A stretch of 64,000 nucleotides of DNA from Eukaryota sp. TZLM1-RC (taxonomy: Eukaryota; Protista; Metamonada: BaSk clade). The stretch spans positions 744,001-808,000 of the forward strand of contig JAUPSS010000003.1 in NCBI GenBank assembly GCA_040285825.1, written 5' to 3'. Both the position numbers and the translations under genes were made by a program. Below, one piece after another: positions 1-64,000 of the stretch. Position 1 is the first letter of the stretch. Each line of letters begins with the position of its first letter. Under the pieces are notes generated by a model. That model searched no databases. It saw nothing but the letters and a program-made list of their open reading frames with translations, and was not told the DNA's origin.

Positions 1-915
1 TCTAAAATATTCAAATTGACAGGGAAACCTACCTTATGGGCATTACGACGATGGATATCATCAGCCTTGTTTTTCATACTGAAGAATTGTCTTTCTGCCT
101 CGTCCCCCAAATCACAAATGAATTCCTTACGCTCTTCATCTTCTAATTTCATCCACTCTGTGAGCAGTTCAATAAAATCATAGGGCATTCCAAGTTCTTC
201 TTCATCGGTTTGGCTCTCCCATCTAAGGTGAGTAAAACAGAATGACACACAGATCAGCAGACGGTACAGAATTGACAATGGAATCTGGTAGGTTGAGAAA
301 ACGGGCCACTTCATACACCTCTGATTTGTGAAGGTCGGCAATCAACTGAACATCAACCACTCCATCACCAGCTTTGCAGAAATAGCGCAGATAGCCGTCT
401 TCGTCAAAGTTTCCTGTACCTACAACAACTGCAGGGAAACCTTCCTGAGAAAGAAGTTGGGCAATAAAGTAATTAACAGGTGTTCGTTGGTATGATCTCA
501 ACTGCCCTTTGGCAAAGAAGCTGCTGTTGATCCCCACTGCAGTATCAACTAAATCTACTAGTTGATCGTGTATTTGTGTTTGATCAACAGTGATGCATTC
601 AACACCAAGAAAGTCTGCAACTTCGTAAGCTCTATTTTGAATCTTGACCGTACTGTGGATAGGTTGAGCTATTGCTATGAGGCGTTTAAGAGGGCTGTGT
701 GGAATAGACATTGCCTTTGAACAAAGAGCAAGCACTGCAGAGCTGTCAATGCCTCCTGATAGTGAAAGGACTGCCCCCGAAAGGTTATTACGAGAGAGAA
801 AGTCGACAAACATGGAGATCTTTTGATCTACCCATTGTTCTACATTAAATGCTCGTCGTTGTCGGAGAGCAGCAAGTTTATCTTGCAGTTGCTGATGAAG
901 AGGTACAAGAACCAT
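1..915 (-). CDS. nadE: NH3-dependent NAD+ synthetase (stand-alone synthetase domain, bacterial-like); 3' end runs off the window
   Basis: SLSGGIDSS P-loop, GTGNFDE, YFCKAGDG, LHKSEVYEVA and PSADL motifs. Removing a 28-nt GT-AG intron (223-250) gives SADL|WESQTDEEELG. A second intron lies at about 2-32. Confidence 0.9.
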
Positions 916-1009
916 TTTGAAATTTATATTTGAAATTTTTCTTTTGATTTTTTGAAATATTACATTTGAAGGGCCATCCAGAAAAATATTTGCAAAAGCT
1001 TAATTTTTT

Positions 1010-1800
1010 TGACTAGTCATGCCAAGACGTTCTTCATAATCCAAGCCCTCAAAAACTAGTGAAAGCTTCTTTACACAATACCTTAAATTAGTAAATTTTA
1101 TTGCATGAATCTCTTGAACCGTGTCTGGAAAACGTTGGCATTAAATTTCTGGTATAGCTTTATTAATTGCATAATTGAGGTCATGCAACTACTTTCTAGA
1201 TAATGGATTAAACAAAGAGTATTCTTGAGGGAAACCATAAAGAAATCAAAAACAAAATTTGATCACCACCTACAAATGCTGCTTGACAAGCAATTGAAGA
1301 TTTGCTAAATCAACATCCCCAAATTGCGAAAATGAAATCATGAGGTCGAATTAAAACAGGGCTCACTTTCGATAGACAAAAAACATCAAGATTTTGAAGT
1401 TTCTTTTGAAGTTGGTTAAGTGAATAGCAAAAATCAACAAATACACATGTCGCTGTTGACCTTAATAGAAAAGTTTTTCCTGAACAACTGTTCAAAATGC
1501 AGAGTTGGCCATTTGTTTCAATTTCTGTGGCAAAAATCGTATTTATTGAATTTGCACACTTGATTAAATTAAATCATAACTAATGGGACGACTATCATTA
1601 AACCAAGATTTCCTCTACAAAATCTTGATTTTGGCAAAAATTGAATTCAGCTCATTGCCAATTCTTTCTTGTTTTGATTCAGAAAATCTTTTAAACAAGC
1701 TACTCAACTCATGTACATTCAAGATGTGTAATTTTGGATGAATGTGTATATCATGAGAGATTGCTGTCTGATCTAAATCGTCAAATTATTCACAATGTAT
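1010..1800 (-). mobile_element. Degenerate fragment of RLE-type non-LTR retrotransposon (post-RT region)
   Basis: Minus-strand peptides SCSGKTFLLRSTAT and FSKSSIACQAAFVGG match the RSTPP...FTKSSILCKAAFLGG segment of the copy at 11491-12952. Boundaries approximate. Confidence 0.6.
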
Positions 1801-3352
1801 AGTGTATTGAAATTGAGACCAATCTTGAAATTTGAGTGCAAACAAAAAAAGAAATATTGCTCACTATCCGTAAGCTTATTTTTTTCCACTTCGGGTAACA
1901 ATTTCGATAACAAATAAAAGTGATTAGCTGAAACGACCAATAAAATTATCTATCAATTTAATTACCGGTTTCAATTAAAGAAAACTGACACTTTGAGGAA
2001 ATTGCGAGTAAAAGTACCACGATCTTTTTAACAAACATGAGGCGTTTCTATTAAAAGGAAAAAAAGATGTTTTTTCACTTATTTCTATCGTTGCAGATTT
2101 TCATCCGAATCTGATGTCATTGAATCATCAGCAAAAACATGTGTTGATGGCTTCCATTGATTATACTACTTCTTTTGTTGTAAGAAAAATAACTGTTGCA
2201 GACACTTGTAAGTGCCTGGTCTTCGAGCTAAAAAGGACTGATCCTACATTATCTTCAAGGTGACGTACTGGTTTTCGAGACCATTAATTATTTCTTGTTA
2301 ATTGACACTCTTTACGATTTCACATTTGATGAGTTCAATTTACCACCTGCACATTGTAAATTTTCTGTTAGAGATACATCTGATAAATTGACACAATTTT
2401 TTAGAGGAAGGTTAGATCAACATATGCTGTCTATGTCCATTGACTTACCTCCTAGAATCATTAAGCTTGCAATCAAGTCTTCCTTGAATGTATCACCTAC
2501 TGCTCATGACCTTTATCGAATGAAAAATTTGTGGATCTAAACTATTGTTTCCCGTGTGATCATTGTGTCAATTTGGACTAGCTACATTATGTCACATTTT
2601 ATGCAGTTGTCAAAGTTATCAAAACCCCTAAATACACAAAACCTAAAAGGAGACACGATTCAATTTTAAATAGTTTTGTAAACCTCCTACTTCCTTTCTT
2701 AGATCATTATGTTGTTTACTGTAATTTGTTTCATCACACAAATCATTATGCAACTTTTCCGTTGGTTGTGACTGAGTAAAGACATTACCTTATTCTTATC
2801 TCAAAAATAAAGATGAATGTAGAAAAAAGACAGTTCTGATTTGTCCGTCCACGTCCCCGCATGAACAATATTTAGATAGTAGACACACATTGAAAAGTAC
2901 AAGATATCACAGTCTTGAATTGTTATTGTCAAATTTGGTTGTTGAATCATTTCCTTTTAAGGTTTTAGCAAAAGGAATAGTTGCTAATAGTTGCATTCCA
3001 TTGATAAATAGATTACTCATTCAAAGTCTAAAACGAGAACCAAAAGTAAACAATTGGCATGTGAAGCTCTCACCTGCGGTCAATTGCTACATTGCTACAA
3101 TTATCGCAACTTTTCTGCTAAAAATTGGGTAATTGGTTGTCTAATGAAGTAGAATGATAAAAACAAACAATGGGCGGTGGCTTAAAAATGTTGCAAGCTC
3201 AGTTTTTCATGTTGATTAATAATAGGAAAAATACATTTTTTAATTATTAAAAACCAATTGTATATATCATAAATCAGGCTTGTCTTACTTTCACAAACAG
3301 TTCTGGTTGACAGCAAATCCAGTTGCAACTTACTCAGTTTATGAACCTTTAG

Positions 3353-3493
3353 TGTTGCTGTTACTGATAAACTAGGTTAGCAGGTGTCTCAGGATTTTAC
3401 GTGATGACGTGGCATTTGTACAAAAACAGGTGTATTTATTAATAAAGGTTCTTTTCTCTTTTTTTTCTTTGGTATTTCTGCCCAACGGCATCA
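3353..3493 (+). repeat. 5' LTR of a third LTR-retrotransposon family (family C)
   Basis: TGTTG...GCATCA termini like the family A LTRs, internal AATAAA, followed by ATAATTTTGGCC (PBS-like, as in families A and B) and a gag fragment. Confidence 0.6.
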
Positions 3494-4240
3494 ATAATTT
3501 TGGCCCTCATTGCAGATGTTTTTTACACGTGTAGTATCACCATTTCTTGTTTATGGAAGTGGATGAAGTTCAGGTGTTGCAACAACAGTGGAAGATCTAC
3601 AATCTGTTACACCGAAGAGAGACCTTTTTGTTGGAATCATTGGTACTCACAAGACCTGGGATTGATTCATCCGATGAGGTGTTTCTGGATTAATTGAGAT
3701 CCTCCACTTCGTTTTCGTCGTACGAGGAATTCAACTTATCCATAGCTGAGCTGAAGGTTGATGTCCGCAAGGGCGACGTCCGTGAACGTATGTTTTGTTA
3801 CCTGAGACGTTTTTTCAGGCGAAAAGAAGGGCTTTCGGACTGAAATTGCCTGACTAGCCTTCAGGATCAGATTCGGCAAAAGTATCCTTCCAGTAATATT
3901 GTAGAAATATTTGATTTCTCGAATTTGGGACGAGCTATTCCCCGTCTTTTCTACCTTGGTAAATACCACAGAGAATGAACTACTTGATTGCACGCGAGTA
4001 GTTTCTTGGAAAAGATTTTTAAAGACTGTTTCAGAAAATACTGACTCTGTGGGTCAAGCTGAAATGAAGTTTCGTTTATCCAATAGATCTCGCAATCTGA
4101 CTGACGGAACATGTTTTAAATGTCATCAGAAAGGTCATCTGGCTCATAATTGCTTCTCTAAAGTTAAGCCCGAAGTAAATCATTTCCATCACGTACCACA
4201 GTATATCACAAATTTCCTCTCTTCTTCATGCTAAAATTGC
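3494..4240 (+). pseudogene. gag fragment with CCHC zinc knuckle (family C, 3'-truncated)
   Basis: ORF 3911-4234 contains CFKCHQKGHLAHNC (CX2CX4HX4C). Confidence 0.65.
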
Positions 4241-4740
4241 TAAAATTGATACGAATGTACAGGCAGAATTGTTCAATAACGAAAAAACTTTGCTTCGTAG
4301 ATTTTCAAACATTACTGATAATTATCAACCACATTGTTTATCAGATCACAATTTAACCAACTTTGATTTACAAATTTTGAAAAAGCGTTTAAATTATTTT
4401 GATTTACCATTTCCCACTGTTCCAAATGATTCAACAATTAATGTACTCAGTCAACTTTTGCCAAAATGGAGAGAATTTGTCATCAGGGAAAATGGCTTTT
4501 ATCTTTAAGATACACTGGTATTTGTCAAAAAATTTATCAAAAACCAATATGATTATAGTTTAGGCAATTTGGCGTATGAAATGATTTATGAAAAGAAAAT
4601 GAAACTTCATCAACAATTTACCAATATTTTACCAATTGAGTGTTTAGCCACTGCTTTACCTAGACATAATTTAATTCATTATGGGCTTTCTTATTGTAGA
4701 CCATGTCTGGAACTCCTTTTTTGTTCCAAAAAGAAAAGTT
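4241..4740 (+). pseudogene. Family-B DNA polymerase-type 3'-5' exonuclease domain (Exo-Fanzor locus 1)
   Basis: NEKTLLRRF...QPHCLSDHNLTNFDLQILKKRL (ExoII), DTLVFVKK...YSLGNLAYEMIYEKKMKL, and LIHYGLSYC (ExoIII, Asp position replaced). One in-frame stop at 4506-4508. Confidence 0.7.
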
Positions 4741-5149
4741 TATTTTGCCATTTCTTAAAACCATTCGTGCAACCGTCAACACAATGGTTAAACAGTCAAA
4801 TGTTTTATTGAAATTGAAAGAAACTGCTTCAAAATTTCAACAGTTACGAATACACACTACACACTAAATGTTGCCCTGAAGCTTTATTTACAGTACCGTT
4901 TTGAACGCAACTTATCACGTATTTCTGCCAAATTGTATGAATCATTGATGCAAGAATTCGTTATATCTCAGATGATCTTTATGAGCAACAAAGGGAAAAA
5001 CCGGAAAGTGCAGTTCCACAAAATTTGGAGGAGTTTGTATGTGGTGAAGGAGTTTATACTTTGAAAAATAGCTTTCAACAAAAAAAGTTAAAGAAAACTT
5101 TGAGTTATTTTGACCACTTAAAACACAAGTCTGATCAGTTTCCACGACT
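4703..5149 (+). pseudogene. Fanzor1 N-terminal fragment (locus 1), truncated at the Gypsy A1 junction
   Basis: FLKTIRATVNTMVKQSNVLLKLKETASKFQQLRIHTT, then after a frameshift ALKLYLQYRFE. This fits the Fanzor1 N-terminal pattern and aligns with ORF 53427-53747. Confidence 0.5.
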
Positions 5150-5164
5150 CCCTAGTTAAGTTAA

Positions 5165-6127
5165 ATGAAGCGTTTGACGCCAAGAAGATCTTCGACTTCG
5201 TTCTTAACTTTGGCAATTGGGCTAAAACAGTTAGGGATCGCGATGAACCCACCAGAGCATTTGCGCCGATCACCAAACACGGTCAACCTGTTCATCAGTA
5301 CGACTTCCTTAGATCTATGTTCTTCGAAGTGCCCTTTGTATTTGAGATTTATGATCGAGGGTAAGGTCATCGCAGAATGGCAGAGTTTTTATGGAGGCCG
5401 AACAAACGTGTTAGGCAACAACCCATCTGACGCCGAAATCTGGGAATATTTGCTACTCAGCACCCAGTACAAATACCCTACCGATGTTGAGAAGGCTTTA
5501 AGGTCTGTAAGACCACCTGAGATCAGTCGCAGAATGACTGGTGAATCTTCATGGACAGCCTTCATAGAGCAGATCATATATATAATTCGACGCTCTACAA
5601 TTATGCCCGGAACGGATGGTAATCCGTCTGTTGTCTACCCAGCAAAGAGATTTCTCGAAACTATTAACGACAAAACAAACAATCAATTGATGGACACATA
5701 TATCATTTGGATTGGCAAGTTTGATTCGAGTAACGAGAAACTGGGCGATGCGATTTACGATTTAGGTAACGCATTTGTTAATAAGGTCAACAGCCTTGAA
5801 TCCTCGATCAAAGACATGAATTTGATAAGAACAGCTTTTGGTGCTCACGCTCCTGCGCAAAAAGGACGAAGCCAGTCAAAAGGTCCTTTTAAGAACCCTA
5901 GAGTAAGCAGTCGACCCATCCCTTCAGAGCAATGGTGTAGCTTATGCAAAACCAATAAACATCCTGAAGAGAAATGTTTTAAATTAGTGGGAAGACCTGG
6001 TTCAAAAAAGCGTCAAGGAGGCGAAAAACGTGACAAAAACGTAAAAGTAGTAGTAATAAATCAGATGATTATACATCTTTTAACAATAACCTTACAAATA
6101 ATTCAATCAAATCCATTTATAAAATGA
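5165..6127 (+). pseudogene. Gypsy A1 gag, C-terminal part (frameshifted)
   Basis: Matches the A2 gag (50022-51908); knuckle CSLCKTNKHPEEKC. Confidence 0.8.
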
Positions 6128-6861
6128 GCAAAGCAGATTCGAATTATAATCACCTAAATCCATTAAAAAGATTTAGAGAGTCATCCAATCCTGTGGGTTT
6201 TATCCACAGTGTTAGACTATCCAGGGTAGCAGAGGACCAAGAAATTTCTAACGGGGAACTTTGGTTAACCTGCACTATAAATAACGAGGAAGTACAAGGC
6301 GAAATTGATAATGGAGCTGCATTTTCAGTATTATCAAGGGATTCAGCCTCTAAATGTAATATGACAGTTAATGACAATAAAACTGTCGAATACTTATCGG
6401 CAAATGGTATTCGCTCCACGACCCTGGGATGTGCAAGTGGTGTTCTTGCTCTAAATGTGGGTAGCTTGGCCACTCAAGTGTTTTTAAGGATCGAATTCCA
6501 GATCATTCCTGGTACCAATAATTTTTTGATCGGAAGAGACTTATTACAAACCTTGGGGCTACGCACGGAGCACGGTTTTAATATTAATTTGGATCGCGAA
6601 CACCGCACCATCTTAAATGCTGAATGTGAGTTTGATAATAGAATTTGTCAACCAATTAGATTCATAGAACAATTGAGTAATAAATCAGACTTAGGTAATG
6701 ATTTTGGGCATTCCACACTTAGACATGAGTTAGATGAGTTGGGCTGTAGAATATGCCTGGATGACATTAGGGACGAGGAACGCCTAGTCGTGCTACTCGA
6801 AAAATATAGAAATGTATTTAGTGGCTACCTCACCCGGACGGAATTGATTGTCAGCCGATGA
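6124..6861 (+). CDS. Gypsy A1 aspartic protease region
   Basis: IDNGAAFSVL active-site-like motif and LIGRDLL. Confidence 0.85.
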   Translation: MSKADSNYNHLNPLKRFRESSNPVGFIHSVRLSRVAEDQEISNGELWLTCTINNEEVQGEIDNGAAFSVLSRDSASKCNMTVNDNKTVEYLSANGIRSTTLGCASGVLALNVGSLATQVFLRIEFQIIPGTNNFLIGRDLLQTLGLRTEHGFNINLDREHRTILNAECEFDNRICQPIRFIEQLSNKSDLGNDFGHSTLRHELDELGCRICLDDIRDEERLVVLLEKYRNVFSGYLTRTELIVSR

Positions 6862-9800
6862 CCATTCCATTTTATGACGAAAGTAAGGTCGTCAAAAGGA
6901 AACCTCGAAGATTAAACCCAGAAAAACAACGGGTAGCCGAGGAAATTTTTAACGAATTGATCCTTAATGGATTTGCTGTGCCCGCAAAGTCTCAATTCAG
7001 TAGTCCCATCTGTCTTGTGATTTACCCTGATCACAGGAAACCACGATTAACTGGCGATTTTAGTGATATTGGTGGAGTAAATGATTTAACTAAACCTGTA
7101 GAGGCAAATTTGCCCAGGATTAGCGACATTTTAGAATTTCTAAGTAAAGCTAATTATATAGCAACTCTAGATTTACCTAAGGCATTGTGGCAGCTCAAAA
7201 TTGCAGAAGAGGATATTGATAAAACTACCGTATCAATTCCCGGGATGTCGATCAGTTTTAAAAGGGCTTGTTTTGGTTTGAAGAACGTTCCTGCAGTCTT
7301 CCAAAACATGATAATGGAAATATTGGATTCTGAGGGTGTATTTATTTATATCGATGATATAATAATAGTAGCTTCGACCCTGGATGAATTTCTATCTAGA
7401 GTAGGTACGGTCCTAGAACGCCCCAAACGTTTTAGAGCTAACCTTGGCCTACCCAAGTGTAGCTTTACCACTTGCAAACATGAAATAAAAATTCTAGGTA
7501 GTATTTTTGTAAACAAAACCCGCTATATAGATGAATCTAAAATTGAGGGACTGATCAACCTACCCAAACCCAGGACATTACCTGAAGTTAGGAGTTTTAT
7601 AGGTTCGATCAATTATATACGTGACTGGGTGCCAAATTTGTCTGACTTGATAGAACCAATCAACAAATTAATCAGAAACAAACCGTCAAAAATCAAGTGG
7701 ACTCCTGATCATGACGAGGCTTTTGGTAAGATTATAAATCTGATCAAAGCAAATATCCCTCTTGAATTGCCCTCAGAAGACAAGCATATTTTAATAAGTG
7801 CTGACGCGTCCGATGTGGCTGTAGGTGGAGTAATATGGCAAGAAGCTAACCCACCTAAAGATCCTACGACACCGCTAATTAAGAGAAAATTTGTACCTAT
7901 TGCCTTCTTTAGCAGATTATTATCAACTTCACAAAAGAATTGGTCTGTACTTCAGAAAGAGTTGTATGCAATTTTACTAATTCTCACTGACAGTAGTTTA
8001 GAAAATTATTTAATTTCGAGGAAATTAACTATTTTCACTGATCATAGAAATTTAGCATACCTCATATCAGCTCCTGAAAAGAACAGAATCGTGAAGAGGT
8101 GGCTACCAATATTGTCAGAATTCAATTTTGATGTAGTCCACACTGCAGGCGAGGAGAATTATTGGGCAGACATGTTGTCTAGATTGGTTGACACCAAACC
8201 CAAAACTCCTCGAGTCCAACAAGTGAAAAACTTGGCACCTCACAGAGTTGAAGAACAATTACCCTATTTAAATTTATTAACTAGAGTTAATCTGTTAAGG
8301 GATGATATTACTCAACCGTCCAAAATTGAGCTACCCACGATCAATAGCTTATCTGCATTGAAAGAAGCAGTTGAGGATACTAAATTTGATTTATTTGACA
8401 CTTGTATCTCAAAGATTAGGCAAGAACAACTTACAGATGTTGATTCAAATCCTAATTATTATAAAGATTACAATTATAATTCAGATATTCAATTGTATAC
8501 CAACAATCGTGGGAAAATTGTTATCCCAGATAGTTTAAAGAAGCAGACATTAACTATCATTCATGGACATGCAAATGTTGGCCATCCTAGTGTGACGACT
8601 AGCGTAAAGAAATTACTCAATAGTGAGTACTTTTGGCCCGACATGCGCAAAGACATGATTAATCATATTAAGAGATGTCCAGCATGTCAAAAGACGGCAC
8701 ATGTGCCTAAAAATGTCATTGAATCATCTGGCTCTCTTTGGGCTGATCGGCCTTTTGCACGATTAAACGCAGATACTATTGGACCATTACAACAAGATGA
8801 TAATGGATTCAAATATTTAGTAGTTTTTGTAGATTCGTTTATTAGGTATACGATCATTTGCCCTGCAAAGGAATTGAATGCAGTGGAGGCAACCAATCAC
8901 CTCCTATGGAATGTAGTATCAATTTTTGGTATCCCACTGTTGATTCATAGTGACAATGGTATTGAATTTGCAAATGCCATATTCAAAGGGTTATGCGATT
9001 TATTAAACATTGAAGTAAGTCGTTCACTAACTAGTTTTTCACAAAGCAATGGATTAGTAGAAAGACGACACAGAGACATTTCACAAAGTCTAAGAAAGAT
9101 TTTGGTGGACTCTGGCGATTATAGCAATTGGAGTGAATATATCCCAATTGTACAACTTCAAATCAATTCAACTATTAGTAGAGTTACTGGTCATTCGCCC
9201 TACAATTTAATGTTTGGTAGCGACCACAGCCCTAGAGCTGATCCTAGTAATATGTTTGAACTAATAAAATCAGCTAATGTTAATATTCCCTTTGTTAAAG
9301 ATCTTGAAGCAAAACTTGAAAGGATTTCAAAGAAGAGAGAAGAGGCAGAGCTCAGGCAAGCTCAACAACTGCCTGAAGTTAACAAACATAGGAACCCTTT
9401 TAATAATGGTGACTTAATTTTGCGATTAAAGACTAATGGTAAACTCCATGGTTGCTTCGCTGGCCCTTTTCTCGTTGAAGAAGTTAAATCCAATAAAAAT
9501 TTATTACTCAAGAATCTCGTCACTGGTTCGATGTCTACGGCAAGTATTAATCATTGTAAACTATACCTCTCTGACTTCCTTAAAGAAGATATAGATTGAC
9601 ATAAGAACATTGCTGCCGGTGATATGGAAGAATCTGTAATTATTAAGGTTGTAGATCACTTCGATTTTATAGACTCGAATGATAATAAAATTCCTTATTG
9701 CTCCGCAGTTTGGTATGGCGGCGAGACATCGTCTGTCCCAGTTGCTGACGTCAAAAGCACTGAGGCATACCAATCATATTTGCGAACCCTTAGTCCTCAC

Positions 9801-9905
9801 TCTACCAGGAAACGGAAAATGAATTCCAATTCTAAATCTAAGACTAATTCCCCTGCAGTTAATTCTTATAGCTCTCGTACGAGACCTAAGAGAGGGAAAA
9901 GGTAG
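6858..9905 (+). pseudogene. Gypsy A1 pol (RT, RNase H, integrase, chromodomain-like tail); premature stop at 9597-9599
   Basis: YIDD (RT); ADASD, KELYA and TDHRNL (RNase H); HHCC and D,D35E (ADTIGP, SDNG, VER). ORF 9624-9905 continues the A2 C-terminus. Confidence 0.93.
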
Positions 9906-10033
9906 TGTTGTACTGTGGACAATTAGTCTAGTATAGACTTCACTAGTGACGGCCTTTATAAGGGCCAGTGAAATTGAATAAATATCTTTATCTTATATCT
10001 CTATTCTGTACAATGGCTAACCATACAGCATCA
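9906..10033 (+). repeat. 3' LTR of Gypsy A1 (128 bp)
   Basis: TGTTGTACTG...AGCATCA, directly after the PPT; termini shared with the A2 LTRs. Confidence 0.85.
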
Positions 10034-10650
10034 CAATTTTTCCCTCCTGACGAGATTATCAACAAAAAGAGAAAAGAGGGTGCAAATCTTTGAAAAAGGA
10101 AAACTGATGAGCAAATGGGAGAATGGATTTCAGATCAACAAGTGTTTTTAATTTCACTTGTTATTGGTAAGTTTGATCACCATAATTTCTTTTTGGAGAG
10201 TAAATATTCACTTATATTGAGAATTAGTCCTCAAATCAGATTACCTAACATTGATATGGATATTCAGGCAGAAATTTTCTCTGCCGAAAAAACCTTGCTT
10301 CATAGGTTCCTGAACATAATTGGTACTCATCAACCTCATTGTTATCTTACTCACAATTTACTGCAGTTTGATTTGCAGGTTTTAAAAAATAGATTAAATT
10401 ATTTTGATTTACCATTTCCCACTGTTCGAGACGATACAGCAATTGATGTACTCAATCAACTTTGACCAAAATGGAGAGAAGTTGTTATCAGGGAAAATGG
10501 CTTTTTTCTTATTATGGTTTTTGCCAAAAAATTTATTAAAATACCCTACGGACATGGATTAGGCAACCTGGCATATAAAATGATAAATGAAAAGAAAATC
10601 AAACTTCATCAGGAATTTTCCCATATAAAGATCCTCAAATATTCCTAAAA
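10034..10650 (+). pseudogene. PolB-type 3'-5' exonuclease domain (Exo-Fanzor locus 2)
   Basis: FFPP...DQQVFLISL, AEKTLLHRF...QPHCYLTHNLLQFDLQVLKNRL (ExoII), GLGNLAYKMINEKKIKL. Nucleotide paralog of 4241-4740. Confidence 0.7.
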
Positions 10651-13379
10651 CTAGCAATTACAATTGCCCAATAGATCTCCAGTAGAGAGAAAAAACCTTA
10701 TCATATTTCTCCTGTTTCAAACATTAATTGATGATTTATCATCTACATAGAACTGAAAATGTCCAATACACAAGCCCAAATTACGAAATTCAAACCACCT
10801 GAGCAATTTGACTTTTGGTCTATGACTATCGATTTAAACCAACCAATGTTCAAACAAAAGATTTATAAATTCAACAACATTTTCCACACAGATGGATTTA
10901 ATATTGCAGTGGAATTTGGTGCTCGGATTTTGGAAGGTCAGAAATGTCAGCCACACAACAAGGCCAGTATTTCTGATTTATATATTGATGATGTTGATGT
11001 TGATACTTTTCAAGATAAACGAATAGTTGTATGTGATCATCGAAAACGTGATTTAATGTATTTTGGCAGTGGAAAAACGGATCAAGAATTAGCCATGGTG
11101 CCTGAAGATGAAACTGAGCAGCAAAGAAATAGTCGGGTGATGAATCAAGACAAGAAATTCAAATGGTTGAGAATGACTCAGATGACCTGGTCTTTGAAAA
11201 GTAGGATTAATGAAAAACAAAATCGATGGGCGACAAAGTAAACTGAGGTAGATTACGACAGGAACCAAATGATAGAGTCTAACGAAATGATAATTGAAGA
11301 TGCAAATACCGAATTATCCGCATTTGCTGCCAATTCTGCAACTTTTAGAGATTTTTCCAACTTTGTGGTTGGTAAACTTCGGCAAGTTGTTTTTGACAAT
11401 TGACTTTTACAGTCTTGACTTGTTGAGCAATCATAAAATGCAAGCTTTTCTTCACAAGTAAAAGTTTGAAAGTTGGTTGTTAAAAAGCCCTTTTTTATTC
11501 ATTTATTTTTATTTTATTCATTCAAGAAATATGAAAACATAAAATACACAATTAAAACTCCACATCCTCAAAACCTGTCTCCCCTACATCAAAACAATTA
11601 ATTGCTAAAGATTCAGAAAATTTCCCAAAGGAAGAGAGTGAATCAGAAATTAGTTTTACCATTCCCTTAAAAATAGAAAATACAATCCTGTTTTGCCAGT
11701 AAACACGATTGAAAATTCTTCCAGGTCTCTCCTTTACAACTACAACAAAATCCTCAAGGAAAGCCATAGCAGCCTTACCTAGAGATCCAAGCAAAAAAAC
11801 AAAGGGACATAAATTATATTGGGCATGAGAATTTTCATTAACTGAGGAAAAGGGTTTCGCATATTTAGCAATTTTATATTTTTCGCCTGCAAGAAGAGGA
11901 TTATTTACATCCGAGTTAATAAGATGTTCGTTAGAAGAATTACAAGGTCAATAGACATGGCGTCTAAAATAGTAAAACTACCATTTAAACCGGGAACAAC
12001 TAGATCACCTCTTTTCAGACCCATAGAAGCTCTGTTGTAACGCGTACTATCAATATTGGGGTCATCAAGAATTAATTTTGATAACAACGGCTCTAAAAAG
12101 GAATCTATTCGGTATGATTTGCACATAACATAAATTTGGTCCCTGACATTATTATGCACTTTGCTTCTAAATGTAATAAAATGTTTACAGTTCAAACGAT
12201 GAGTAAACAAAAGAGGTTTACCACATTTACAAGTTTAATGATTGGGCAAATTGTTTGGCCACAGAGAACAACGAAAACGCATGTTTAAAAGCCATTCATT
12301 GTTTTTTAACAAAAGTCCATAAACAGAGGGAATTTAAGTTACTAAAGCAGCAGCAGAACTATCACGAATGTCCTTTAAAAAATTACCAAAAGCGAGATTT
12401 TCAGTTTTGGCCAAGCCAAGTCTTACTTCATAATCCAAGCCTTCATATAATTCAACCAGATGGTGCTGAAGCTTTTTCAGGCAAAAACGTAAATTTGGAA
12501 GTGATCGGGTGGGAATTTCTTGAACATTTTGAGGAAAACACTGAATCCAGATATCACTAGGCAAATTAACTAATTCAATTTGAAGTTGAATCACATAAAA
12601 ATTTGATTCACCATGGATCAAATGAACATCATAAGGAAACCTTTGGAAAAATTCAAAAATAAAATTTTTTCCACCTCCTAAAAAAGCTGCTTTACATAAA
12701 ATCGAAGATTTAGTGAAACCAATTCCACCCAATTCAGCAGAACAAAAAACATGACTTCGAATTAAAGATTCATTTACCTCCAATAAAGAAGAAAAAAATT
12801 TGACCCGAAGTTTGTTGAAAGATCTACAAAAATCAAGAGATACTGAAGGAGGAGTTGACCTTGAAAATATGAGTGAATTTTTCAGAATAACAAATTTTTA
12901 AAATAAAAAATTTGATGTGTTTTTCAATATCACATTCAGCAATAAAACTAAACCTTGTTCAGAATTTTGGCAACCCAAAAGACACTTTAATATTAATGGG
13001 TGATTTTGGTAAAAAAGGTTCCAAGAATTTAAAACATCAGAGACCTACTCGACTCATTGGATGGATTCAATTTTTGAAAAGAAATGGATTTGAAATATTG
13101 ATCATTAGTGAAGCTTTCACTTCAGCAAATTGTCCTGTTTGTTTTGAAAAGGTTGATACGTTTTTGAGAGTAACAAATCCTAGACGCTATAGAAGAGAAA
13201 AGACTCCTGTTACTACATGTCATGATTTATTAGCTTGTAACAGTGAGAGTTGGAAACTCAGTAACAAAAGCTCAACAAAGCTTTTCAATAGAAATAAGCT
13301 GGCTTGTCTGAATATGTTTGCAATATTGTAAGCCAGAAAGAGTGGTAATGAAAGGCCTCAGTATCTGTGTAGTACATAG
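10651..13379 (+). pseudogene. Fanzor1 RNA-guided nuclease (locus 2), N-terminally deleted and interrupted by an RLE retrotransposon
   Basis: FNNIFHTDG, LYIDD, IVVCDHRKRDLMY (RuvC-I), ILMGDF, ISEAFTSANCPVC (RuvC-II plus zinc finger), LLAC...FNRNKLACLNM (RuvC-III, D to N), ERPQYL. Confidence 0.85.
11491..12952 (-). mobile_element. 5'-truncated RLE-type (CRE/SLACS-like) non-LTR retrotransposon inserted in Fanzor
   Basis: RSTPP, LGGIG...AAFLGG, HRLNCKHFITFRSKVHNNVRD, EP...RGDL...DAM (RLE domain), and an A-rich 3' tail at about 11491-11525. The flanks rejoin as Fanzor FESWLLKS|LVQNFGNPKD. Confidence 0.85.
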
Positions 13380-13440
13380 TTTTTGCAATTATTCCGCACG
13401 AGAATTGATCGTGTACTTATAACAATTTCCTGTCTCTTAA
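13380..13440 (+). ncRNA. Candidate Fanzor omegaRNA 3' region (locus 2)
   Basis: Hairpin GCACGA-GAATTGA-TCGTGT (13396-13414) just after the Fanzor stop, where an omegaRNA is expected. Confidence 0.25.
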
Positions 13441-13885
13441 CTTCCTCCAAACACCCTTCTGTTTATTCATTGATTCATTTATTTAACCGATATCACACTA
13501 CCCACACTGATTGACTCCATTGGAAGAGCAAGACGATGATATGGAGAGTGAAAAGACTGACGAAGAGGAACAGGTAAATTGAAGATGAATTCCTTGACGC
13601 TTGCTTTTTCAGAAACTTGCAAATGGCTATGTGTGTTGACGAACAATAATATAACATGTATAACAAAATTATTGGTTCAATAAAATTGGTATAATGAAGA
13701 TAAAATGTTGGAAAGAATTTGTTATAATACTAATCTAACAAATTCTTTATTCAATAAAATCTTCCTGAAGATTTGTGAAGATTTGTGTCAAGAATCAACA
13801 ACTGGAGTCACCCAGTGGTTGAAATTTTAAATAATGGAAACAGTGATTTCCAGACAACAGTTGTTGATTCTCTTATTATTATTCA

Positions 13886-14248
13886 ATGTCTTCAGACTTG
13901 GAGCACCCGCGTAAATTCTACATACTTTATCCTCTCTACTTTGATTCAACGGTCTCCAGAAACGATGGCCGTAGATTCACGAAAGATCTCTGTGTTGATA
14001 AACCAACCATGGACGAACTAGGTCAATGTTTGAAATCTCTTTCTATCGAATATAAAACAGAGTTGCATAAGCGTCACCCACGAAGTTGGGACTCACCTGG
14101 AAGAATAATTATCTATCCATCTGAAGGTCATAACTCAAAAACTAACATTTTCAAACAAGTTGGTAGCAAGTTGCCTGAAATACGTTTAAAACGTACCGAG
14201 CAAGCTGCAGCTGCATCATCGAAAAAGAAATCCAAAAAGAGACGATAA
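13886..14248 (+). CDS. SRP19: Signal recognition particle 19 kDa subunit
   Basis: ILYPLYFDS...DGRR, KRHPRSW...PGRI, and a Lys-rich tail. Confidence 0.93.
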   Translation: MSSDLEHPRKFYILYPLYFDSTVSRNDGRRFTKDLCVDKPTMDELGQCLKSLSIEYKTELHKRHPRSWDSPGRIIIYPSEGHNSKTNIFKQVGSKLPEIRLKRTEQAAAASSKKKSKKRR

Positions 14249-14328
14249 TGGTCACATTTATAGTTTTATTCATAACATGTGGATAATAAATACATTGTTT
14301 CAGTTATAACCTGGTTATTGAGTACAAC

Positions 14329-14721
14329 CTAACGGCCATGCTTTTCCTTGATATTGTTCAAAACCCTAAGAATTGCCTGAATGTCCCATTGAATGGATGC
14401 TGCCCAATTTTCGACATCTCCTAATGACTTGGCTGCATCGTGTAATTTTTCAGCTTGAGAAGCCCATGATCCTGTTTGACGTACAAAGTGATCAGCAGCA
14501 TTGGAAATTTGTGCAATTTCCTTGTCTATGACATCTTGACGCTTGCTAACCTGTACCACACGTTCTTGTATAGAATCATGGATGATTTTAGTGAGTTGTT
14601 CTGCGTCTTTAGAGGCATTCTTGCGGGCTTGGCCTGGTATTAATCACAGTGACATCATACCGGCCTCTGATTTGAGACAAGATAGTTCTTGTTGATGTTC
14701 TTTGAGTATAGATGAAAACAT
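14329..14721 (-). CDS. BLOC1S1: BLOC-1/BORC subunit 1 (GCN5L1), 2 exons
   Basis: MFSSILKEHQ start, 27-nt GT-AG intron 14634-14660, AKSLGDVENWAASIQWDI signature. Confidence 0.88.
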
Positions 14722-14757
14722 TTGTTTCCATTTTTTCCCTATCCAATCATCTTCACT

Positions 14758-15360
14758 ATGAGTGCTGCTATGCAGAACCAACTTTTCCAACTTAAGTTTG
14801 TGACAAAGCAGATGGACAGACTGGCAAAGAAGGCTGAAAAGGCTGAAAAGTCAGAGCGAAAAAAGGTCAAAACTGCTATTGAAAAGGGCAACAACGAAGG
14901 GGCACGCATCTTTGCTCAGAACGTCATCCGTAAGAAAAACGAACAGATGAACTATCTACGACTCTCATCTCGAATTGATGCAGTGGCTTCTCGACTTGAA
15001 TCTGCTATCCAAGTAGGTGGTGTGACACGCACTATGTCTAAAGTAGTTGGTAATTTGGACAAGGCTTTATCTTCAATGAACCTTGAAAAGGTCTCCAACA
15101 TAATGGGTGAATTTGAAAATCAGTTTGGAAACCTCGACGTCCAAGAACAGTACATGAGTGAAGCTATGGGATCCACTATGGCGACTTCTGCTCCAGAAGA
15201 TGATGTAAGTGCCTTAATTGATGAAATTGGTCATGAACATGGTCTACAAGTATCCCATTCCCTCGGTCAACCAGGAAATGCTATTCCAGATGCTCCAACC
15301 GCCACCACCAATTCTCCAGAAGATGAACTCATGGCTAGGTTTAATCAGCTCAAGTCATAG
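14758..15360 (+). CDS. CHMP1: ESCRT-III-associated CHMP1/Did2 (Snf7 family)
   Basis: LFQLKF..KQM, IEKGNNEGARIFAQNVIRKKNE, SSRIDAVASR, and C-terminal MIM DELMARFNQLK. Confidence 0.93.
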   Translation: MSAAMQNQLFQLKFVTKQMDRLAKKAEKAEKSERKKVKTAIEKGNNEGARIFAQNVIRKKNEQMNYLRLSSRIDAVASRLESAIQVGGVTRTMSKVVGNLDKALSSMNLEKVSNIMGEFENQFGNLDVQEQYMSEAMGSTMATSAPEDDVSALIDEIGHEHGLQVSHSLGQPGNAIPDAPTATTNSPEDELMARFNQLKS

Positions 15361-15582
15361 GGCTATGTTTAGTTTTTTGTTCTCATTAATTTTGTGGGTT
15401 GTATATATTCGGCCATAATAAAGGCTTCTTCCAGTAGTAATGATGCGAAATTCCATTGGTGATTGTATTTATCAGCAAGCATGTAGGGTTTGTTTTATTG
15501 ATACAAGCCAAAAGATATAATGAATTTTGTAATCTGTCAATGATCAATAAACAGAATTTTAAACCAAAATTTACAACATTAA

Positions 15583-16059
15583 CTAAAACAAATCTCGTTC
15601 TTTGTTATCATAATAATTGATCATCTCGGGGAAAAAGAAGCACACTTCTCGCTTCGAGGTCCATTCCGAATCCGAACCATGTACCAAGTTCCTAGTTAAG
15701 CTTGCCCCATAGTCGTTTCTAATACGGTACTTCAGAAGGTCCCATTGCTCAATAGCATTGTGTCCTTTAAGGACAAGTATTTTGACTGGACCTTCTGTCA
15801 TGAAGGAGATAAGTTCGTTGAAAAAAGGCTTAGGTCTATGCTCAAAATAGAATTCAGAAACATCGCCTTCAGAAAGATGTGTGACTTTTGAGTCCAGTAT
15901 AGTCAGCCCTGAAGAATAGATTAGTTCTTCAACTGTGTCCAAGTGAGGGGACTGCATTAGATCTGGCTTAAATATTGCCAATGTCAGTTCTTCACATCCA
16001 AAAGAAAGTTGAAATAAAACACCAAGTAGTATGAAAAGTATGAAGGTATATGAGCGCAT
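15583..16059 (-). CDS. NDK: Nucleoside diphosphate kinase family protein with N-terminal hydrophobic signal-like sequence
   Basis: TLAIFKPD, FYFEH..KPFF, GP, RNLVHGSDS (catalytic His), REV.FFF. Confidence 0.85.
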   Translation of the reverse strand: MRSYTFILFILLGVLFQLSFGCEELTLAIFKPDLMQSPHLDTVEELIYSSGLTILDSKVTHLSEGDVSEFYFEHRPKPFFNELISFMTEGPVKILVLKGHNAIEQWDLLKYRIRNDYGASLTRNLVHGSDSEWTSKREVCFFFPEMINYYDNKERDLF

Positions 16060-16144
16060 ACTAAAACAGTGTGACAGCAAAGGTAAGGCAAAGAATGTGA
16101 TCTCATTATCTGCAAATTTGTGTATTTGCAATTCTTTTATTTTT

Positions 16145-16670
16145 AGGGTTTCCTTTTAGGGTTTTCCGTGAAATCAAGATCAACTTTGAAAATAAATGAA
16201 ATGCTGAGTACCCATGACCTATCCTTTTAAAGCATGTAATTTTGTTTAGGATGAGGCTATAGCTATTGAATCAGACAAATCTGTATAGAACAGAAGAAAA
16301 CAAGATGTAGAAGATTATATAGACACAAAAAAGCGTGAATAGAAAGGAAGAGGTCTGGAGGAGCCACCATTGAAGATAGAGAAGTCATGATTTGGACTCT
16401 TCCAATCATTTTTGATTGAACTGTTCTGTTGATTTTTTTGATTTTTGATTTTCTGAGTTCTATTACCGTATTCTTGACAGTTTTTTCATTCGGCATCTAC
16501 TAATTATTTTTATTCCCAAACTCAGAAGCTTAGTTTGCTGACCATAGAATATCACTGCGCCTCCATTGATTATTTAATGTAAGGATAGATATGTAAGGTT
16601 CAATTCTATGCATGTATTGATCAACAACAAATTTATTATTGTTTCTCTTATTATTCCATACCTATTACAA
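16145..16670. repeat. Inverted, order-permuted duplicate of two segments from 60240-61845 (includes the KIN17 3' end)
   Basis: 16145-16303 matches the reverse complement of about 60235-60485, without the 99-bp insert. 16310-16670 matches the reverse complement of about 61485-61845. Confidence 0.8.
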
Positions 16671-16769
16671 AACTAATCTTAGTGAGCATTATTGAATATT
16701 GATTGAATATCTAAACTAATTGATGTTATAAAAATTCCGTTATTGTTCCAGCTGAAAGATATGACAGAC

Positions 16770-18380
16770 CTCAAGTTTGAGTTTGCTTCATGGTTTCATC
16801 ATCTGTGGATTTATTTAGCTTTTAATTCTTCTGCTTAACAAACTCAAATTTTGGGATCTTGTGAGCCTTCCGTAGCATTAGATTTTTGTCGTTCCTTTAA
16901 TTTATTGAGAACAGAATATTTTGCTGATTTATCGGATGTAGATCCAGAAATGTTGAAAAATCACTTTTTTCGGCAGCAACTTCTGGAAGTGTTAGTTCCT
17001 AGATGCAGTCCTTATTTGAATGAGTTATCCTGTGAGCTAGAAAGATTGCCACCACAAATCTGGTCAAATATTTTCCCCAATCAATTCAAGAAATTCCGAT
17101 CCGATCTCTTTTCAATTTGCAGTTTTGCTGTGAAAAGCGTCAACAAATACTGTCTCAAATTTTTGAAAGCTTGTATTTTGATGTTGTACTTGGCTTGGCC
17201 AAGAAAAAGAATCCCACTTTTGCAAATCTTTTACAAGATATTTTGAAAATAATATTTATTTATAAAAAGACTTATAAATCAACATCTAAATAATGCATCT
17301 CTCCCAAAACAAAACAACGAAATGCAACTCTCTTATAGTGAGATCCAAGAGAAAGTAAAGCATCAGAAACCGTCTTCAACATTTCCTTAATAGAAAACAC
17401 AATTTTATTTTGCCAAAACAATCTGTTGAAATTTCTGTTGGTTTTTCTCTTTACAATCATTTCAAAATCTACCAAAAATCGTATAGACGCGGAAGCAAGT
17501 GAAATAATATAAAGAAAAAACAAATGGATACAAGTTGTATTTTGCATGCTGTTGGGTGTACATGTGTGAAAGTACATTTGCTGCTTTAGTAACAACCAAT
17601 CCTCAAGTTTATGGCACTCTCTCAACTGATTCTAACTGGACTTTGAATAAGAGACTTCGTTCCTTTATCTGGCCTGATAATTTACCTCATAATCTAATTT
17701 GCAAATGTACTCGAAAAATTAGAATTGCTCACTTGTTAAATTGTGAACTTTTTATTACTTTTAGAAGCAAGATTCATGATACTTTCAGAGATTCGATTGT
17801 TTTGTATGTGTAAGTCTCATAAAATTGAATCTTTTTTGGAACCACTGTTGTCAAATCTGTTTGATGCTGAAAATTATTTTCATAAGAATAATAGAGGTGA
17901 TGTCATATTACCTGCACTAGATGGAACCTTCTTTTTAGTGGATGTACTGTCTCTTGATCCTTGTAATGCCTCAAATGAAAGGCTCACTAATTCTGAAATT
18001 CATAATCCTCTTTCAAATGCTGAAAATTTCAAAATCAAAAAATACAGTGAACCTTTGTCCAAATTGTCCAGCCAACAGCATGAAAAATACAATTTGCATC
18101 CATTTGTATTTTCTCTATTTGATTCACTTGCTCCCACTGCTGTACGCTTTTTGGCAGTTTTTGAAATGATTGTAAAGAGAAGAACCAACAGAAATTTTAG
18201 CAGATTGTTTTGGCAAAATGGAATTGTGTGTTTCGTTGTTAAGGGAATTTTGAAGAGGGACTCTGATGCTTTGCTTTCTCTTGGTTCACACTATAAGAGA
18301 GTTGCATCTACTTGTTTTGCTTTGGGAGAGATGGATTATTCAGGTGTTGATTTATCAGTTTTCTAATAAATACATATTAT
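16770..18380 (+). mobile_element. Truncated RLE-type non-LTR retrotransposon with a nested inverted 3'-end copy
   Basis: PSVALDFCRSFN, AALVTTNPQVYG, CKC...HLLNC...RSKIHD, EPLL...RGDV...VDV (RLE), and AATAAA at the 3' end. Confidence 0.85.
17246..17560 (-). mobile_element. 3'-end fragment of the same RLE family, inserted antisense inside the element above
   Basis: Reverse complement of about 18070-18380 (FEMIVKRKTNRNFNRLFWQNKIVF...HYKRVA). Confidence 0.8.
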
Positions 18381-18486
18381 TAAAAGGCACAGAGAATAAA
18401 CTATCTTGATTGTTAGTTTCATTTCATCTTCCTTCTCCACTAATCTCACGGGTTGATTCTATTTGACATTTTTGTGCCATTAGCTG

Positions 18487-19239
18487 ATGTCGTCCCTGCC
18501 CGTATCTCAGTCTGTCTTACTCTCTTTGTCCAATCTCAAAGACACTGTACAGCAATGTCTGGAAGAGCTCCGTGAAAAAACTGATGGTTTGACATCAGCC
18601 GAAAATCGTATAAGAGACATGGAGACAGAAATAACTGATCTTCAACGACGTCTGCGTAGTGCCTGTTCTGAAAATGCAGAACTTCAGGATACTGTCAGAT
18701 CACTGCGCAAGGAAAATGGAAAGTTACAAAGCTTCAAACGTTCTATTCTAGAGTCAGTACAGGAAGACAGCTATGTTGCATCACCTGCTAAGTCTTTTGC
18801 CTCCACGTCCAAAACACCTCCCCAAGCTCGTCCCAGTGTTTCGTTCTCAACTGGACCAGGCTTGGACAAGAGTGATCTTGGACCTGAAATGTCTAGACTC
18901 TCTTCTTCCAGTCACAGCTCTTCCCGTAATATGGCGTCTTCGATAACTGATGAGTTGCTCGCTGAAATTGATACTGTTTCTCAACGTAGAAGCGACTCTT
19001 CTGGCATCTTTTCCTCTCCAACCAGTGGTGATGGTCGGGAATTTTTCAGAAAGGCTAGAAGCGAGTTGTCTTATGAAAAATTTAGCAAGTTTTTGTCTGT
19101 AATTAAGGAACTCAATTCGCGTAGATTGTCTAGGGAGGATGCTTTACGTGCTGCTAGGGAGTTGTTTTTGGCAGAAAATCCTGTCTTGTATTCTGAATTT
19201 GCAAGACTTTTGGATCGTTTCAATGAACAGTTGATGTAA
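18487..19239 (+). CDS. At4g15545-like coiled-coil protein
   Basis: N-terminal coiled coil and C-terminal DGREFFRKARSELSYEKFSKFLSVIKELN domain. Confidence 0.75.
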   Translation: MSSLPVSQSVLLSLSNLKDTVQQCLEELREKTDGLTSAENRIRDMETEITDLQRRLRSACSENAELQDTVRSLRKENGKLQSFKRSILESVQEDSYVASPAKSFASTSKTPPQARPSVSFSTGPGLDKSDLGPEMSRLSSSSHSSSRNMASSITDELLAEIDTVSQRRSDSSGIFSSPTSGDGREFFRKARSELSYEKFSKFLSVIKELNSRRLSREDALRAARELFLAENPVLYSEFARLLDRFNEQLM

Positions 19240-19395
19240 TTGTAATTTAATTAGATTATGTAATTTTAAAGTTTGAAATAAATTCACTTGACAAATAGAG
19301 ATGCAATTTTTCAAGAGTTTTTTAATAATTCAATACACATTGATTATAAATGAAAGACTAACAAAAAACTAGACAAAATCCGGTAAACAAAAAAA

Positions 19396-21105
<1,710 letters not shown>

Positions 21106-21433
21106 TCATTTTTCTTTAATGGGGTGTACCATTTATTAAACTTTTTTTTAAACTTCCACACTTAACAAAATAAACTCATAATATTAGTTGCCGAGTACGA
21201 AGATTTATTGATCGAACTCTTTGAGTGTTAATTGTTTATGAGGTTTATGTTGTCTCTGTGCTGTTGGTAAGATAGTGTTGGACATTGCTTAAGTAAAGCT
21301 GAATTGAAAGAGCACATGATGTATTGAAATATTTAGACACCTTTTGACAACTTGTGTGGAACATGAGAACAGAAATGGAACGGATTCCACTTTGCTAGGT
21401 CTTTTGCCAAGTCTACATCACACATCATTTTTC

Positions 21434-22996
21434 ATGTCCCAGGATCCTAAACATTTAGAATGTCCAGTATGCCTTGATATTTTTGACGAGCCATGTGCAC
21501 TTCCTTGTGGACACAGTGTCTGTCGTGATAAATGTCTCCTTCCATGGCTTCAAGATCATAGAAATTCCACATGTCCATCGTGTAAGCAAGAACTTTCAGA
21601 CCCCAAGGCAGAATTTCCCATCAATTACCAGCTACGTGAGGCAGTCGAGGCCCACCATCAAGCCAATCTTTCAGTAACGGAGATTTGCTCAGCGTGTGAT
21701 AGTACACCTGCAACTCTCTTCTGTAAAGACTGTGATGCCAACCTATGCAGAGAATGTCGTACGAATCTACATGTAGCCAAGTTCATGGCATCTCACTTCA
21801 TTGTACCGATCGTTGAAAGACAGACTGTTCAGATCAAGAAGTGTCCTTCCCATCCTTCTAAAGAACTAGAATACTTCTGCTCCGAGTGCAGTGTTGCAAT
21901 CTGTATGAACTGTTGTGTGTTTGATGATCATTTCGAGCACAAGTCAGCTCTTCAACCTATTGCTGACGCTGAACAAAAGATGGAGAGTGTAATAACTGAG
22001 ATCAATACCCAACTCGAAAGCACACAAAAGGAGGTCTCTCAATCCGTCCAATCCCTTGCCGTTTCTATATCGGATATTCCTCAAGAACTTTTGAAGGAAG
22101 TGTCTGCTCTGCTCAATGAAACACATTTGGATTTAGAATTGTTCAGAAATAAGTTTTATTCATGCGAGGAGGTGGTTGTCTCTACTTCACTGTCACCCTC
22201 TGCTGATCAAGTCGTCCAGAAAAAGGTTGGTCAGTTGCTTGAGCGTATCAAGTGTATTCGAAATGAATTAACAGGTTTCTTGAAGCATTGTACCGGAAAA
22301 CTTTCAAAGACAAACTTTGGCAATTTGAAACATTTGGAGAGTTCCAAATCAACATGTATCAGAAAGCAAAATAAGGAAGAAGTACCCAGTAATGGTAATT
22401 TGATGCAAGTGTCTCCAGAACGTGTGTTAGAAGAACCTGAACAGCACAGTCACCAACGTAATCTAGATGTTTCAGAAGAAAACAGCATAGAAGCACGTGC
22501 TTTGTGTGCTTTTAAGTTCAGGTTTTGTCATCATCAGAGACATAAGTTCCTTGTGGTGTCTCACGATGGTCTTACAATTTTCAGAGGAGGCACTTCTCAG
22601 CAACCCACACTCTCAAATGTACTTGGTGATCAGCCACTGCAAAATGGGAACATCTACAAGTGGAAGGTTGCTACAGATGGACGCAATCCCGGGAGGAGAT
22701 GTGTAGGCATTATCCCAAGAAAACAGTTCCGAAGGGGTAATTCTTTAAATGGCTGTTCGAATGCATACATTTTTTTAAGTGACTTGGGTGTGTTCTCTTC
22801 AATCTCTGGTCCTTTCCGTGTTTGGCCAGCCAATTCAACCATTGAAATTACTGTTGATCTCATTGATTTCACAATGACTATTACTGATTCTTCTAATAGC
22901 ATTGATCTTGCAACGAATATTCATCGCTTGGAAGATGATTGTTATTATCCTGTTTTTTGTCTCCCAAAAAATTCTCAATTCATGCTTGTAAATTAG
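21434..22996 (+). CDS. TRIM-like protein (RING, two B-boxes, coiled coil, SPRY-like)
   Basis: C3HC4 RING (CPVC...CGHSVC...CPSC), B-box1 and B-box2 Cys/His patterns, and C-terminal YKWKV...CVGI...YYPVF. Confidence 0.82.
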   Translation: MSQDPKHLECPVCLDIFDEPCALPCGHSVCRDKCLLPWLQDHRNSTCPSCKQELSDPKAEFPINYQLREAVEAHHQANLSVTEICSACDSTPATLFCKDCDANLCRECRTNLHVAKFMASHFIVPIVERQTVQIKKCPSHPSKELEYFCSECSVAICMNCCVFDDHFEHKSALQPIADAEQKMESVITEINTQLESTQKEVSQSVQSLAVSISDIPQELLKEVSALLNETHLDLELFRNKFYSCEEVVVSTSLSPSADQVVQKKVGQLLERIKCIRNELTGFLKHCTGKLSKTNFGNLKHLESSKSTCIRKQNKEEVPSNGNLMQVSPERVLEEPEQHSHQRNLDVSEENSIEARALCAFKFRFCHHQRHKFLVVSHDGLTIFRGGTSQQPTLSNVLGDQPLQNGNIYKWKVATDGRNPGRRCVGIIPRKQFRRGNSLNGCSNAYIFLSDLGVFSSISGPFRVWPANSTIEITVDLIDFTMTITDSSNSIDLATNIHRLEDDCYYPVFCLPKNSQFMLVN

Positions 22997-23227
22997 TTGG
23001 AATGTGTAAATAGTAAATATGTTTTCGACCTGTTTGGCATTTATTTTATAAGCAACATTTGAAGAACGAAGCCATTTCAAGTTTTCATATTGAAGGGCAG
23101 GGTTGCGTGCTCTATCATTGATAAATAATCATGCTACTAATAAATCTACTAAAAATCTACTATAAAATAACTTTGTTATAGCTACACTGAAATACATCAA
23201 GACACCAGCTAATCTCAACTCATTTAA

Positions 23228-23308
23228 TGTTACCTTAGGTTGCAAAAGTGGTTGAGATAAAGATAATTTATTTTCTATTCATATTATAAAAGCCTTAGGG
23301 CGCCAACA
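23228..23308 (-). repeat. 3' LTR of Gypsy B (81 bp)
   Basis: TGTTGGCG...GGTAACA on the minus strand; direct repeat of 30210-30290. Confidence 0.92.
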
Positions 23309-23424
23309 CTGCTTCTTCCCTTTTTCAGAGCTAATAGGCTTATATAAATATGAATCTAAACTATAAACAAATAACTAAATAACTAAATAACTACAAATAA
23401 CCTAATCTAAACTGAGAATTAGCA

Positions 23425-25719
23425 TCACTTCCTAATTCTAGTACTACGTCTAGGCCTCTTGCAAGGCGTAGAGCTATTGGAGGTACTCTTACGTTGACTA
23501 GAGGTACGTTTTCCAATTTTCTTGTTATTCCTACTGAACAACTTGTAAGCTTCTGAATGTTTAACTGAATGGAGAGGCTCTTCTGTTGTCTCACCGCCAA
23601 ACCATTGAACAGTACAGAAACTACCTGAGTCAGAATTATATTCTGAGAGGATTTTCTCTATAACATGTTTCTCAGCATCGCCTGCTGCGACTGCCTTAAG
23701 GAATTCGATATCCTGAGGATTATCTGCGTTATAGATTTTACAATCTTTCTTGGAAGCCTTTAATTCACTGCCAGTGATAAGATTCTTTAATAATAAAGTA
23801 GAGTTGGAAGGATGGTCTATTACTAAAAAGGGTCCGTTCCAAGATCCATGTAATTTATTATTCTGTTTGGTTTTACGTAGGACATAGTCACCAATATTAA
23901 ATACTATAGAGCGCGAATTAGTATTGTCTACTGAAATCGGAGTATTTGATAATTGATGACGCTCTGCTTCTTCCCTTTTTTCTTGCAGACGAGTATTTTT
24001 CATTTTAATGTCGTCTAATAAAGGTATATTGGAATCAAATTTTGATAAGTTTCCTAATATGGTTGCAGGGTCCGATCTTGGACTAATCGAAGATCCGAAC
24101 ATTAGTTCGTAAGGTGTAAAACCTGTCTTTCTGCTTTTAGTGGAATTTATTAATAGTTGGGATATGGGTACATAAGTAGACCAATTTCCATAATCATTAA
24201 AATCTATTAATAATTTCCTCAAGCATTGTAGAACGTCTCTATGTTTCCGCTCTACGAGTCCATTACTTTCAGAGTAGTGGGGTATTGAGTTACTCATCTC
24301 AATAGCTAATCTATTACACACTATCTTAAAAGTCTCATTGGCGAACTCGGGACCATTATCACTATGAATTAACATAGGTATGCCAAAAATTGCGGAAACG
24401 TTCCAAATCAAAGCGTCTGCGGTCTCTAAGGCATTGAGTTCCTTCAGAGGGACTAAAATTGAATATCCAGTAAAAGAATCTACAAATACTAATAAGTATT
24501 TATTACCATCACTATCAGTATTCAGAGGTCCAATTGTGTCAACATTTAGTCTGGCAAAAGGACGATCTGCCCAAAGGGAACCTGTGGAAGGTGTATTTGT
24601 TCTTTTAACTGGTGCCGTTTTTTGACAAGTTGGGCATCTTTTGATGTGGTTTATGCGGTCCTTTCTCATATTAGGCCAGAAAAAGTCGCTTTTGGACAGT
24701 TTATGTAGACTGTCGTTTTTGCTGGGGTGGCCTGATTGAACCAATCCATGAATTAATAATAGTGCCTGTTTTCTGAGGCTTTTTGGAATTAAAATTTTAT
24801 TTTTGTTGTTTTTCCAAATTTGAGTATTTTCATCTAGAATTGCATTCTCAAATAGAAGGTCATTATTATTTTTGGCTATTTGTTGTTCAGATCTTATTTT
24901 AGAGAACCAGGAGGAAAAAATAGGTAAGTCCTGGTGTCTACTTAGGGATGAAATTGATGGGATGTCTTCGAAGTCCGAATCAGAATCATCGTCTATAGGA
25001 GGTATCTTGTAATTCGAAAGTAAAGTATTTGGTATATTTATACTCCATATAGAAGGAGTTTCCTCATTTTGATCTAAATCAATATTCCTCGATAGCATAT
25101 CTGCCCAGTGGTTATCTTCACCTGGTTCATTGACTATATCAAAGTCGAATTCAGATAGTATCGGCAGCCATCTCTTTACAATTCTATTTTTCTCTGGGGC
25201 TGTGGCCAGGAATGCAATGTTTTTGTGATCAGTGAAAATTGTTAGATGTCTAGTCAAAAGGTAGCTTTCTAAACAACGTTCAGTTAAAATCAGAAGTATT
25301 GCGTATAATTCTTTCTGTAAAGTGGACCATTTTCGTTGTGTTTCTGTAAGTAATCTACTATAAAACGACAACGGTTTCACTTTCCTTTTATTCAGCGGGG
25401 TTCCTGCAGGGGAGTATGGTTCACTTTCTTGCCAGATAACACCTCCAACTGCTACATCTGATGCGTCAGTACTTATTAATACGCGCTTGCCCGGAGCTGG
25501 TAGTTCAAGGGGCATGTGATTAATTATTAAATCTTTTATTTGTTTAAGATAATCGTCATGCTCGTTGGTCCATTTTATTATTCTAGGTTTTCCTTTAATT
25601 AACTCATTAATTGGAGCTATTAATTCGGAAATACCTGGAAGCCAATCTCTAATGTAATTGATGGATCCTACCAATGAGCGAACTTCTTTCACTGATTTTG
25701 GTCTAGGGATTCTCATCAA
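23425..25719 (-). CDS. Gypsy B pol C-terminal part (RT thumb, RNase H, integrase, chromodomain-like)
   Basis: TDASD, KELYA, TDHKN; HHCC; VDTIGP, SDNGPEF, VER; VIEKIL...VQWFG..TEEP. Confidence 0.9.
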   Translation of the reverse strand: MMRIPRPKSVKEVRSLVGSINYIRDWLPGISELIAPINELIKGKPRIIKWTNEHDDYLKQIKDLIINHMPLELPAPGKRVLISTDASDVAVGGVIWQESEPYSPAGTPLNKRKVKPLSFYSRLLTETQRKWSTLQKELYAILLILTERCLESYLLTRHLTIFTDHKNIAFLATAPEKNRIVKRWLPILSEFDFDIVNEPGEDNHWADMLSRNIDLDQNEETPSIWSINIPNTLLSNYKIPPIDDDSDSDFEDIPSISSLSRHQDLPIFSSWFSKIRSEQQIAKNNNDLLFENAILDENTQIWKNNKNKILIPKSLRKQALLLIHGLVQSGHPSKNDSLHKLSKSDFFWPNMRKDRINHIKRCPTCQKTAPVKRTNTPSTGSLWADRPFARLNVDTIGPLNTDSDGNKYLLVFVDSFTGYSILVPLKELNALETADALIWNVSAIFGIPMLIHSDNGPEFANETFKIVCNRLAIEMSNSIPHYSESNGLVERKHRDVLQCLRKLLIDFNDYGNWSTYVPISQLLINSTKSRKTGFTPYELMFGSSISPRSDPATILGNLSKFDSNIPLLDDIKMKNTRLQEKREEAERHQLSNTPISVDNTNSRSIVFNIGDYVLRKTKQNNKLHGSWNGPFLVIDHPSNSTLLLKNLITGSELKASKKDCKIYNADNPQDIEFLKAVAAGDAEKHVIEKILSEYNSDSGSFCTVQWFGGETTEEPLHSVKHSEAYKLFSRNNKKIGKRTSSQRKSTSNSSTPCKRPRRSTRIRK

Positions 25720-25772
25720 GGCTTCGATTTTTTTCTTACTAATAAATCTGGTTTTATCCTGGAAGGTGCTTC

Positions 25773-28181
25773 CTAAAATATCAATAGGGTGTTAGATGTT
25801 ACGAATTTACATTTACGTAAACCTATATTTACACGTCTATTTCTGGCGCATTGGAGGACTCTTTGTAATCTCTTATAGAATTCATCGAAAGTCGTTCCAA
25901 CTATTATAATGTCATCGATATATATAAAAACGCCATTAATTTGGAATATTTCCATCATTACGTTTTGAAAAACTGCTGGGATGTTCTTTAATCCGAAGCA
26001 AGCTCTTTTAAACATAATTGACCTTCCAGGGATTGAGATTGATGTTTTCTCAATGTCCTTTTCAGCTACATTCATCTGCCAGAAAGCTTTTGGTAAATCA
26101 ACCGTGGCTATGTAATCTGCTCTACTTAAAAATTCTAAAATATCACTAATCCTAGGTAGATTAGGCTCTACTGAAATCGTGTGGGCATTGACTCCATCTT
26201 TACCACTAAAGTCTCCAGTTAGCCTGGGTTTCTTGCCGTCAGGATATATAACTAAGACAATAGGAGAGCTGAATTTATAATTAGATTCAACTGCATAGCC
26301 CATTTCAATCAGTTCATCAAATATTTTGTTTGCTATTTCCATTTTGCTGGGATTTAATCGTCTAGCAGGTTTATGTACTATAGCGTTTTCGTCTCTAAAG
26401 GGGATTGTTAGAGGTTTACAATCGATTCCTTTTCTGTTTGGAGTTTCACTAAAAACATCGCTGAAAATTCCTAGTAGACTCGTTAATTTTATTTTATTAT
26501 TATCATCATCTAATTTTATCTCACAACCAGATCTAGTTAACTGCTCCTCAAAATCGGAAGGACTCGGTGATTGGTTATCTAAGGTCCCAATCGAATGTTG
26601 AGCGATTCTTGAGTCGAACTCAGATTCTGCATTTAACAAAGTGCGATGTTCTTTGTCTAATCTAATGAAAAGACCATCATCCGTCTGAAGCCCAAGTGTT
26701 TTTAACATGTCTATCCCTATTAATAATTTGTTCGAACCCGGGATTATGGGAAGAGTATGTCTATAATGTACTTGGTGCGCAATGCTTCCTACGTTGAACG
26801 ACAGAATACCATTTGCACTCCCTAGCGATTTACTTGATACGATATTGGCTGGTAAGAACTCAATTGTATCATCTCTATTAATTGACATGTTGCATTTGTT
26901 AGCCAAATCTTCTGTTATAACCGAACAAAACGCTGCCGAATCAATAGTTGCAATCATTTTTATATTATTTATTAAAATCTCCAATCTTGGAAATGGAGAA
27001 CGCTGGGATCTGATGTGGTTCTCACTAACCGTAGAATTTATACCAAAAATACTATTGATATCAGAGCTGGGTTTGTGGAATTGTGGAGGATTTAGTAAGA
27101 ATTGTTGAGCTGTTGGGGAGTTGTTAACTGGGTTTCCGAAATCGGCAATTGATTGATTATGATTGATTGCGTTGATTTGTTTCCGATTGGGAAAGTTTCC
27201 TGTATTTCTGACCCTGTTGCTGAAACGGTCAATCCGTCTGTGAGAGGTCATGCTCGAACTAGCTGACACGTTCACAGAAGGGGATGATGTTGATGATGTA
27301 TCCTCTTGTGTATTTATGTAATAAATAGGTCTATATTGACCTCTACCTTTATGTCCTCTAAAATGGCCACCTCGGCCCCTACCTCTAAACCTAGAAACAC
27401 GTCTACCACGGCCACCTCGGCCTCTAACTACACTGCCACTTCTCGCAGGCTGATCAGCCTCGCCGATCTTAAACCTCAATTCTTTTGGTACCTCGCTCCT
27501 GGTACAACGAGGGTCTTTGCATTCGAAAACCGTGTGACCGATAGGATTATTTCCTTCGGTGACGTTACAGAATGTACAGAACTTAGATCCCTCTCGTTCA
27601 TGTCTTTCTGGGACATATTTGTTTTGGGGAGTTCCTTTGAATCCGCCTCCCGAGCGACGTTTAGTACCTGGACCAGATGGGGTTGCTCCTCTAGAGAACG
27701 TTCTCATGGTCGAAAGGCCTAATGGGATGTCTTCTTCTCTTTCAGCTTGTTTTCTCAAAAGTTCCATGGTGTGCCTATTTCCTGTTGTTTGGCACCAAGC
27801 TAGAAAGTGTCTCCTGGTGGTCGAAATCAGGTCTAACAAAGTTGTACCTGTTGAAGGGTCCCATAAATCTTCTCTTGTCCAATGGCTTGCCAGCTCTTTG
27901 GTAATGGCAAAATTATCTATACCCAAGAGAAAATGTTCTGCAATAAGGGCGGGTGAGAGGGTTATTAAACCGCTGCTTCCCCTAATTGATGCAGATATGG
28001 AGTGATCAACCATATAGGTAGTCATCCTCAGGACGTCTCCAAAATCTTCGACGAACCTACCAAATTCGTTGTCCGCATCCACTTTGTTATGGATGTTTCT
28101 CCAATTTATGCATGGTTTCGCTAGGGCGGAGCAAGCCTCGTGATATGAGATAAATTGTGTCCTGCGTAGCAAAAAAACCAT
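25773..28181 (-). CDS. Gypsy B gag C-terminus, protease and RT
   Basis: CTFC...HTVFEC knuckle, RGG repeats, IDSAA protease, DLPKAFWQ, FGLKN, YIDD. Confidence 0.9.
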   Translation of the reverse strand: MVFLLRRTQFISYHEACSALAKPCINWRNIHNKVDADNEFGRFVEDFGDVLRMTTYMVDHSISASIRGSSGLITLSPALIAEHFLLGIDNFAITKELASHWTREDLWDPSTGTTLLDLISTTRRHFLAWCQTTGNRHTMELLRKQAEREEDIPLGLSTMRTFSRGATPSGPGTKRRSGGGFKGTPQNKYVPERHEREGSKFCTFCNVTEGNNPIGHTVFECKDPRCTRSEVPKELRFKIGEADQPARSGSVVRGRGGRGRRVSRFRGRGRGGHFRGHKGRGQYRPIYYINTQEDTSSTSSPSVNVSASSSMTSHRRIDRFSNRVRNTGNFPNRKQINAINHNQSIADFGNPVNNSPTAQQFLLNPPQFHKPSSDINSIFGINSTVSENHIRSQRSPFPRLEILINNIKMIATIDSAAFCSVITEDLANKCNMSINRDDTIEFLPANIVSSKSLGSANGILSFNVGSIAHQVHYRHTLPIIPGSNKLLIGIDMLKTLGLQTDDGLFIRLDKEHRTLLNAESEFDSRIAQHSIGTLDNQSPSPSDFEEQLTRSGCEIKLDDDNNKIKLTSLLGIFSDVFSETPNRKGIDCKPLTIPFRDENAIVHKPARRLNPSKMEIANKIFDELIEMGYAVESNYKFSSPIVLVIYPDGKKPRLTGDFSGKDGVNAHTISVEPNLPRISDILEFLSRADYIATVDLPKAFWQMNVAEKDIEKTSISIPGRSIMFKRACFGLKNIPAVFQNVMMEIFQINGVFIYIDDIIIVGTTFDEFYKRLQRVLQCARNRRVNIGLRKCKFVTSNTLLIF

Positions 28182-28185
28182 TAAG

Positions 28186-30126
28186 TCAGCGTCTGAGAAG
28201 TCTTAGAAGTCCTTGGCCTTGCCATCTAGAGATGAGATGGGGGTCGACCATGCTTGATAAGCCGGATGGACAAGTACTTATCATCATACTTCTGAATAAG
28301 TCATAATGATGGATAGGAGGTCCCAAACGTTTCGTCAGTTCTGGGTCGATCCTTAAGAGTGGCTGTTTCATGTCCCTGTCCATTTCTTCTCTGATGTGAG
28401 ATGGGAGTGATGATAACAACTCAGGGGTAATCTGGGTCTTTCCTTCGCCAAATATTTGGGTTGCTATCAACATAGCACGAGACCAATCAGATTGACCAGG
28501 GGCTTGAAAGCTTCGATTGGCTATCTTGCGCCCATATTTGTCCCATGTTTGGAATTTGAGGAGGAAGGAGACGAGAGACATCTTATTGAGAGGGTCCTTC
28601 TCAGATAGGTGAGGGGCTTTATATTCAGCTGACCTAGGCTGAGAGTCCACATGTCTCTGAAGACTACTTGCTATACTCATATCCAAAATATTTCTAGAAG
28701 CTTGGAGGTCTTCCAAACGGAGAGGCTCCTCAGAAGTAACTCTTCTACGAGGGGGTTGAGGAGGAGGTGTTTCATCTAAACTAGGTCCTCTCAACTCGAC
28801 TTCGTCTTCTGATGCGCTAGTGAGCATGGGTTGGGAGGGACTTGATGGTCCCTGAACCACTCTGGTAGGTCTGTTTGCTCGTTCTGTCACATCTACTGTT
28901 GGGATGTGATCAGGGAGTACGTCAATGGAACAGACTTGTACCGGTTGCTCTTTTTTAGATATAATGGGGGCAATTATAGGAAGTTTAGGTCTCTGGTGGA
29001 GCTCTGTTGATTGATCACCCGTGACCAAGAACCTGAACTTCTTCTTCCTTGTCGTTGATTCCCCGAATTGCTGAATGAAGTTATTTGGGCGGCTCCTAAA
29101 TGTGGATACGCTTGAACGTTCCGTAAGTATATTATTTAGGGCGTCCGCGTCAAAGAAGTCACTGACGGGATCCAACTTACTTGGATTTGTGCTGTCTGCT
29201 TGTTCCATGTATTCTCTGAAACAAGTAGGAGCCCCATCCTCTACTTCTGAGTAGTTATGGATGATCGTATCAAAGTACGAGTCCATCCATGCCGGTAATT
29301 TAGTTTGCAGGATGTCGTCGGTATCAGTTCTGCTCCTTCGTTCGATGGCTAAGAACCTGATCCTTCTCCCGAACTGATCTAAGTGAATGGCTTCCCAATC
29401 AGGCCTATCTTTGATAGGTTTTGCCAGAATCACATGGATCTCTCTATCCATACCGGTTATCCTAGGACGGCGTTCTGCCCCGCGTCCATAGGTCTCTCTA
29501 CTCAAAGTGTCCAACGCGTTAATGAGTTCTCTTCTCTCATTTTGAGGGAATTCGTACACTCTATTAGGGTCCCCTTTATGGCCCAGAGTCTGAAATCCCA
29601 CATTTCTACCAGATTTTGATATTTGCTTCCAAAGAGGAGGGGGCTGCTCGAACAAACAGTAATCTGTTGGTTCAAGGTGAGATTCCGCGTCCTTCATTAT
29701 CTGTTGGCGAAGCTCTTTTTCATCGTCGTCCATTTCTTCTAAAACGGACTGGAGTTCTTCGTAGTCCTTTAGGGCAGACGAAGTATCCGAGTTTAACTCA
29801 ACATTTTCTTTAGGTGAGGAGGGGGGTGGTCCCGTTCCTGAAACCTTATCTGGTTTGTTGGACATGGAAGAGGCGGGAGGTGGTTCCGTGCCTGGTTCCA
29901 TTGTTTTTGATTTGGAAGAGGCGGGAGGTGGTTCCGTGCCTGGTTCCATATCTTTCTCATGAGGAGGGGCGGAGGGTGGTCTCGAGCCCGAGTCCTCTTC
30001 TTTATTTGACTCTTCAGTCCCTACTGATGTTGTATGTATGCTCAAAGCATCTCTGTCGTACTGTTGCATCTGTCTAATGTAAAAAATTTGGCTGGAGTCA
30101 GTGTCCTGGCGAGGAGAGACTGACAT
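28186..30126 (-). CDS. Gypsy B gag N-terminal region
   Basis: First ORF after the 5' LTR. GPPIHHYDLFRSM resembles the family A gag GQPVHQYDFVRSM. Contains a tandem MEPGTEPPPASS repeat. Confidence 0.75.
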   Translation of the reverse strand: MSVSPRQDTDSSQIFYIRQMQQYDRDALSIHTTSVGTEESNKEEDSGSRPPSAPPHEKDMEPGTEPPPASSKSKTMEPGTEPPPASSMSNKPDKVSGTGPPPSSPKENVELNSDTSSALKDYEELQSVLEEMDDDEKELRQQIMKDAESHLEPTDYCLFEQPPPLWKQISKSGRNVGFQTLGHKGDPNRVYEFPQNERRELINALDTLSRETYGRGAERRPRITGMDREIHVILAKPIKDRPDWEAIHLDQFGRRIRFLAIERRSRTDTDDILQTKLPAWMDSYFDTIIHNYSEVEDGAPTCFREYMEQADSTNPSKLDPVSDFFDADALNNILTERSSVSTFRSRPNNFIQQFGESTTRKKKFRFLVTGDQSTELHQRPKLPIIAPIISKKEQPVQVCSIDVLPDHIPTVDVTERANRPTRVVQGPSSPSQPMLTSASEDEVELRGPSLDETPPPQPPRRRVTSEEPLRLEDLQASRNILDMSIASSLQRHVDSQPRSAEYKAPHLSEKDPLNKMSLVSFLLKFQTWDKYGRKIANRSFQAPGQSDWSRAMLIATQIFGEGKTQITPELLSSLPSHIREEMDRDMKQPLLRIDPELTKRLGPPIHHYDLFRSMMISTCPSGLSSMVDPHLISRWQGQGLLRLLRR

Positions 30127-30209
30127 GATATCTGCTGAAGATATCCTCTGTTTGATAGCTGTGAGTTGTGTAAACGGTATACCTATAACCTAATACGGCC
30201 AATAATTAT

Positions 30210-30290
30210 TGTTGCCTTAGGTTGCAAAAGTGGTTGAGATAAAGATAATTTATTTTCTATTCATATTATAAAAGCCTTAGGGCGCCAACA
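30210..30290 (-). repeat. 5' LTR of Gypsy B (81 bp)
   Basis: TGTTG...CAACA, followed on the minus strand by ATAATTATTGGCC. Confidence 0.92.
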
Positions 30291-33120
30291 CTAATGAAGA
30301 TAGTCATACATCAGTGCTGTCATAAACTACAACTCACCATCAGGGATTGAAATCACCCAGGTCTTTGATCGGGTGACCTCCTTTTCATTCTCATAAATCC
30401 TCCTAAATCAACTCCGGTAATTTTGAAAACTATCAAATAGCTTTGGGTTATGACGAACATAAGTAAAACAAATCACAACTTAATCTGTTCAAAATGAATG
30501 TTATGTTGGAAAGAAATTGTTATGCTAGGCAAATTGAAGATGTGTGTCAAGAATTAACAACTGGGTGCCCTAGTTCACCAAGAGCAAGTGGTTGAAATTT
30601 CATACCACCATTTTCTCGACTACTGAGGACAAGTACCAGTGAGGACAAGTACTACATAAGAAGGCAGTCCTTCAAGCTTTTTTTGAAACAAAATGATTGG
30701 TAAATCGACAAGCATTACTTGCCATATGGTGATTGCAGAAATTGCGTGTAATACGAGGGTGTTTTTTGCCGATGGTGAACCCTTTGTGAGCTATGTATTT
30801 GAAGAGTGGATTCAAGTATATGCATTTCAAAATTACAACATAAGCTAGTTCAATTTAAAAGGATAACAACAACAATTGAGATTTCTCTGGCGTGTAGTGC
30901 GGTGTCATTTTTTATTATACGTGTGTTTTCAAACCTTAATCTGAACTGGCAATTGTCCACCAAGTATTTTACTGACATCATATTTATCCAGGGGTTGGGT
31001 CTTCCTCTTGCTGTGTCTTGATTTTTTATGTATTTTTTTATTTTGTCTGCCTCCACTACACTCAGCGAAATTGGAAGGGTTGATGTGATTTTTAGACTCA
31101 TGATTCATTTATTGTTCTATTTCTCGAACACTATTGATAAGATTTTGTAAATTTTCCATACATACAACCCTTTCAATTATGTACAATAAAGGACTTTGTC
31201 TTGAAAACACACAAGCACGAGTGAATAACCAGTGAATACAGGCTATGATTGCAAGAATATTTTTAGTTTTCTACATCAACAAACCATCAGTAACTTCAAC
31301 CACAGCATTTTTCAGCATCAGGACCTTTTTGGCCTTCAACTTACGCTCTAACAGAACACTACCATTTACCTCTTGAAAACTTCAACTTGGCTTATTTACT
31401 TGTATTTCATTATCCTTTAAGTGAATGTTGTTCAGAAATAATAACCTTGTCAAAATTTTAATAAATATTCGTAATGTACATGTTTGTGGGAGGATAATTT
31501 TAAAAAAAATCAAAAAATCATTATTTAAAAAATCTCTAGTTCTGCAAAATGAAAAGTGAAATGCCCTGATTTAGAGAATATTTCATTTGATAACCAATTC
31601 CAACGCTGTCCACCATTCTGTGCGATAAAACAGAGAAATCTGTTTAACTTCGGATTACCATAAATCCATTGGGAAATTCAGTAATCTTTCAATTAGTGTC
31701 TATTTTTTCAGTTTATTTTTTACAAAAATAATTTCTGCTATAACGAATAACAAAATAAAACCTAATAATCAGTTCATCAACGACTTTTCTCGCTGACTTA
31801 TAAATTCTTCTCCATTATAGGGAATCGTTTTTGTTGTTACTGATCCGTGGGTATCAGATTTGTTCAAGTCTTTCAAGTGTGAAAATCAATTAAGATTTTT
31901 AATAAACATAAAAGGGATTCATAGCAATGTAGAGCTAACAACTTTAAAAATCAATCAGGTCATTTGAGAAACGTGAGCACACGTGTGCAGGAACAAACTG
32001 AACCCTGACTACTTTTGGATTAGAAACATCCAACAACTACAGATGCAAAAACAATAAGCAACTTTAGCCCAAACTCGCTCCAAAAGCAGCATTTATTCGA
32101 TCCATTAATTTTTCTATTCTGATTCGTAGTTATGAGTACACACGCAACTTCGTTGAAGCATTTGTCTCATAAGCTAGTACTGGTCATGGCAAATTTGTGA
32201 TTTATAATATAATATTGAGGGCGTTATTATTAATAAACATTGATTCTTATGAAAAAGGGTGGCAACCATTTGAGAAACAAGTTCGTCATCACTTTCTGAT
32301 AATACTTTATGAACTGATCAGAAATCCAACACTTACCCTTTCATGAACCACAGTTCATATCTTGAAACTTGCTTTGAGAATACCAGTAGAAACAACCACC
32401 GCAACTCTCCCTTGTTACTTGTTAGTTGCTCGTTTAATTGCTGTAGTAAAATCTGGACACTGTATAAACCCTGATCGTATTCGTTCAATTGCTATCGACG
32501 AATTTTTCATTCATCTCTTTGCTGCAATAGATTCAATCGTATTTCTCTTAATGCTGCAAAATTTTGATCACCTATCAAATAACGCCTACTTAGTGTCGAA
32601 AATACCACAATCATTAAGCACCACTATTATCAGAGAATGCTAAATCTCACACTCATTATGTCCCTTTACCTTTTCCTAACATGGTTGCCGTGGCCCCTGT
32701 TTGCTTAATCATTTTTGAAAACTGCGAAACAAGGTACTGGACGAGCTTTGATATCATGGTACATTGTTTAACTTATTTATAGAAATAAATCAAGGTCAGT
32801 GAAAAAGGAGTCACAGAATAATCAATGTATATTTGATTAAAAACTTATGCTGTGGACTGAATTTGGTAAAGTGAAGTAGCAGTATTTGCATCTTTCCCAC
32901 TAAAAAGAAAGGCTTTCTCGGTGTAAGGAACCAATCAATTAAATTTTTTTGATCACCGTTACAGTGGTGACTTTTTAAAATCATTATTGAACAAATTTTC
33001 TTCATCTACTGAGAGTTTTCCATTTATACAAATAAGAAAGTACTATAGACGAGTTGGTATTTGGATCAACATAATCTTGAATGTTTTTGTGAATTCCAGT
33101 AGAATCGAATTTTTTCTAGA

Positions 33121-36100
33121 ATGGCCAACCCCATTGTCAACTCTCATACTGGCAAGGTTTCCCTCACCAGCCATAAGCCTATCTTCCCACGAGTACCATG
33201 TACAACACCTCTTTCTCCATTCTCCTCCCTTCATTTAGCAATTTCATCTCATTTCTCCAGCATAACTCCTTCCAAAGGAGCTGCCGGGCCCCTTGATGAA
33301 CTCCACCAACTTTGTGTTCCCCCTTTCACTGCTCGTGAGCTTGATCACTTACCTTCTCTCCCTCCATTACCCACAGTTCGGTTCTCCCGTGACCCTGTCA
33401 ATGGTTCAATCATTGGCACTTCAACCACTACTCAATCTGATTCCCTTGACCCCAACTCTTCTTCTTCCATCAATAGAAAATCCTTGCCCCTTCACAAAAG
33501 AGCCAAGGGTTCAGTGGACTCTGTTCCATTTGCCCCTGCTTCCTCCTCTGTTTCTTCATCTTCTCAACCAACCCCAGTTACCCCAACCTCTGATCCTTCC
33601 GTTCTCCTCACCCCTCCCCTTCTCACCACCCTCTCTGGTCTTCCACCAGGTATCGATCAACCAGAAGAAGCCCCAAAGGAATTGGTTAGGCCAATTTCAA
33701 AACTTCAAGCCGTCAACCAGTCCGATCTTCAAGCCACTCTTGATGCAATTAACTATTCTAGAATGGCAGTTGATATTCCAGAGGTTGAATATGATTTTGA
33801 GTTGTTATCTGACAATGCAATTCGATCAAAAACAAAAGATTTAAAGAAAAGTCAAGCAAAGTCAGGGTCACTAATGTTGACTTTGGAAGACCATGACGAG
33901 ATTGATGACGTGGAGATGGAAAAAGTGGGGGAAAGTCAGTCAAAATCAGAAGAATCACAAGGACCAATTGGTTTCTCCAGTATTGATCAAGAATTTGATG
34001 AAATTTTCGAGGACGAGCTCGACCTAATCTCTTCTACATCGGCAACTAGGTCAAAAACCAGGTGGGCTAGCTTTGACCAATCAAATGTTTCTAATTTCAA
34101 TCAATTAATCTCTGCTCCTGCGCTAACCTTTAATTTTGAATTAGATGTGTTTCAAAAAAGGGCCATTCTTAAATTAGAAGAAGGGAAAAATGTTTTTGTT
34201 GCTGCCCATACCAGTGCAGGGAAAACAGTCGTTGCTGAATATGCAATCGCAATGTCCAGAACCGTAGGAGCAAAAGCTATCTACACAAGTCCAATAAAGT
34301 CTTTATCCAATCAGAAATACCGTGACTTTCGGGATAAGTTTGGTGACGTTGGCATAATGACAGGCGACGTGTCTCTTAACCCTACTGCCAGTTGCTTAAT
34401 CATGACGACGGAGATTTTAAGGAATCTTTTGTATAGAGGCGCTGATGTGATTAGAGACGTTTCCTTTGTCATTTTTGATGAATGTCACTACCTTAATGAC
34501 CCTGAAAGAGGTGTCGTTTATGAAGAGTGTCTTATTCTGCTCCCCAGCACTGTTCAGAGTGTTCTTCTTTCTGCAACTGTTCCTAATCTTCTGGAGTTTG
34601 CTGAATGGGTTGGTAGAATTCAAAAGAAGGAAGTTTGTATTAGCACCACTAGTTACCGTCCGGTTCCTCTGCAGTACTTCTTGACTACTGGAACAACAAA
34701 ACCAATAAGAATAATAGATGAAAATGGCAATTTTGATAAGAATTCATTCAAAAAAGCCAAGGAAATTGTTAATTCAAAAGGAAAACTCTCCCCTCAGTGG
34801 GTTCCTTTGATTAACTTCCTGAAGGCTAGCAGTATGTTACCTTGTTTAATATTTTGTTTTTCTAAAAAGGGTTGTGAAAGAGTGGCTGATGAATTGTCTT
34901 GCATTGATTTCCAAATTGATTCGTCTTTTGTTCATTTTTTTATAAAAAGAGCATTAAGTAAAAGAATTTCTCCAATGGATCAAAATTTACCCCAAATTCT
35001 TCGTGTTTCTGACCTTTTGTCTCGTGGCATTGGAGTTCACCATGCAGGATTACTCCCAATACTGAAGGAGATAACAGAAATGCTTTTCCAAAAAGGCTAT
35101 CTCAAAGTCCTCATCTGTACTGAAAGCATGGCCATGGGGGTCAATCTACCTGCAACTAGCGTCATCTTTGCTGGACTGAGAAAACACGATGGGGTCGAGT
35201 TTAGATATCTTTTACCTTCTGAATTCACCCAAATATCTGGGAGGGCTGGCAGAAGAGGGTTAGATTCAGTAGGTAACGTGTTGATGGCGATCTGGGATGA
35301 TCTACCGGATGAACCCACATTAATGTCTATAGTTAAGGGAAAACCTACTCAGTTACACAGTCAGTTTCGGTTAACTTACAATATGATTTTAAAGTTGATG
35401 AGGACAAAGACTTTAAGAATAGAGGAGATGCTCAGGAATTCATTCTCTGAACATCATTTAAGCAAGTTGATACCTTCTTACAAGAAAACTTTGATGAAAA
35501 TGCAATCAAAATTAGATTCGTTACCCCAAATTGATTGTCCTTATGGTTGTAATGAGGTTATTGAAGAATATTATACTTGTAATTATAGAATATCAAATAT
35601 TGACTCAACTATAAGTCAATTAGCTATTGAAAAGGACTCTAGTTTATTAAGACCTGGAGTTTTTGTCCTGGTCAGTCATCGACAGCATTTTGACCTAGGA
35701 CTTGTCTTGACCGTGAGTCAGGGTAACGTGGCACTTTTATTATTTGAATCTAATACTGGAATTAATCCTTATTTAAAGTTTGATTTGAAAAACACAAATT
35801 GCGATAAATTCTCTGAAGTCACTCTTCCACTGAGTTCAGTTGTTCTTATTTCCAGGAATTCCATAACTGTCAACCCTGTCCAAGCTATGAGGAAGCCTTT
35901 AAACCAAAAGGTGTTGAATAATTGGGTCTTAAATACTAGAATTGTGCTTGAATCAAATGAGTTAAAATGGCATGACGGAAAGAGTTTAAAACTTGATTGC
36001 GATCTTGATTATTCTGATTTGATTGCATCACGGGTACAGTTACAATCACGAGCTGAATCTTTATTTTCCCATCAGTGTCCCAGACTTTGCGATGAATTTC

Positions 36101-36777
36101 CTATAGTCTCAACTCAAATGATGTGCAGGCAAAATCTCAAGGAACTGCAAGATCGTCTTTCAGATGCTGCACTCTCTTTGATACCAGACCTTGAAGGACG
36201 CACTCAGATTCTGCAAGCCCTCAACTACATTGATGAAGAACGGAATGTGCTACTTAAGGGAAGAGTGGCTTGTGAATTGAACACTGTTGAAGATTTAATT
36301 ATAACCGAAATGATTTTTGAAAACATTCTTCAAAAATTGTCTCCTCCTGAAGCGGCTTCTCTTCTTTCTCTTTTCATTGCTCCCAAGTCCCGACACCCTC
36401 CATCATTTGAATTACCAGAATCATTGCTCAATGCCAAGAATGAACTACTGAGTACGGCTATACGTCTGGGTACCATTGAAAAGGAATATGGGTTTGATGT
36501 AGATGCAAAAACATTTGTTTCTCAGAAGCTCTCCTGGTCACTAATGGATGTAGTTTACCATTGGGCGAACGGAGAATCCTTTGAGTCTATTGTACAATTC
36601 ACTGACATTCCTGAGGGTACAATAGTTAGATCTATCCTTAGGCTTGATGAAACTTGTAGGGATGTGCGGAATGCAGCTTTTGTTATTGGTGATAGAACAC
36701 TTTCGCTGTTGATGGAAGAGGTGTCAAGAGCCATCAGGAGAGATATAGTATTTGCTGCCAGCTTGTATCTGTCTTGA
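33121..36777 (+). CDS. SKI2: Ski2 DExH RNA helicase (cytoplasmic exosome cofactor)
   Basis: AHTSAGKTVVAEYAI, SPIKSLSNQK, DECHY, SAT, GRAGRRGLD, and DSHCT tail RRDIVFAASLY; long Ski2-type N-terminus. Confidence 0.93.
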   Translation: MANPIVNSHTGKVSLTSHKPIFPRVPCTTPLSPFSSLHLAISSHFSSITPSKGAAGPLDELHQLCVPPFTARELDHLPSLPPLPTVRFSRDPVNGSIIGTSTTTQSDSLDPNSSSSINRKSLPLHKRAKGSVDSVPFAPASSSVSSSSQPTPVTPTSDPSVLLTPPLLTTLSGLPPGIDQPEEAPKELVRPISKLQAVNQSDLQATLDAINYSRMAVDIPEVEYDFELLSDNAIRSKTKDLKKSQAKSGSLMLTLEDHDEIDDVEMEKVGESQSKSEESQGPIGFSSIDQEFDEIFEDELDLISSTSATRSKTRWASFDQSNVSNFNQLISAPALTFNFELDVFQKRAILKLEEGKNVFVAAHTSAGKTVVAEYAIAMSRTVGAKAIYTSPIKSLSNQKYRDFRDKFGDVGIMTGDVSLNPTASCLIMTTEILRNLLYRGADVIRDVSFVIFDECHYLNDPERGVVYEECLILLPSTVQSVLLSATVPNLLEFAEWVGRIQKKEVCISTTSYRPVPLQYFLTTGTTKPIRIIDENGNFDKNSFKKAKEIVNSKGKLSPQWVPLINFLKASSMLPCLIFCFSKKGCERVADELSCIDFQIDSSFVHFFIKRALSKRISPMDQNLPQILRVSDLLSRGIGVHHAGLLPILKEITEMLFQKGYLKVLICTESMAMGVNLPATSVIFAGLRKHDGVEFRYLLPSEFTQISGRAGRRGLDSVGNVLMAIWDDLPDEPTLMSIVKGKPTQLHSQFRLTYNMILKLMRTKTLRIEEMLRNSFSEHHLSKLIPSYKKTLMKMQSKLDSLPQIDCPYGCNEVIEEYYTCNYRISNIDSTISQLAIEKDSSLLRPGVFVLVSHRQHFDLGLVLTVSQGNVALLLFESNTGINPYLKFDLKNTNCDKFSEVTLPLSSVVLISRNSITVNPVQAMRKPLNQKVLNNWVLNTRIVLESNELKWHDGKSLKLDCDLDYSDLIASRVQLQSRAESLFSHQCPRLCDEFPIVSTQMMCRQNLKELQDRLSDAALSLIPDLEGRTQILQALNYIDEERNVLLKGRVACELNTVEDLIITEMIFENILQKLSPPEAASLLSLFIAPKSRHPPSFELPESLLNAKNELLSTAIRLGTIEKEYGFDVDAKTFVSQKLSWSLMDVVYHWANGESFESIVQFTDIPEGTIVRSILRLDETCRDVRNAAFVIGDRTLSLLMEEVSRAIRRDIVFAASLYLS

Positions 36778-37187
36778 ATTGGAATGGTTTGGGTAATGTT
36801 TCTTGATAAACCAATTCTTTAACCAATTCTTTCTAGAGGGAATGAACACCAATCAATAGACTCTAATATATAAAATAGATGAATGAAAAGTAGATAAATA
36901 ATAAATAGTTGGCTGTGCTTTGTAGCGGATTAGTATTGTATTCTGTTGATTAAGTCAACAATCAAAAATAATTTATGACCTAAATTTACCAACATTTATT
37001 TGTTGTACAAATTTCTACTGGAATTAAATATTTGGATAATTCTGGCCTCCGTCTGTCAAGACCTAATATCAATACAAAAGCTAAATTTAATTTGAGTTAC
37101 ATGTAATAAAATGTCAAGACTCTGGGATTTTTTTACATTGGGATTTGTCGATTTGGATTCTATATCAAGACATACTACTCTCTCCTA

Positions 37188-38717
37188 ATGACTCCCAGTC
37201 ATCTCGCCGTTGGTGGTGCTGGTGTTGGTGATGCTGGTGCTGGTGCTTCTGACACCTCTGGAAAGCTCTCTGATTCCTACTTTGCATCTCTTGACCCCAA
37301 CAGTTTACATTCTTTAAATGATGTTGATCCAACTCGTGTTGCTGAATACGCAGAGATCTTTGATAGCTCTTTTGATAATGCTAAGCTCTACGCAGCTAGA
37401 GCCTTACGTTTGCTTCTATCGGATGTTCCAGACAACATTTCACAAGTCTTTAGTGCGATGGTTAATAGTTCAATCATTTACTCTATCTTGGACTATATAA
37501 ACCAGCATACTGCCAATGTTGACTCTGTTAACAATGAAACATGCATCTTTGAGTGTACCTGGGTTCTCACCAACTTGTTTAGCACTGTGTTCTCTGTTGA
37601 TTATATTGATGAAGAAACTTATTATGACGTAATTCAAGCCTTGTGCAATCACATATCTGTCAGTACCAATGTGCAAATTAGGGCGCAAATTATTTGGTGT
37701 ATAAGTAACATTGTTTCTGATGGCATTAGTTATAGACAAGATGCCCTACATTATGGAATTCTTGATTCTGCCATCTCTATCTTTAAACACTTCTTTGATT
37801 TGGAGTGTTGGTCCGAATTGCTCGATGTTTCATTTATCTTTGCTAATCTATGTAGAAACAAACCTCATCCGTCACCTGCGGTTTTGAAACAAATTAAAGA
37901 GGAAATTTTGGAATTGGTTTTTTACCACATCGACAACGACAACTCTGAATTAATCCACAATTCTGAGTCTTTTAAATCTGTGGTGATAGAACTATGCCAT
38001 TGCTTGCTATTCCTTACTGATGAAATAAGCGAAGTAGTTGAATTTTTCAACAAGAAATTCGTAACCACTATTTATTTTATGTTTACTCAATTCGACTTCG
38101 TAAAACCTATTTTAATCAAAGTCTTTGGTAATTTCTTTTCGGGGGATAGCTGGATTAATGATTTTCTAGTGGAAGGTGGTCTTGTTGTTAAGCTTATTGA
38201 AGAATTGGTTGAGATAACTGAAGCTGATAATTCGAAAGTAAATTTAAAATCGCTATTGTGGGTTTTTTCAAATATGTTAGCAGATTCTGCTCACAATATA
38301 GAAATTTGTCTTGATCATCAATTGGATTCTACATTGCTTGGTTTGTTTCATTCCAATCAAGAACTTAGGATCCACAAAGAGTTGCTTTTTTGTTTTATCA
38401 ACATTGTTGAGGTTGGCACGAGTAGCCAAGTATTCAAAGTTGTTAGTGGAGGTCTTTTAGAAGCTTTGATCAACAAAATCAATCATTTTGATGACGCTTC
38501 TTCTTTTGAACTTTCCTTTACCATAATTACTTTTGTAATGCGAAGAAACATTGAATTTTCTACTGAGCAGGTTCAGTCATTGAAAAATATTCTGAGATTT
38601 GGTGAAATTGTCGAGTTTTTCGCAACATTGGAACAGAATTTTATTGAACATCCAATACCAGATGTTGAAACTGTCGTTGAAGAAATATCAACCTTGTATA
38701 ATGAATTAGTTGGTTAG
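37188..38717 (+). CDS. Divergent importin-alpha-like armadillo-repeat protein
   Basis: FECTWVLTN, QIIWCISNIVSD, ANLCRNKP.P and LWVFSNM ARM motifs; no IBB domain visible. Confidence 0.7.
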   Translation: MTPSHLAVGGAGVGDAGAGASDTSGKLSDSYFASLDPNSLHSLNDVDPTRVAEYAEIFDSSFDNAKLYAARALRLLLSDVPDNISQVFSAMVNSSIIYSILDYINQHTANVDSVNNETCIFECTWVLTNLFSTVFSVDYIDEETYYDVIQALCNHISVSTNVQIRAQIIWCISNIVSDGISYRQDALHYGILDSAISIFKHFFDLECWSELLDVSFIFANLCRNKPHPSPAVLKQIKEEILELVFYHIDNDNSELIHNSESFKSVVIELCHCLLFLTDEISEVVEFFNKKFVTTIYFMFTQFDFVKPILIKVFGNFFSGDSWINDFLVEGGLVVKLIEELVEITEADNSKVNLKSLLWVFSNMLADSAHNIEICLDHQLDSTLLGLFHSNQELRIHKELLFCFINIVEVGTSSQVFKVVSGGLLEALINKINHFDDASSFELSFTIITFVMRRNIEFSTEQVQSLKNILRFGEIVEFFATLEQNFIEHPIPDVETVVEEISTLYNELVG

Positions 38718-38857
38718 TTTATCAGAAAATTGTGCATATAAAAAGTAGAAATTTCAATAATAATCGAAAATCACAAAAAACAAAAGATAATAGATACAAA
38801 AAGTTACAAAAACATCAAATGCCCACAGGGTCAGCACCAGTAAGAGAAATTGATTGA

Positions 38858-39573
38858 TCAACTGCTTGAAAACTGTTTTAAAGCTTCATCTACAATGACT
38901 TCTTGTTGCTTAGTGGAGGTAACTTCACCAACCTTTTTTAGAATATTAGCAACAAACAATGTAACTTGACACGAAGGCGAATTAATCCAAATTTTACCAT
39001 TAAGTCCAACAGCAAGTTCAAACGACAGTGACTTTCCTAATTTGGAAACTGGCCCTTCCTTGCTTCGGAGTACCTTCCTACAGAAGGAAATGGGGACATT
39101 CACAAGATAACCTCCTGTGAGATGTCCAAAACCATCAGCTTTTCCTTCAGTGGAAAGGCAAGAGAGTTCAGTTTCAACGTCTGGACCAACAATAGAGGTA
39201 ACCCTGCAGTAGATAAGAGCATTGACCTAAGATAAGAGAATGCAGAAAGACATACAGGAATATCAGGTCGATTCTTCTTTGTGTAACTTTCGAATTCAGT
39301 AAAAGGCAGCATCGCATACTCAGTAGCATCGATATCTACCTTGAAGTTTTCGGATAACCTGTCCACAATGACACCAATGACGAAATCATGAGCAGAAGGT
39401 ATGTACTTTGAAGGGGAAGAGATAAGAACACAGGAATTGCCTTTCATCAAAAACTTTCCAGGTTGTTCAGCGATGATCTTGTCATTGTGAATGCGAAGGC
39501 CGGTTGAAATGGGAGTCTTACCTTCGGGAGGAAGTTGATGTACAGTTTCTCCTGGAAGTACAAAGTCAGGCAT
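38858..39573 (-). CDS. RRP40: Exosome subunit RRP40/EXOSC3, 2 exons
   Basis: FVLPGE, YIP...DFVIG, FKVDI, FE..TKKNRP, AVGLNGKIWI. A 29-nt intron at 39227-39255 joins the two ORFs. Confidence 0.92.
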
Positions 39574-40451
39574 ATGTTGAGAGTACAAAGTGTCAAAGTG
39601 ATTTTCCAATTTACACACTTTTTTCTTTGCTTTGTATTAATTCCATGGAAAGAGCTGGAATCAAAATGTGCAGAACAGAGACAAATCACCATTTAGGACA
39701 AAAACAACAGACACGACATAACCAAATTGAAATTGATCTTGACGTAGGAATTCCGTCTGTTCAAGACCAACGAAGTGGTTTCAAGAAGGTTATTCTGTTG
39801 AAGGGTACAAAAAAGTAGATAAGATAATATATACTTCAGTATTGTGTTGTTTCTTTCAAGCCATAGTAATATTCAGCTTCAAAACACCTCCTAGTTTTGA
39901 AGCTGTAAACAACAATAGCTTTACACGCATTTACCGCTTGCTGTTCACGGAAATATGTCTTTTAAAATTTCTGTCAATTACAATCTGACCCAATCACATA
40001 TTCACGTTTCAACTTTATTTGATGACGTAATAGCCAATTATTCAAACTAATTACAAGAACACTTTGATGTGCATCTTTTCAGAGTTTTCAACAATTTAAC
40101 AGAAAGAAGATCAAATGTTGATCAAATGGCCAAAGGTTCTGAAGAACATCACTACCTCATTTTAACATTGTAGTTATCAACGTTTCTTGATAATTAGTAG
40201 TAAATGCAATAAGCATAATTTTGAAAGATTTTTAATCGAAAAGTTGAATCTGTTCCACTGACGAATTTTATCTTATATCTTCAAAAATACCGGAATTAAA
40301 AAGTACCAGAAAAGGAATTAATTATTTATCAAAAAGTTAATCGCAAATCTAAAATCACCCCGACATCTATCGACAATTCGTAATGAATCAACCTGCAAAA
40401 TATTACTAATGCTATTCATTTAAACTTAGTAATTTGCTGGCCTCATTTCCA

Positions 40452-40868
40452 ATGTCCCAGACCCTCCTCTGGATTACACTATTAGCATTCTTTGTCTATC
40501 ACTTGTATTTCGTTCACATGATACGAACGAAGCTACAAAAATTGGAAACGATTGGTGAACCAAATAGACCAATACTAAGAACTCCTGTGAGTGAAATAGG
40601 TTCTCCTATCTTTCTGCTCAGTCCATCTACGCCTTCTAGAAAATTTCCCAAGCCACCACGAACTTCAGTTGAGGAAATATTCCCACAATCCACTGTGATT
40701 TCTGAGAAGTGTGTTTCTTGTAATAATGGTATTTCAAATGTTACATTGATACCGTGTAGACATCGAGTATATTGTTGGTTTTGTATTGACAGCGTGGTTG
40801 AGCTAAGTAATGGTTGTCCAATAAGTTTCTGCAGACAAAGAGTTGCAAGTTTCAAGGTTGATCCATGA
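40452..40868 (+). CDS. Small membrane-anchored RING-finger protein
   Basis: N-terminal hydrophobic helix; CVSC...PCRHRVYCWFC...CPISFCR. Confidence 0.75.
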   Translation: MSQTLLWITLLAFFVYHLYFVHMIRTKLQKLETIGEPNRPILRTPVSEIGSPIFLLSPSTPSRKFPKPPRTSVEEIFPQSTVISEKCVSCNNGISNVTLIPCRHRVYCWFCIDSVVELSNGCPISFCRQRVASFKVDP

Positions 40869-41279
40869 AGTTCTTTTGAATAATTGTCCGAATCTCTGTA
40901 GCAGGTTTACCAAACATATAAAGGTCGTTAAAAGTCAAGTTCATGCTGTCAAGGGGATTCAGCTCCACAAATTTAACATTTTTTGCTGTAGTGATCACAT
41001 AAGGAGAATTTTTGTATCAATAATTTAATTTTAACACAATAGTAGAATTCTATCTGTAAAGTGACTTTAGTATTAATTTATTTGGTATTGATATTACTTG
41101 AGCAATAACTCGTAACCATCCATACATTTTCTCCATGTTCTGGCACTTGTCTTAAACGTCATTCTTTTACTCTGGCTCCAGACTCACTCCTAAATACAAA
41201 AAAACCAATTAAGCACTACTGAAAATGTCTCTGATATTTATTTTTCGGTATTCAGACAATCTCTTGTCAATTTGATATG

Positions 41280-41900
41280 AATAACCAACCTTTTTTGCCT
41301 GATTGCTTTTCAATTCTAATATTCAAGTCACTCAAGAAGGTCTTATAGCTGAACCTGTGGAAGACTATGATGAGGAAGATGAAGATGATGATTCAGACCA
41401 ATGATCCTTCAATTCACTCCAGCCAAATATTGGCAGTGACCCAATAGTTACGATTTCATGTGGTGTTACCTCAACTCAGAAACACATAAATGAGTCTAAC
41501 GTTTATTATCATTTGTTTCATTGGAATGAAAATTCTTTTATTACATCAAGTTCAACAACAGAACACAGAACAGATGAATTGCAGATAATAATTTCGTTAT
41601 TCAATTGCTTATCATCAACTCAACCTGATGTTATTGTTGGATTCAATTCAACCTTATTTGATCTACCGTCAATATATGCACGGTTAGAAATATTAGGTTC
41701 AGGTGTTGCAAATTTCGAAACAAACAAATTGAAAGGGCATTATCTTACCCATTATGATAAGAAGTTTAATGGTCCAAATATGTTCGATCTTTTTACTGTT
41801 ATTCAGGATAAATTTCTAAAATCATAGGTGGGAACAATTTAAATAATTTTTGGGCAAAAAAATACAGTAATTCCAGCTGATAAACATAAGTTAACTGAAA
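41280..41900 (+). pseudogene. PolB-type 3'-5' exonuclease domain (Exo-Fanzor locus 3)
   Basis: SDPIVTISC, DELQIIISLF...PDVIVGFNSTLFDLPSIYARL (ExoII), FDLFTVIQ. Confidence 0.78.
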
Positions 41901-42119
41901 ACTTTTCTTATGATTCGGCCTCACGAATCTCCAAATGCGAATTTGAGGTTCCTTCCCCCAAAAAAATAGACCAATTCTTCCAAAACTCAATTAAATCACA
42001 ACATAGAGAACAACATAATCAATTCAATTCAAAAGAAGAAACCTGTTTGGTAAAAATTATTTCACAAAACAACAAAAGTCTAGGGATGTTTATTGAAGTG
42101 ACGACTCAATGGAAAAATT

Positions 42120-43272
42120 AGCATCTTTAATTCTAAAAGATTAGTTGCAGCAGATCCAAATGAATATGATATGATTCATGCTGTTTCAAAAAAATTAAAC
42201 CAAGCTGATTGCTACACAAAACTTTCAATTGATAAAGATGAAGTTGAGCAGAATGAGGAAACAAACCACAGAAAAAGTGCAAAAAAGAAGACATTCCTAA
42301 TATTGACTCCTTTTTTACTCAAGGTGAACGAAATTGTTCGCTAGGTTTTTTAAAAAATCGGAAAGATGCAAAGAAACGGCAAGATGAATACTTCTTCCAC
42401 GGCAATACGGAAAGTCATAGCGGGAAAATGAGGAAACAATCAAAATCAACCATTTTAGAGGAATTTTGTGAGTAATTTAATGCAAAATCAATGTTATAAT
42501 CAAAACTTGGAATTTTATAACCAAGAACAATATCGAAAACAAAGGTTTTCTCACCACATCCTCTTAACAAAAAGGTAACATGAAGCTCATCCGGAAAATT
42601 AACCAAAAATTTGTCAAACCTGGGGACTACATCTAGTGATCACTAGTGACTGGGACTAAAGAATCAGGTTTGGAAAGTAAACAAAAGTACCCATCTGAAG
42701 GTACAACACAATATAAGAAAAGTATTGACACAAACCAATTACCCTGTTTAGTTTATGAGGCATTTACTTCAAAAAGATGTCATAAATGTAGAAAATCAGA
42801 CGGGAGATTCATGTAAGAAAGAAGAATTGGAAGTTACATATAGATTAAAATAATGGAAAAAAGGCAAAAAAGAAAGCAAAAGTAAAAGAGAAATTAGAGG
42901 AAGCAATGAAATCAAGAGAAGGCTTAGTCATAGAAATGAGTAAGAATGAACCAAGACGTCAAGCAAAAGCATTAGAAAGTGTAACCAACAAGAGGATAAG
43001 AAAATGAATTTCAAAGGCTCTTGGAAAACGATGAATTGGGCAACTATAAAGTTCGTCAAGTAGTTCCATGGGGTCTGAGGCAGTGTAATCAATGCAAAAC
43101 GATGTGGAATCGAGATACTAATTATGCTCTAAATATTCTGATGTTGGCTGAAGACATTCTGGATGGAAGAGAGAGATCAGAGGTGTTGAGGAGACAACAG
43201 TCTCAAACAAATGTAATTGAACCCCCTGATGCAAGCCTGAAGAACCAAACCTCAATACATTATCACGAGTAG
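42120..43272 (+). pseudogene. Fanzor1 nuclease remnant (locus 3), heavily degenerate
   Basis: LVAADPNEYDM (RuvC-I), VITSDWD, YEAFTSKRCHKC (RuvC-II plus zinc finger), GLRQCNQCKTMWNRDTNYALNI (RuvC-III). Confidence 0.8.
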
Positions 43273-43320
43273 CGAAAGCGAAAGTATAGTTTTGAAGTAA
43301 CTATCAAACAGAGGGTATCA
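43220..43320 (+). ncRNA. Candidate Fanzor omegaRNA (locus 3)
   Basis: Enclosing stem ACCCCCTG/CAGAGGGT, GC-GAAA-GC tetraloop, and hairpin ATAGTT-N7-AACTAT at the Fanzor 3' end. Confidence 0.3.
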
Positions 43321-43364
43321 AAAAAGTATTTGGTACACCTATTCAATTGCTCTCGTTGGTCAGA

Positions 43365-43742
43365 ATGGGTAAACTTCTTTCTTCATTAGTCTGTGCAATC
43401 GTTGGTGCACTTGGACTCATCGCTGTGTTCTATGCCGCAGTTACTTGGCGTGAATACGGCCTTCTTCTCATTCTTGCCTTTGGTGTTCTCTCTCCTTTGG
43501 CTGAACTAGTGACCAAGGCTGATGACTCTTTCGGTGAACCTGACGGTTTTGTCATAATGGGCAAATTCGTCACCGCTGCCCTTGCCACCAGTGGATTTTG
43601 CCTCCCTATCCTTCTTTTCCACATAGAAAAGATAGAGGGTTTGCCATTAGCAATTGGATTAGTTGGTGCCTTCTTGTTTTATTCATCCATCTTCCTCTTT
43701 GTTGAAAAGTTCGCCCCAGATGGGGATAAGTTTTCGTTTTAA
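43365..43742 (+). CDS. VPS55: Vps55/LEPROT-family endosomal membrane protein
   Basis: Four hydrophobic segments; LSPL, GKFVT..L..SGF.LPILLFH...I. Confidence 0.82.
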   Translation: MGKLLSSLVCAIVGALGLIAVFYAAVTWREYGLLLILAFGVLSPLAELVTKADDSFGEPDGFVIMGKFVTAALATSGFCLPILLFHIEKIEGLPLAIGLVGAFLFYSSIFLFVEKFAPDGDKFSF

Positions 43743-43865
43743 TGTCTCATTTGTATGCAGTGTTTAGTTGAATGTATATACAGTGTTTCTTTTACAGATT
43801 TGTTAATTCAGACTACAACATTTATTAATAAATTCGTGATGATATATACTTATAAATCGATATTA

Positions 43866-44765
43866 TCAAAGACCATAATCAAGACCACTAAAATCCATCT
43901 TTCTTGGTGCATCCAGGTCTCGGTATGTTAGCACCTCTTTCCTCGACCTCGGGTCTGGCTCATACCTACGAGGAGGGGTTCTGGGTGGAGAAGGAGTGGG
44001 ATCACGTGGACTTTGGGGCTTCTCTCTTGAAGGATCAGTGTAAAAGTGATTGAAAAAATCATCTTGAACATATTCTTCGATAGCTTTCTTTTCAACTTCA
44101 ACAAGTTCTTCATGCTTTGTTCTGAAATGTTTCTCCATGAATTGCATCCCCTTGAACAGTTTCCTACACTCAACCACGCCACATCTGACTTTGGTTGTTT
44201 CTGGTTGACCTTCCTCGATGGCTGGTTCCTTGACAATTGTAGACTTTTGGTCAACAATTTTCTGAGCTGCCACATCATCAACGAGCTTCCCTTCTTTTTC
44301 TATCGGATGGTATTTCTTTCTAAATTCTGGATTGTCTTTATGAAGGGTAAAATATTCTCTTGCCCAATGTTCGTCAAAGTTGGCTCGGTATTCTTCGTAT
44401 CGTTGCTGAAGAACACTAGCAGAAGCAGAAGGTTGGGTTCGACAGTATTGTTTAAAAGACATAGGACGGTCACGGTCTCGTTCAGGAGAGAATGAGCGTC
44501 GGAAAGAGCGGTCACGGTCATCATAACGCCGCCGCCTACGAGGTGGGGAAGAAGAAGAATGACGAGCGTGACGTCTCCGGTCTATTTTTTCAGGAGAATG
44601 AGAGTAGTAAGGTCTAGAATAGCGGTCGGGTGACCTGGGGAGTGGAGACGGAGTGCGATAAGGTGGAGTTTTGGGACGTGAAGTTCTGGGAGGAGAGGGA
44701 GGAATAACAACAGGAGCAGGAGGAGCCTGAGTCGAAGTAAGCGAAGGGGAAGACGACTCTGTCAT
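43866..44765 (-). CDS. SRRT: Compact SERRATE/ARS2-like protein
   Basis: RS/P-rich N-terminus, MSFKQY...YEEYR...YF..HK..PEFRKKYHP, C2H2 CGVVECRKLFKG..F..KH...KH, and terminal YRDLDAP. Confidence 0.85.
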   Translation of the reverse strand: MTESSSPSLTSTQAPPAPVVIPPSPPRTSRPKTPPYRTPSPLPRSPDRYSRPYYSHSPEKIDRRRHARHSSSSPPRRRRRYDDRDRSFRRSFSPERDRDRPMSFKQYCRTQPSASASVLQQRYEEYRANFDEHWAREYFTLHKDNPEFRKKYHPIEKEGKLVDDVAAQKIVDQKSTIVKEPAIEEGQPETTKVRCGVVECRKLFKGMQFMEKHFRTKHEELVEVEKKAIEEYVQDDFFNHFYTDPSREKPQSPRDPTPSPPRTPPRRYEPDPRSRKEVLTYRDLDAPRKMDFSGLDYGL

Positions 44766-44794
44766 TCTTATAGATATTGTCTATAACAATGCAA

Positions 44795-44887
44795 TAAGTG
44801 TCCTCTTTACACCAATGTAGAGGGACTGAGTTTTGAGAAGTGCAAGATTTTCTCCTTGAAACCTTTTTCATTTGAACCATCATCAAC
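44795..44887 (-). ncRNA. Candidate Fanzor omegaRNA (locus 4)
   Basis: Hairpin GTCCCTCTACATTGGTGTAAAGAGGAC (44826-44800) about 60 nt after the Fanzor stop. Confidence 0.3.
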
Positions 44888-45922
44888 CTAGGCTCTTTGT
44901 AGGTTTACTGGTCTATCTCCAGCTTTTACATGTGCTTCCATCACTTTAACATATTGAACGACTATTTCTATTTCTATTCCACAAACTTTTGCATGATTTA
45001 CACATCGTAAGCCCGTGACGAATAGACATCTCATGCCTCTTCCATCGCTATGGATTGCTGCACAATCGAAATGTTTCAACTGTTTTCTCCGCTTTCTCAC
45101 AATTGAAACAACAACTGTTTCGAAAGTCGTCAATTAAAAAGACCTTATAACCAGCCTTTAAATAAAATTCTCAACTCTTTTCCCTTGGTAGGTTCTTTGA
45201 ATTTCATGTGTTTTCGTTGTTCCCAGTCTCCAATTCCAATAACTACTTGGCTGGCATCACCATTTACTGATTTGAAGCACTGAATCATTTTTGCCTCAGA
45301 TCTTGTGCGAGTGATCTCAGCCCACCGTCTTAGTTTCCTGAATATTTTTTTGATGATAGATTTCACCAACAATACTATTCACAAAATTCTTTTGTTTATT
45401 ATATGCCGTAAATCTATCAAACCTGCAGCTTTTGGAATTGAATTGGGATAAAGTTGCTTCCCATTCTGCTACAGATTTAGTTTTTTGTTCATTCTTTCTC
45501 AAATTTAATGAGTAATCAATTTCGTGGGGAATATTGATTTCTTGAGGTACTTTTCCTCTTAATAAACTAATTGTTCTTTCAGTCATTTGATTAATTATAC
45601 TGCTGTTTAAATGCATCCTTTGTTGTTGCTCTTCATTTGGTTCATAATTGGATAGATCAATCACTCTACCAGTAGAGTTACTTATTGTGATCAGAGTGTC
45701 ATTCCGTTTGCTGTCTCTTATTCTTTTGAATTTGGAACTTTTCGACTCAAATTTTCGTTGATTTTGAGTGTACCTGAAATGAACATATTTATCTCTTTCA
45801 GGTTTTTTTGAATAAGTCATTCCAGTAGCTAAATTCTCAGAAAAATAGAGTAGATCAGATTTCCCTGGATCAGCAGCAGCAAGGGTCATATCTTGGAATT
45901 CAGAAGGATTGATGCTGGGATC

Positions 45923-46057
45923 TGATGCTTTATGCATATATGATAACAAAGAGTAAGGATAATTTATTAGAATTTCACCGGCCCTTATAAAGGCCATCAC
46001 TAGTGAACTATGTTATATAAATATAAATGTACTAGACTAATTGTCCACAGTACAACA
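45923..46057 (-). repeat. 3' LTR of Gypsy A2 (135 bp)
   Basis: TGTTGTA...AGCATCA; direct repeat of 52657-52792. Confidence 0.93.
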
Positions 46058-49000
46058 CTACCTTTTCCCTCTCTTAGGTCTCGAACGAGAGCTACGAGTA
46101 CTGACTGCAGGGGAATTAGTCTTAGATTTGGAATTAGAAGATGCCTTCCGTTTCCTGGTAGTGTGAGGACTAGTAGAGCGCAAATATGTTTGATATGCCT
46201 CAGTGCTTTTGACGTCAGCAACTGGGACAGACGAAGTCTCGCCGCCATACCAAACTGCAATACAATAAGGAACTTTATTATTGTTCGAATCTACGTAATC
46301 AAAGTGATCTATAATTTTAACGATTACAGATTCTTCCATATCGCCAGCAGCAATATTCTTATGCCAATCAAGATCATCTTTAGGGAAGTCTAAAAGGTAT
46401 AGTTGACAATGATTTATACTTGCCGTAGACATCGAACCAGTGACGAGATTCTTGAGTAATAAACTTTTATTGGATTTAACTTCTTCAACGAGAAAAGGCC
46501 CAGCGAAGCAACCATGGAGTTTACCATTAGTCTTTAATCGCAAAACTAAGTCACCTTTATTAAAAGGGTTCCTATGTTTGTTAACTTCAGGCAGTTGTTG
46601 AGCTTGCCTGAGCTCTGCCTCTTCTCTCTTCTTTGAAATCCTTTCAAGTTTTGCTTCAAGATCTTTAACAAAGGGAATATTAACATTAGCTGATTTTATT
46701 AGTTCAAACATATTACTAGGATCAGCTCTAGGGCTGTGGTCGCTACCAAACATTAAATTGTAGGGCGAATGACCAGTAACTCTACTAATAGTTGAATTGA
46801 TTTGAAGTTGTACAATTGGGATATATTCACTCCAATTGCTATAATCGCCAGAGTCCACCAAAATCTTTCTTAGACTTTGTGAAATGTCTCTGTGTCGTCT
46901 TTCTACTAATCCATTGCTTTGTGAAAAACTAGTTAGTGAACAACTTACTTCAATGTTTAATAAATCGCATAACCCTTTGAATATGGCATTTGCAAATTCA
47001 ATACCATTGTCACTATGAATCACCAGTGGGATACCAAAAATTGATACTACACTCCATAGGAGGTGATTGGTTGCCTCCACTGCATTCAATTCCTTTGCAG
47101 GGCAAATGATCGTATACCTAATAAACGAATCTACAAAAACTACTAAATATTTGAATCCATTATCATCTTGTTGTAATGGTCCAATAGTATCTGCGTTTAT
47201 TCGTGCAAAAGGTCGATCAGCCCAAAGAGAGCCAGATGATTCAATGACATTTTTAGGCACATGTGCCGTCTTTTGACATGCTGGACATCTCTTAATGTGA
47301 TTAATCATGTCTTTGCGCATGTCGGGCCAAAAGTAATCACTATTAAGTAATTTCTTTACGCTAGTCGTCACACTAGGATGGCCAACATTTGCATGTCCAT
47401 GAATGATAGTTAAAGTCTGCTTCTTTAAACTATCTGGGATAACAATCTTCCCACGATTGTTGGTATACAATTGAATATCTGAATTATAATTGTAATCTTT
47501 ATAATAATTAGGATTTGAATCAACATCTATAAGTTGTTCTTGCCTAATCTTTGAGATCCAAGTGTCAAATAAATCAAATTTAGTATCCTCAACTGCTTCT
47601 TTCAGTGCAGATAAGTTATTGATCGTTGGTAGCTCAATTGTGGACGGTTGAGTAATATCATCCCTTAACAAATTAACTCTAGTTAATAAATTTAAATAGG
47701 GTAATTGTTCTTCAACTCTGTGAGGTGCCAAGTTTCTCACTTGTTGGACTCGAGGAGTTTTGGGTTTGGTATCAACCAATCTAGACAAAATGTCTGCCCA
47801 ACAATTCTCCTCGCCTGCAGTGTGGACTACATCAAAATTGAATTCTGACAATGTTGGTAGCCACCTCTTCACAATTCTGTTCTTTTTAGGAGCTGATATG
47901 AGGTATGCTAAATTTCTATGATCAGTGAAAATAGTTAATTTCCTCGAAATTAAATAATTTTCTAAACTACTGTCAGTGAGAATTAGTAAAATTGCATACA
48001 ACTCTTTCTGAAGTACAGACCAATTCTTTTGTGAAGTTGATAATAATCTGCTAAAGAAGGCAATAGGTACAACCTTTCTCTTAATTAGCGGTGTCGTAGG
48101 ATCTTTAGGTGGGTTAGCTTCTTGCCATATTACTCCACCTACAGCCACATCGGACGCGTCAGCTCTTATTAAAATATGCTTGTCTTCTGAGGGCAATTCA
48201 AGAGGGATATTTGCTTTGATAAGATTTACAATCTTACCAAAAGCCTCGTCATGATGAGGAGTCCACTTGATTTTTGACGGTTTGTTTCTAGTTAATTTGT
48301 TGATTGGTTCTATCAAGTCAGACAAATTTGGCAACAAGTCACGTATATAATTGATTGAACCTATAAAACTCCTAACTTCAGGTAATGTCCTGGGTTTGGG
48401 TAGGTTGATCAGTCCCTCGATCCTAGATTCATCCATATAACGGGTTTTGTTTACAAAAATACTACCTAGAATTTTTATTTCATGTTTGCAAGTGGTAAAG
48501 CTACACTTGGGTAGGCCCAGGTTAACTCTAAAACGTTTGGCGCGTTCTAGGACCGTACCTACTCTGGATAGAAATTCATCCAGGGTCGAAGCTACTATTA
48601 TTATATCATCGATATAAATAAATACGCCCTCAGAATCAAATATTTCCATCATCATGTTTTGGAAGACTGCAGGAACGTTCTTCAAACCAAAACAAGCCCT
48701 TTTAAAACTGATCGACATCCCAGGAATTGATACGGTAGTTTTATCAATATCCTCTTCTGCAATTTTGAGCTGCCAAAATGCCTTAGGTAAATCTAGAGCT
48801 GCTATATAATTAGCTTTACTTAGAAACTCTAAAATGTCGCTAATCCTGGGCAAATTTGCCTCTACAGGTTTAGTTAAATCATTTACTCCACCAATACCAC
48901 TAAAATCGCCAGTTAATCGTGGTTTCCTGTGATCAGGGTAAATCACAAGACAGATGGGACTACTGAATTGAGACTTTGCGGGCACAGCAAATCCATTACG

Positions 49001-49231
49001 GATCAATTCGTTAAAAATTTCCTCGGCTACCCGTTGTTTTTCTGGGTTTAATCTTCGAGGTTTCCTTTTGACGACCTTACTTTCGTCATAAAATGGAATG
49101 GTCATCGGCTGACAATCAAATCCATCCAGGTGAGGTAGCCCACTAAATACATTTCTATATTTTTCGAGTAGCACGACTAGGCGTTCCTCGTTTCCTAATG
49201 TCATCCAGGCATATTTCACAGCCCAACTCAT
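46058..49231 (-). CDS. Gypsy A2 pol (RT, RNase H, integrase, chromodomain-like)
   Basis: YIDD, ADASD, HHCC, D,D35E; C-terminal VIVKIIDH...AVWYGGETSSVP. Confidence 0.93.
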   Translation of the reverse strand: MSWAVKYAWMTLGNEERLVVLLEKYRNVFSGLPHLDGFDCQPMTIPFYDESKVVKRKPRRLNPEKQRVAEEIFNELIRNGFAVPAKSQFSSPICLVIYPDHRKPRLTGDFSGIGGVNDLTKPVEANLPRISDILEFLSKANYIAALDLPKAFWQLKIAEEDIDKTTVSIPGMSISFKRACFGLKNVPAVFQNMMMEIFDSEGVFIYIDDIIIVASTLDEFLSRVGTVLERAKRFRVNLGLPKCSFTTCKHEIKILGSIFVNKTRYMDESRIEGLINLPKPRTLPEVRSFIGSINYIRDLLPNLSDLIEPINKLTRNKPSKIKWTPHHDEAFGKIVNLIKANIPLELPSEDKHILIRADASDVAVGGVIWQEANPPKDPTTPLIKRKVVPIAFFSRLLSTSQKNWSVLQKELYAILLILTDSSLENYLISRKLTIFTDHRNLAYLISAPKKNRIVKRWLPTLSEFNFDVVHTAGEENCWADILSRLVDTKPKTPRVQQVRNLAPHRVEEQLPYLNLLTRVNLLRDDITQPSTIELPTINNLSALKEAVEDTKFDLFDTWISKIRQEQLIDVDSNPNYYKDYNYNSDIQLYTNNRGKIVIPDSLKKQTLTIIHGHANVGHPSVTTSVKKLLNSDYFWPDMRKDMINHIKRCPACQKTAHVPKNVIESSGSLWADRPFARINADTIGPLQQDDNGFKYLVVFVDSFIRYTIICPAKELNAVEATNHLLWSVVSIFGIPLVIHSDNGIEFANAIFKGLCDLLNIEVSCSLTSFSQSNGLVERRHRDISQSLRKILVDSGDYSNWSEYIPIVQLQINSTISRVTGHSPYNLMFGSDHSPRADPSNMFELIKSANVNIPFVKDLEAKLERISKKREEAELRQAQQLPEVNKHRNPFNKGDLVLRLKTNGKLHGCFAGPFLVEEVKSNKSLLLKNLVTGSMSTASINHCQLYLLDFPKDDLDWHKNIAAGDMEESVIVKIIDHFDYVDSNNNKVPYCIAVWYGGETSSVPVADVKSTEAYQTYLRSTSPHTTRKRKASSNSKSKTNSPAVSTRSSRSRPKRGKR

Positions 49232-49979
49232 CTAACTCATGTCTAAATGTGGAATGCCCAAAATCATTACCTAAGTCTGATTTATTACTCAATTGTTCTA
49301 TGAATCTAATTGGTTGACAAATTCTATTATCAAACTCACATTCAGCATTTAAGATGGTGCGATGTTCGCGATCCAAATTAATATTAAAACCGTGCTCCGT
49401 GCGTAGCCCCAAGGTTTGTAATAAGTCTCTTCCGATCAAAAAATTATTGGTACCAGGAATGATCTGGAATTCGATCCTTAAAAACACTTGAGTGGCCAAG
49501 CTACCCACATTTAGAGCAAGAACACCACATGCACATCCCAGGGTCGTGGAGCGAATACCATTTGCCGATAAGTATTCGACAGTTTTATTGTCATTAACTG
49601 TCATATTACATTTAGAGGCTAAATCCCTTGATAATACTGAAAATGCAGCTCCAATATCAATTTCGCCTTGTACTTCCACGTTATTTATAGTGCAGGTTAA
49701 CCAAAGTTCCCCGTTAGAAATTTCTTGGTCCTCTGCTACCCTGGATAGTCTAACACTGTGGATAAAACCCACAGGATTGGATGACTCTCTAAATCTTTTT
49801 AATGGATTTAGGTGATTATAATTCGAATCTGCTTTGCTCATTTTATAAATGGATTTGATTGAATTATTTGTAAGGTTATTGTTAAAAGATGTATAATCAT
49901 CTGATTTATTACTACTACTTTTACGTTTTCTATCACGTTTTTCGCCTCCTTGACGCTTTTTTGAACCAGGTTTTCCCAC
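49155..49979 (-). CDS. Gypsy A2 protease region
   Basis: IDIGAAFSVL and LIGRDLL; frameshift to pol near 49190. Confidence 0.85.
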   Translation of the reverse strand: MGKPGSKKRQGGEKRDRKRKSSSNKSDDYTSFNNNLTNNSIKSIYKMSKADSNYNHLNPLKRFRESSNPVGFIHSVRLSRVAEDQEISNGELWLTCTINNVEVQGEIDIGAAFSVLSRDLASKCNMTVNDNKTVEYLSANGIRSTTLGCACGVLALNVGSLATQVFLRIEFQIIPGTNNFLIGRDLLQTLGLRTEHGFNINLDREHRTILNAECEFDNRICQPIRFIEQLSNKSDLGNDFGHSTFRHELDELGCEICLDDIRKRGTPSRATRKI

Positions 49980-50021
49980 TAATTTAAAACATTTCTCTTC
50001 AGGATGTTTATTGGTTTTGCA

Positions 50022-52650
50022 TTAGTTACACCATTGCTCTGAAGGCATGGGTCGACTGCTTACTCTACGGTTCTTAAAAGGACCTTTTGACTGGCTTCGT
50101 CCTTTTTGCGCAGGAGCGTGAGCACCAAAAGCTGTTCTTATCAAATTCATGTCTTTGATCGAGGATTCAAGGCTATTGACCTTGTTAACAAATGCGTTAC
50201 CTAAATCGTAAATCGCATCGCCCAGTTTCTCGTTACTCGAATCAAACTTGCCAATCCAAATGATATATGTGTCCATCAATTGATTGTTTGTTTTGTCGTT
50301 AATAGTTTCGAGAAATCTCTTTGCTGGGTAGACGACAGACGGATTACCATCCGTTCCGGGCATAATTGTAGAGCGTCGAATTATATATATGATCTGCTCT
50401 ATGAAGGCTGTCCATGAAGATTCAGCAGTCATTCTGCGACTGATCTCAGGTGGTCTTACAGACCTTAAAGCCTTCTCAACATTGGTAGGGTATTTGTACT
50501 GGGTGCTGAGTAGCAAATATTCCCAGATTTCGGCGTCAGATGGGTTGTTGCCTAACACGTTTGTTCGGCCTCCATAAAAACTCTGCCATTCTGCGATGAC
50601 CTTACCCTCGATCATAAATCTCAAATACAAAGGGTCCACTTCGAAGAACATAGATCTAACGAAGTCGTACTGATGAACAGGTTGACCGTATTTGGTGATC
50701 GGCGTAAATGCTCTGGTGGGTCCATCGCGATCCCTAACTGTTTTAGCCCAATTGCCAAAGTTAAGAACGAAGTCGAAGATCTTCTTGGCGTCAAACGCTT
50801 CATTTAACTTAACTAGGCATCTGAGTTTGTCGTCTATTCTTTTCCTCAATTTCTCCTCGTCTGTTACAGGAGTTCTATAAAGACCGAGGGTGTCAACGAG
50901 AGAATCTCTAGGAGCATTCGTTCCTAGGGGTTGCGTGGGTGTAGATGATTTTATAACAGATGCTTGTGTAGGAGTTGCTTCACATGAAGCTCTCCTAGAT
51001 GCCAGAGGCCCTACAGAAGGTGTACTAAGTAGGTTCATATTCCTCTCTTCTGAAGGCAATGTTTCGCCCAACTTGATGATAAATCGTGTCTTAGGAGGTT
51101 CCTCCTGCACTGGTACGGTCTGGGCTGGTGGCCTTAAATCCACCCAATCTGGTGCATCTTTAGATCCTCTAGGGACCCCTGCTAGTTTATGATCATATGG
51201 AAGGCAACTGCTCTTTATTAAGACATTCTCAAAAACATTTTGGTCGGGCCAGCTATCAACCCATGCCTTAAGTTTTGCCATCCATGCATCAGGGTATACT
51301 AGTTTTAACTTGTTGGGGCCAACACGTTGCTCTTTCAATTCAATTACCCTTGTGCCTATTTCTCTAATATAGGACTCTTTGGTATGAAATTGAAGGGTGT
51401 CACCTCGAGATTCATCGAATCTGCCCCCAAGCATAATAAAAATGTCCGCAATGGAATCTTTTGGGTGTACGTTCTCCACTAGGAAATGCCTTACGACGCC
51501 TCTAAGGTTTCTACCTTGTTGATTATGAGGGTACATTTTAGCTATCCAAAATAGTTTGTCGTAAGCCTCTTGATTTCCACTGAAATATATTTTGTGGTCA
51601 TCAATCGCATCCCTATGCCATTTGGCAGGCCTGGGAGTAGCAGCTTGATACTTTGAACGAGGAGCACTAAAATAGCAACCCTCGACTGCACTCATCCCAC
51701 ACGAGACTACCGAATCGGTAAGATCATCCAATCTCTTTAAAAGATTTGGACTCTGATCATAACTCTCGTAGACGTCATCGTCAAGTGTTTTGCCGTGGGC
51801 TTCCCCAAAGAGAAAGGGCCAACGTTTCGCTAAATAGTTACGTCTGACCTTCTCACATTCGGCTGGATCTACTTCTCCTGAGAGGCGTTCTGCCTCATTC
51901 TCAGCCATTTTTAGTAATTCATCATCACTCCAATCTAATTACATCATCAGGAGGATTGGCGATGAGATCCAATAGGAAATCTCTAGTTACAACCTTAACT
52001 GCCTTTGCTAGTTTCCTTCGGTAAAGACCCTGAGAAGTCCTTTCCGTAGATGGGAAACTAGGAGTTGGATTAGGAGGATTGGGTGTATGAGGTGGTTCAT
52101 CATCGCTCTCATCCCCTCTCCTGCTGTAGTTCTGATTAAGAGATCCTCTGGAATCACTTTGAGGTTCCTCACTTGAGCTGATGTCAGAAGTAGGTGAGGA
52201 GGGAGTTTTACGTGAGGAGCTAGTCGTAAACTGTTGCTCGCCTTCGCCTCCTTCACCTTCTGTACAAGCGTCAGATTTATTACTTACAACAAACGCTTTG
52301 AATCTCCGTTGCTCGCTCGGAGTGAGAAAACTCTTCCTACAAGGAAGGAGCTCCGAGGAGTTATTGGGATATGTGTACAGTTCTGTCACATCCACAACGT
52401 GGTTATCTCTCTCCTTATTAGGGAGGTGACTTCCTTTCTGGGAGGAAGGGCTCTCCTCAGTGTGAAGTTCACTCTCCTTATTGAGGAGGTGGCTTTCTTT
52501 CTGAGAGGCAAGGCTCTTCTCAGCGGAAAGCTCACTCTCCGTAGGTGGAGGATTACTCACCGTGGGTGGTGTATTGTTCTCCTTCAAAGAAGGGACATTA
52601 CTCTCCCTTAGAGAGGAAGGAGGGTTATCATTGTGGCTTTTCAGGCCATT
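50022..52650 (-). pseudogene. Gypsy A2 gag (long; frameshift near 51935, premature stop at 50022)
   Basis: ORFs 51925-52683 and 50022-51908 join through a frameshift (DWSDDELLK-MAE). The stop replaces the CSLCK seen in copy A1. Confidence 0.78.
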
Positions 52651-52656
52651 AATTAA

Positions 52657-52792
52657 TGATGCTTTATCCATATATGATAACAAAGAATAAGGAATAATTT
52701 ATTAGAATTTCACCAGCCCTTATAAAGGCCATCACTAGTGAACTATGTTATATAAATATAAATGTACTAGACTAATTGTCCACAGTACAACA
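52657..52792 (-). repeat. 5' LTR of Gypsy A2 (136 bp)
   Basis: Followed on the minus strand by TTAATTAATGGCC. Confidence 0.93.
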
Positions 52793-53771
52793 GATCATCA
52801 ATATATTTTTCTTTATCTTTTAATTCTTTTGCAGTTACTTTGTACCTTTTCAAGTCCATTCTAGATTGAATGAAACTGACTGCGATTCCATCAGTCTCGA
52901 TACTAGACATGATGTACTTTGAACTTTCTGAATAAAGTTTAGTGTTTTTAATCCTATCCATTTTCAAAAAGGTATTCCATAAAACCAAATCAGCAGCTTG
53001 ATTATTGCATTGGTAAGACGACCTTTGACGAAGAATGTCCTTGAATTCGACAAAGAACAAGTCCAATAAACTTGGCTTGTCAATTCTGATATACGAGGGA
53101 ATACAAGAATTCTTCAAAGGGAGAGCATGAAAGATATTGCTCTCCTCATCTTCTAAATAATTATTATTATAAAACATTGCCCTCAAACACAACTTTGATT
53201 TTGATGAAAATCAAATTTTGAATACTTTTCCCTTTTGGAATTACTGGGAAGTAAAAGAGGGATGCGGTCATTAGTGAAAAGCGAAGTAATTGATGAGACT
53301 TTTTTTCTCATTGTAGAAGTTTCGCCAGCAATATCTCTACATCCTCCAAGAAGGAGAGATTTAACTTTGCTGATGAATGAAGAGAAGTTTTTCTTATCTT
53401 GCTTTTTCAGGACATTGTTGTTTCTATCAACATCTCAGTGGCAGACAAGGAGAATTTTGCAAAGCTGTTTTTGTCTTTGCGTTTAGGGAACTTGCCTCCT
53501 CACTTTGGGACGTGACCACAAGAAAAGTGTCACGAAATAATTGGGTTTCAATTTCTGGTAAAAAATCGTTTGGGTTTATGTCAAAAAGATGCAAATAATA
53601 ACCACAAATGAATTCTAAACCAACAATAGAAATTTCCGGACACCTAATTATTGCCTCATCGATCACGTCAAACATTTTCGGATCTCTGATGACATTTTTT
53701 AGACTGTCTTTACAACCATCATAAGATTTATATTTAACAGTTTCCATGAATTGGTCATTGTTAAAGAAATT

Positions 53772-55460
53772 TCATAAAAAATTAAATAATTTCATTGTTA
53801 AATCTGTATCCCTCAGACAATGAACTGCAACTGCAGTTCTTCTTTGGAATAATGAAAAATCTGAGAAGGGGTCATCTTCTTCAACCTTCCAATACTCTGC
53901 CATATACTGAGGATCAAGATCAATTTTACTTTCCCCTAATAAAATTTTAGAAACTGTGTCTAGTTTGCGTGGTTGACAATAATTTGTGTAAATACTACAA
54001 GTATCAACAACAAATCGGCCAGCAATTAAGGGGTTCAAGTGTTTGTGGTTCAATTCTATTAAATTTGAGTTATAGTATTGAACCCATTCACTAGCATCGA
54101 TTTCACCCTTAAGAAATTCCTCATTTTCAGAACGTTTCATAATATTTGGGATGTCAAATTTGAAAATATTGAAACCACATATTATAAGAGGATTATAAGC
54201 TTCTGATAATTTAAATGAACTTAGCAATTCTTTTTCAGAGTAATGATGATATAAAGTGATATTTTCATCATCAACTTTGCAATAATGTTCATTTCTGCTT
54301 GTTGACTTTTCTACAAGATCACAAAAACAAAGATTTAATTCAATCTGTACTCGGGTAAAAATATGAGAAACAGAATTTGCAACAATCTTTCTTGTCACAG
54401 TAAGAAATTGAATTTTCTCTTGAAATGACAATTGTTTAGACCTCATAACTGTGCTTTTTTACCCAACATCACAGTTTCAATGTGTTGTCGCTGCAAGAGT
54501 GTTGTTACGCTTTCCCATATTTTAAACTGTAAGTATTTTATAACTTATCGCTCAATTGTTCATGACTCAGTTCGTGATCAATTATATGCCATGTGCAAAA
54601 GTTTCAATATAGAGGCATTTATTGAGCCACTAGTACGTAAGCTGTCTTCAGATCAAACTGATGATTCTTTTGGTAAAAGAAGGGCAGATTTAGTAGCTCC
54701 AGGGATCGATGGTGTTCTCAATGTTGTAGATGTTGTCTCCGTTGATGTTTGCAAAAATTCTGCTGCTCGTTTAGTGTATTTCGCTGATTCGCCGTTATCT
54801 TACGCCGAAAAAAAGAAGATAAAAAAATATGAAGAACCTTTGGCACAGTTAGGTAGAGTGGAACATGTGAAATATCAGTTTGTGCCGTTTGCAATTTCTC
54901 TTTTTGGCAATATTGGACCTTCAGGCTTGCACTTTTTGGAAAATTTTAAAAAAGTGTTACTGAATAGGTCTGGTAAAACAATGAACTCCACTTTCTGGTT
55001 AAATAGAATTGTTTTTTGCATTTTCAAGTCTATTCCTACAATGATTTCAAAGGCACTTTTAGCTATCGGTGTAGAATATGAACGTAATGCTGTGAGTAGG
55101 TTCAGTAATAGTGACGCTTGTTTGGAGGATATTGAATTCTAGATGGTTATTTTTATCTCAATAAATATTCCAGTTTTTTTTTAAAAAAAAGTTTCAATGT
55201 CAAAATGTAAAATTCTTAGAATAAATGGTGTTTGAACAGTAAAATTAATGCTTTCATGAATTGTTGTGTCGAGTCAAAGCATTTTCATTGAAAAGTGTTA
55301 TTACACGTTTCAAAGGTGTACTCAATGCATCAACTTGCCCATTTCTGATTGTCTTTTGTAGACAGGAGGAATATTTTGTCTCAAATAATTTTCTTTTATT
55401 GTCAACACAACTATAAAAACATCTTCTAAAGTTAATGAAATGTTCACAATATAACAAATA
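53772..55460 (-). pseudogene. PolB-type N-terminal plus 3'-5' exonuclease domain (Exo-Fanzor locus 4), split by an RLE insertion
   Basis: PFILRILHFDIET (ExoI, at about 55191-55230), SEKELLSSF...PLIICGFNIFKFDIPNIMKR (ExoII), GRFVVD, KLDTVSKILLGESKIDL, HCLRDTDLT (ExoIII). No polymerase motifs follow. Confidence 0.88.
54438..55190 (+). mobile_element. 5'-truncated RLE-type non-LTR retrotransposon
   Basis: CRC...HILNC...RSIVHDSVRD, EP...RADL...VDV, KK.KKY. AATAAA then a T10A8 tail; GTTT duplicated at 54434-54437 and 55191-55194. Confidence 0.88.
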
Positions 55461-55489
55461 TATAATTGTAGATTATGACTGAATTTAAA

Positions 55490-55650
55490 TGAAATATTAG
55501 GTCAATATTCAGGTCATTTTAAGGAACAAAGTTTCTTCTTCAAAGTTCAAGAATCAATGATGAGAGGGCCATGAACTTGCGGAATGGTTGTTACTAATGC
55601 AGAAGACATACTTAATCTGTATTCAATGTTGCTAGTTTTAGATCTACAAT
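55490..55650 (-). mobile_element. Old RLE non-LTR fragment
   Basis: SSALVTTIPQVHGPLIIDS matches AALVTTNPQVYGTL of the 16770-18380 copy. Confidence 0.5.
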
Positions 55651-56189
55651 TTCACTATATTTTCTTGTCAATTTCGCGTTAACGTTAACTGAATCCGATT
55701 GTTTGATCAATTTTCATTACCGACTCTTGAATAATCCACAGGCAACCTTCATTAATTGTTCATATCAAATGGTTTCATTATTTCACATTTTATACTATTA
55801 TATTTCATTTCGGACTATAGTAATGATGTCAGGTTTGAATTTCCACAATAGCATATTGAAGTAACAAATTGTATCAAATCTGCACAAATTGTGAATTGAA
55901 AGAGTTAATTCATACCCAGCATCAAGTGATCCTTAAACAAATTCAAATAAAAAATACTAAATACTAAAAAATTACAAAATACCTGATTTATTTTACCAAC
56001 TATTTGCAATAACCCAAATGACAAGCTTATTGATTATTGAAAACTCTTGCCATTGATCAAAATATGACTCACTGAACGAAAAATAAAAAAGTGCTTGTCT
56101 AAATCTCTGTTTGAGAGCAACATATAGTTTAAATTATGTTTTCAAAAGTACAATTATCATACAAATGCTCAAGAATCCAATGTAACAAA

Positions 56190-57869
56190 TCACTCTTGTG
56201 CAGTCTTGCTGGAAACAAAGGAGAATAGCTGATCAAAATAAGATTCCAATTGAATACTTTTCTCCTTTAACTTCTTCATCCTTTTCAAAACACCAGCTTT
56301 ATCGAAACTAATCATTTGTTTTTCTATAAATTTCCCAATTAAATTAAGATCCTTTTTGACACTTTGGTACAGTGATTCAGCCTCCTGTAACCTCAGTGTA
56401 ATGTTTCCAGAATAGCATACTTCACCAGTTTTGATCTTATTTAGAGTTAGCAGTCTGATATCAAGTGAGGTAAGTTCTCTTTGAATTTTGTCTACCTTTT
56501 GATTGATTGATTTCAATTGTCTAGACCTTTGAGGTAATACATTTTCAACATCAACCAAATTAACTTGCTTTAACAAATCAGCATTAAATTCTCCAATTGA
56601 ATCTTTTAGTTGTTTCTTCAAATCAAACATAAACTTTCCTAATTTAGATTCCAAACCTTCTTGAACATGAATGGCCAATGGAGATAGAGGTGGTTTGGTA
56701 GGTTTAATTGGTTGTGAAGAAGAGCTGCCAAGATGAAAAGTGTCAAATTTTGGACCTTCCTTTACCGTGATCTCTTCTTCACTCCTTCTTTCTTCTATTT
56801 CAATCCCAGCCCCTCGTTCCAAATCTCCATCTTGATGTAGAGAGTAAACTGTCAGTACCCCACAACTAGACAACAACAAAACCAAAAAACAATCTTTCCC
56901 CTTCCACTGATACTCTCCGCAGACCAAACCTCTTGCTTCCACAACATCACTAGTGACGACCTCACACAGAGGGAGAGTTGCCTCGTGTTCCTCATCAACC
57001 TCAGCAATGGCAGGAGACGAAGAAAGATTGGTTATAACACCAAGGGGAAAGTCCTTGAGAGGAGAAAATACTACAAGGGATAGAGAGGAAATACAAGAGA
57101 GGAAGGGTGACGTGATGAAGGGGTCAGAAATAGTGGTTTTTGAAAGCTCCGAAGTGTCAGCTGAAAGGGTCAAAATAGAAACGTCATCAGAACTTGACTT
57201 TGCGAGAATATTTGATTGATTAGGAGTGTTTCCTTTACACCATGTCAATGATTCTACACCATTCACGTCAATGTTAAAGATAGAAATAACATCAAAAGTT
57301 TTCCCCATTTGACTAGGAATATCAATTATAATAATCTCCTGTTCCCGTGAAGCAGCAAGTAGGGGAGAGTCGGGAGAGAGAGTGAGGGAAGTGCATTGGG
57401 AAGAACGGGGAATGGGAGGAAGTGTAGTAAGTGATGAGGTGGAGAATGATATAGGGATGATTGAATCAGCAGAAGATGACTTATCAATGGTGAAAAGAGT
57501 GGATCCGTACCAAACAAGGGACGAAGCAGAGAAAGGAAGGGTGGTTGATGTGACCAGAGTAAGGGGTGCAGAGAGAGAAACGATCGATAGGGTGGAATCT
57601 TCGGACAAAGCAGCAAGGAGCGTGGCATCTCGTGAAAGAGTTATGAAATGGACGGGAGAGGTAAGAGACAAGGTGGGTATATCGGGTGGATTGGTAAAGA
57701 AATGTGATGAGAGTTTGAAGTGGTAGATGGTAGTGTCTACGGCGGCTACAATGAGATCGTCGCTAAAGGAAGCTGCTAAAAGATTGCAAGGGAGAGAAGG
57801 GATGGATCGTGGATGATGTAGATCAACTTTAGCAACAGGTTTGAAGGCATAAAGCTCTGGATTCTGCAT
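56190..57869 (-). CDS. Nup214/Nup159-like protein (beta-propeller plus coiled coil)
   Basis: AFKPVAKVDL...NLLAAS...LIVAA start and LLLSSCGVL end resemble the Nup214 propeller; C-terminal coiled coil. Confidence 0.55.
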   Translation of the reverse strand: MQNPELYAFKPVAKVDLHHPRSIPSLPCNLLAASFSDDLIVAAVDTTIYHFKLSSHFFTNPPDIPTLSLTSPVHFITLSRDATLLAALSEDSTLSIVSLSAPLTLVTSTTLPFSASSLVWYGSTLFTIDKSSSADSIIPISFSTSSLTTLPPIPRSSQCTSLTLSPDSPLLAASREQEIIIIDIPSQMGKTFDVISIFNIDVNGVESLTWCKGNTPNQSNILAKSSSDDVSILTLSADTSELSKTTISDPFITSPFLSCISSLSLVVFSPLKDFPLGVITNLSSSPAIAEVDEEHEATLPLCEVVTSDVVEARGLVCGEYQWKGKDCFLVLLLSSCGVLTVYSLHQDGDLERGAGIEIEERRSEEEITVKEGPKFDTFHLGSSSSQPIKPTKPPLSPLAIHVQEGLESKLGKFMFDLKKQLKDSIGEFNADLLKQVNLVDVENVLPQRSRQLKSINQKVDKIQRELTSLDIRLLTLNKIKTGEVCYSGNITLRLQEAESLYQSVKKDLNLIGKFIEKQMISFDKAGVLKRMKKLKEKSIQLESYFDQLFSFVSSKTAQE

Positions 57870-58028
57870 CAGTGATTATGTTGGGTATAGAACAATATAT
57901 CTATATTGTTTCTAAATACCATTTTTGGAAGAAAAACCGGTATGAGTCTCAAGGCATATCCTTTTCAGTAAAAGATGTACATGTGCCTTATTATTAATGA
58001 ACAACAACTTCTATTTATCTATACAAGA

Positions 58029-58318
58029 CTAGTCAAATTCAACAGTTTTGACAGTGATTCCATCTATTGCATTAAGATCGTTAACACAATTCTGGTTCAT
58101 AGCCTTATCACGGCTTTCCATGGTAAAGATGATAAGTCCTTCGTTTTCACACTCTGGTTGCTATGGTGAGATCAGCGGCATGTCCATACTGTTTTGTGAA
58201 GTCCCAATCGTGCCGAGATAAGACAACCGTAATCAGTCAGAACTTTCTGCATTCTGGGAACATTGTCTGTTCTATTCTCTACCTTCATACAAGCAATTTG
58301 AGTGTAACTATGTGACAT
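58029..58318 (-). CDS. 86-aa bacterial-type ACT-like protein related to the TM1266/'iron-only hydrogenase system regulator' family, 2 exons
   Basis: A 29-nt intron at 58161-58189 joins KVENRTDNVPRMQKVLTDYGCLISARLGLHKT to QPECENEGLIIF...DLNAIDGITVKTVEFD. Confidence 0.72.
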
Positions 58319-58376
58319 TTCGACGGAGAAGCAATATGTAAAAACAAGGGAAATCTTCGACAATTTGTCTTCGACA

Positions 58377-60226
58377 ATGTCCACTCTGACAGCAGTCTAT
58401 CATCGACCCAAGTCTGAGTTCTGTTATGCTGTTTCATCCACATCGATTGTTCTTAGGGTCCGATCTGCAAAGGACGAGGTTCATTCAATTATTTGTCGCT
58501 ATGGAGACAAATATCTAAGAAAAAACAATACTCCGTGCTTTGAAACTGTTGATCTTTCGTTTGACGCTAATGATTCACTATTCGATTATTTCAGCTGCAT
58601 TGTCAGTCCGTCCTACAAGAGACTGGCATATGACTTTATAATATTCTTTAAAAATGGCTTAATCTATCTCTACTGCGAATCTGATTTTGAAAAACTTGAA
58701 CAGTCAACCATCAATGTCACTCAAAATGATATCGATAAGATGTTTCAATACCCCTATCTACATGCTGTTGATGTCTTCACTCCTCCTTGCTACACAAGAG
58801 ATCTAATCTTTTATCAAATCTTTATTGACCGCTTCTGCAAAGGACAGTCAGCAATTCCAGCACCGCCAACTCTAAAGCCGTGGGGCTCTATGCCAGAAGG
58901 CGAAACTGATCTTTACGGAGGGAACCTTGCAGGAATCTGTTCAAAAATAAATTATCTACACGATCTAGGCATTACAGCCTTATATCTCACCCCAATCTTT
59001 GAAAGTCGATCTAATCATAAGTATAACACAATCAACTATCGTGTCATTGACCCTGTCTTCGGAACTGAGCAAGAGATGAAAAACCTAGTCAGCTTGGCAC
59101 ATTCAAAGCGCATGAAAGTTGTAATTGATCTAGTGTTTAATCACTGTGGGGATCTATTCGATCGTTTTGTCCAAGTTTCAAAGGCACTCAATGAAGGTAA
59201 AGCAAAGGGAATACAAACTCCCGGCAAAGTTCCCTATATGGACTGGTTTCATATCACAGTAAGGACAGATGGCTCATGGGATTATGAGAAGTGGTCATTT
59301 GTCTCCACTCTTCCTAAACTAAACACCTCAAATCCAGAGGTTAAAGAACATTTGTTTGATGCAACGAGGTATTATTTAGAAGTACTTGGAGTTGATGGAT
59401 TCCGATTAGACGTTGCAAATGAAGTTGATCATTGCTTTTGGCGAGAATTCAAAGCATTTGTGAGAAAGCTAAACCCATCTGCTTATATTCTGGGAGAAAT
59501 ATGGCACCAGGCTTCTCCGTGGCTTGATGGGTCGCAGTTCGATGCTGTGATGGCTTATGAAGTCAGAAGGGCAGTGATTGATTACATCCTATCACCTGAA
59601 TCCAAAATGGATGCTCAGACATTCAAAAATCAATTGGTCAAATGGAGATACAGCTATCCCCTCATTGTTTCAGACATAGCCTTTACACTTCTAGGAAGTC
59701 ATGATACGCAACGTGTACTTACCATGGCTCAAGGTCAAGATGGAAAAGAGTATGCGCAAAGACGAGCAGAGGCAGCGATGGTATTTCTATTTTGCTTTGT
59801 GGGAACTCCATGTCTATGTATTGTTTAATTCTCTTTTTACTAACTTCAGACTACGGGGATGAACTTGCCTTAGAAGGAGGAAATGACCCTGATTGTAGGA
59901 GATGTATTGAATGGGAGTTGTTGGATTCCAATACATCACTTCCATTCGTTAAGGATTTGATTCGGCTACGTCATAATAACACTGCTCTCAAAATTGGAGA
60001 ACTGAGTTTTCTGAGAAGTGAAACTGGTGAACGAGTGGTGGTGTTTACCCGACATCACGGAAATTCTTCATGTGTAGTGATGATCAATTCTAGTAAGGAG
60101 TTTGTTTCTGTGAGTCGAGATTTAGTAGATGGAAAACGCCATAAGTGTCTTCATGATAGAGATTTTGTTTCATACTTAGAAGACGATATCAATTTGGAAC
60201 CCTTTGGACATGCTATTTTTTGTTAG
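58377..60226 (+). CDS. GH13 neopullulanase/maltogenic amylase-type glycosidase with N-terminal CBM34-like domain, 2 exons
   Basis: YQIFIDRF, SNHKY, DLVFNH, GFRLDVANEV, GEIW, LGSHD. A 32-nt intron at 59818-59849 (TACTAAC branch point) gives PCLYYGDE. Confidence 0.9.
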
Positions 60227-60334
60227 CTAGACAAGATTGTTTTAATTTGTGTTCGATACAGATTTGTCTGATTCAATAGTTATAGCCTCTTGCTAAATAA
60301 AATTACATGCTTTGAAAGGATAGGTTCATGGGTA

Positions 60335-60433
60335 AATGTATTTATTGTATTTGCACACTTAATTAAATTAACTCATAACTAATGGGACGACTATCATTGA
60401 ACCAAGAATTCCACTACAAAATCTCTACAAAAT
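60335..60433. mobile_element. 99-bp internal non-LTR fragment inserted with a 12-bp target duplication
   Basis: Flanked by GGTTCATGGGTA (60323-60334 and 60434-60445), matches about 1540-1625, and is absent from the duplicate at about 16210. Confidence 0.75.
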
Positions 60434-60572
60434 GGTTCATGGGTACTAAACATATCATTTATTTTCAAAGTTGATCTTGATTTCATGGAGAGTCAATAGT
60501 TTTGAGAAAACTCTTAATACAAATGAATTTTAAATTCATAAACTTACATATTGATTCATTCAACTACTACCA

Positions 60573-61280
60573 ATGACCTCTTTTGAACAGGTGGAGGCAT
60601 GTGCACAAAATCTCATCAAATCTGGTTCTCTAACCAGTGATTCTACGCTCCGACAAGCCAAGTCTCTTATTCTCAAAGACTTAGATCTGGATTCAAAGGA
60701 TCTCAATAGTGAAGATCTTCAGATAATTAAGAATGCGATTCTACATGCACTAGAACAACTCTCACATCAATCTGAAAATGTCGATTCATCTGATGATAGT
60801 TCTTTAGAGGATCAACCTAAATCCAAAACAGTCCCAAAATATGAGAAATCAGTAAAATCCAAACAGTATTCGAGTTCAGACTCTGAACAGGAATCTGATG
60901 GAATGTCTGAACCAACAACAATGATCAAACCTAAAAAACGAAGAACAGGTCCTCCAAGTGCTGAAGAACAGGTTAAAAAGCATAAAGAAGCACTCAATGA
61001 ACTAAATAGACCTGTCCCTAGAAGGTCCAAAGGTGAGACAATGGGTAGTTATGCTAGAAGATTAAGTAGGGTGGTAAAGGAGCTTCAGGATGAACATGAA
61101 ACAATGAATTCTAAGTTTATTATTACATCCACCCGGACAAGAAAGACTAGGTCCACATATCAAGCTGTTCCTGATTCATCAGAGGAAGAGCAGCCTTCTG
61201 AAGAGGAAGAAGTATCTGAGTTTGATTTAAGTGATGATGATAGTGAAAGCGAACCACCTGTCAAAAAAGGAAGGAGATAA
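60573..61280 (+). CDS. Acidic/basic low-complexity nuclear protein, possible DEK-C-like N-terminus
   Basis: Intact 235-aa ORF with D/E tracts and KKRR/KKGRR NLS-like motifs. Confidence 0.55.
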   Translation: MTSFEQVEACAQNLIKSGSLTSDSTLRQAKSLILKDLDLDSKDLNSEDLQIIKNAILHALEQLSHQSENVDSSDDSSLEDQPKSKTVPKYEKSVKSKQYSSSDSEQESDGMSEPTTMIKPKKRRTGPPSAEEQVKKHKEALNELNRPVPRRSKGETMGSYARRLSRVVKELQDEHETMNSKFIITSTRTRKTRSTYQAVPDSSEEEQPSEEEEVSEFDLSDDDSESEPPVKKGRR

Positions 61281-61763
61281 GAGTTTCTGACTGTTTGGAA
61301 AGGAGATTGACTGATTTTCGAGAAAATATATTTTATATTTAATATATTTTAATAATATAATTATGTTATTTTTTGATATTTATTTAGCTATTCGCTTCAT
61401 TTACTTGCTTGCAATACAATTAATTAAGAAAACTGTTTCTGTGAGGAATTTTTCTATTTAAGATTTTGTCTAAAACCTATTATTATTTTGGTAATAGATA
61501 TGGAAAAATAAGAGAAAGAAATAATAAACTTGTTGTTGATCAATGCATGCATAGAATTGAACCTTACATATCTATCCTTACATTAAATAATCAAAGGAGC
61601 CTCAATGATATTCTATGGCCAACAAACTGAGCTTCTTAGTTTGGGAATGGAAACCATTAATAAAGGTCGAATCAAAAAACTGTAAAGAATACGGTAATAG
61701 AACTCAGAAATTCAAAAAAAATCAAAATAACAGTTCAATCAAAAATGATTGGAGGGGTTCAAA

Positions 61764-62438
61764 TCAGGGCTTCTCTTTCTTCAATGGTGGCTCCTCCAGA
61801 TCTCCTCCTTTCTTTTCACGCTTTCCTGTGTCTAAATAATCATCAAGAGAAAACTCAATCTCAATCTCATCCCCATCTTCCTCCTCAGTCCCTGCTACAT
61901 CAGGAAGAGAAGGCCGTGGGGCCGTGGATGCCACCCCATTCGCTGTAACATGATCTAGAACTCGATCAGCAAAACTTCTGGAAACTTCCTGCTCCTTCAA
62001 CAACTGGGCCCTCATGTCTCTTTCTTCAGCTACCTTATCCACATACTGAATCCACCACCCCCTAACTGGATGTGGTTCAATGACAGCTTTACCTGTCTTG
62101 GCAAGGTACTGAACAAAACCTGAAACAGAGGTCCATCTGGTTGCATTGAGATGGACATGGTGTTTATCACGAATTAAAAGGTTGTACACATGGTTTGCAT
62201 CAACTTTTGACGTGCCAAAATGGCCCTTTAGAGTATCAAGAAAAGATTGTTCAAATTGAGTAGAGAATTCGCTCAATTGTTTATCTTGATTCTGAGAGAA
62301 GAGTTCCATTTTGCGGAGGTGAGAATCTGACTGACAATGGTTTTGGAAGGCATTGGCATCTTTAAGCTGTTTTTGACAGACCTGACAATAGAATTTGAGC
62401 TTCTGTAGTCCACGTAGCTGTCTTTGTTTTGGAGGCAT
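61764..62438 (-). CDS. KIN17: KIN17/Rts2 zinc-finger protein (short form without KOW domains)
   Basis: GLQKLKFYCQVCQKQLKDANAFQNHCQSDSH and HVHLNATRW. Confidence 0.92.
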   Translation of the reverse strand: MPPKQRQLRGLQKLKFYCQVCQKQLKDANAFQNHCQSDSHLRKMELFSQNQDKQLSEFSTQFEQSFLDTLKGHFGTSKVDANHVYNLLIRDKHHVHLNATRWTSVSGFVQYLAKTGKAVIEPHPVRGWWIQYVDKVAEERDMRAQLLKEQEVSRSFADRVLDHVTANGVASTAPRPSLPDVAGTEEEDGDEIEIEFSLDDYLDTGKREKKGGDLEEPPLKKEKP

Positions 62439-62528
62439 GAGTTAAGAGTACGTATGTGAAAGAAGGTTACCTAAGTGCAGAGATTGAACAAAAGAAATTC
62501 ATTTTCAATAACAATAATCAATAAGACA

Positions 62529-64000
62529 ATGGAAGAAGACTTTGACTATAGCTTTGAAGATGAAGGGTTTGAAGATATGCAGCCACTTTCAGAACCTATT
62601 CTTCCTCGCCAAGTGATTCAAAGCCAATACATAGTGGAATCTCCCGATGTACAATTCTCCTCAGACCACCTTACTTCTAGACTCCACTCACTATCTGATT
62701 GTCGGGTTGTCTCTTTCGTTGGGCCTCTTCATTCAGGCAAAAGTACTTTAATAGACCATTTTGCCTGCTCTTCTTTCCACAGACCCTCTTCTTACAAAGG
62801 CCCTCCTCTGAAAATCGGGGAGAAATGGACTGATGCTAGAAAAGATGAACATGAACGCCTTATATCAATCAAATCCCAATCAATCACGATACCAACTTCC
62901 TCTTGTGTTCTTTCTCTTCTGGACACCCCTGGCCACCCACAGTTCATGGACGAAGTACAAAATAGTACCGCATTGAGTGATGGTGTGGTTCTGGTGATTG
63001 ATGCTGCAGAGGGTGTTACCCACCAAGTTAAACGGATTCTTGTTGATTGTTGTTCAAAGTCAATTCCAATGGTATTGGCTTTAAATAAAATTGATAGAAT
63101 TATGTTGGAATTAAGAATGCCCCCTAATGATTGTTATTTGAAGTTAGCTTATATCATTCATCAGGTCAATAAACTTATTTTTGAGCTATCAGATGACGGG
63201 ACGGAGAATTATTTTGACCCAAGAAAGAACAATGTTGTTTTCAGTTCTGGATATTATGAATTTTGTTTTACTTTGGCTGATTTTGACCACGTGATACGGT
63301 CAAAATCTAAAGAGAATGTGCAAGACTTATCACATCATCTTTGGGGAGACGTTTATTATGATGTTGGGTCCAATCTAATTACTCCGAACTCAGTCAACAA
63401 TCAACGAACATTTGTTTTGTTTTGCTTGGAACCTCTCTATAAGTTGGTTATTAATACCCTGTCAATTTCAGATGCTAAAGTATTAAGAAATTTTTTGAAA
63501 AAAGAATTGGGAATTAAATTATCAGCTGAAGAATCAAAGCTTGATTTTTCAGCATTAATGAAAGTTACTATAAATAAACTTTTCAAAAGGAATTTTGTTG
63601 ACGTTTTTGCTGATGTGATAAGGTCAAAAATACCGTCCTTTTTGACCTTTCAATCGAAACTGATTCAACAGTTTCCATTTTTGGACTGTCGTAATAGTGT
63701 CTTTTTCACCAAAATTTTCCCCAATCCTGATGGAGTTTCGTTTTCCCTGCTTTCTCGCGTGATCAAGGGGTCAATAATGCCAAATTTGACCTTGAATTTC
63801 CAAGAACAATCAAATATTCTTCACAGTTCTGACCTTCAATCAACACGGGTTAAATCAATCGCAATCAATCAATCAAGATTTTCATTACCAATCTCCACCG
63901 CCCCATTAGGAAGTTTAGTTAGTATTTCTTTACAATCAAATGTTTTGAACAAGAACTTGGGGTTTGGTTTTGATGAAGGACAAGGGGGTCCTATTCCACT
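62529..64000 (+). CDS. SNU114: U5 snRNP GTPase Snu114/EFTUD2 (5' part; runs off the window)
   Basis: VGPLHSGKSTL, DARKDEHERLISIKS, LDTPGHPQF, NKIDRIMLELRMPPNDCYLKL, LWGDVYY, RTFV.F.LEPLYK. Absent from the ORF track because it has no stop in the window. Confidence 0.88.
   Translation, partial: MEEDFDYSFEDEGFEDMQPLSEPILPRQVIQSQYIVESPDVQFSSDHLTSRLHSLSDCRVVSFVGPLHSGKSTLIDHFACSSFHRPSSYKGPPLKIGEKWTDARKDEHERLISIKSQSITIPTSSCVLSLLDTPGHPQFMDEVQNSTALSDGVVLVIDAAEGVTHQVKRILVDCCSKSIPMVLALNKIDRIMLELRMPPNDCYLKLAYIIHQVNKLIFELSDDGTENYFDPRKNNVVFSSGYYEFCFTLADFDHVIRSKSKENVQDLSHHLWGDVYYDVGSNLITPNSVNNQRTFVLFCLEPLYKLVINTLSISDAKVLRNFLKKELGIKLSAEESKLDFSALMKVTINKLFKRNFVDVFADVIRSKIPSFLTFQSKLIQQFPFLDCRNSVFFTKIFPNPDGVSFSLLSRVIKGSIMPNLTLNFQEQSNILHSSDLQSTRVKSIAINQSRFSLPISTAPLGSLVSISLQSNVLNKNLGFGFDEGQGGPIP

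Follow-up and report, generated by a model that had tools for sequence, protein, structure and literature searches.

A decayed mobile unit joining a PolB-type exonuclease to a Fanzor1 nuclease in the protist Skoliomonas litria

Are a PolB-type 3'-5' exonuclease and a Fanzor1 nuclease that lie end to end in the genome of the protist Skoliomonas litria TZLM1-RC parts of a single unit, and what could such an exonuclease do for an RNA-guided nuclease? Fanzors are eukaryotic cousins of CRISPR-Cas12 and are under development as compact genome editors. We have analysed a 64-kb stretch of DNA, called here "the window" at its full length, together with sibling copies found elsewhere in the same genome.

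The window copy, its insertions and its ends

Once two retroelement insertions were removed, the minus strand read as an earlier note on this DNA had described it, with a PolB-type exonuclease (ExoI, ExoII and ExoIII) leading directly into a Fanzor1 and all motifs in their places. The exonuclease N-terminal region and ExoI (LRILHFDIET, 55219-55190) occupied positions 55191-55451, where homology to the siblings begins. The remainder of the exonuclease domain (53775-54472), recognised by Pfam PF03104, a PolB HMM and phmmer matches to real PolBs, contained ExoII (GFNIFKFD, 54176-54153) and ExoIII (HCLRDTDL, 53822-53799). A TGA (53772-53774) separated the exonuclease and Fanzor ORFs and lay within a 12-nt in-frame insertion private to the window copy. 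The Fanzor1 followed in two frameshifted parts, namely an N-terminal part (WED/REC region, 52793-53771, Fanzor HMM match at 53210-52770) and a C-terminal half (44810-45922) with collinear Fanzor HMM matches. The latter held RuvC-I (AAADPGK, 45880-45860), RuvC-II (LIDDFRNS, 45137-45114), both cysteine pairs of the zinc ribbon (CCFNC, 45113-45099; MCKSCKS, 45005-44985) and RuvC-III (NRNRN, 44978-44964). The natural stop of the polyprotein, common to all copies, was located at 44807-44809 and was followed by a 41-nt 3' tail (44766-44806) conserved in nine copies. All of these features lie on the minus strand.

The larger insertion was a Ty3/Gypsy LTR retrotransposon within the Fanzor (45923-52792, minus strand), with 135-nt LTRs (45923-46057 and 52657-52792), a GATC target duplication and the gene order protease, RT, RNase H, integrase. 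Its excision restored the reading ...KEKYIDD|PSINPSEF..., which is identical in two uninterrupted siblings. The other was a 5'-truncated RLE-type non-LTR retroelement inside ExoI (54482-55190, plus strand), whose 3' end carries an A-run and whose target duplication is CATTGAAAC, at 54473-54481 and 55191-55199. A second RLE-like fragment (55440-55613, no strand assigned) adjoined the 5' end of the copy.

The span of 44888-55460 proposed earlier had to be redrawn at both sides: the true 3' end is 44766, and on the 5' side the copy is cut off near 55451, where it meets that second RLE-like fragment. Likewise, every region of the Fanzor1 that had been called complete was present, but the gene was not intact. 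The window copy is dead, carrying at least nine frameshifting indels and five in-frame stops, as well as catalytic changes in ExoIII (Y to H), RuvC-II (E to D) and RuvC-III (D to N). What remains in this stretch is one decayed copy, truncated at its 5' end, of a mobile unit about 4.7 kb long.

The ancestral polyprotein

Two siblings located elsewhere in the genome, L001 and L002, carried lesions that differed from those of the window copy. The window copy combined with L001 gave a stop-free path of 995 codons, and the three copies together gave one of 1,392 codons, with six switches; the reverse-complement control needed 31 stops. Mosaic ORFs assembled from the copies served only for locating lesions and for dN/dS. 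The copy-specific lesions and the joint stop-free path together mean that the fusion is ancestral and real; a transposon landing in a polymerase gene does not account for it. The proposed fusion of exonuclease and Fanzor was borne out directly, since the junction is read through in the annotated sibling protein P0002 and in ORF L002:11762-12550. Another protein, P0057 (491 aa), spans the N-terminal domain, the protease and ExoI, and full-length siblings begin about 460 codons upstream of ExoI. The ancestor was therefore a single ORF of about 1,390-1,400 aa encoding, in this order, an N-terminal domain, a putative Ulp1-like protease, a PolB exonuclease and a Fanzor1. The earlier note had correctly recognised the exonuclease and the Fanzor, but had missed the protease, the N-terminal domain, the dead and 5'-truncated state and the docking on a start codon described below. 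Among the copies examined, none was intact. The genome authors masked repeats ahead of gene calling, and the missing intact annotated copy thus says little.

The unit consists of a leader of about 290 nt, one ORF that fills its ~4.7 kb, and the 41-nt tail; no transposase is encoded, in agreement with what had been claimed. The family A protein begins MSDAPPGP, and 21 nt ahead of this start there is a stop in the same frame. All frames of the window were free of the 2A 'StopGo' motif NPGP. A left end placed 24 nt before the ATG was rejected: in L002 an RLE insertion has its border there, and the copies are homologous again further upstream. The one inverted match noted at the termini, a possible one of 7 bp (CATTGAA/TTCAATG), came from two full-length copies.

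Profile searches were run for both enzymes. The exonuclease ORF (53772-54446) matched Pfam PF03104 (E 6.7e-8) and an HMM that we built from 28 real PolBs (E 3.6e-30). The same HMM gave no palm, fingers or thumb match anywhere in the 64-kb window, confirming the reported lack of a polymerase palm, and no match beyond the exonuclease region in the window and seven sibling loci. Pfam searches returned no PF00136, and the DxxSLYPS and YGDTDS motifs were absent. Without a polymerase domain, the unit is not a polymerase. When 1.84 billion representative proteins were searched by phmmer with the exonuclease ORF, 38 hits were returned (leaving out the query itself and one sibling), of which 36 carried a polymerase domain and two were short fragments; this search detected no exonuclease-Fanzor combination outside the S. 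litria genome.

The Fanzor pieces of the window collinearly matched an HMM built in-house from 104 metagenomic relatives (E 9.6e-9 to 7.3e-28). These short pieces gave by themselves no match in Pfam and PDB, and the Fanzor identity comes only from the better-preserved siblings and the home-made HMMs. The sibling piece L002:13520-14383, 90% identical in DNA to the window copy, matched the PDB Fanzor1 structures 9CF0 (E 3.2e-22) and 8GKH (E 1.1e-18), as well as the zinc-ribbon/TNB family PF07282 (30.1 bits, cut-off 26.3, E 5.3e-7). The piece L002:12553-13131 was collinear with SpuFz1 (8GKH, E 0.0046). The RuvC D-E-D triad is complete in L001 and L002, whereas the window copy keeps only the RuvC-I D; since the siblings are intact in this respect, the triad is a feature of the family that the window copy has lost.

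Upstream of the exonuclease, in the region missing from the truncated window copy, the siblings presented the motifs GQHW, FD(N/S)L and QSNLYDCG. The match of this domain to Pfam PF02902 scored 18.0 bits, below the 20.7 cut-off, and the ESM Atlas gave PF02902 in 30/30 hits (features 0.95) and a structural TM of 0.67. This domain is probably a Ulp1-like (clan CE) cysteine protease. Its location in the same ORF leaves room for the exonuclease and the Fanzor acting apart. For the N-terminal ~200 aa, no recognisable relatives were found.

Divergent relatives of the unit were also present in the window, on the plus strand. A second remnant (family B, 41405-43303; PF03104 E 1.9e-7 and HMM hits) comprised an exonuclease (41405-41824), RuvC-II near 42760 and RuvC-III (43000-43269), and a third (10094-13367) comprised an exonuclease (10094-10462) and Fanzor pieces (10735-11238 and 12891-13328). 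The family of the third is also represented by a solo exonuclease remnant, at 4179-4505. In the window, each of the three Fanzor remnants was closely preceded, on its own strand, by an exonuclease domain, an order common to three divergent subfamilies.

Start-codon docking and the possible role of the exonuclease

In an alignment of nine right ends, each was flush with an in-frame host ATG, every time that of a different host gene. For the window copy, this ATG (44763-44765, minus strand) is that of an Ars2-like gene (43866-44765, minus strand; Pfam SERRATE_Ars2_N and ARS2). A homologue search for an element-free site with an HSP70-like host gene returned that gene alone. The 41-nt tail holds a small hairpin, ATTGTTATAGACAAT, a structure without statistical support, and is presumed to be the end of an omegaRNA scaffold. 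The consensus fold of eight right ends was weak (-19.6 kcal/mol) and without covariation, because the copies are too similar at this end.

The explanation that we regard as probable is that of a decayed exo-Fanzor polyprotein unit whose exonuclease processed the ends cut by the Fanzor. The omegaRNA carried by the Fanzor would take its guide from the host DNA next to the element (for the window copy, the opening codons of the host gene), and the Fanzor would cut a docking site free of the element. The exonuclease would then act on the 3' DNA ends of the break, removing the short segment that separates the cut from the insertion point and for which the element-bearing template would offer no counterpart. 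Such trimming would block clean re-ligation, and repair of the break would copy the element back in. This explanation is favoured by a dN/dS below 1 for the exonuclease (window versus siblings) and for the Fanzor, and by the catalytic residues kept in L001 and L002. A role of the exonuclease in trimming ends, or in trimming guides, as the earlier note suggested, is inferred. RuvC nucleases of the Fanzor kind leave 5' overhangs, and an exonuclease working 3' to 5' does not yield the 3' tails on which recombination depends; the end-processing logic is therefore not self-evident. A stronger version, in which the unit is a self-sufficient, transposase-free homing element at host start codons and its exonuclease forces copy-in repair in a gene-drive-like manner, appears unlikely to us.

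It is quite unlikely that the ORF is a polyprotein and not a working fusion, with the Ulp1-like protease freeing the exonuclease and the Fanzor, possibly for different steps of the life cycle. The clan-CE protease domain in the same ORF speaks for such a reading, as processing is the usual job of proteases within mobile-element polyproteins. However, Gly-Gly motifs occur only at codon 202 (LSGG|G, before the protease) and codon 1367, with none at the protease-exonuclease or exonuclease-Fanzor borders. Without Gly-Gly between them, exonuclease and Fanzor would stay fused after Ulp1-type self-processing. Moreover, the N-terminal region of the Fanzor starts straight after ExoIII, without a linker.

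Improbable to a further degree is a role of the exonuclease in trimming RNA, that is, the 3' end of the omegaRNA or its guide, and not DNA ends. The DEDD superfamily does include RNases, and because transcription continues into the host gene, something has to define where the guide of the omegaRNA ends; yet the domain is a proofreading exonuclease of specifically PolB type, whose nearest relatives are without exception DNA polymerases. We give the same low weight to the exonuclease being a catalytically idle N-terminal extension that serves DNA binding, dimerisation or localisation, or is a mere passenger. Its dN/dS (0.5-0.8) was higher than that of the Fanzor (0.29-0.42): window versus sibling comparisons gave 0.51-0.59 (upper 95% limits 0.75 and 0.88), and the closest pair, L001 versus L002, gave 0.83 (interval 0.46-1.53), which is not distinguishable from neutral. 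In addition, a tree of the exonuclease core, based on a short alignment (84 columns), did not unite the domains of the subfamilies and left single versus repeated gain of the domain unsettled. Against idleness, the DEDDy residues (ExoI D/E, ExoII D, ExoIII Y/D) are all kept in L001 and L002, and even the divergent families retain a match to the PolB profile in the ExoII region.

Finally, an ordinary Fanzor transposon could have inserted by chance into a viral, Polinton-type or plasmid PolB fragment; mobile elements do carry PolB genes, nested insertions abound in the window, and the earlier note had named a normal Fanzor transposon inside a full-length PolB as a result that would overturn its proposal. 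This reading is refuted by the identical, seamless in-frame junction, which recurs at separate, unrelated loci spread over three or more chromosome-scale contigs, by the lack of a polymerase domain at any locus, by the order kept in three divergent subfamilies and by lesions specific to each copy.

Comparison with known systems

We found no paper describing a natural protease-exonuclease-Fanzor fusion, and searches for close relatives of the junction peptide among JGI metagenome contigs and IMG/VR returned none. The nearest Fanzor relatives outside the genome share 45-57% identity, are 200-500 aa long and have no exonuclease family recorded for any of them; examples are P0101, encoded on a contig of giant-virus-like character, and P0105, whose neighbour is a DDE_3 transposase. 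If our reading is correct, this would be a natural Fanzor with its own polymerase-type exonuclease and protease, and end processing would belong to the natural workings of at least one RNA-guided mobile element. The exo-Fanzor fusion would then also offer a ready-made architecture for testing. Together with start-codon docking and the lack of a transposase, it makes the spread of Fanzors and the purpose of their nuclease experimentally approachable.

Among known Fanzor1s, SpuFz1 of Spizellomyces punctatus (8GKH) and the Parasitella parasitica protein (9CF0) are similar to the unit across RuvC-II, the zinc ribbon and RuvC-III. Known Fanzor1s and the unit have in common a collinear N-terminal region, the D-E-D triad, the CxxC...CxxC ribbon and their nature as eukaryotic mobile-element genes. 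The unit differs in having about 700 extra N-terminal residues (N-terminal domain, Ulp1-like protease and PolB exonuclease), in lacking a transposase and long terminal repeats, and in placing its right end on host start codons. IS200/IS605- or IS607-type TnpB transposons have a TnpA (Y1 or serine recombinase) and subterminal hairpins, which were not seen in the unit.

Family B DNA polymerases (archaeal-type PolB, Pol delta) share ExoI, ExoII and ExoIII with the unit, their exonuclease being 30-39% identical, but the unit holds the proofreading module only, without palm, fingers and thumb. Polinton/Maverick, casposon and linear-plasmid PolB elements combine a full-length (protein-primed) PolB with an integrase or Cas1, whereas the unit has neither a polymerase part nor an integrase of its own, the only integrase being that of the inserted Gypsy element. 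Ulp1-bearing hAT and MULE transposon proteins also contain a clan-CE protease inside a DNA-transposon protein; they pair it with a transposase, whereas the unit pairs it with an exonuclease-Fanzor.

A 3'-5' exonuclease as accessory domain is likewise found in Cas2-DnaQ fusions and in the DnaQ-like domains of LTR retrotransposons. These accessories are of the DnaQ and not the PolB type and have other partners, and we know of none in these systems that is joined to an effector of the TnpB, Fanzor or Cas12 type. The DnaQ-like domains of LTR retrotransposons occur within their polyproteins (PMC6338049). Coupling an exonuclease to an RNA-guided nuclease is treated as a strategy for editing efficiency (PMC13370227, PMC11471210). 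Engineers already use such couplings to alter the outcome of repair. Engineered TREX2-Cas9 and exonuclease-Cas12/TnpB-type editors resemble the unit in joining an RNA-guided nuclease to an end-processing exonuclease; those fusions are man-made, whereas the unit is natural, uses a polymerase-type exonuclease and is built as a protease-bearing polyprotein.

Domains and state of the window copy

With the Gypsy and RLE insertions removed, a PolB-type 3'-5' exonuclease (exo) followed by a Fanzor was read on the minus strand between 55219 and 44964, in the order that the earlier note had described. The exo N-terminal region and ExoI (LRILHFDIET, 55219-55190) come first in the 5' to 3' direction, followed by a plus-strand, 5'-truncated RLE retroelement (54482-55190, duplicated CATTGAAAC on both flanks) and by the remaining exo (minus strand; ExoII 54176-54153, ExoIII 53822-53799). 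A single TGA (53772-53774, minus strand) splits the exo and Fanzor ORFs. After it, the Fanzor N-terminal region continues on the minus strand down to 52793, where it meets a Gypsy element (45923-52792, LTRs of 135 nt, GATC duplication). RuvC-I (45880-45860), RuvC-II (45137-45114) with two cysteine pairs behind it, RuvC-III (44978-44964) and the natural stop (44807-44809) follow, all on the minus strand. Compared with sibling loci, the TGA lies inside a 12-nt insertion unique to the window copy. Of the ancestral ORF, this copy has only the part from about codon 380 onwards, and a further RLE fragment lies at the break. The copy is a relic rather than a working gene, with at least nine frameshifting indels, five in-frame stops and substitutions in ExoIII (Y to H), RuvC-II (E to D) and RuvC-III (D to N). 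Hence, of the "complete Fanzor1" claimed for it, all RuvC motifs and the zinc ribbon were located, but the reading frame is broken and two RuvC motifs are altered.

The exo matched PF03104 (E 6.7e-8) and an HMM made from 28 genuine PolBs (E 3.6e-30), in agreement with its proposed identity. Throughout the 64-kb window only the exonuclease region of this HMM gave matches, so that the absence of a polymerase palm held, and the unit encodes no transposase, as had also been stated. Among 1.84 billion representative proteins, the closest exo relatives were real B-family polymerases (30-39% identity); many of these contain inteins, and some bear the label archaeal-type. An HMM from 104 metagenomic relatives gave five collinear Fanzor matches in the window (E 9.6e-9 to 7.3e-28). 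The C-terminal piece of L002, a sibling locus, matched two Fanzor1 proteins of solved structure, 9CF0 from Parasitella (E 3.2e-22) and 8GKH from Spizellomyces (E 1.1e-18), and scored above the PF07282 cut-off. The piece ahead of RuvC-I matched SpuFz1 collinearly (E 0.0046), which places the Fanzor start immediately after ExoIII. L002 and a further sibling, L001, retain all DEDDy residues and the complete RuvC triad.

A single ancestral reading frame

The siblings were retrieved via annotated protein fragments (L001 on contig 2, L002 on contig 4, and L005-L009). The least damaged is L002; its lesions are three stops and two insertions, one of 167 nt and one of 1 nt. Its 491-aa ORF (P0057) starts with MSDAPPGP and runs unbroken from an N-terminal domain without known relatives through a protease to ExoI; no recognisable relatives were found for the first 200 aa. 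The protease is predicted to be Ulp1-like, with good support in the ESM Atlas (features 0.95, 30/30 matches to PF02902, structure TM 0.67) and a weak Pfam match (18 bits). The 262-aa ORF of L002 reads through from exo to Fanzor (...KLFNFFNNDQFMETVK...), and its 287-aa ORF holds RuvC-II, zinc ribbon and RuvC-III intact. An annotated L001 protein (P0002) likewise passes from exo directly into Fanzor. These in-frame junctions, together with the copy-specific nature of the window TGA, bore out the suggestion that the two parts were probably fused.

We have used dynamic programming to find a stop-free reading path, allowing switches between aligned copies. The window and L001 copies gave 995 codons, and all three copies (window, L001 and L002) gave 1,392 codons with six switches, from the element ATG to a stop codon common to every copy; the reverse-complement control needed 31 stops. 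Stops and frameshifts were all copy-specific, none being common between copies. The stop-free composite path and the copy-specific lesions thus indicate that the common ancestor encoded a single polyprotein. These sequences show a real ancestral fusion of a putative protease, an exonuclease and a Fanzor1, of which the window holds a dead copy.

At least 17 fragments of family A, the subfamily of the window copy, are annotated genome-wide. The window itself belongs to strain TZLM1-RC of Skoliomonas litria, a free-living metamonad (GCA_040285825.1), and in it ordinary host genes (Ski2-type helicase, DEAD-box helicase, Ars2-like, Vps55, KIN17, amylase) are interspersed with several Fanzor remnants and three Gypsy elements. 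Two further exo-Fanzor remnants, both divergent and on the plus strand, lie at 41405-43303 (exo 41405-41824, Fanzor 43000-43269) and 10094-13367 (exo 10094-10462, Fanzor 10735-13328), and a solo exo remnant at 4179-4505 (plus strand). The exo pieces at 4179 and 10094 belong to one subfamily, on either side of a Gypsy element. A TNB-domain gene annotated as 651 aa lies at L006:1-702 (minus strand) and extends past the locus edge; its 5' part is similar to the leader and start of family A (82% identity), and it is a candidate for a longer open copy.

Unit ends and start-codon docking

We have aligned nine right ends, from the window (44763-44806, minus strand), L001 (15937-15980), L002 (14383-14426), L005 (10800-10906), L006 (9090-9133 and 3545-3755), L007 (7685-7728), L008 (7490-7533) and L009 (7490-7532). 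All nine finish with ...ATCTGTTTCA, or a last-base variant, then ATG, with unrelated sequence beyond; AATG is invariant and the preceding five bases vary. At this ATG, each time, a different host gene begins in frame on the same strand (among them Ars2-like, Elongin A, HSP70-like, acyltransferase, ubiquitin hydrolase and GHMP kinase). Truncation at the 5' end affects seven of the nine, all with the right end retained. On the left, the unit truly begins about 290 nt ahead of the element ATG (L001:7950, L002:7160), and in these two copies, the only full-length ones, the two termini possibly share an inverted match of 7 bp (CATTGAA/TTCAATG) which, if real, would make the right-end ATG part of the element. 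As candidate explanations for the docking, integration could be coupled to gene starts, or the survivors could be those insertions whose tail restores the host promoter and start codon. If the unit makes an omegaRNA, docking on a host ATG implies a guide made up of the initial codons of that host gene.

The palindrome ACAATATAGATATATTGT (57870-57910), directly upstream of the ATG of a WD-repeat gene (57869, minus strand), resembles the ATTGTTATAGACAAT hairpin of the element tail; both could represent a common promoter-like motif. RLE-type insertions into family-A copies amount to at least four separate events, twice nested in L001 (window 54482-55190 and 55440-55613; L001:10680-14213; L002:7450-9976), and family-A units seem to attract this retroelement type.

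Constraint, possible role and known relatives

When the window copy was compared with each of its siblings, dN/dS was 0.51-0.59 for the exo (upper 95% limits 0.75 and 0.88) and 0.33-0.42 for the Fanzor; for the closest pair, L001 and L002, it was 0.83 (0.46-1.53) and 0.29, all figures overstating the true ratio because the divergence is partly neutral post-insertion decay. On these ratios the exo looks constrained, though less than the Fanzor.

We propose that the Fanzor would cut an element-free copy of the docking site. TnpB-family nucleases cut some 15-20 nt from the TAM, so that the break ends would carry short 3' stretches mismatching the element-bearing template. In yeast, gene conversion involves the removal of short 3' tails of this kind by the 3'-5' proofreading activity of Pol delta. 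By analogy, the built-in PolB-type exo could trim such ends, and it could also block clean re-ligation. Separate action of exo and Fanzor after protease cleavage is rather unlikely, since Gly-Gly motifs occur only ahead of the protease and near the C-terminus, so that Ulp1-type processing would keep the two joined. We consider it improbable that the exo trims the guide RNA. There is likewise little chance that it is an idle domain: its ratio in the closest pair, higher than that of the Fanzor, would fit, but its catalytic residues persist in both copies. The same junction at unrelated loci, none with a polymerase domain, excluded a full PolB hit by a Fanzor transposon and makes a chance juxtaposition of exo and Fanzor exceedingly improbable.

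A different Fanzor at L001:4083-5996 (minus strand; ORFs of 299 and 318 aa, PF07282 E 4e-6) is followed, about 220 nt downstream, by an IFT46 gene on the same strand; no exo was detected in it, and thus some Fanzor lineages of S. litria lack one. The nearest Fanzor relatives from beyond the S. litria genome are proteins of 200-500 aa (45-57% identity); a giant-virus-like contig carries one of them, and another neighbours a DDE_3 transposase. With the junction peptide as query, searches for close relatives among metagenome and viral contigs gave no match. A 172-kb metagenomic contig (L003) encodes at 6001-7419 a Fanzor-like protein of 472 aa (DUF8286 and TNB) with 49% identity to the C-terminal piece of family A; since TFIIB, ribonucleotide reductase and glycosyltransferase genes are also aboard, this contig is probably from a giant virus.

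The S. litria genome paper reports 55% repeats and mentions neither Fanzor nor TnpB (PMC11316075). Full-text searches of papers available without subscription, for Fanzor with exonuclease, Ulp1, DEDD, polyprotein or metamonads, returned engineering and unrelated work only. The protease-exonuclease-Fanzor1 arrangement, with its putative function, would be a variation on known Fanzor1 elements. It shares the exo with B-family polymerases (30-39% identity), whereas the family-A unit is without their polymerase part; and in contrast to the closest outside Fanzors, for none of which an exonuclease family is on record, family A carries an exo.

Follow-up and report, generated by a model that had tools for sequence, protein, structure and literature searches.

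Features of the locus

The window, by which we mean the whole 64,000-nucleotide stretch of DNA analysed, belongs to the genome of Skoliomonas litria TZLM1-RC (GCA_040285825.1), which was the source of all paralogs compared here; TZLM1-RC is the type strain of this soda-lake metamonad (PMC11603281). On the minus strand, an open reading frame (ORF) encoding an exonuclease domain (Exo, 54458-53775) and an ORF encoding the N-terminal segment of a Fanzor (53771-53430) lie in one common frame, frame 2. Across the junction the minus strand reads ...ACA ATG AAA TTA TTT AAT TTT TTA TGA AAT TTC TTT AAC AAT GAC CAA TTC ATG GAA ACT, which encodes T M K L F N F L (stop) N F F N N D Q F M E T. The stop of the Exo frame is the TGA at 53774-53772; eight in-frame sense codons follow, and then an ATG at 53747-53745. 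This arrangement of TGA, eight sense codons and in-frame ATG had been described in the initial annotation of the window, and it was confirmed when we re-read the minus strand. The same annotation had pointed out that any junction has a one-in-three chance of being in frame; we accept this, and it is the comparison with paralogs, not the frame alone, that gives the observation weight. In the public annotation, a protein of 224 aa (P0001) ends at the TGA. The features of the window, and the open frames of a second subfamily which cross the same junction at other loci, are listed in Table 1.

Table 1. Features of the window, and open frames of subfamily 1 at other loci that run over the Exo-Fanzor junction
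Feature	Location	Strand	Evidence and remarks
ExoI segment (...ILHFDIETFF; DxE = FDIET), detached from the remaining domain	55184..55273	-	Frame translation; corresponds to the stretch of paralogs made up of upstream region and ExoI
Non-LTR retroelement fragment between ExoI and ExoII	54432..55183	+	On the opposite strand; boundaries approximate
Exonuclease domain with ExoII (GFNIFKFD) and ExoIII (HCLRD)	53775..54458	-	Pfam PF03104 DNA_pol_B_exo1; codon alignment
CAT (His) in place of the ExoIII catalytic Tyr	53820..53822	-	Private to the window copy; alignment A2
12-base insertion AATTTTTTATGA with the TGA (53774-53772)	53772..53783	-	Alignments A1 and A2; missing in 4/4 paralogs; placement ambiguous by up to 5 bases
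Fanzor N-terminal segment (NFFNNDQFMETVKYK...), same frame as Exo	53430..53771	-	Continuous with Exo in P0002, P0041, P0042 and P0043
More of the Fanzor part, with two changes of frame and the IETDGIAVSF block	52797..53434	-	53434-53186 in frame 0; 53210-52797 in frame 2
Ty3/gypsy LTR retrotransposon in the Fanzor frame	45923..52792	-	LTRs of ~136 bp, the pair 97% identical
Fanzor RuvC and zinc-finger part	44890..45918	-	AADPGK (RuvC-I), GIGDWEQ, IDDFRNSCCFNC, WNRN
Locus 3, third compact decayed unit	41405..43269	+	ExoII (GFNSTLFD), AADPN, zinc finger, WNRD
Locus 1, Exo-Fanzor junction of the second subfamily	4179..4864	+	1-base deletion in a T6 run; stop at 4506-4508; gypsy element behind
Subfamily 1 open frame over the junction	L003:6369-7943		525 codons; DNA-verified
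Subfamily 1 open frame over the junction	L005:7875-9377		501 codons; DNA-verified
Subfamily 1 open frame over the junction	L006:4770-6077		436 codons; DNA-verified

Taken as a unit, the minus-strand segments from 44890 to 55273 are a dead copy, a pseudogene, of what was very probably an Exo::Fanzor1 fusion gene. It carries about 10 private lesions, of which the 12-base insertion bearing the TGA is one. Compared with the paralogs, the Exo ORF has small indels and a TAA close to its beginning, and its first ~20 codons are out of frame with them; stops and two frame changes are found at 53430-53186; and in the RuvC and zinc-finger part there is a stop besides two or more frameshifts, and the RuvC-III Asp is replaced by Asn (WNRN for WNRD). 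By tblastn, the Fanzor segments that precede the latter part (52797-53434) are colinear with the paralogs' blocks C and D.

Two retroelements interrupt the copy. The first carries an ORF (54432-55142) whose motifs we take to be a CCHC finger and a restriction-endonuclease-like tail (RADLV...D.V), and this ORF had no match in Pfam; ORFs almost identical to it are found within other Exo-Fanzor copies, at L002:11698-12587 and L001:12277-13929. The second, the gypsy element, is flanked by a GATC target duplication (52796-52793 and 45922-45919), and when it is taken out the Fanzor frame reads ...YIDD/PSINPSE across the site (marked by the slash), identical to the uninterrupted paralog at L002:12621-13106.

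Identity of the two domains

The Exo and Fanzor identities proposed in the initial annotation are borne out by matches to Pfam PF03104 and to the structures 3IAY, 9CF0 and 8GKH. The Exo ORF of the window matches PF03104 with E = 6.7e-8 and 32.7 bits (gathering cutoff 23), and the paralog P0043 scores 57.5 bits against the same family. P0043 (450 aa) is also similar to the catalytic subunit of yeast Pol delta (3IAY; E = 1.9e-8), and this homology stops at residue 254 (...KLF), which is the position of the junction. AlphaFold2 modelled P0043 with a mean pLDDT of 54, which is fair for the Exo half and below 50 for the Fanzor N-terminal half, and the ExoIII helix takes up residues 232-258. A Foldseek search with this model returned Pol delta first (4.7e-11) and then HSV-1 UL30, both at ~5e-11; at the level of the predicted structure, a PolB exonuclease fold is confirmed for the Exo half of P0043.

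PolB exonuclease domains remove nucleotides at single-stranded 3' ends by two-metal catalysis. The catalytic motifs are largely retained among the family proteins, with DxE present in 15 of 16, NxxxFD in 14 of 15 and YxxxD in 13 of 14. The DEDDy set of the window copy is damaged at two points: ExoI is separated from the remainder by the retroelement insertion, and the Tyr of ExoIII has become His, so that alignment A2 shows GTTCATTGT in the window copy as against GTTTATTGT in the four paralogs. The family thus has ExoI DxE, ExoII NxxxFD and ExoIII YxxxD in common with the exonuclease of family B DNA polymerases (Pol3, 3IAY), but the palm, fingers and thumb of those polymerases are absent, and a Fanzor comes after the ExoIII helix instead. 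The boundary between the domains lies directly behind this helix, at ...KLFNF/FNNDQF..., where the slash marks the boundary.

For the Fanzor part, the unbroken homolog at L004:11807-12619 matches the Fanzor1 structures 9CF0 (E = 2.3e-22) and 8GKH (E = 1e-18), in alignments that take in GDWEQ, DEFRTS-C..C and WNRD; a piece of subfamily 1 (L003:8573-9133) matches the same two structures with E = 1.6e-17 and 2.4e-12, respectively. Bao and Jurka characterized Fanzor by a motif comprising D, a [TS][TS]xxC4 finger and RD within a split RuvC triad (PMC3627910). All of its elements occur in the paralog L004 (DPG, GDWEQ, FRTSCCCFNC, WNRD). In the window copy AADPGK and FRNSCCFNC are present, but the last element reads WNRN and there are frameshifts besides; the motif is a feature of the family and not of this copy. 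Like the Fanzor1 proteins of known structure (SpuFz1, 8GKH; Parasitella parasitica Fz1, 9CF0), the family combines a similar C-terminal RuvC domain and zinc finger with the character of a multi-copy mobile-element gene in a eukaryote. It differs from them in having an N-terminal DEDDy exonuclease of ~260 residues in the same frame, of which the Fanzor papers searched make no mention, and an extra in-frame region upstream of Exo, which includes a 2A motif in subfamily 1. The upstream region of L004 (8222-9712) has no sequence match in Pfam or PDB, and only an HW...DCG motif pattern was seen in it.

The junction in closely related paralogs

Four paralogs of the window copy were found on four other contigs: L001 (P0002), L002 (P0041), L003 (P0043) and L004 (P0042). 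Together with the window copy they form what we call subfamily 2, and they share 83-92% identity with it or among themselves. Alignment of the junction across paralogous copies was the check put forward in the initial annotation, and its outcome is uniform: all four paralogs are open and the TGA is absent from each. They lack the 12 bases (53783-53772) and have no stop, giving an unbroken KLFNFFNNDQFMETV at the level of both the proteins and DNA alignment A2, and all four proteins show TMKLFNFFNNDQFMETVK across the junction, free of stops. The DNA flanking the 12-base gap is nearly identical between the window and the four paralogs (alignment A2), and in each case the gene model is a direct translation of the DNA, with no intron model needed. 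The longest open frame across the junction has 648 codons (L003:9407-11350); starting in the upstream region, it passes ExoI-III and the junction and takes in ~190 residues at the N-terminus of the Fanzor part.

Stops and indels differ in position between the copies of subfamily 2, each copy having lesions private to itself, which is the pattern expected if one long ancestral frame had decayed independently in each. In the codon alignment of these lesions, the 12-base insertion falls after reference nt 762. A tandem duplication was considered as its origin, and a search revealed no convincing source. With the window copy branching outside the other four paralogs (dS 0.11-0.14 versus 0.03-0.08), parsimony within the subfamily accommodates an insertion in the one and a deletion in the others equally; it is only the gap-free alignment to subfamily 1 at the junction (see below) that favours an insertion in the window lineage. 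Whichever polarity holds, the TGA is not conserved. Since the stop is part of 12 inserted bases that no other copy has, the 24-nt spacer would ancestrally have been 12 nt of ordinary coding sequence, and the stop would not be a mutated sense codon.

A second subfamily

Locus 1, near the beginning of the window, contains the Exo-Fanzor junction of a more distant group of copies, which we refer to as subfamily 1; it matches Pfam PF03104 with E = 4.1e-8 over 4269-4505. The two subfamilies are 21% identical and are colinear over the junction, where no gap is needed. The initial annotation had noted a T6 run and an ATG at 4703 in this locus, and had guessed that a frameshift in the run separates the two parts. 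Both details were found in the sequence (the run is at 4717-4722), and the guess proved accurate: relative to the paralog at L003:6435-7943, exactly one base is missing there (alignment A4), which puts CLELLF out of frame with LFQKEKFILPFLKTIRATV.

Besides the three DNA-verified open frames in Table 1, nine annotated proteins of subfamily 1, three of which correspond to those same loci, share the string ...LCLKLFVLFQKDKF.L.SYKTIRATV... with identical spacing. There is no Met at the position equivalent to the Fanzor start of subfamily 2, where subfamily 1 reads LFQKDKFILSSYK. Further upstream, GDVEANPGP, an instance of the 2A motif D(V/I)ExNPGP, lies in frame with Exo in subfamily 1 (L003:6124 and L005:7011-7871); the matching place in subfamily 2 reads NENPLT, which is not a 2A motif.

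The longest annotated protein of the family, P0050 (732 aa), is a spliced model in which a 32-base 'intron' bridges a frameshift. It had seemed to join Exo and RuvC-I in a single ORF; that connection rests instead on the tiling of overlapping open frames from different copies (L005:7875-9377 and L006:6038-7228). A protein search with P0050 as query found no intact full-length gene of the family and nothing longer than 732 aa in it.

Origin of the in-frame stop

With four paralogs and the distant subfamily 1 all open across the junction, the evidence supports the suggestion of the initial annotation that this is a fusion whose stop is derived from decay. We consider it very probable, on these alignments, that the window copy is a dead mobile-element gene of Skoliomonas litria in which a DEDDy PolB-type exonuclease ran straight into Fanzor1 in one frame, and that the stop arose by decay. 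Three other explanations were weighed against this one.

The first is that Exo and Fanzor are two separate genes, as in the public annotation, where P0001 ends at the TGA: Exo would end at its own stop and Fanzor would begin at the ATG 24 nt downstream. The Met of FMETV, right after the junction, is indeed invariant in all five copies of subfamily 2, but these copies are 83-92% identical, so its invariance says little, and subfamily 1 is without a Met at the equivalent place. Moreover, the paralogs have no stop, so that their Exo would have no end there, and a terminator plus a promoter would not fit into the 12 ancestral bases. We therefore regard two separate genes as unlikely.

Secondly, the 12 extra bases of the window copy, or the missing T of locus 1, might be long-read errors in the assembly. 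Homopolymers are typical sites of such errors, and the lesion of locus 1 lies in one; the 12-base insert, on the other hand, is not a homopolymer, and both copies have many other, independent lesions. An artefact of this kind seems very unlikely to us, and if it were true the frame would simply be open, which would support a fusion even more.

The third explanation, also raised in the initial annotation, is programmed read-through, in which the TGA would be functional and decoded at low frequency, yielding Exo alone together with some Exo-Fanzor. Although the frames match and the spacer is short, read-through has no support, because the TGA is not conserved: both it and its 12-base context are missing from four of four paralogs and from subfamily 1, that is, from every relative. 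The base after the TGA is A, and A after a stop is not known to be a leaky context. Nor was a stimulatory RNA structure detected in the 111 nt downstream (z = +0.74; 162 of 200 shuffled sequences fold as well). The copy itself is dead, with two retroelement insertions and several frameshifts. Finally, the genome uses TGA as an ordinary stop: the 24 longest frames end in TGA (10), TAG (9) or TAA (5), and frames as long as 1657 codons contain none of these codons internally. The Skoliomonas litria genome uses the standard code. Read-through can be given hardly any credence as the explanation of the stop, and we reject it.

Selection on the joined frame

We calculated dN/dS by a plain Nei-Gojobori count, with P referring to an excess of synonymous change. 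Because the count is a plain one and the copies also decay neutrally, the values that follow are upper bounds on constraint. For subfamily 1, the comparison of L003 with L005 over 502 codons gave dN/dS = 0.37 (Sd/Nd 39/62, P = 1.2e-5), and the ratio was 0.34 in the Exo part (24/36, P = 2e-4) and 0.42 past the junction (15/26, P = 0.011). In subfamily 1, the sequence before the junction and that after it have thus both been under purifying selection. For subfamily 2, comparison of the window copy with the other four gave dN/dS of 0.51-0.59 (Sd/Nd 15.5-20/38.5-47, P = 0.018-0.05); the signal of selection in this subfamily is weak, and past its junction, where there are few changes, none was detected.

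Relation to known systems and possible function

The Exo-Fanzor1 combination was found in no paper and is a natural variant of Fanzor1. Searchable full-text literature yielded no natural exonuclease-Fanzor fusion, only engineering papers and reviews; the founding Fanzor papers mention neither an exonuclease nor a fusion, and the Skoliomonas litria genome paper does not mention Fanzor. All relatives that we found belong to the genome of Skoliomonas litria alone: a scan of JGI metagenomes and IMG/VR for relatives produced none, and a search of an exhaustive representative protein library with the Exo ORF returned the window's own protein, one paralog and otherwise true PolB polymerases. As the other matches are all PolB polymerases, the representative library holds no distant fusions of subfamily 2.

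Fanzor1 proteins are omega-RNA-guided RuvC endonucleases (PMC10432273). An intact protein of the present family would be expected to cut DNA through its RuvC site under the guidance of an omega-RNA, and the tethered exonuclease could then trim the 3' ends exposed at the break. Such trimming might hinder exact re-ligation and shift the outcome of repair in favour of the element, perhaps towards its retention or copying. Alternatively, Exo may serve in the 3' trimming of the guide RNA. We suggest tentatively, from the domain composition, that Skoliomonas may possess, or may recently have possessed, active cut-and-trim effectors, in which an omega-RNA-guided Fanzor1 is covalently joined to a PolB-type exonuclease that resects 3' ends and so biases repair towards retention or spread of the element. 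If this is true, the cut-and-trim effector would be the first case in nature of a TnpB/Cas12-lineage RNA-guided nuclease that carries an exonuclease of its own.

Genome engineers deliberately tether exonucleases to RNA-guided nucleases to alter repair outcomes. Selection for a natural fusion in two or more deeply diverged subfamilies would show evolution reaching the same design, and the fusion would provide a compact template for which the domain boundary is known (given above). Engineered exonuclease fusions with Cas or with MmeFz2 embody the same principle, an exonuclease tethered to an RNA-guided nuclease, but they are man-made and use unrelated exonucleases, whereas the present one is natural, PolB-type and N-terminal (PMC12923547). 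Fusion of TREX1, TREX2 or T5 exonuclease lowered the activity of MmeFz2 (PMC12923547), so a gain from tethering an exonuclease is not automatic. For annotation of this genome, our reading means that its many short 'hypothetical proteins' with a PolB-exonuclease match are pieces of one long mobile-element gene and not cellular replication proteins.

Upstream part of the frame

Upstream of ExoI, subfamily 1 of the Exo-Fanzor elements, which join a PolB-type exonuclease domain in frame with Fanzor1, carries GDVEANPGP, a canonical 2A motif, and then the basic stretch RKRRSNF; in the copy at locus L005, the 2A motif shares a frame with Exo and the Fanzor N-terminus over 789 codons, with one stop within. 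Subfamily 2, to which the window copy at 44890-55273 belongs, has NENPLT at the matching position. Its upstream frame matched nothing in Pfam or, by sequence, in the PDB, and carries the motifs LSGGGQQ, GQHWVL and LYDCGIF; these are reminiscent of a cysteine protease of the Ulp1 type together with the site that it cleaves.

Locations of Exo-Fanzor features and neighbouring sequences (L numbers denote other loci of the genome)
Feature	Location	Strand or orientation
2A motif and basic stretch, subfamily 1	L003:6124; L005:7011-7871	
Upstream frame, subfamily 2	L004:8222-9712; L001:8699-9664	
P0046	L005:8001-9380	
Frameshift bridged in the P0050 model	L006:6038-6077	
Fanzor-like pieces	L001:4083-5996; L001:6571-6846	minus
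Similar segments	window 17570-17767; window 55423-55613	reverse to each other
Adjacent copies, subfamilies 1 and 2	L003:5797-9133; L003:9287-12963	same strand
Non-LTR retroelement fragments	window 54432-55183; L001:10746-13929; L002:11698-12587; L004:7397-8053	both orientations
NadE-like ORF	window 223-915	minus

Copy number and further copies

The annotated subfamily-1 protein P0046 (a fragment of 459 aa) stands for 42 sequences clustered at 90% identity, and this subfamily therefore seems to have amplified recently. For another, P0050, the public gene model splices out a 32-base 'intron' that really bridges a pseudogene frameshift; long annotated proteins of the Exo-Fanzor family need comparison with the DNA.

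Further Fanzor-like pieces occur at L001, one of them matching the C-terminus of the compact third unit in the window (locus 3) at 55% identity, so other copies of this third subfamily exist. Within the window, a 198-bp segment (17570-17767) matches, at 74% identity and in reverse orientation, sequence lying upstream of Exo, and may be the remnant of a fourth Exo-Fanzor copy.

Insertions and neighbouring genes

At L003, a subfamily-2 copy begins no more than about 150 bp beyond a subfamily-1 copy; apparently, one element inserted directly at the end of the other.

Fragments of a single non-LTR retroelement family, whose ORF ends in a CCHC finger and a RADLV...D.V tail, lie within or beside four of the five subfamily-2 copies, at positions that vary among them. 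Such elements may prefer Exo-Fanzor loci; alternatively, the subfamily-2 copies may just be old.

A window ORF carries an SGGIDS motif, typical of NAD synthetase (NadE-like), and may be a bacterial-type gene in the protist Skoliomonas litria.
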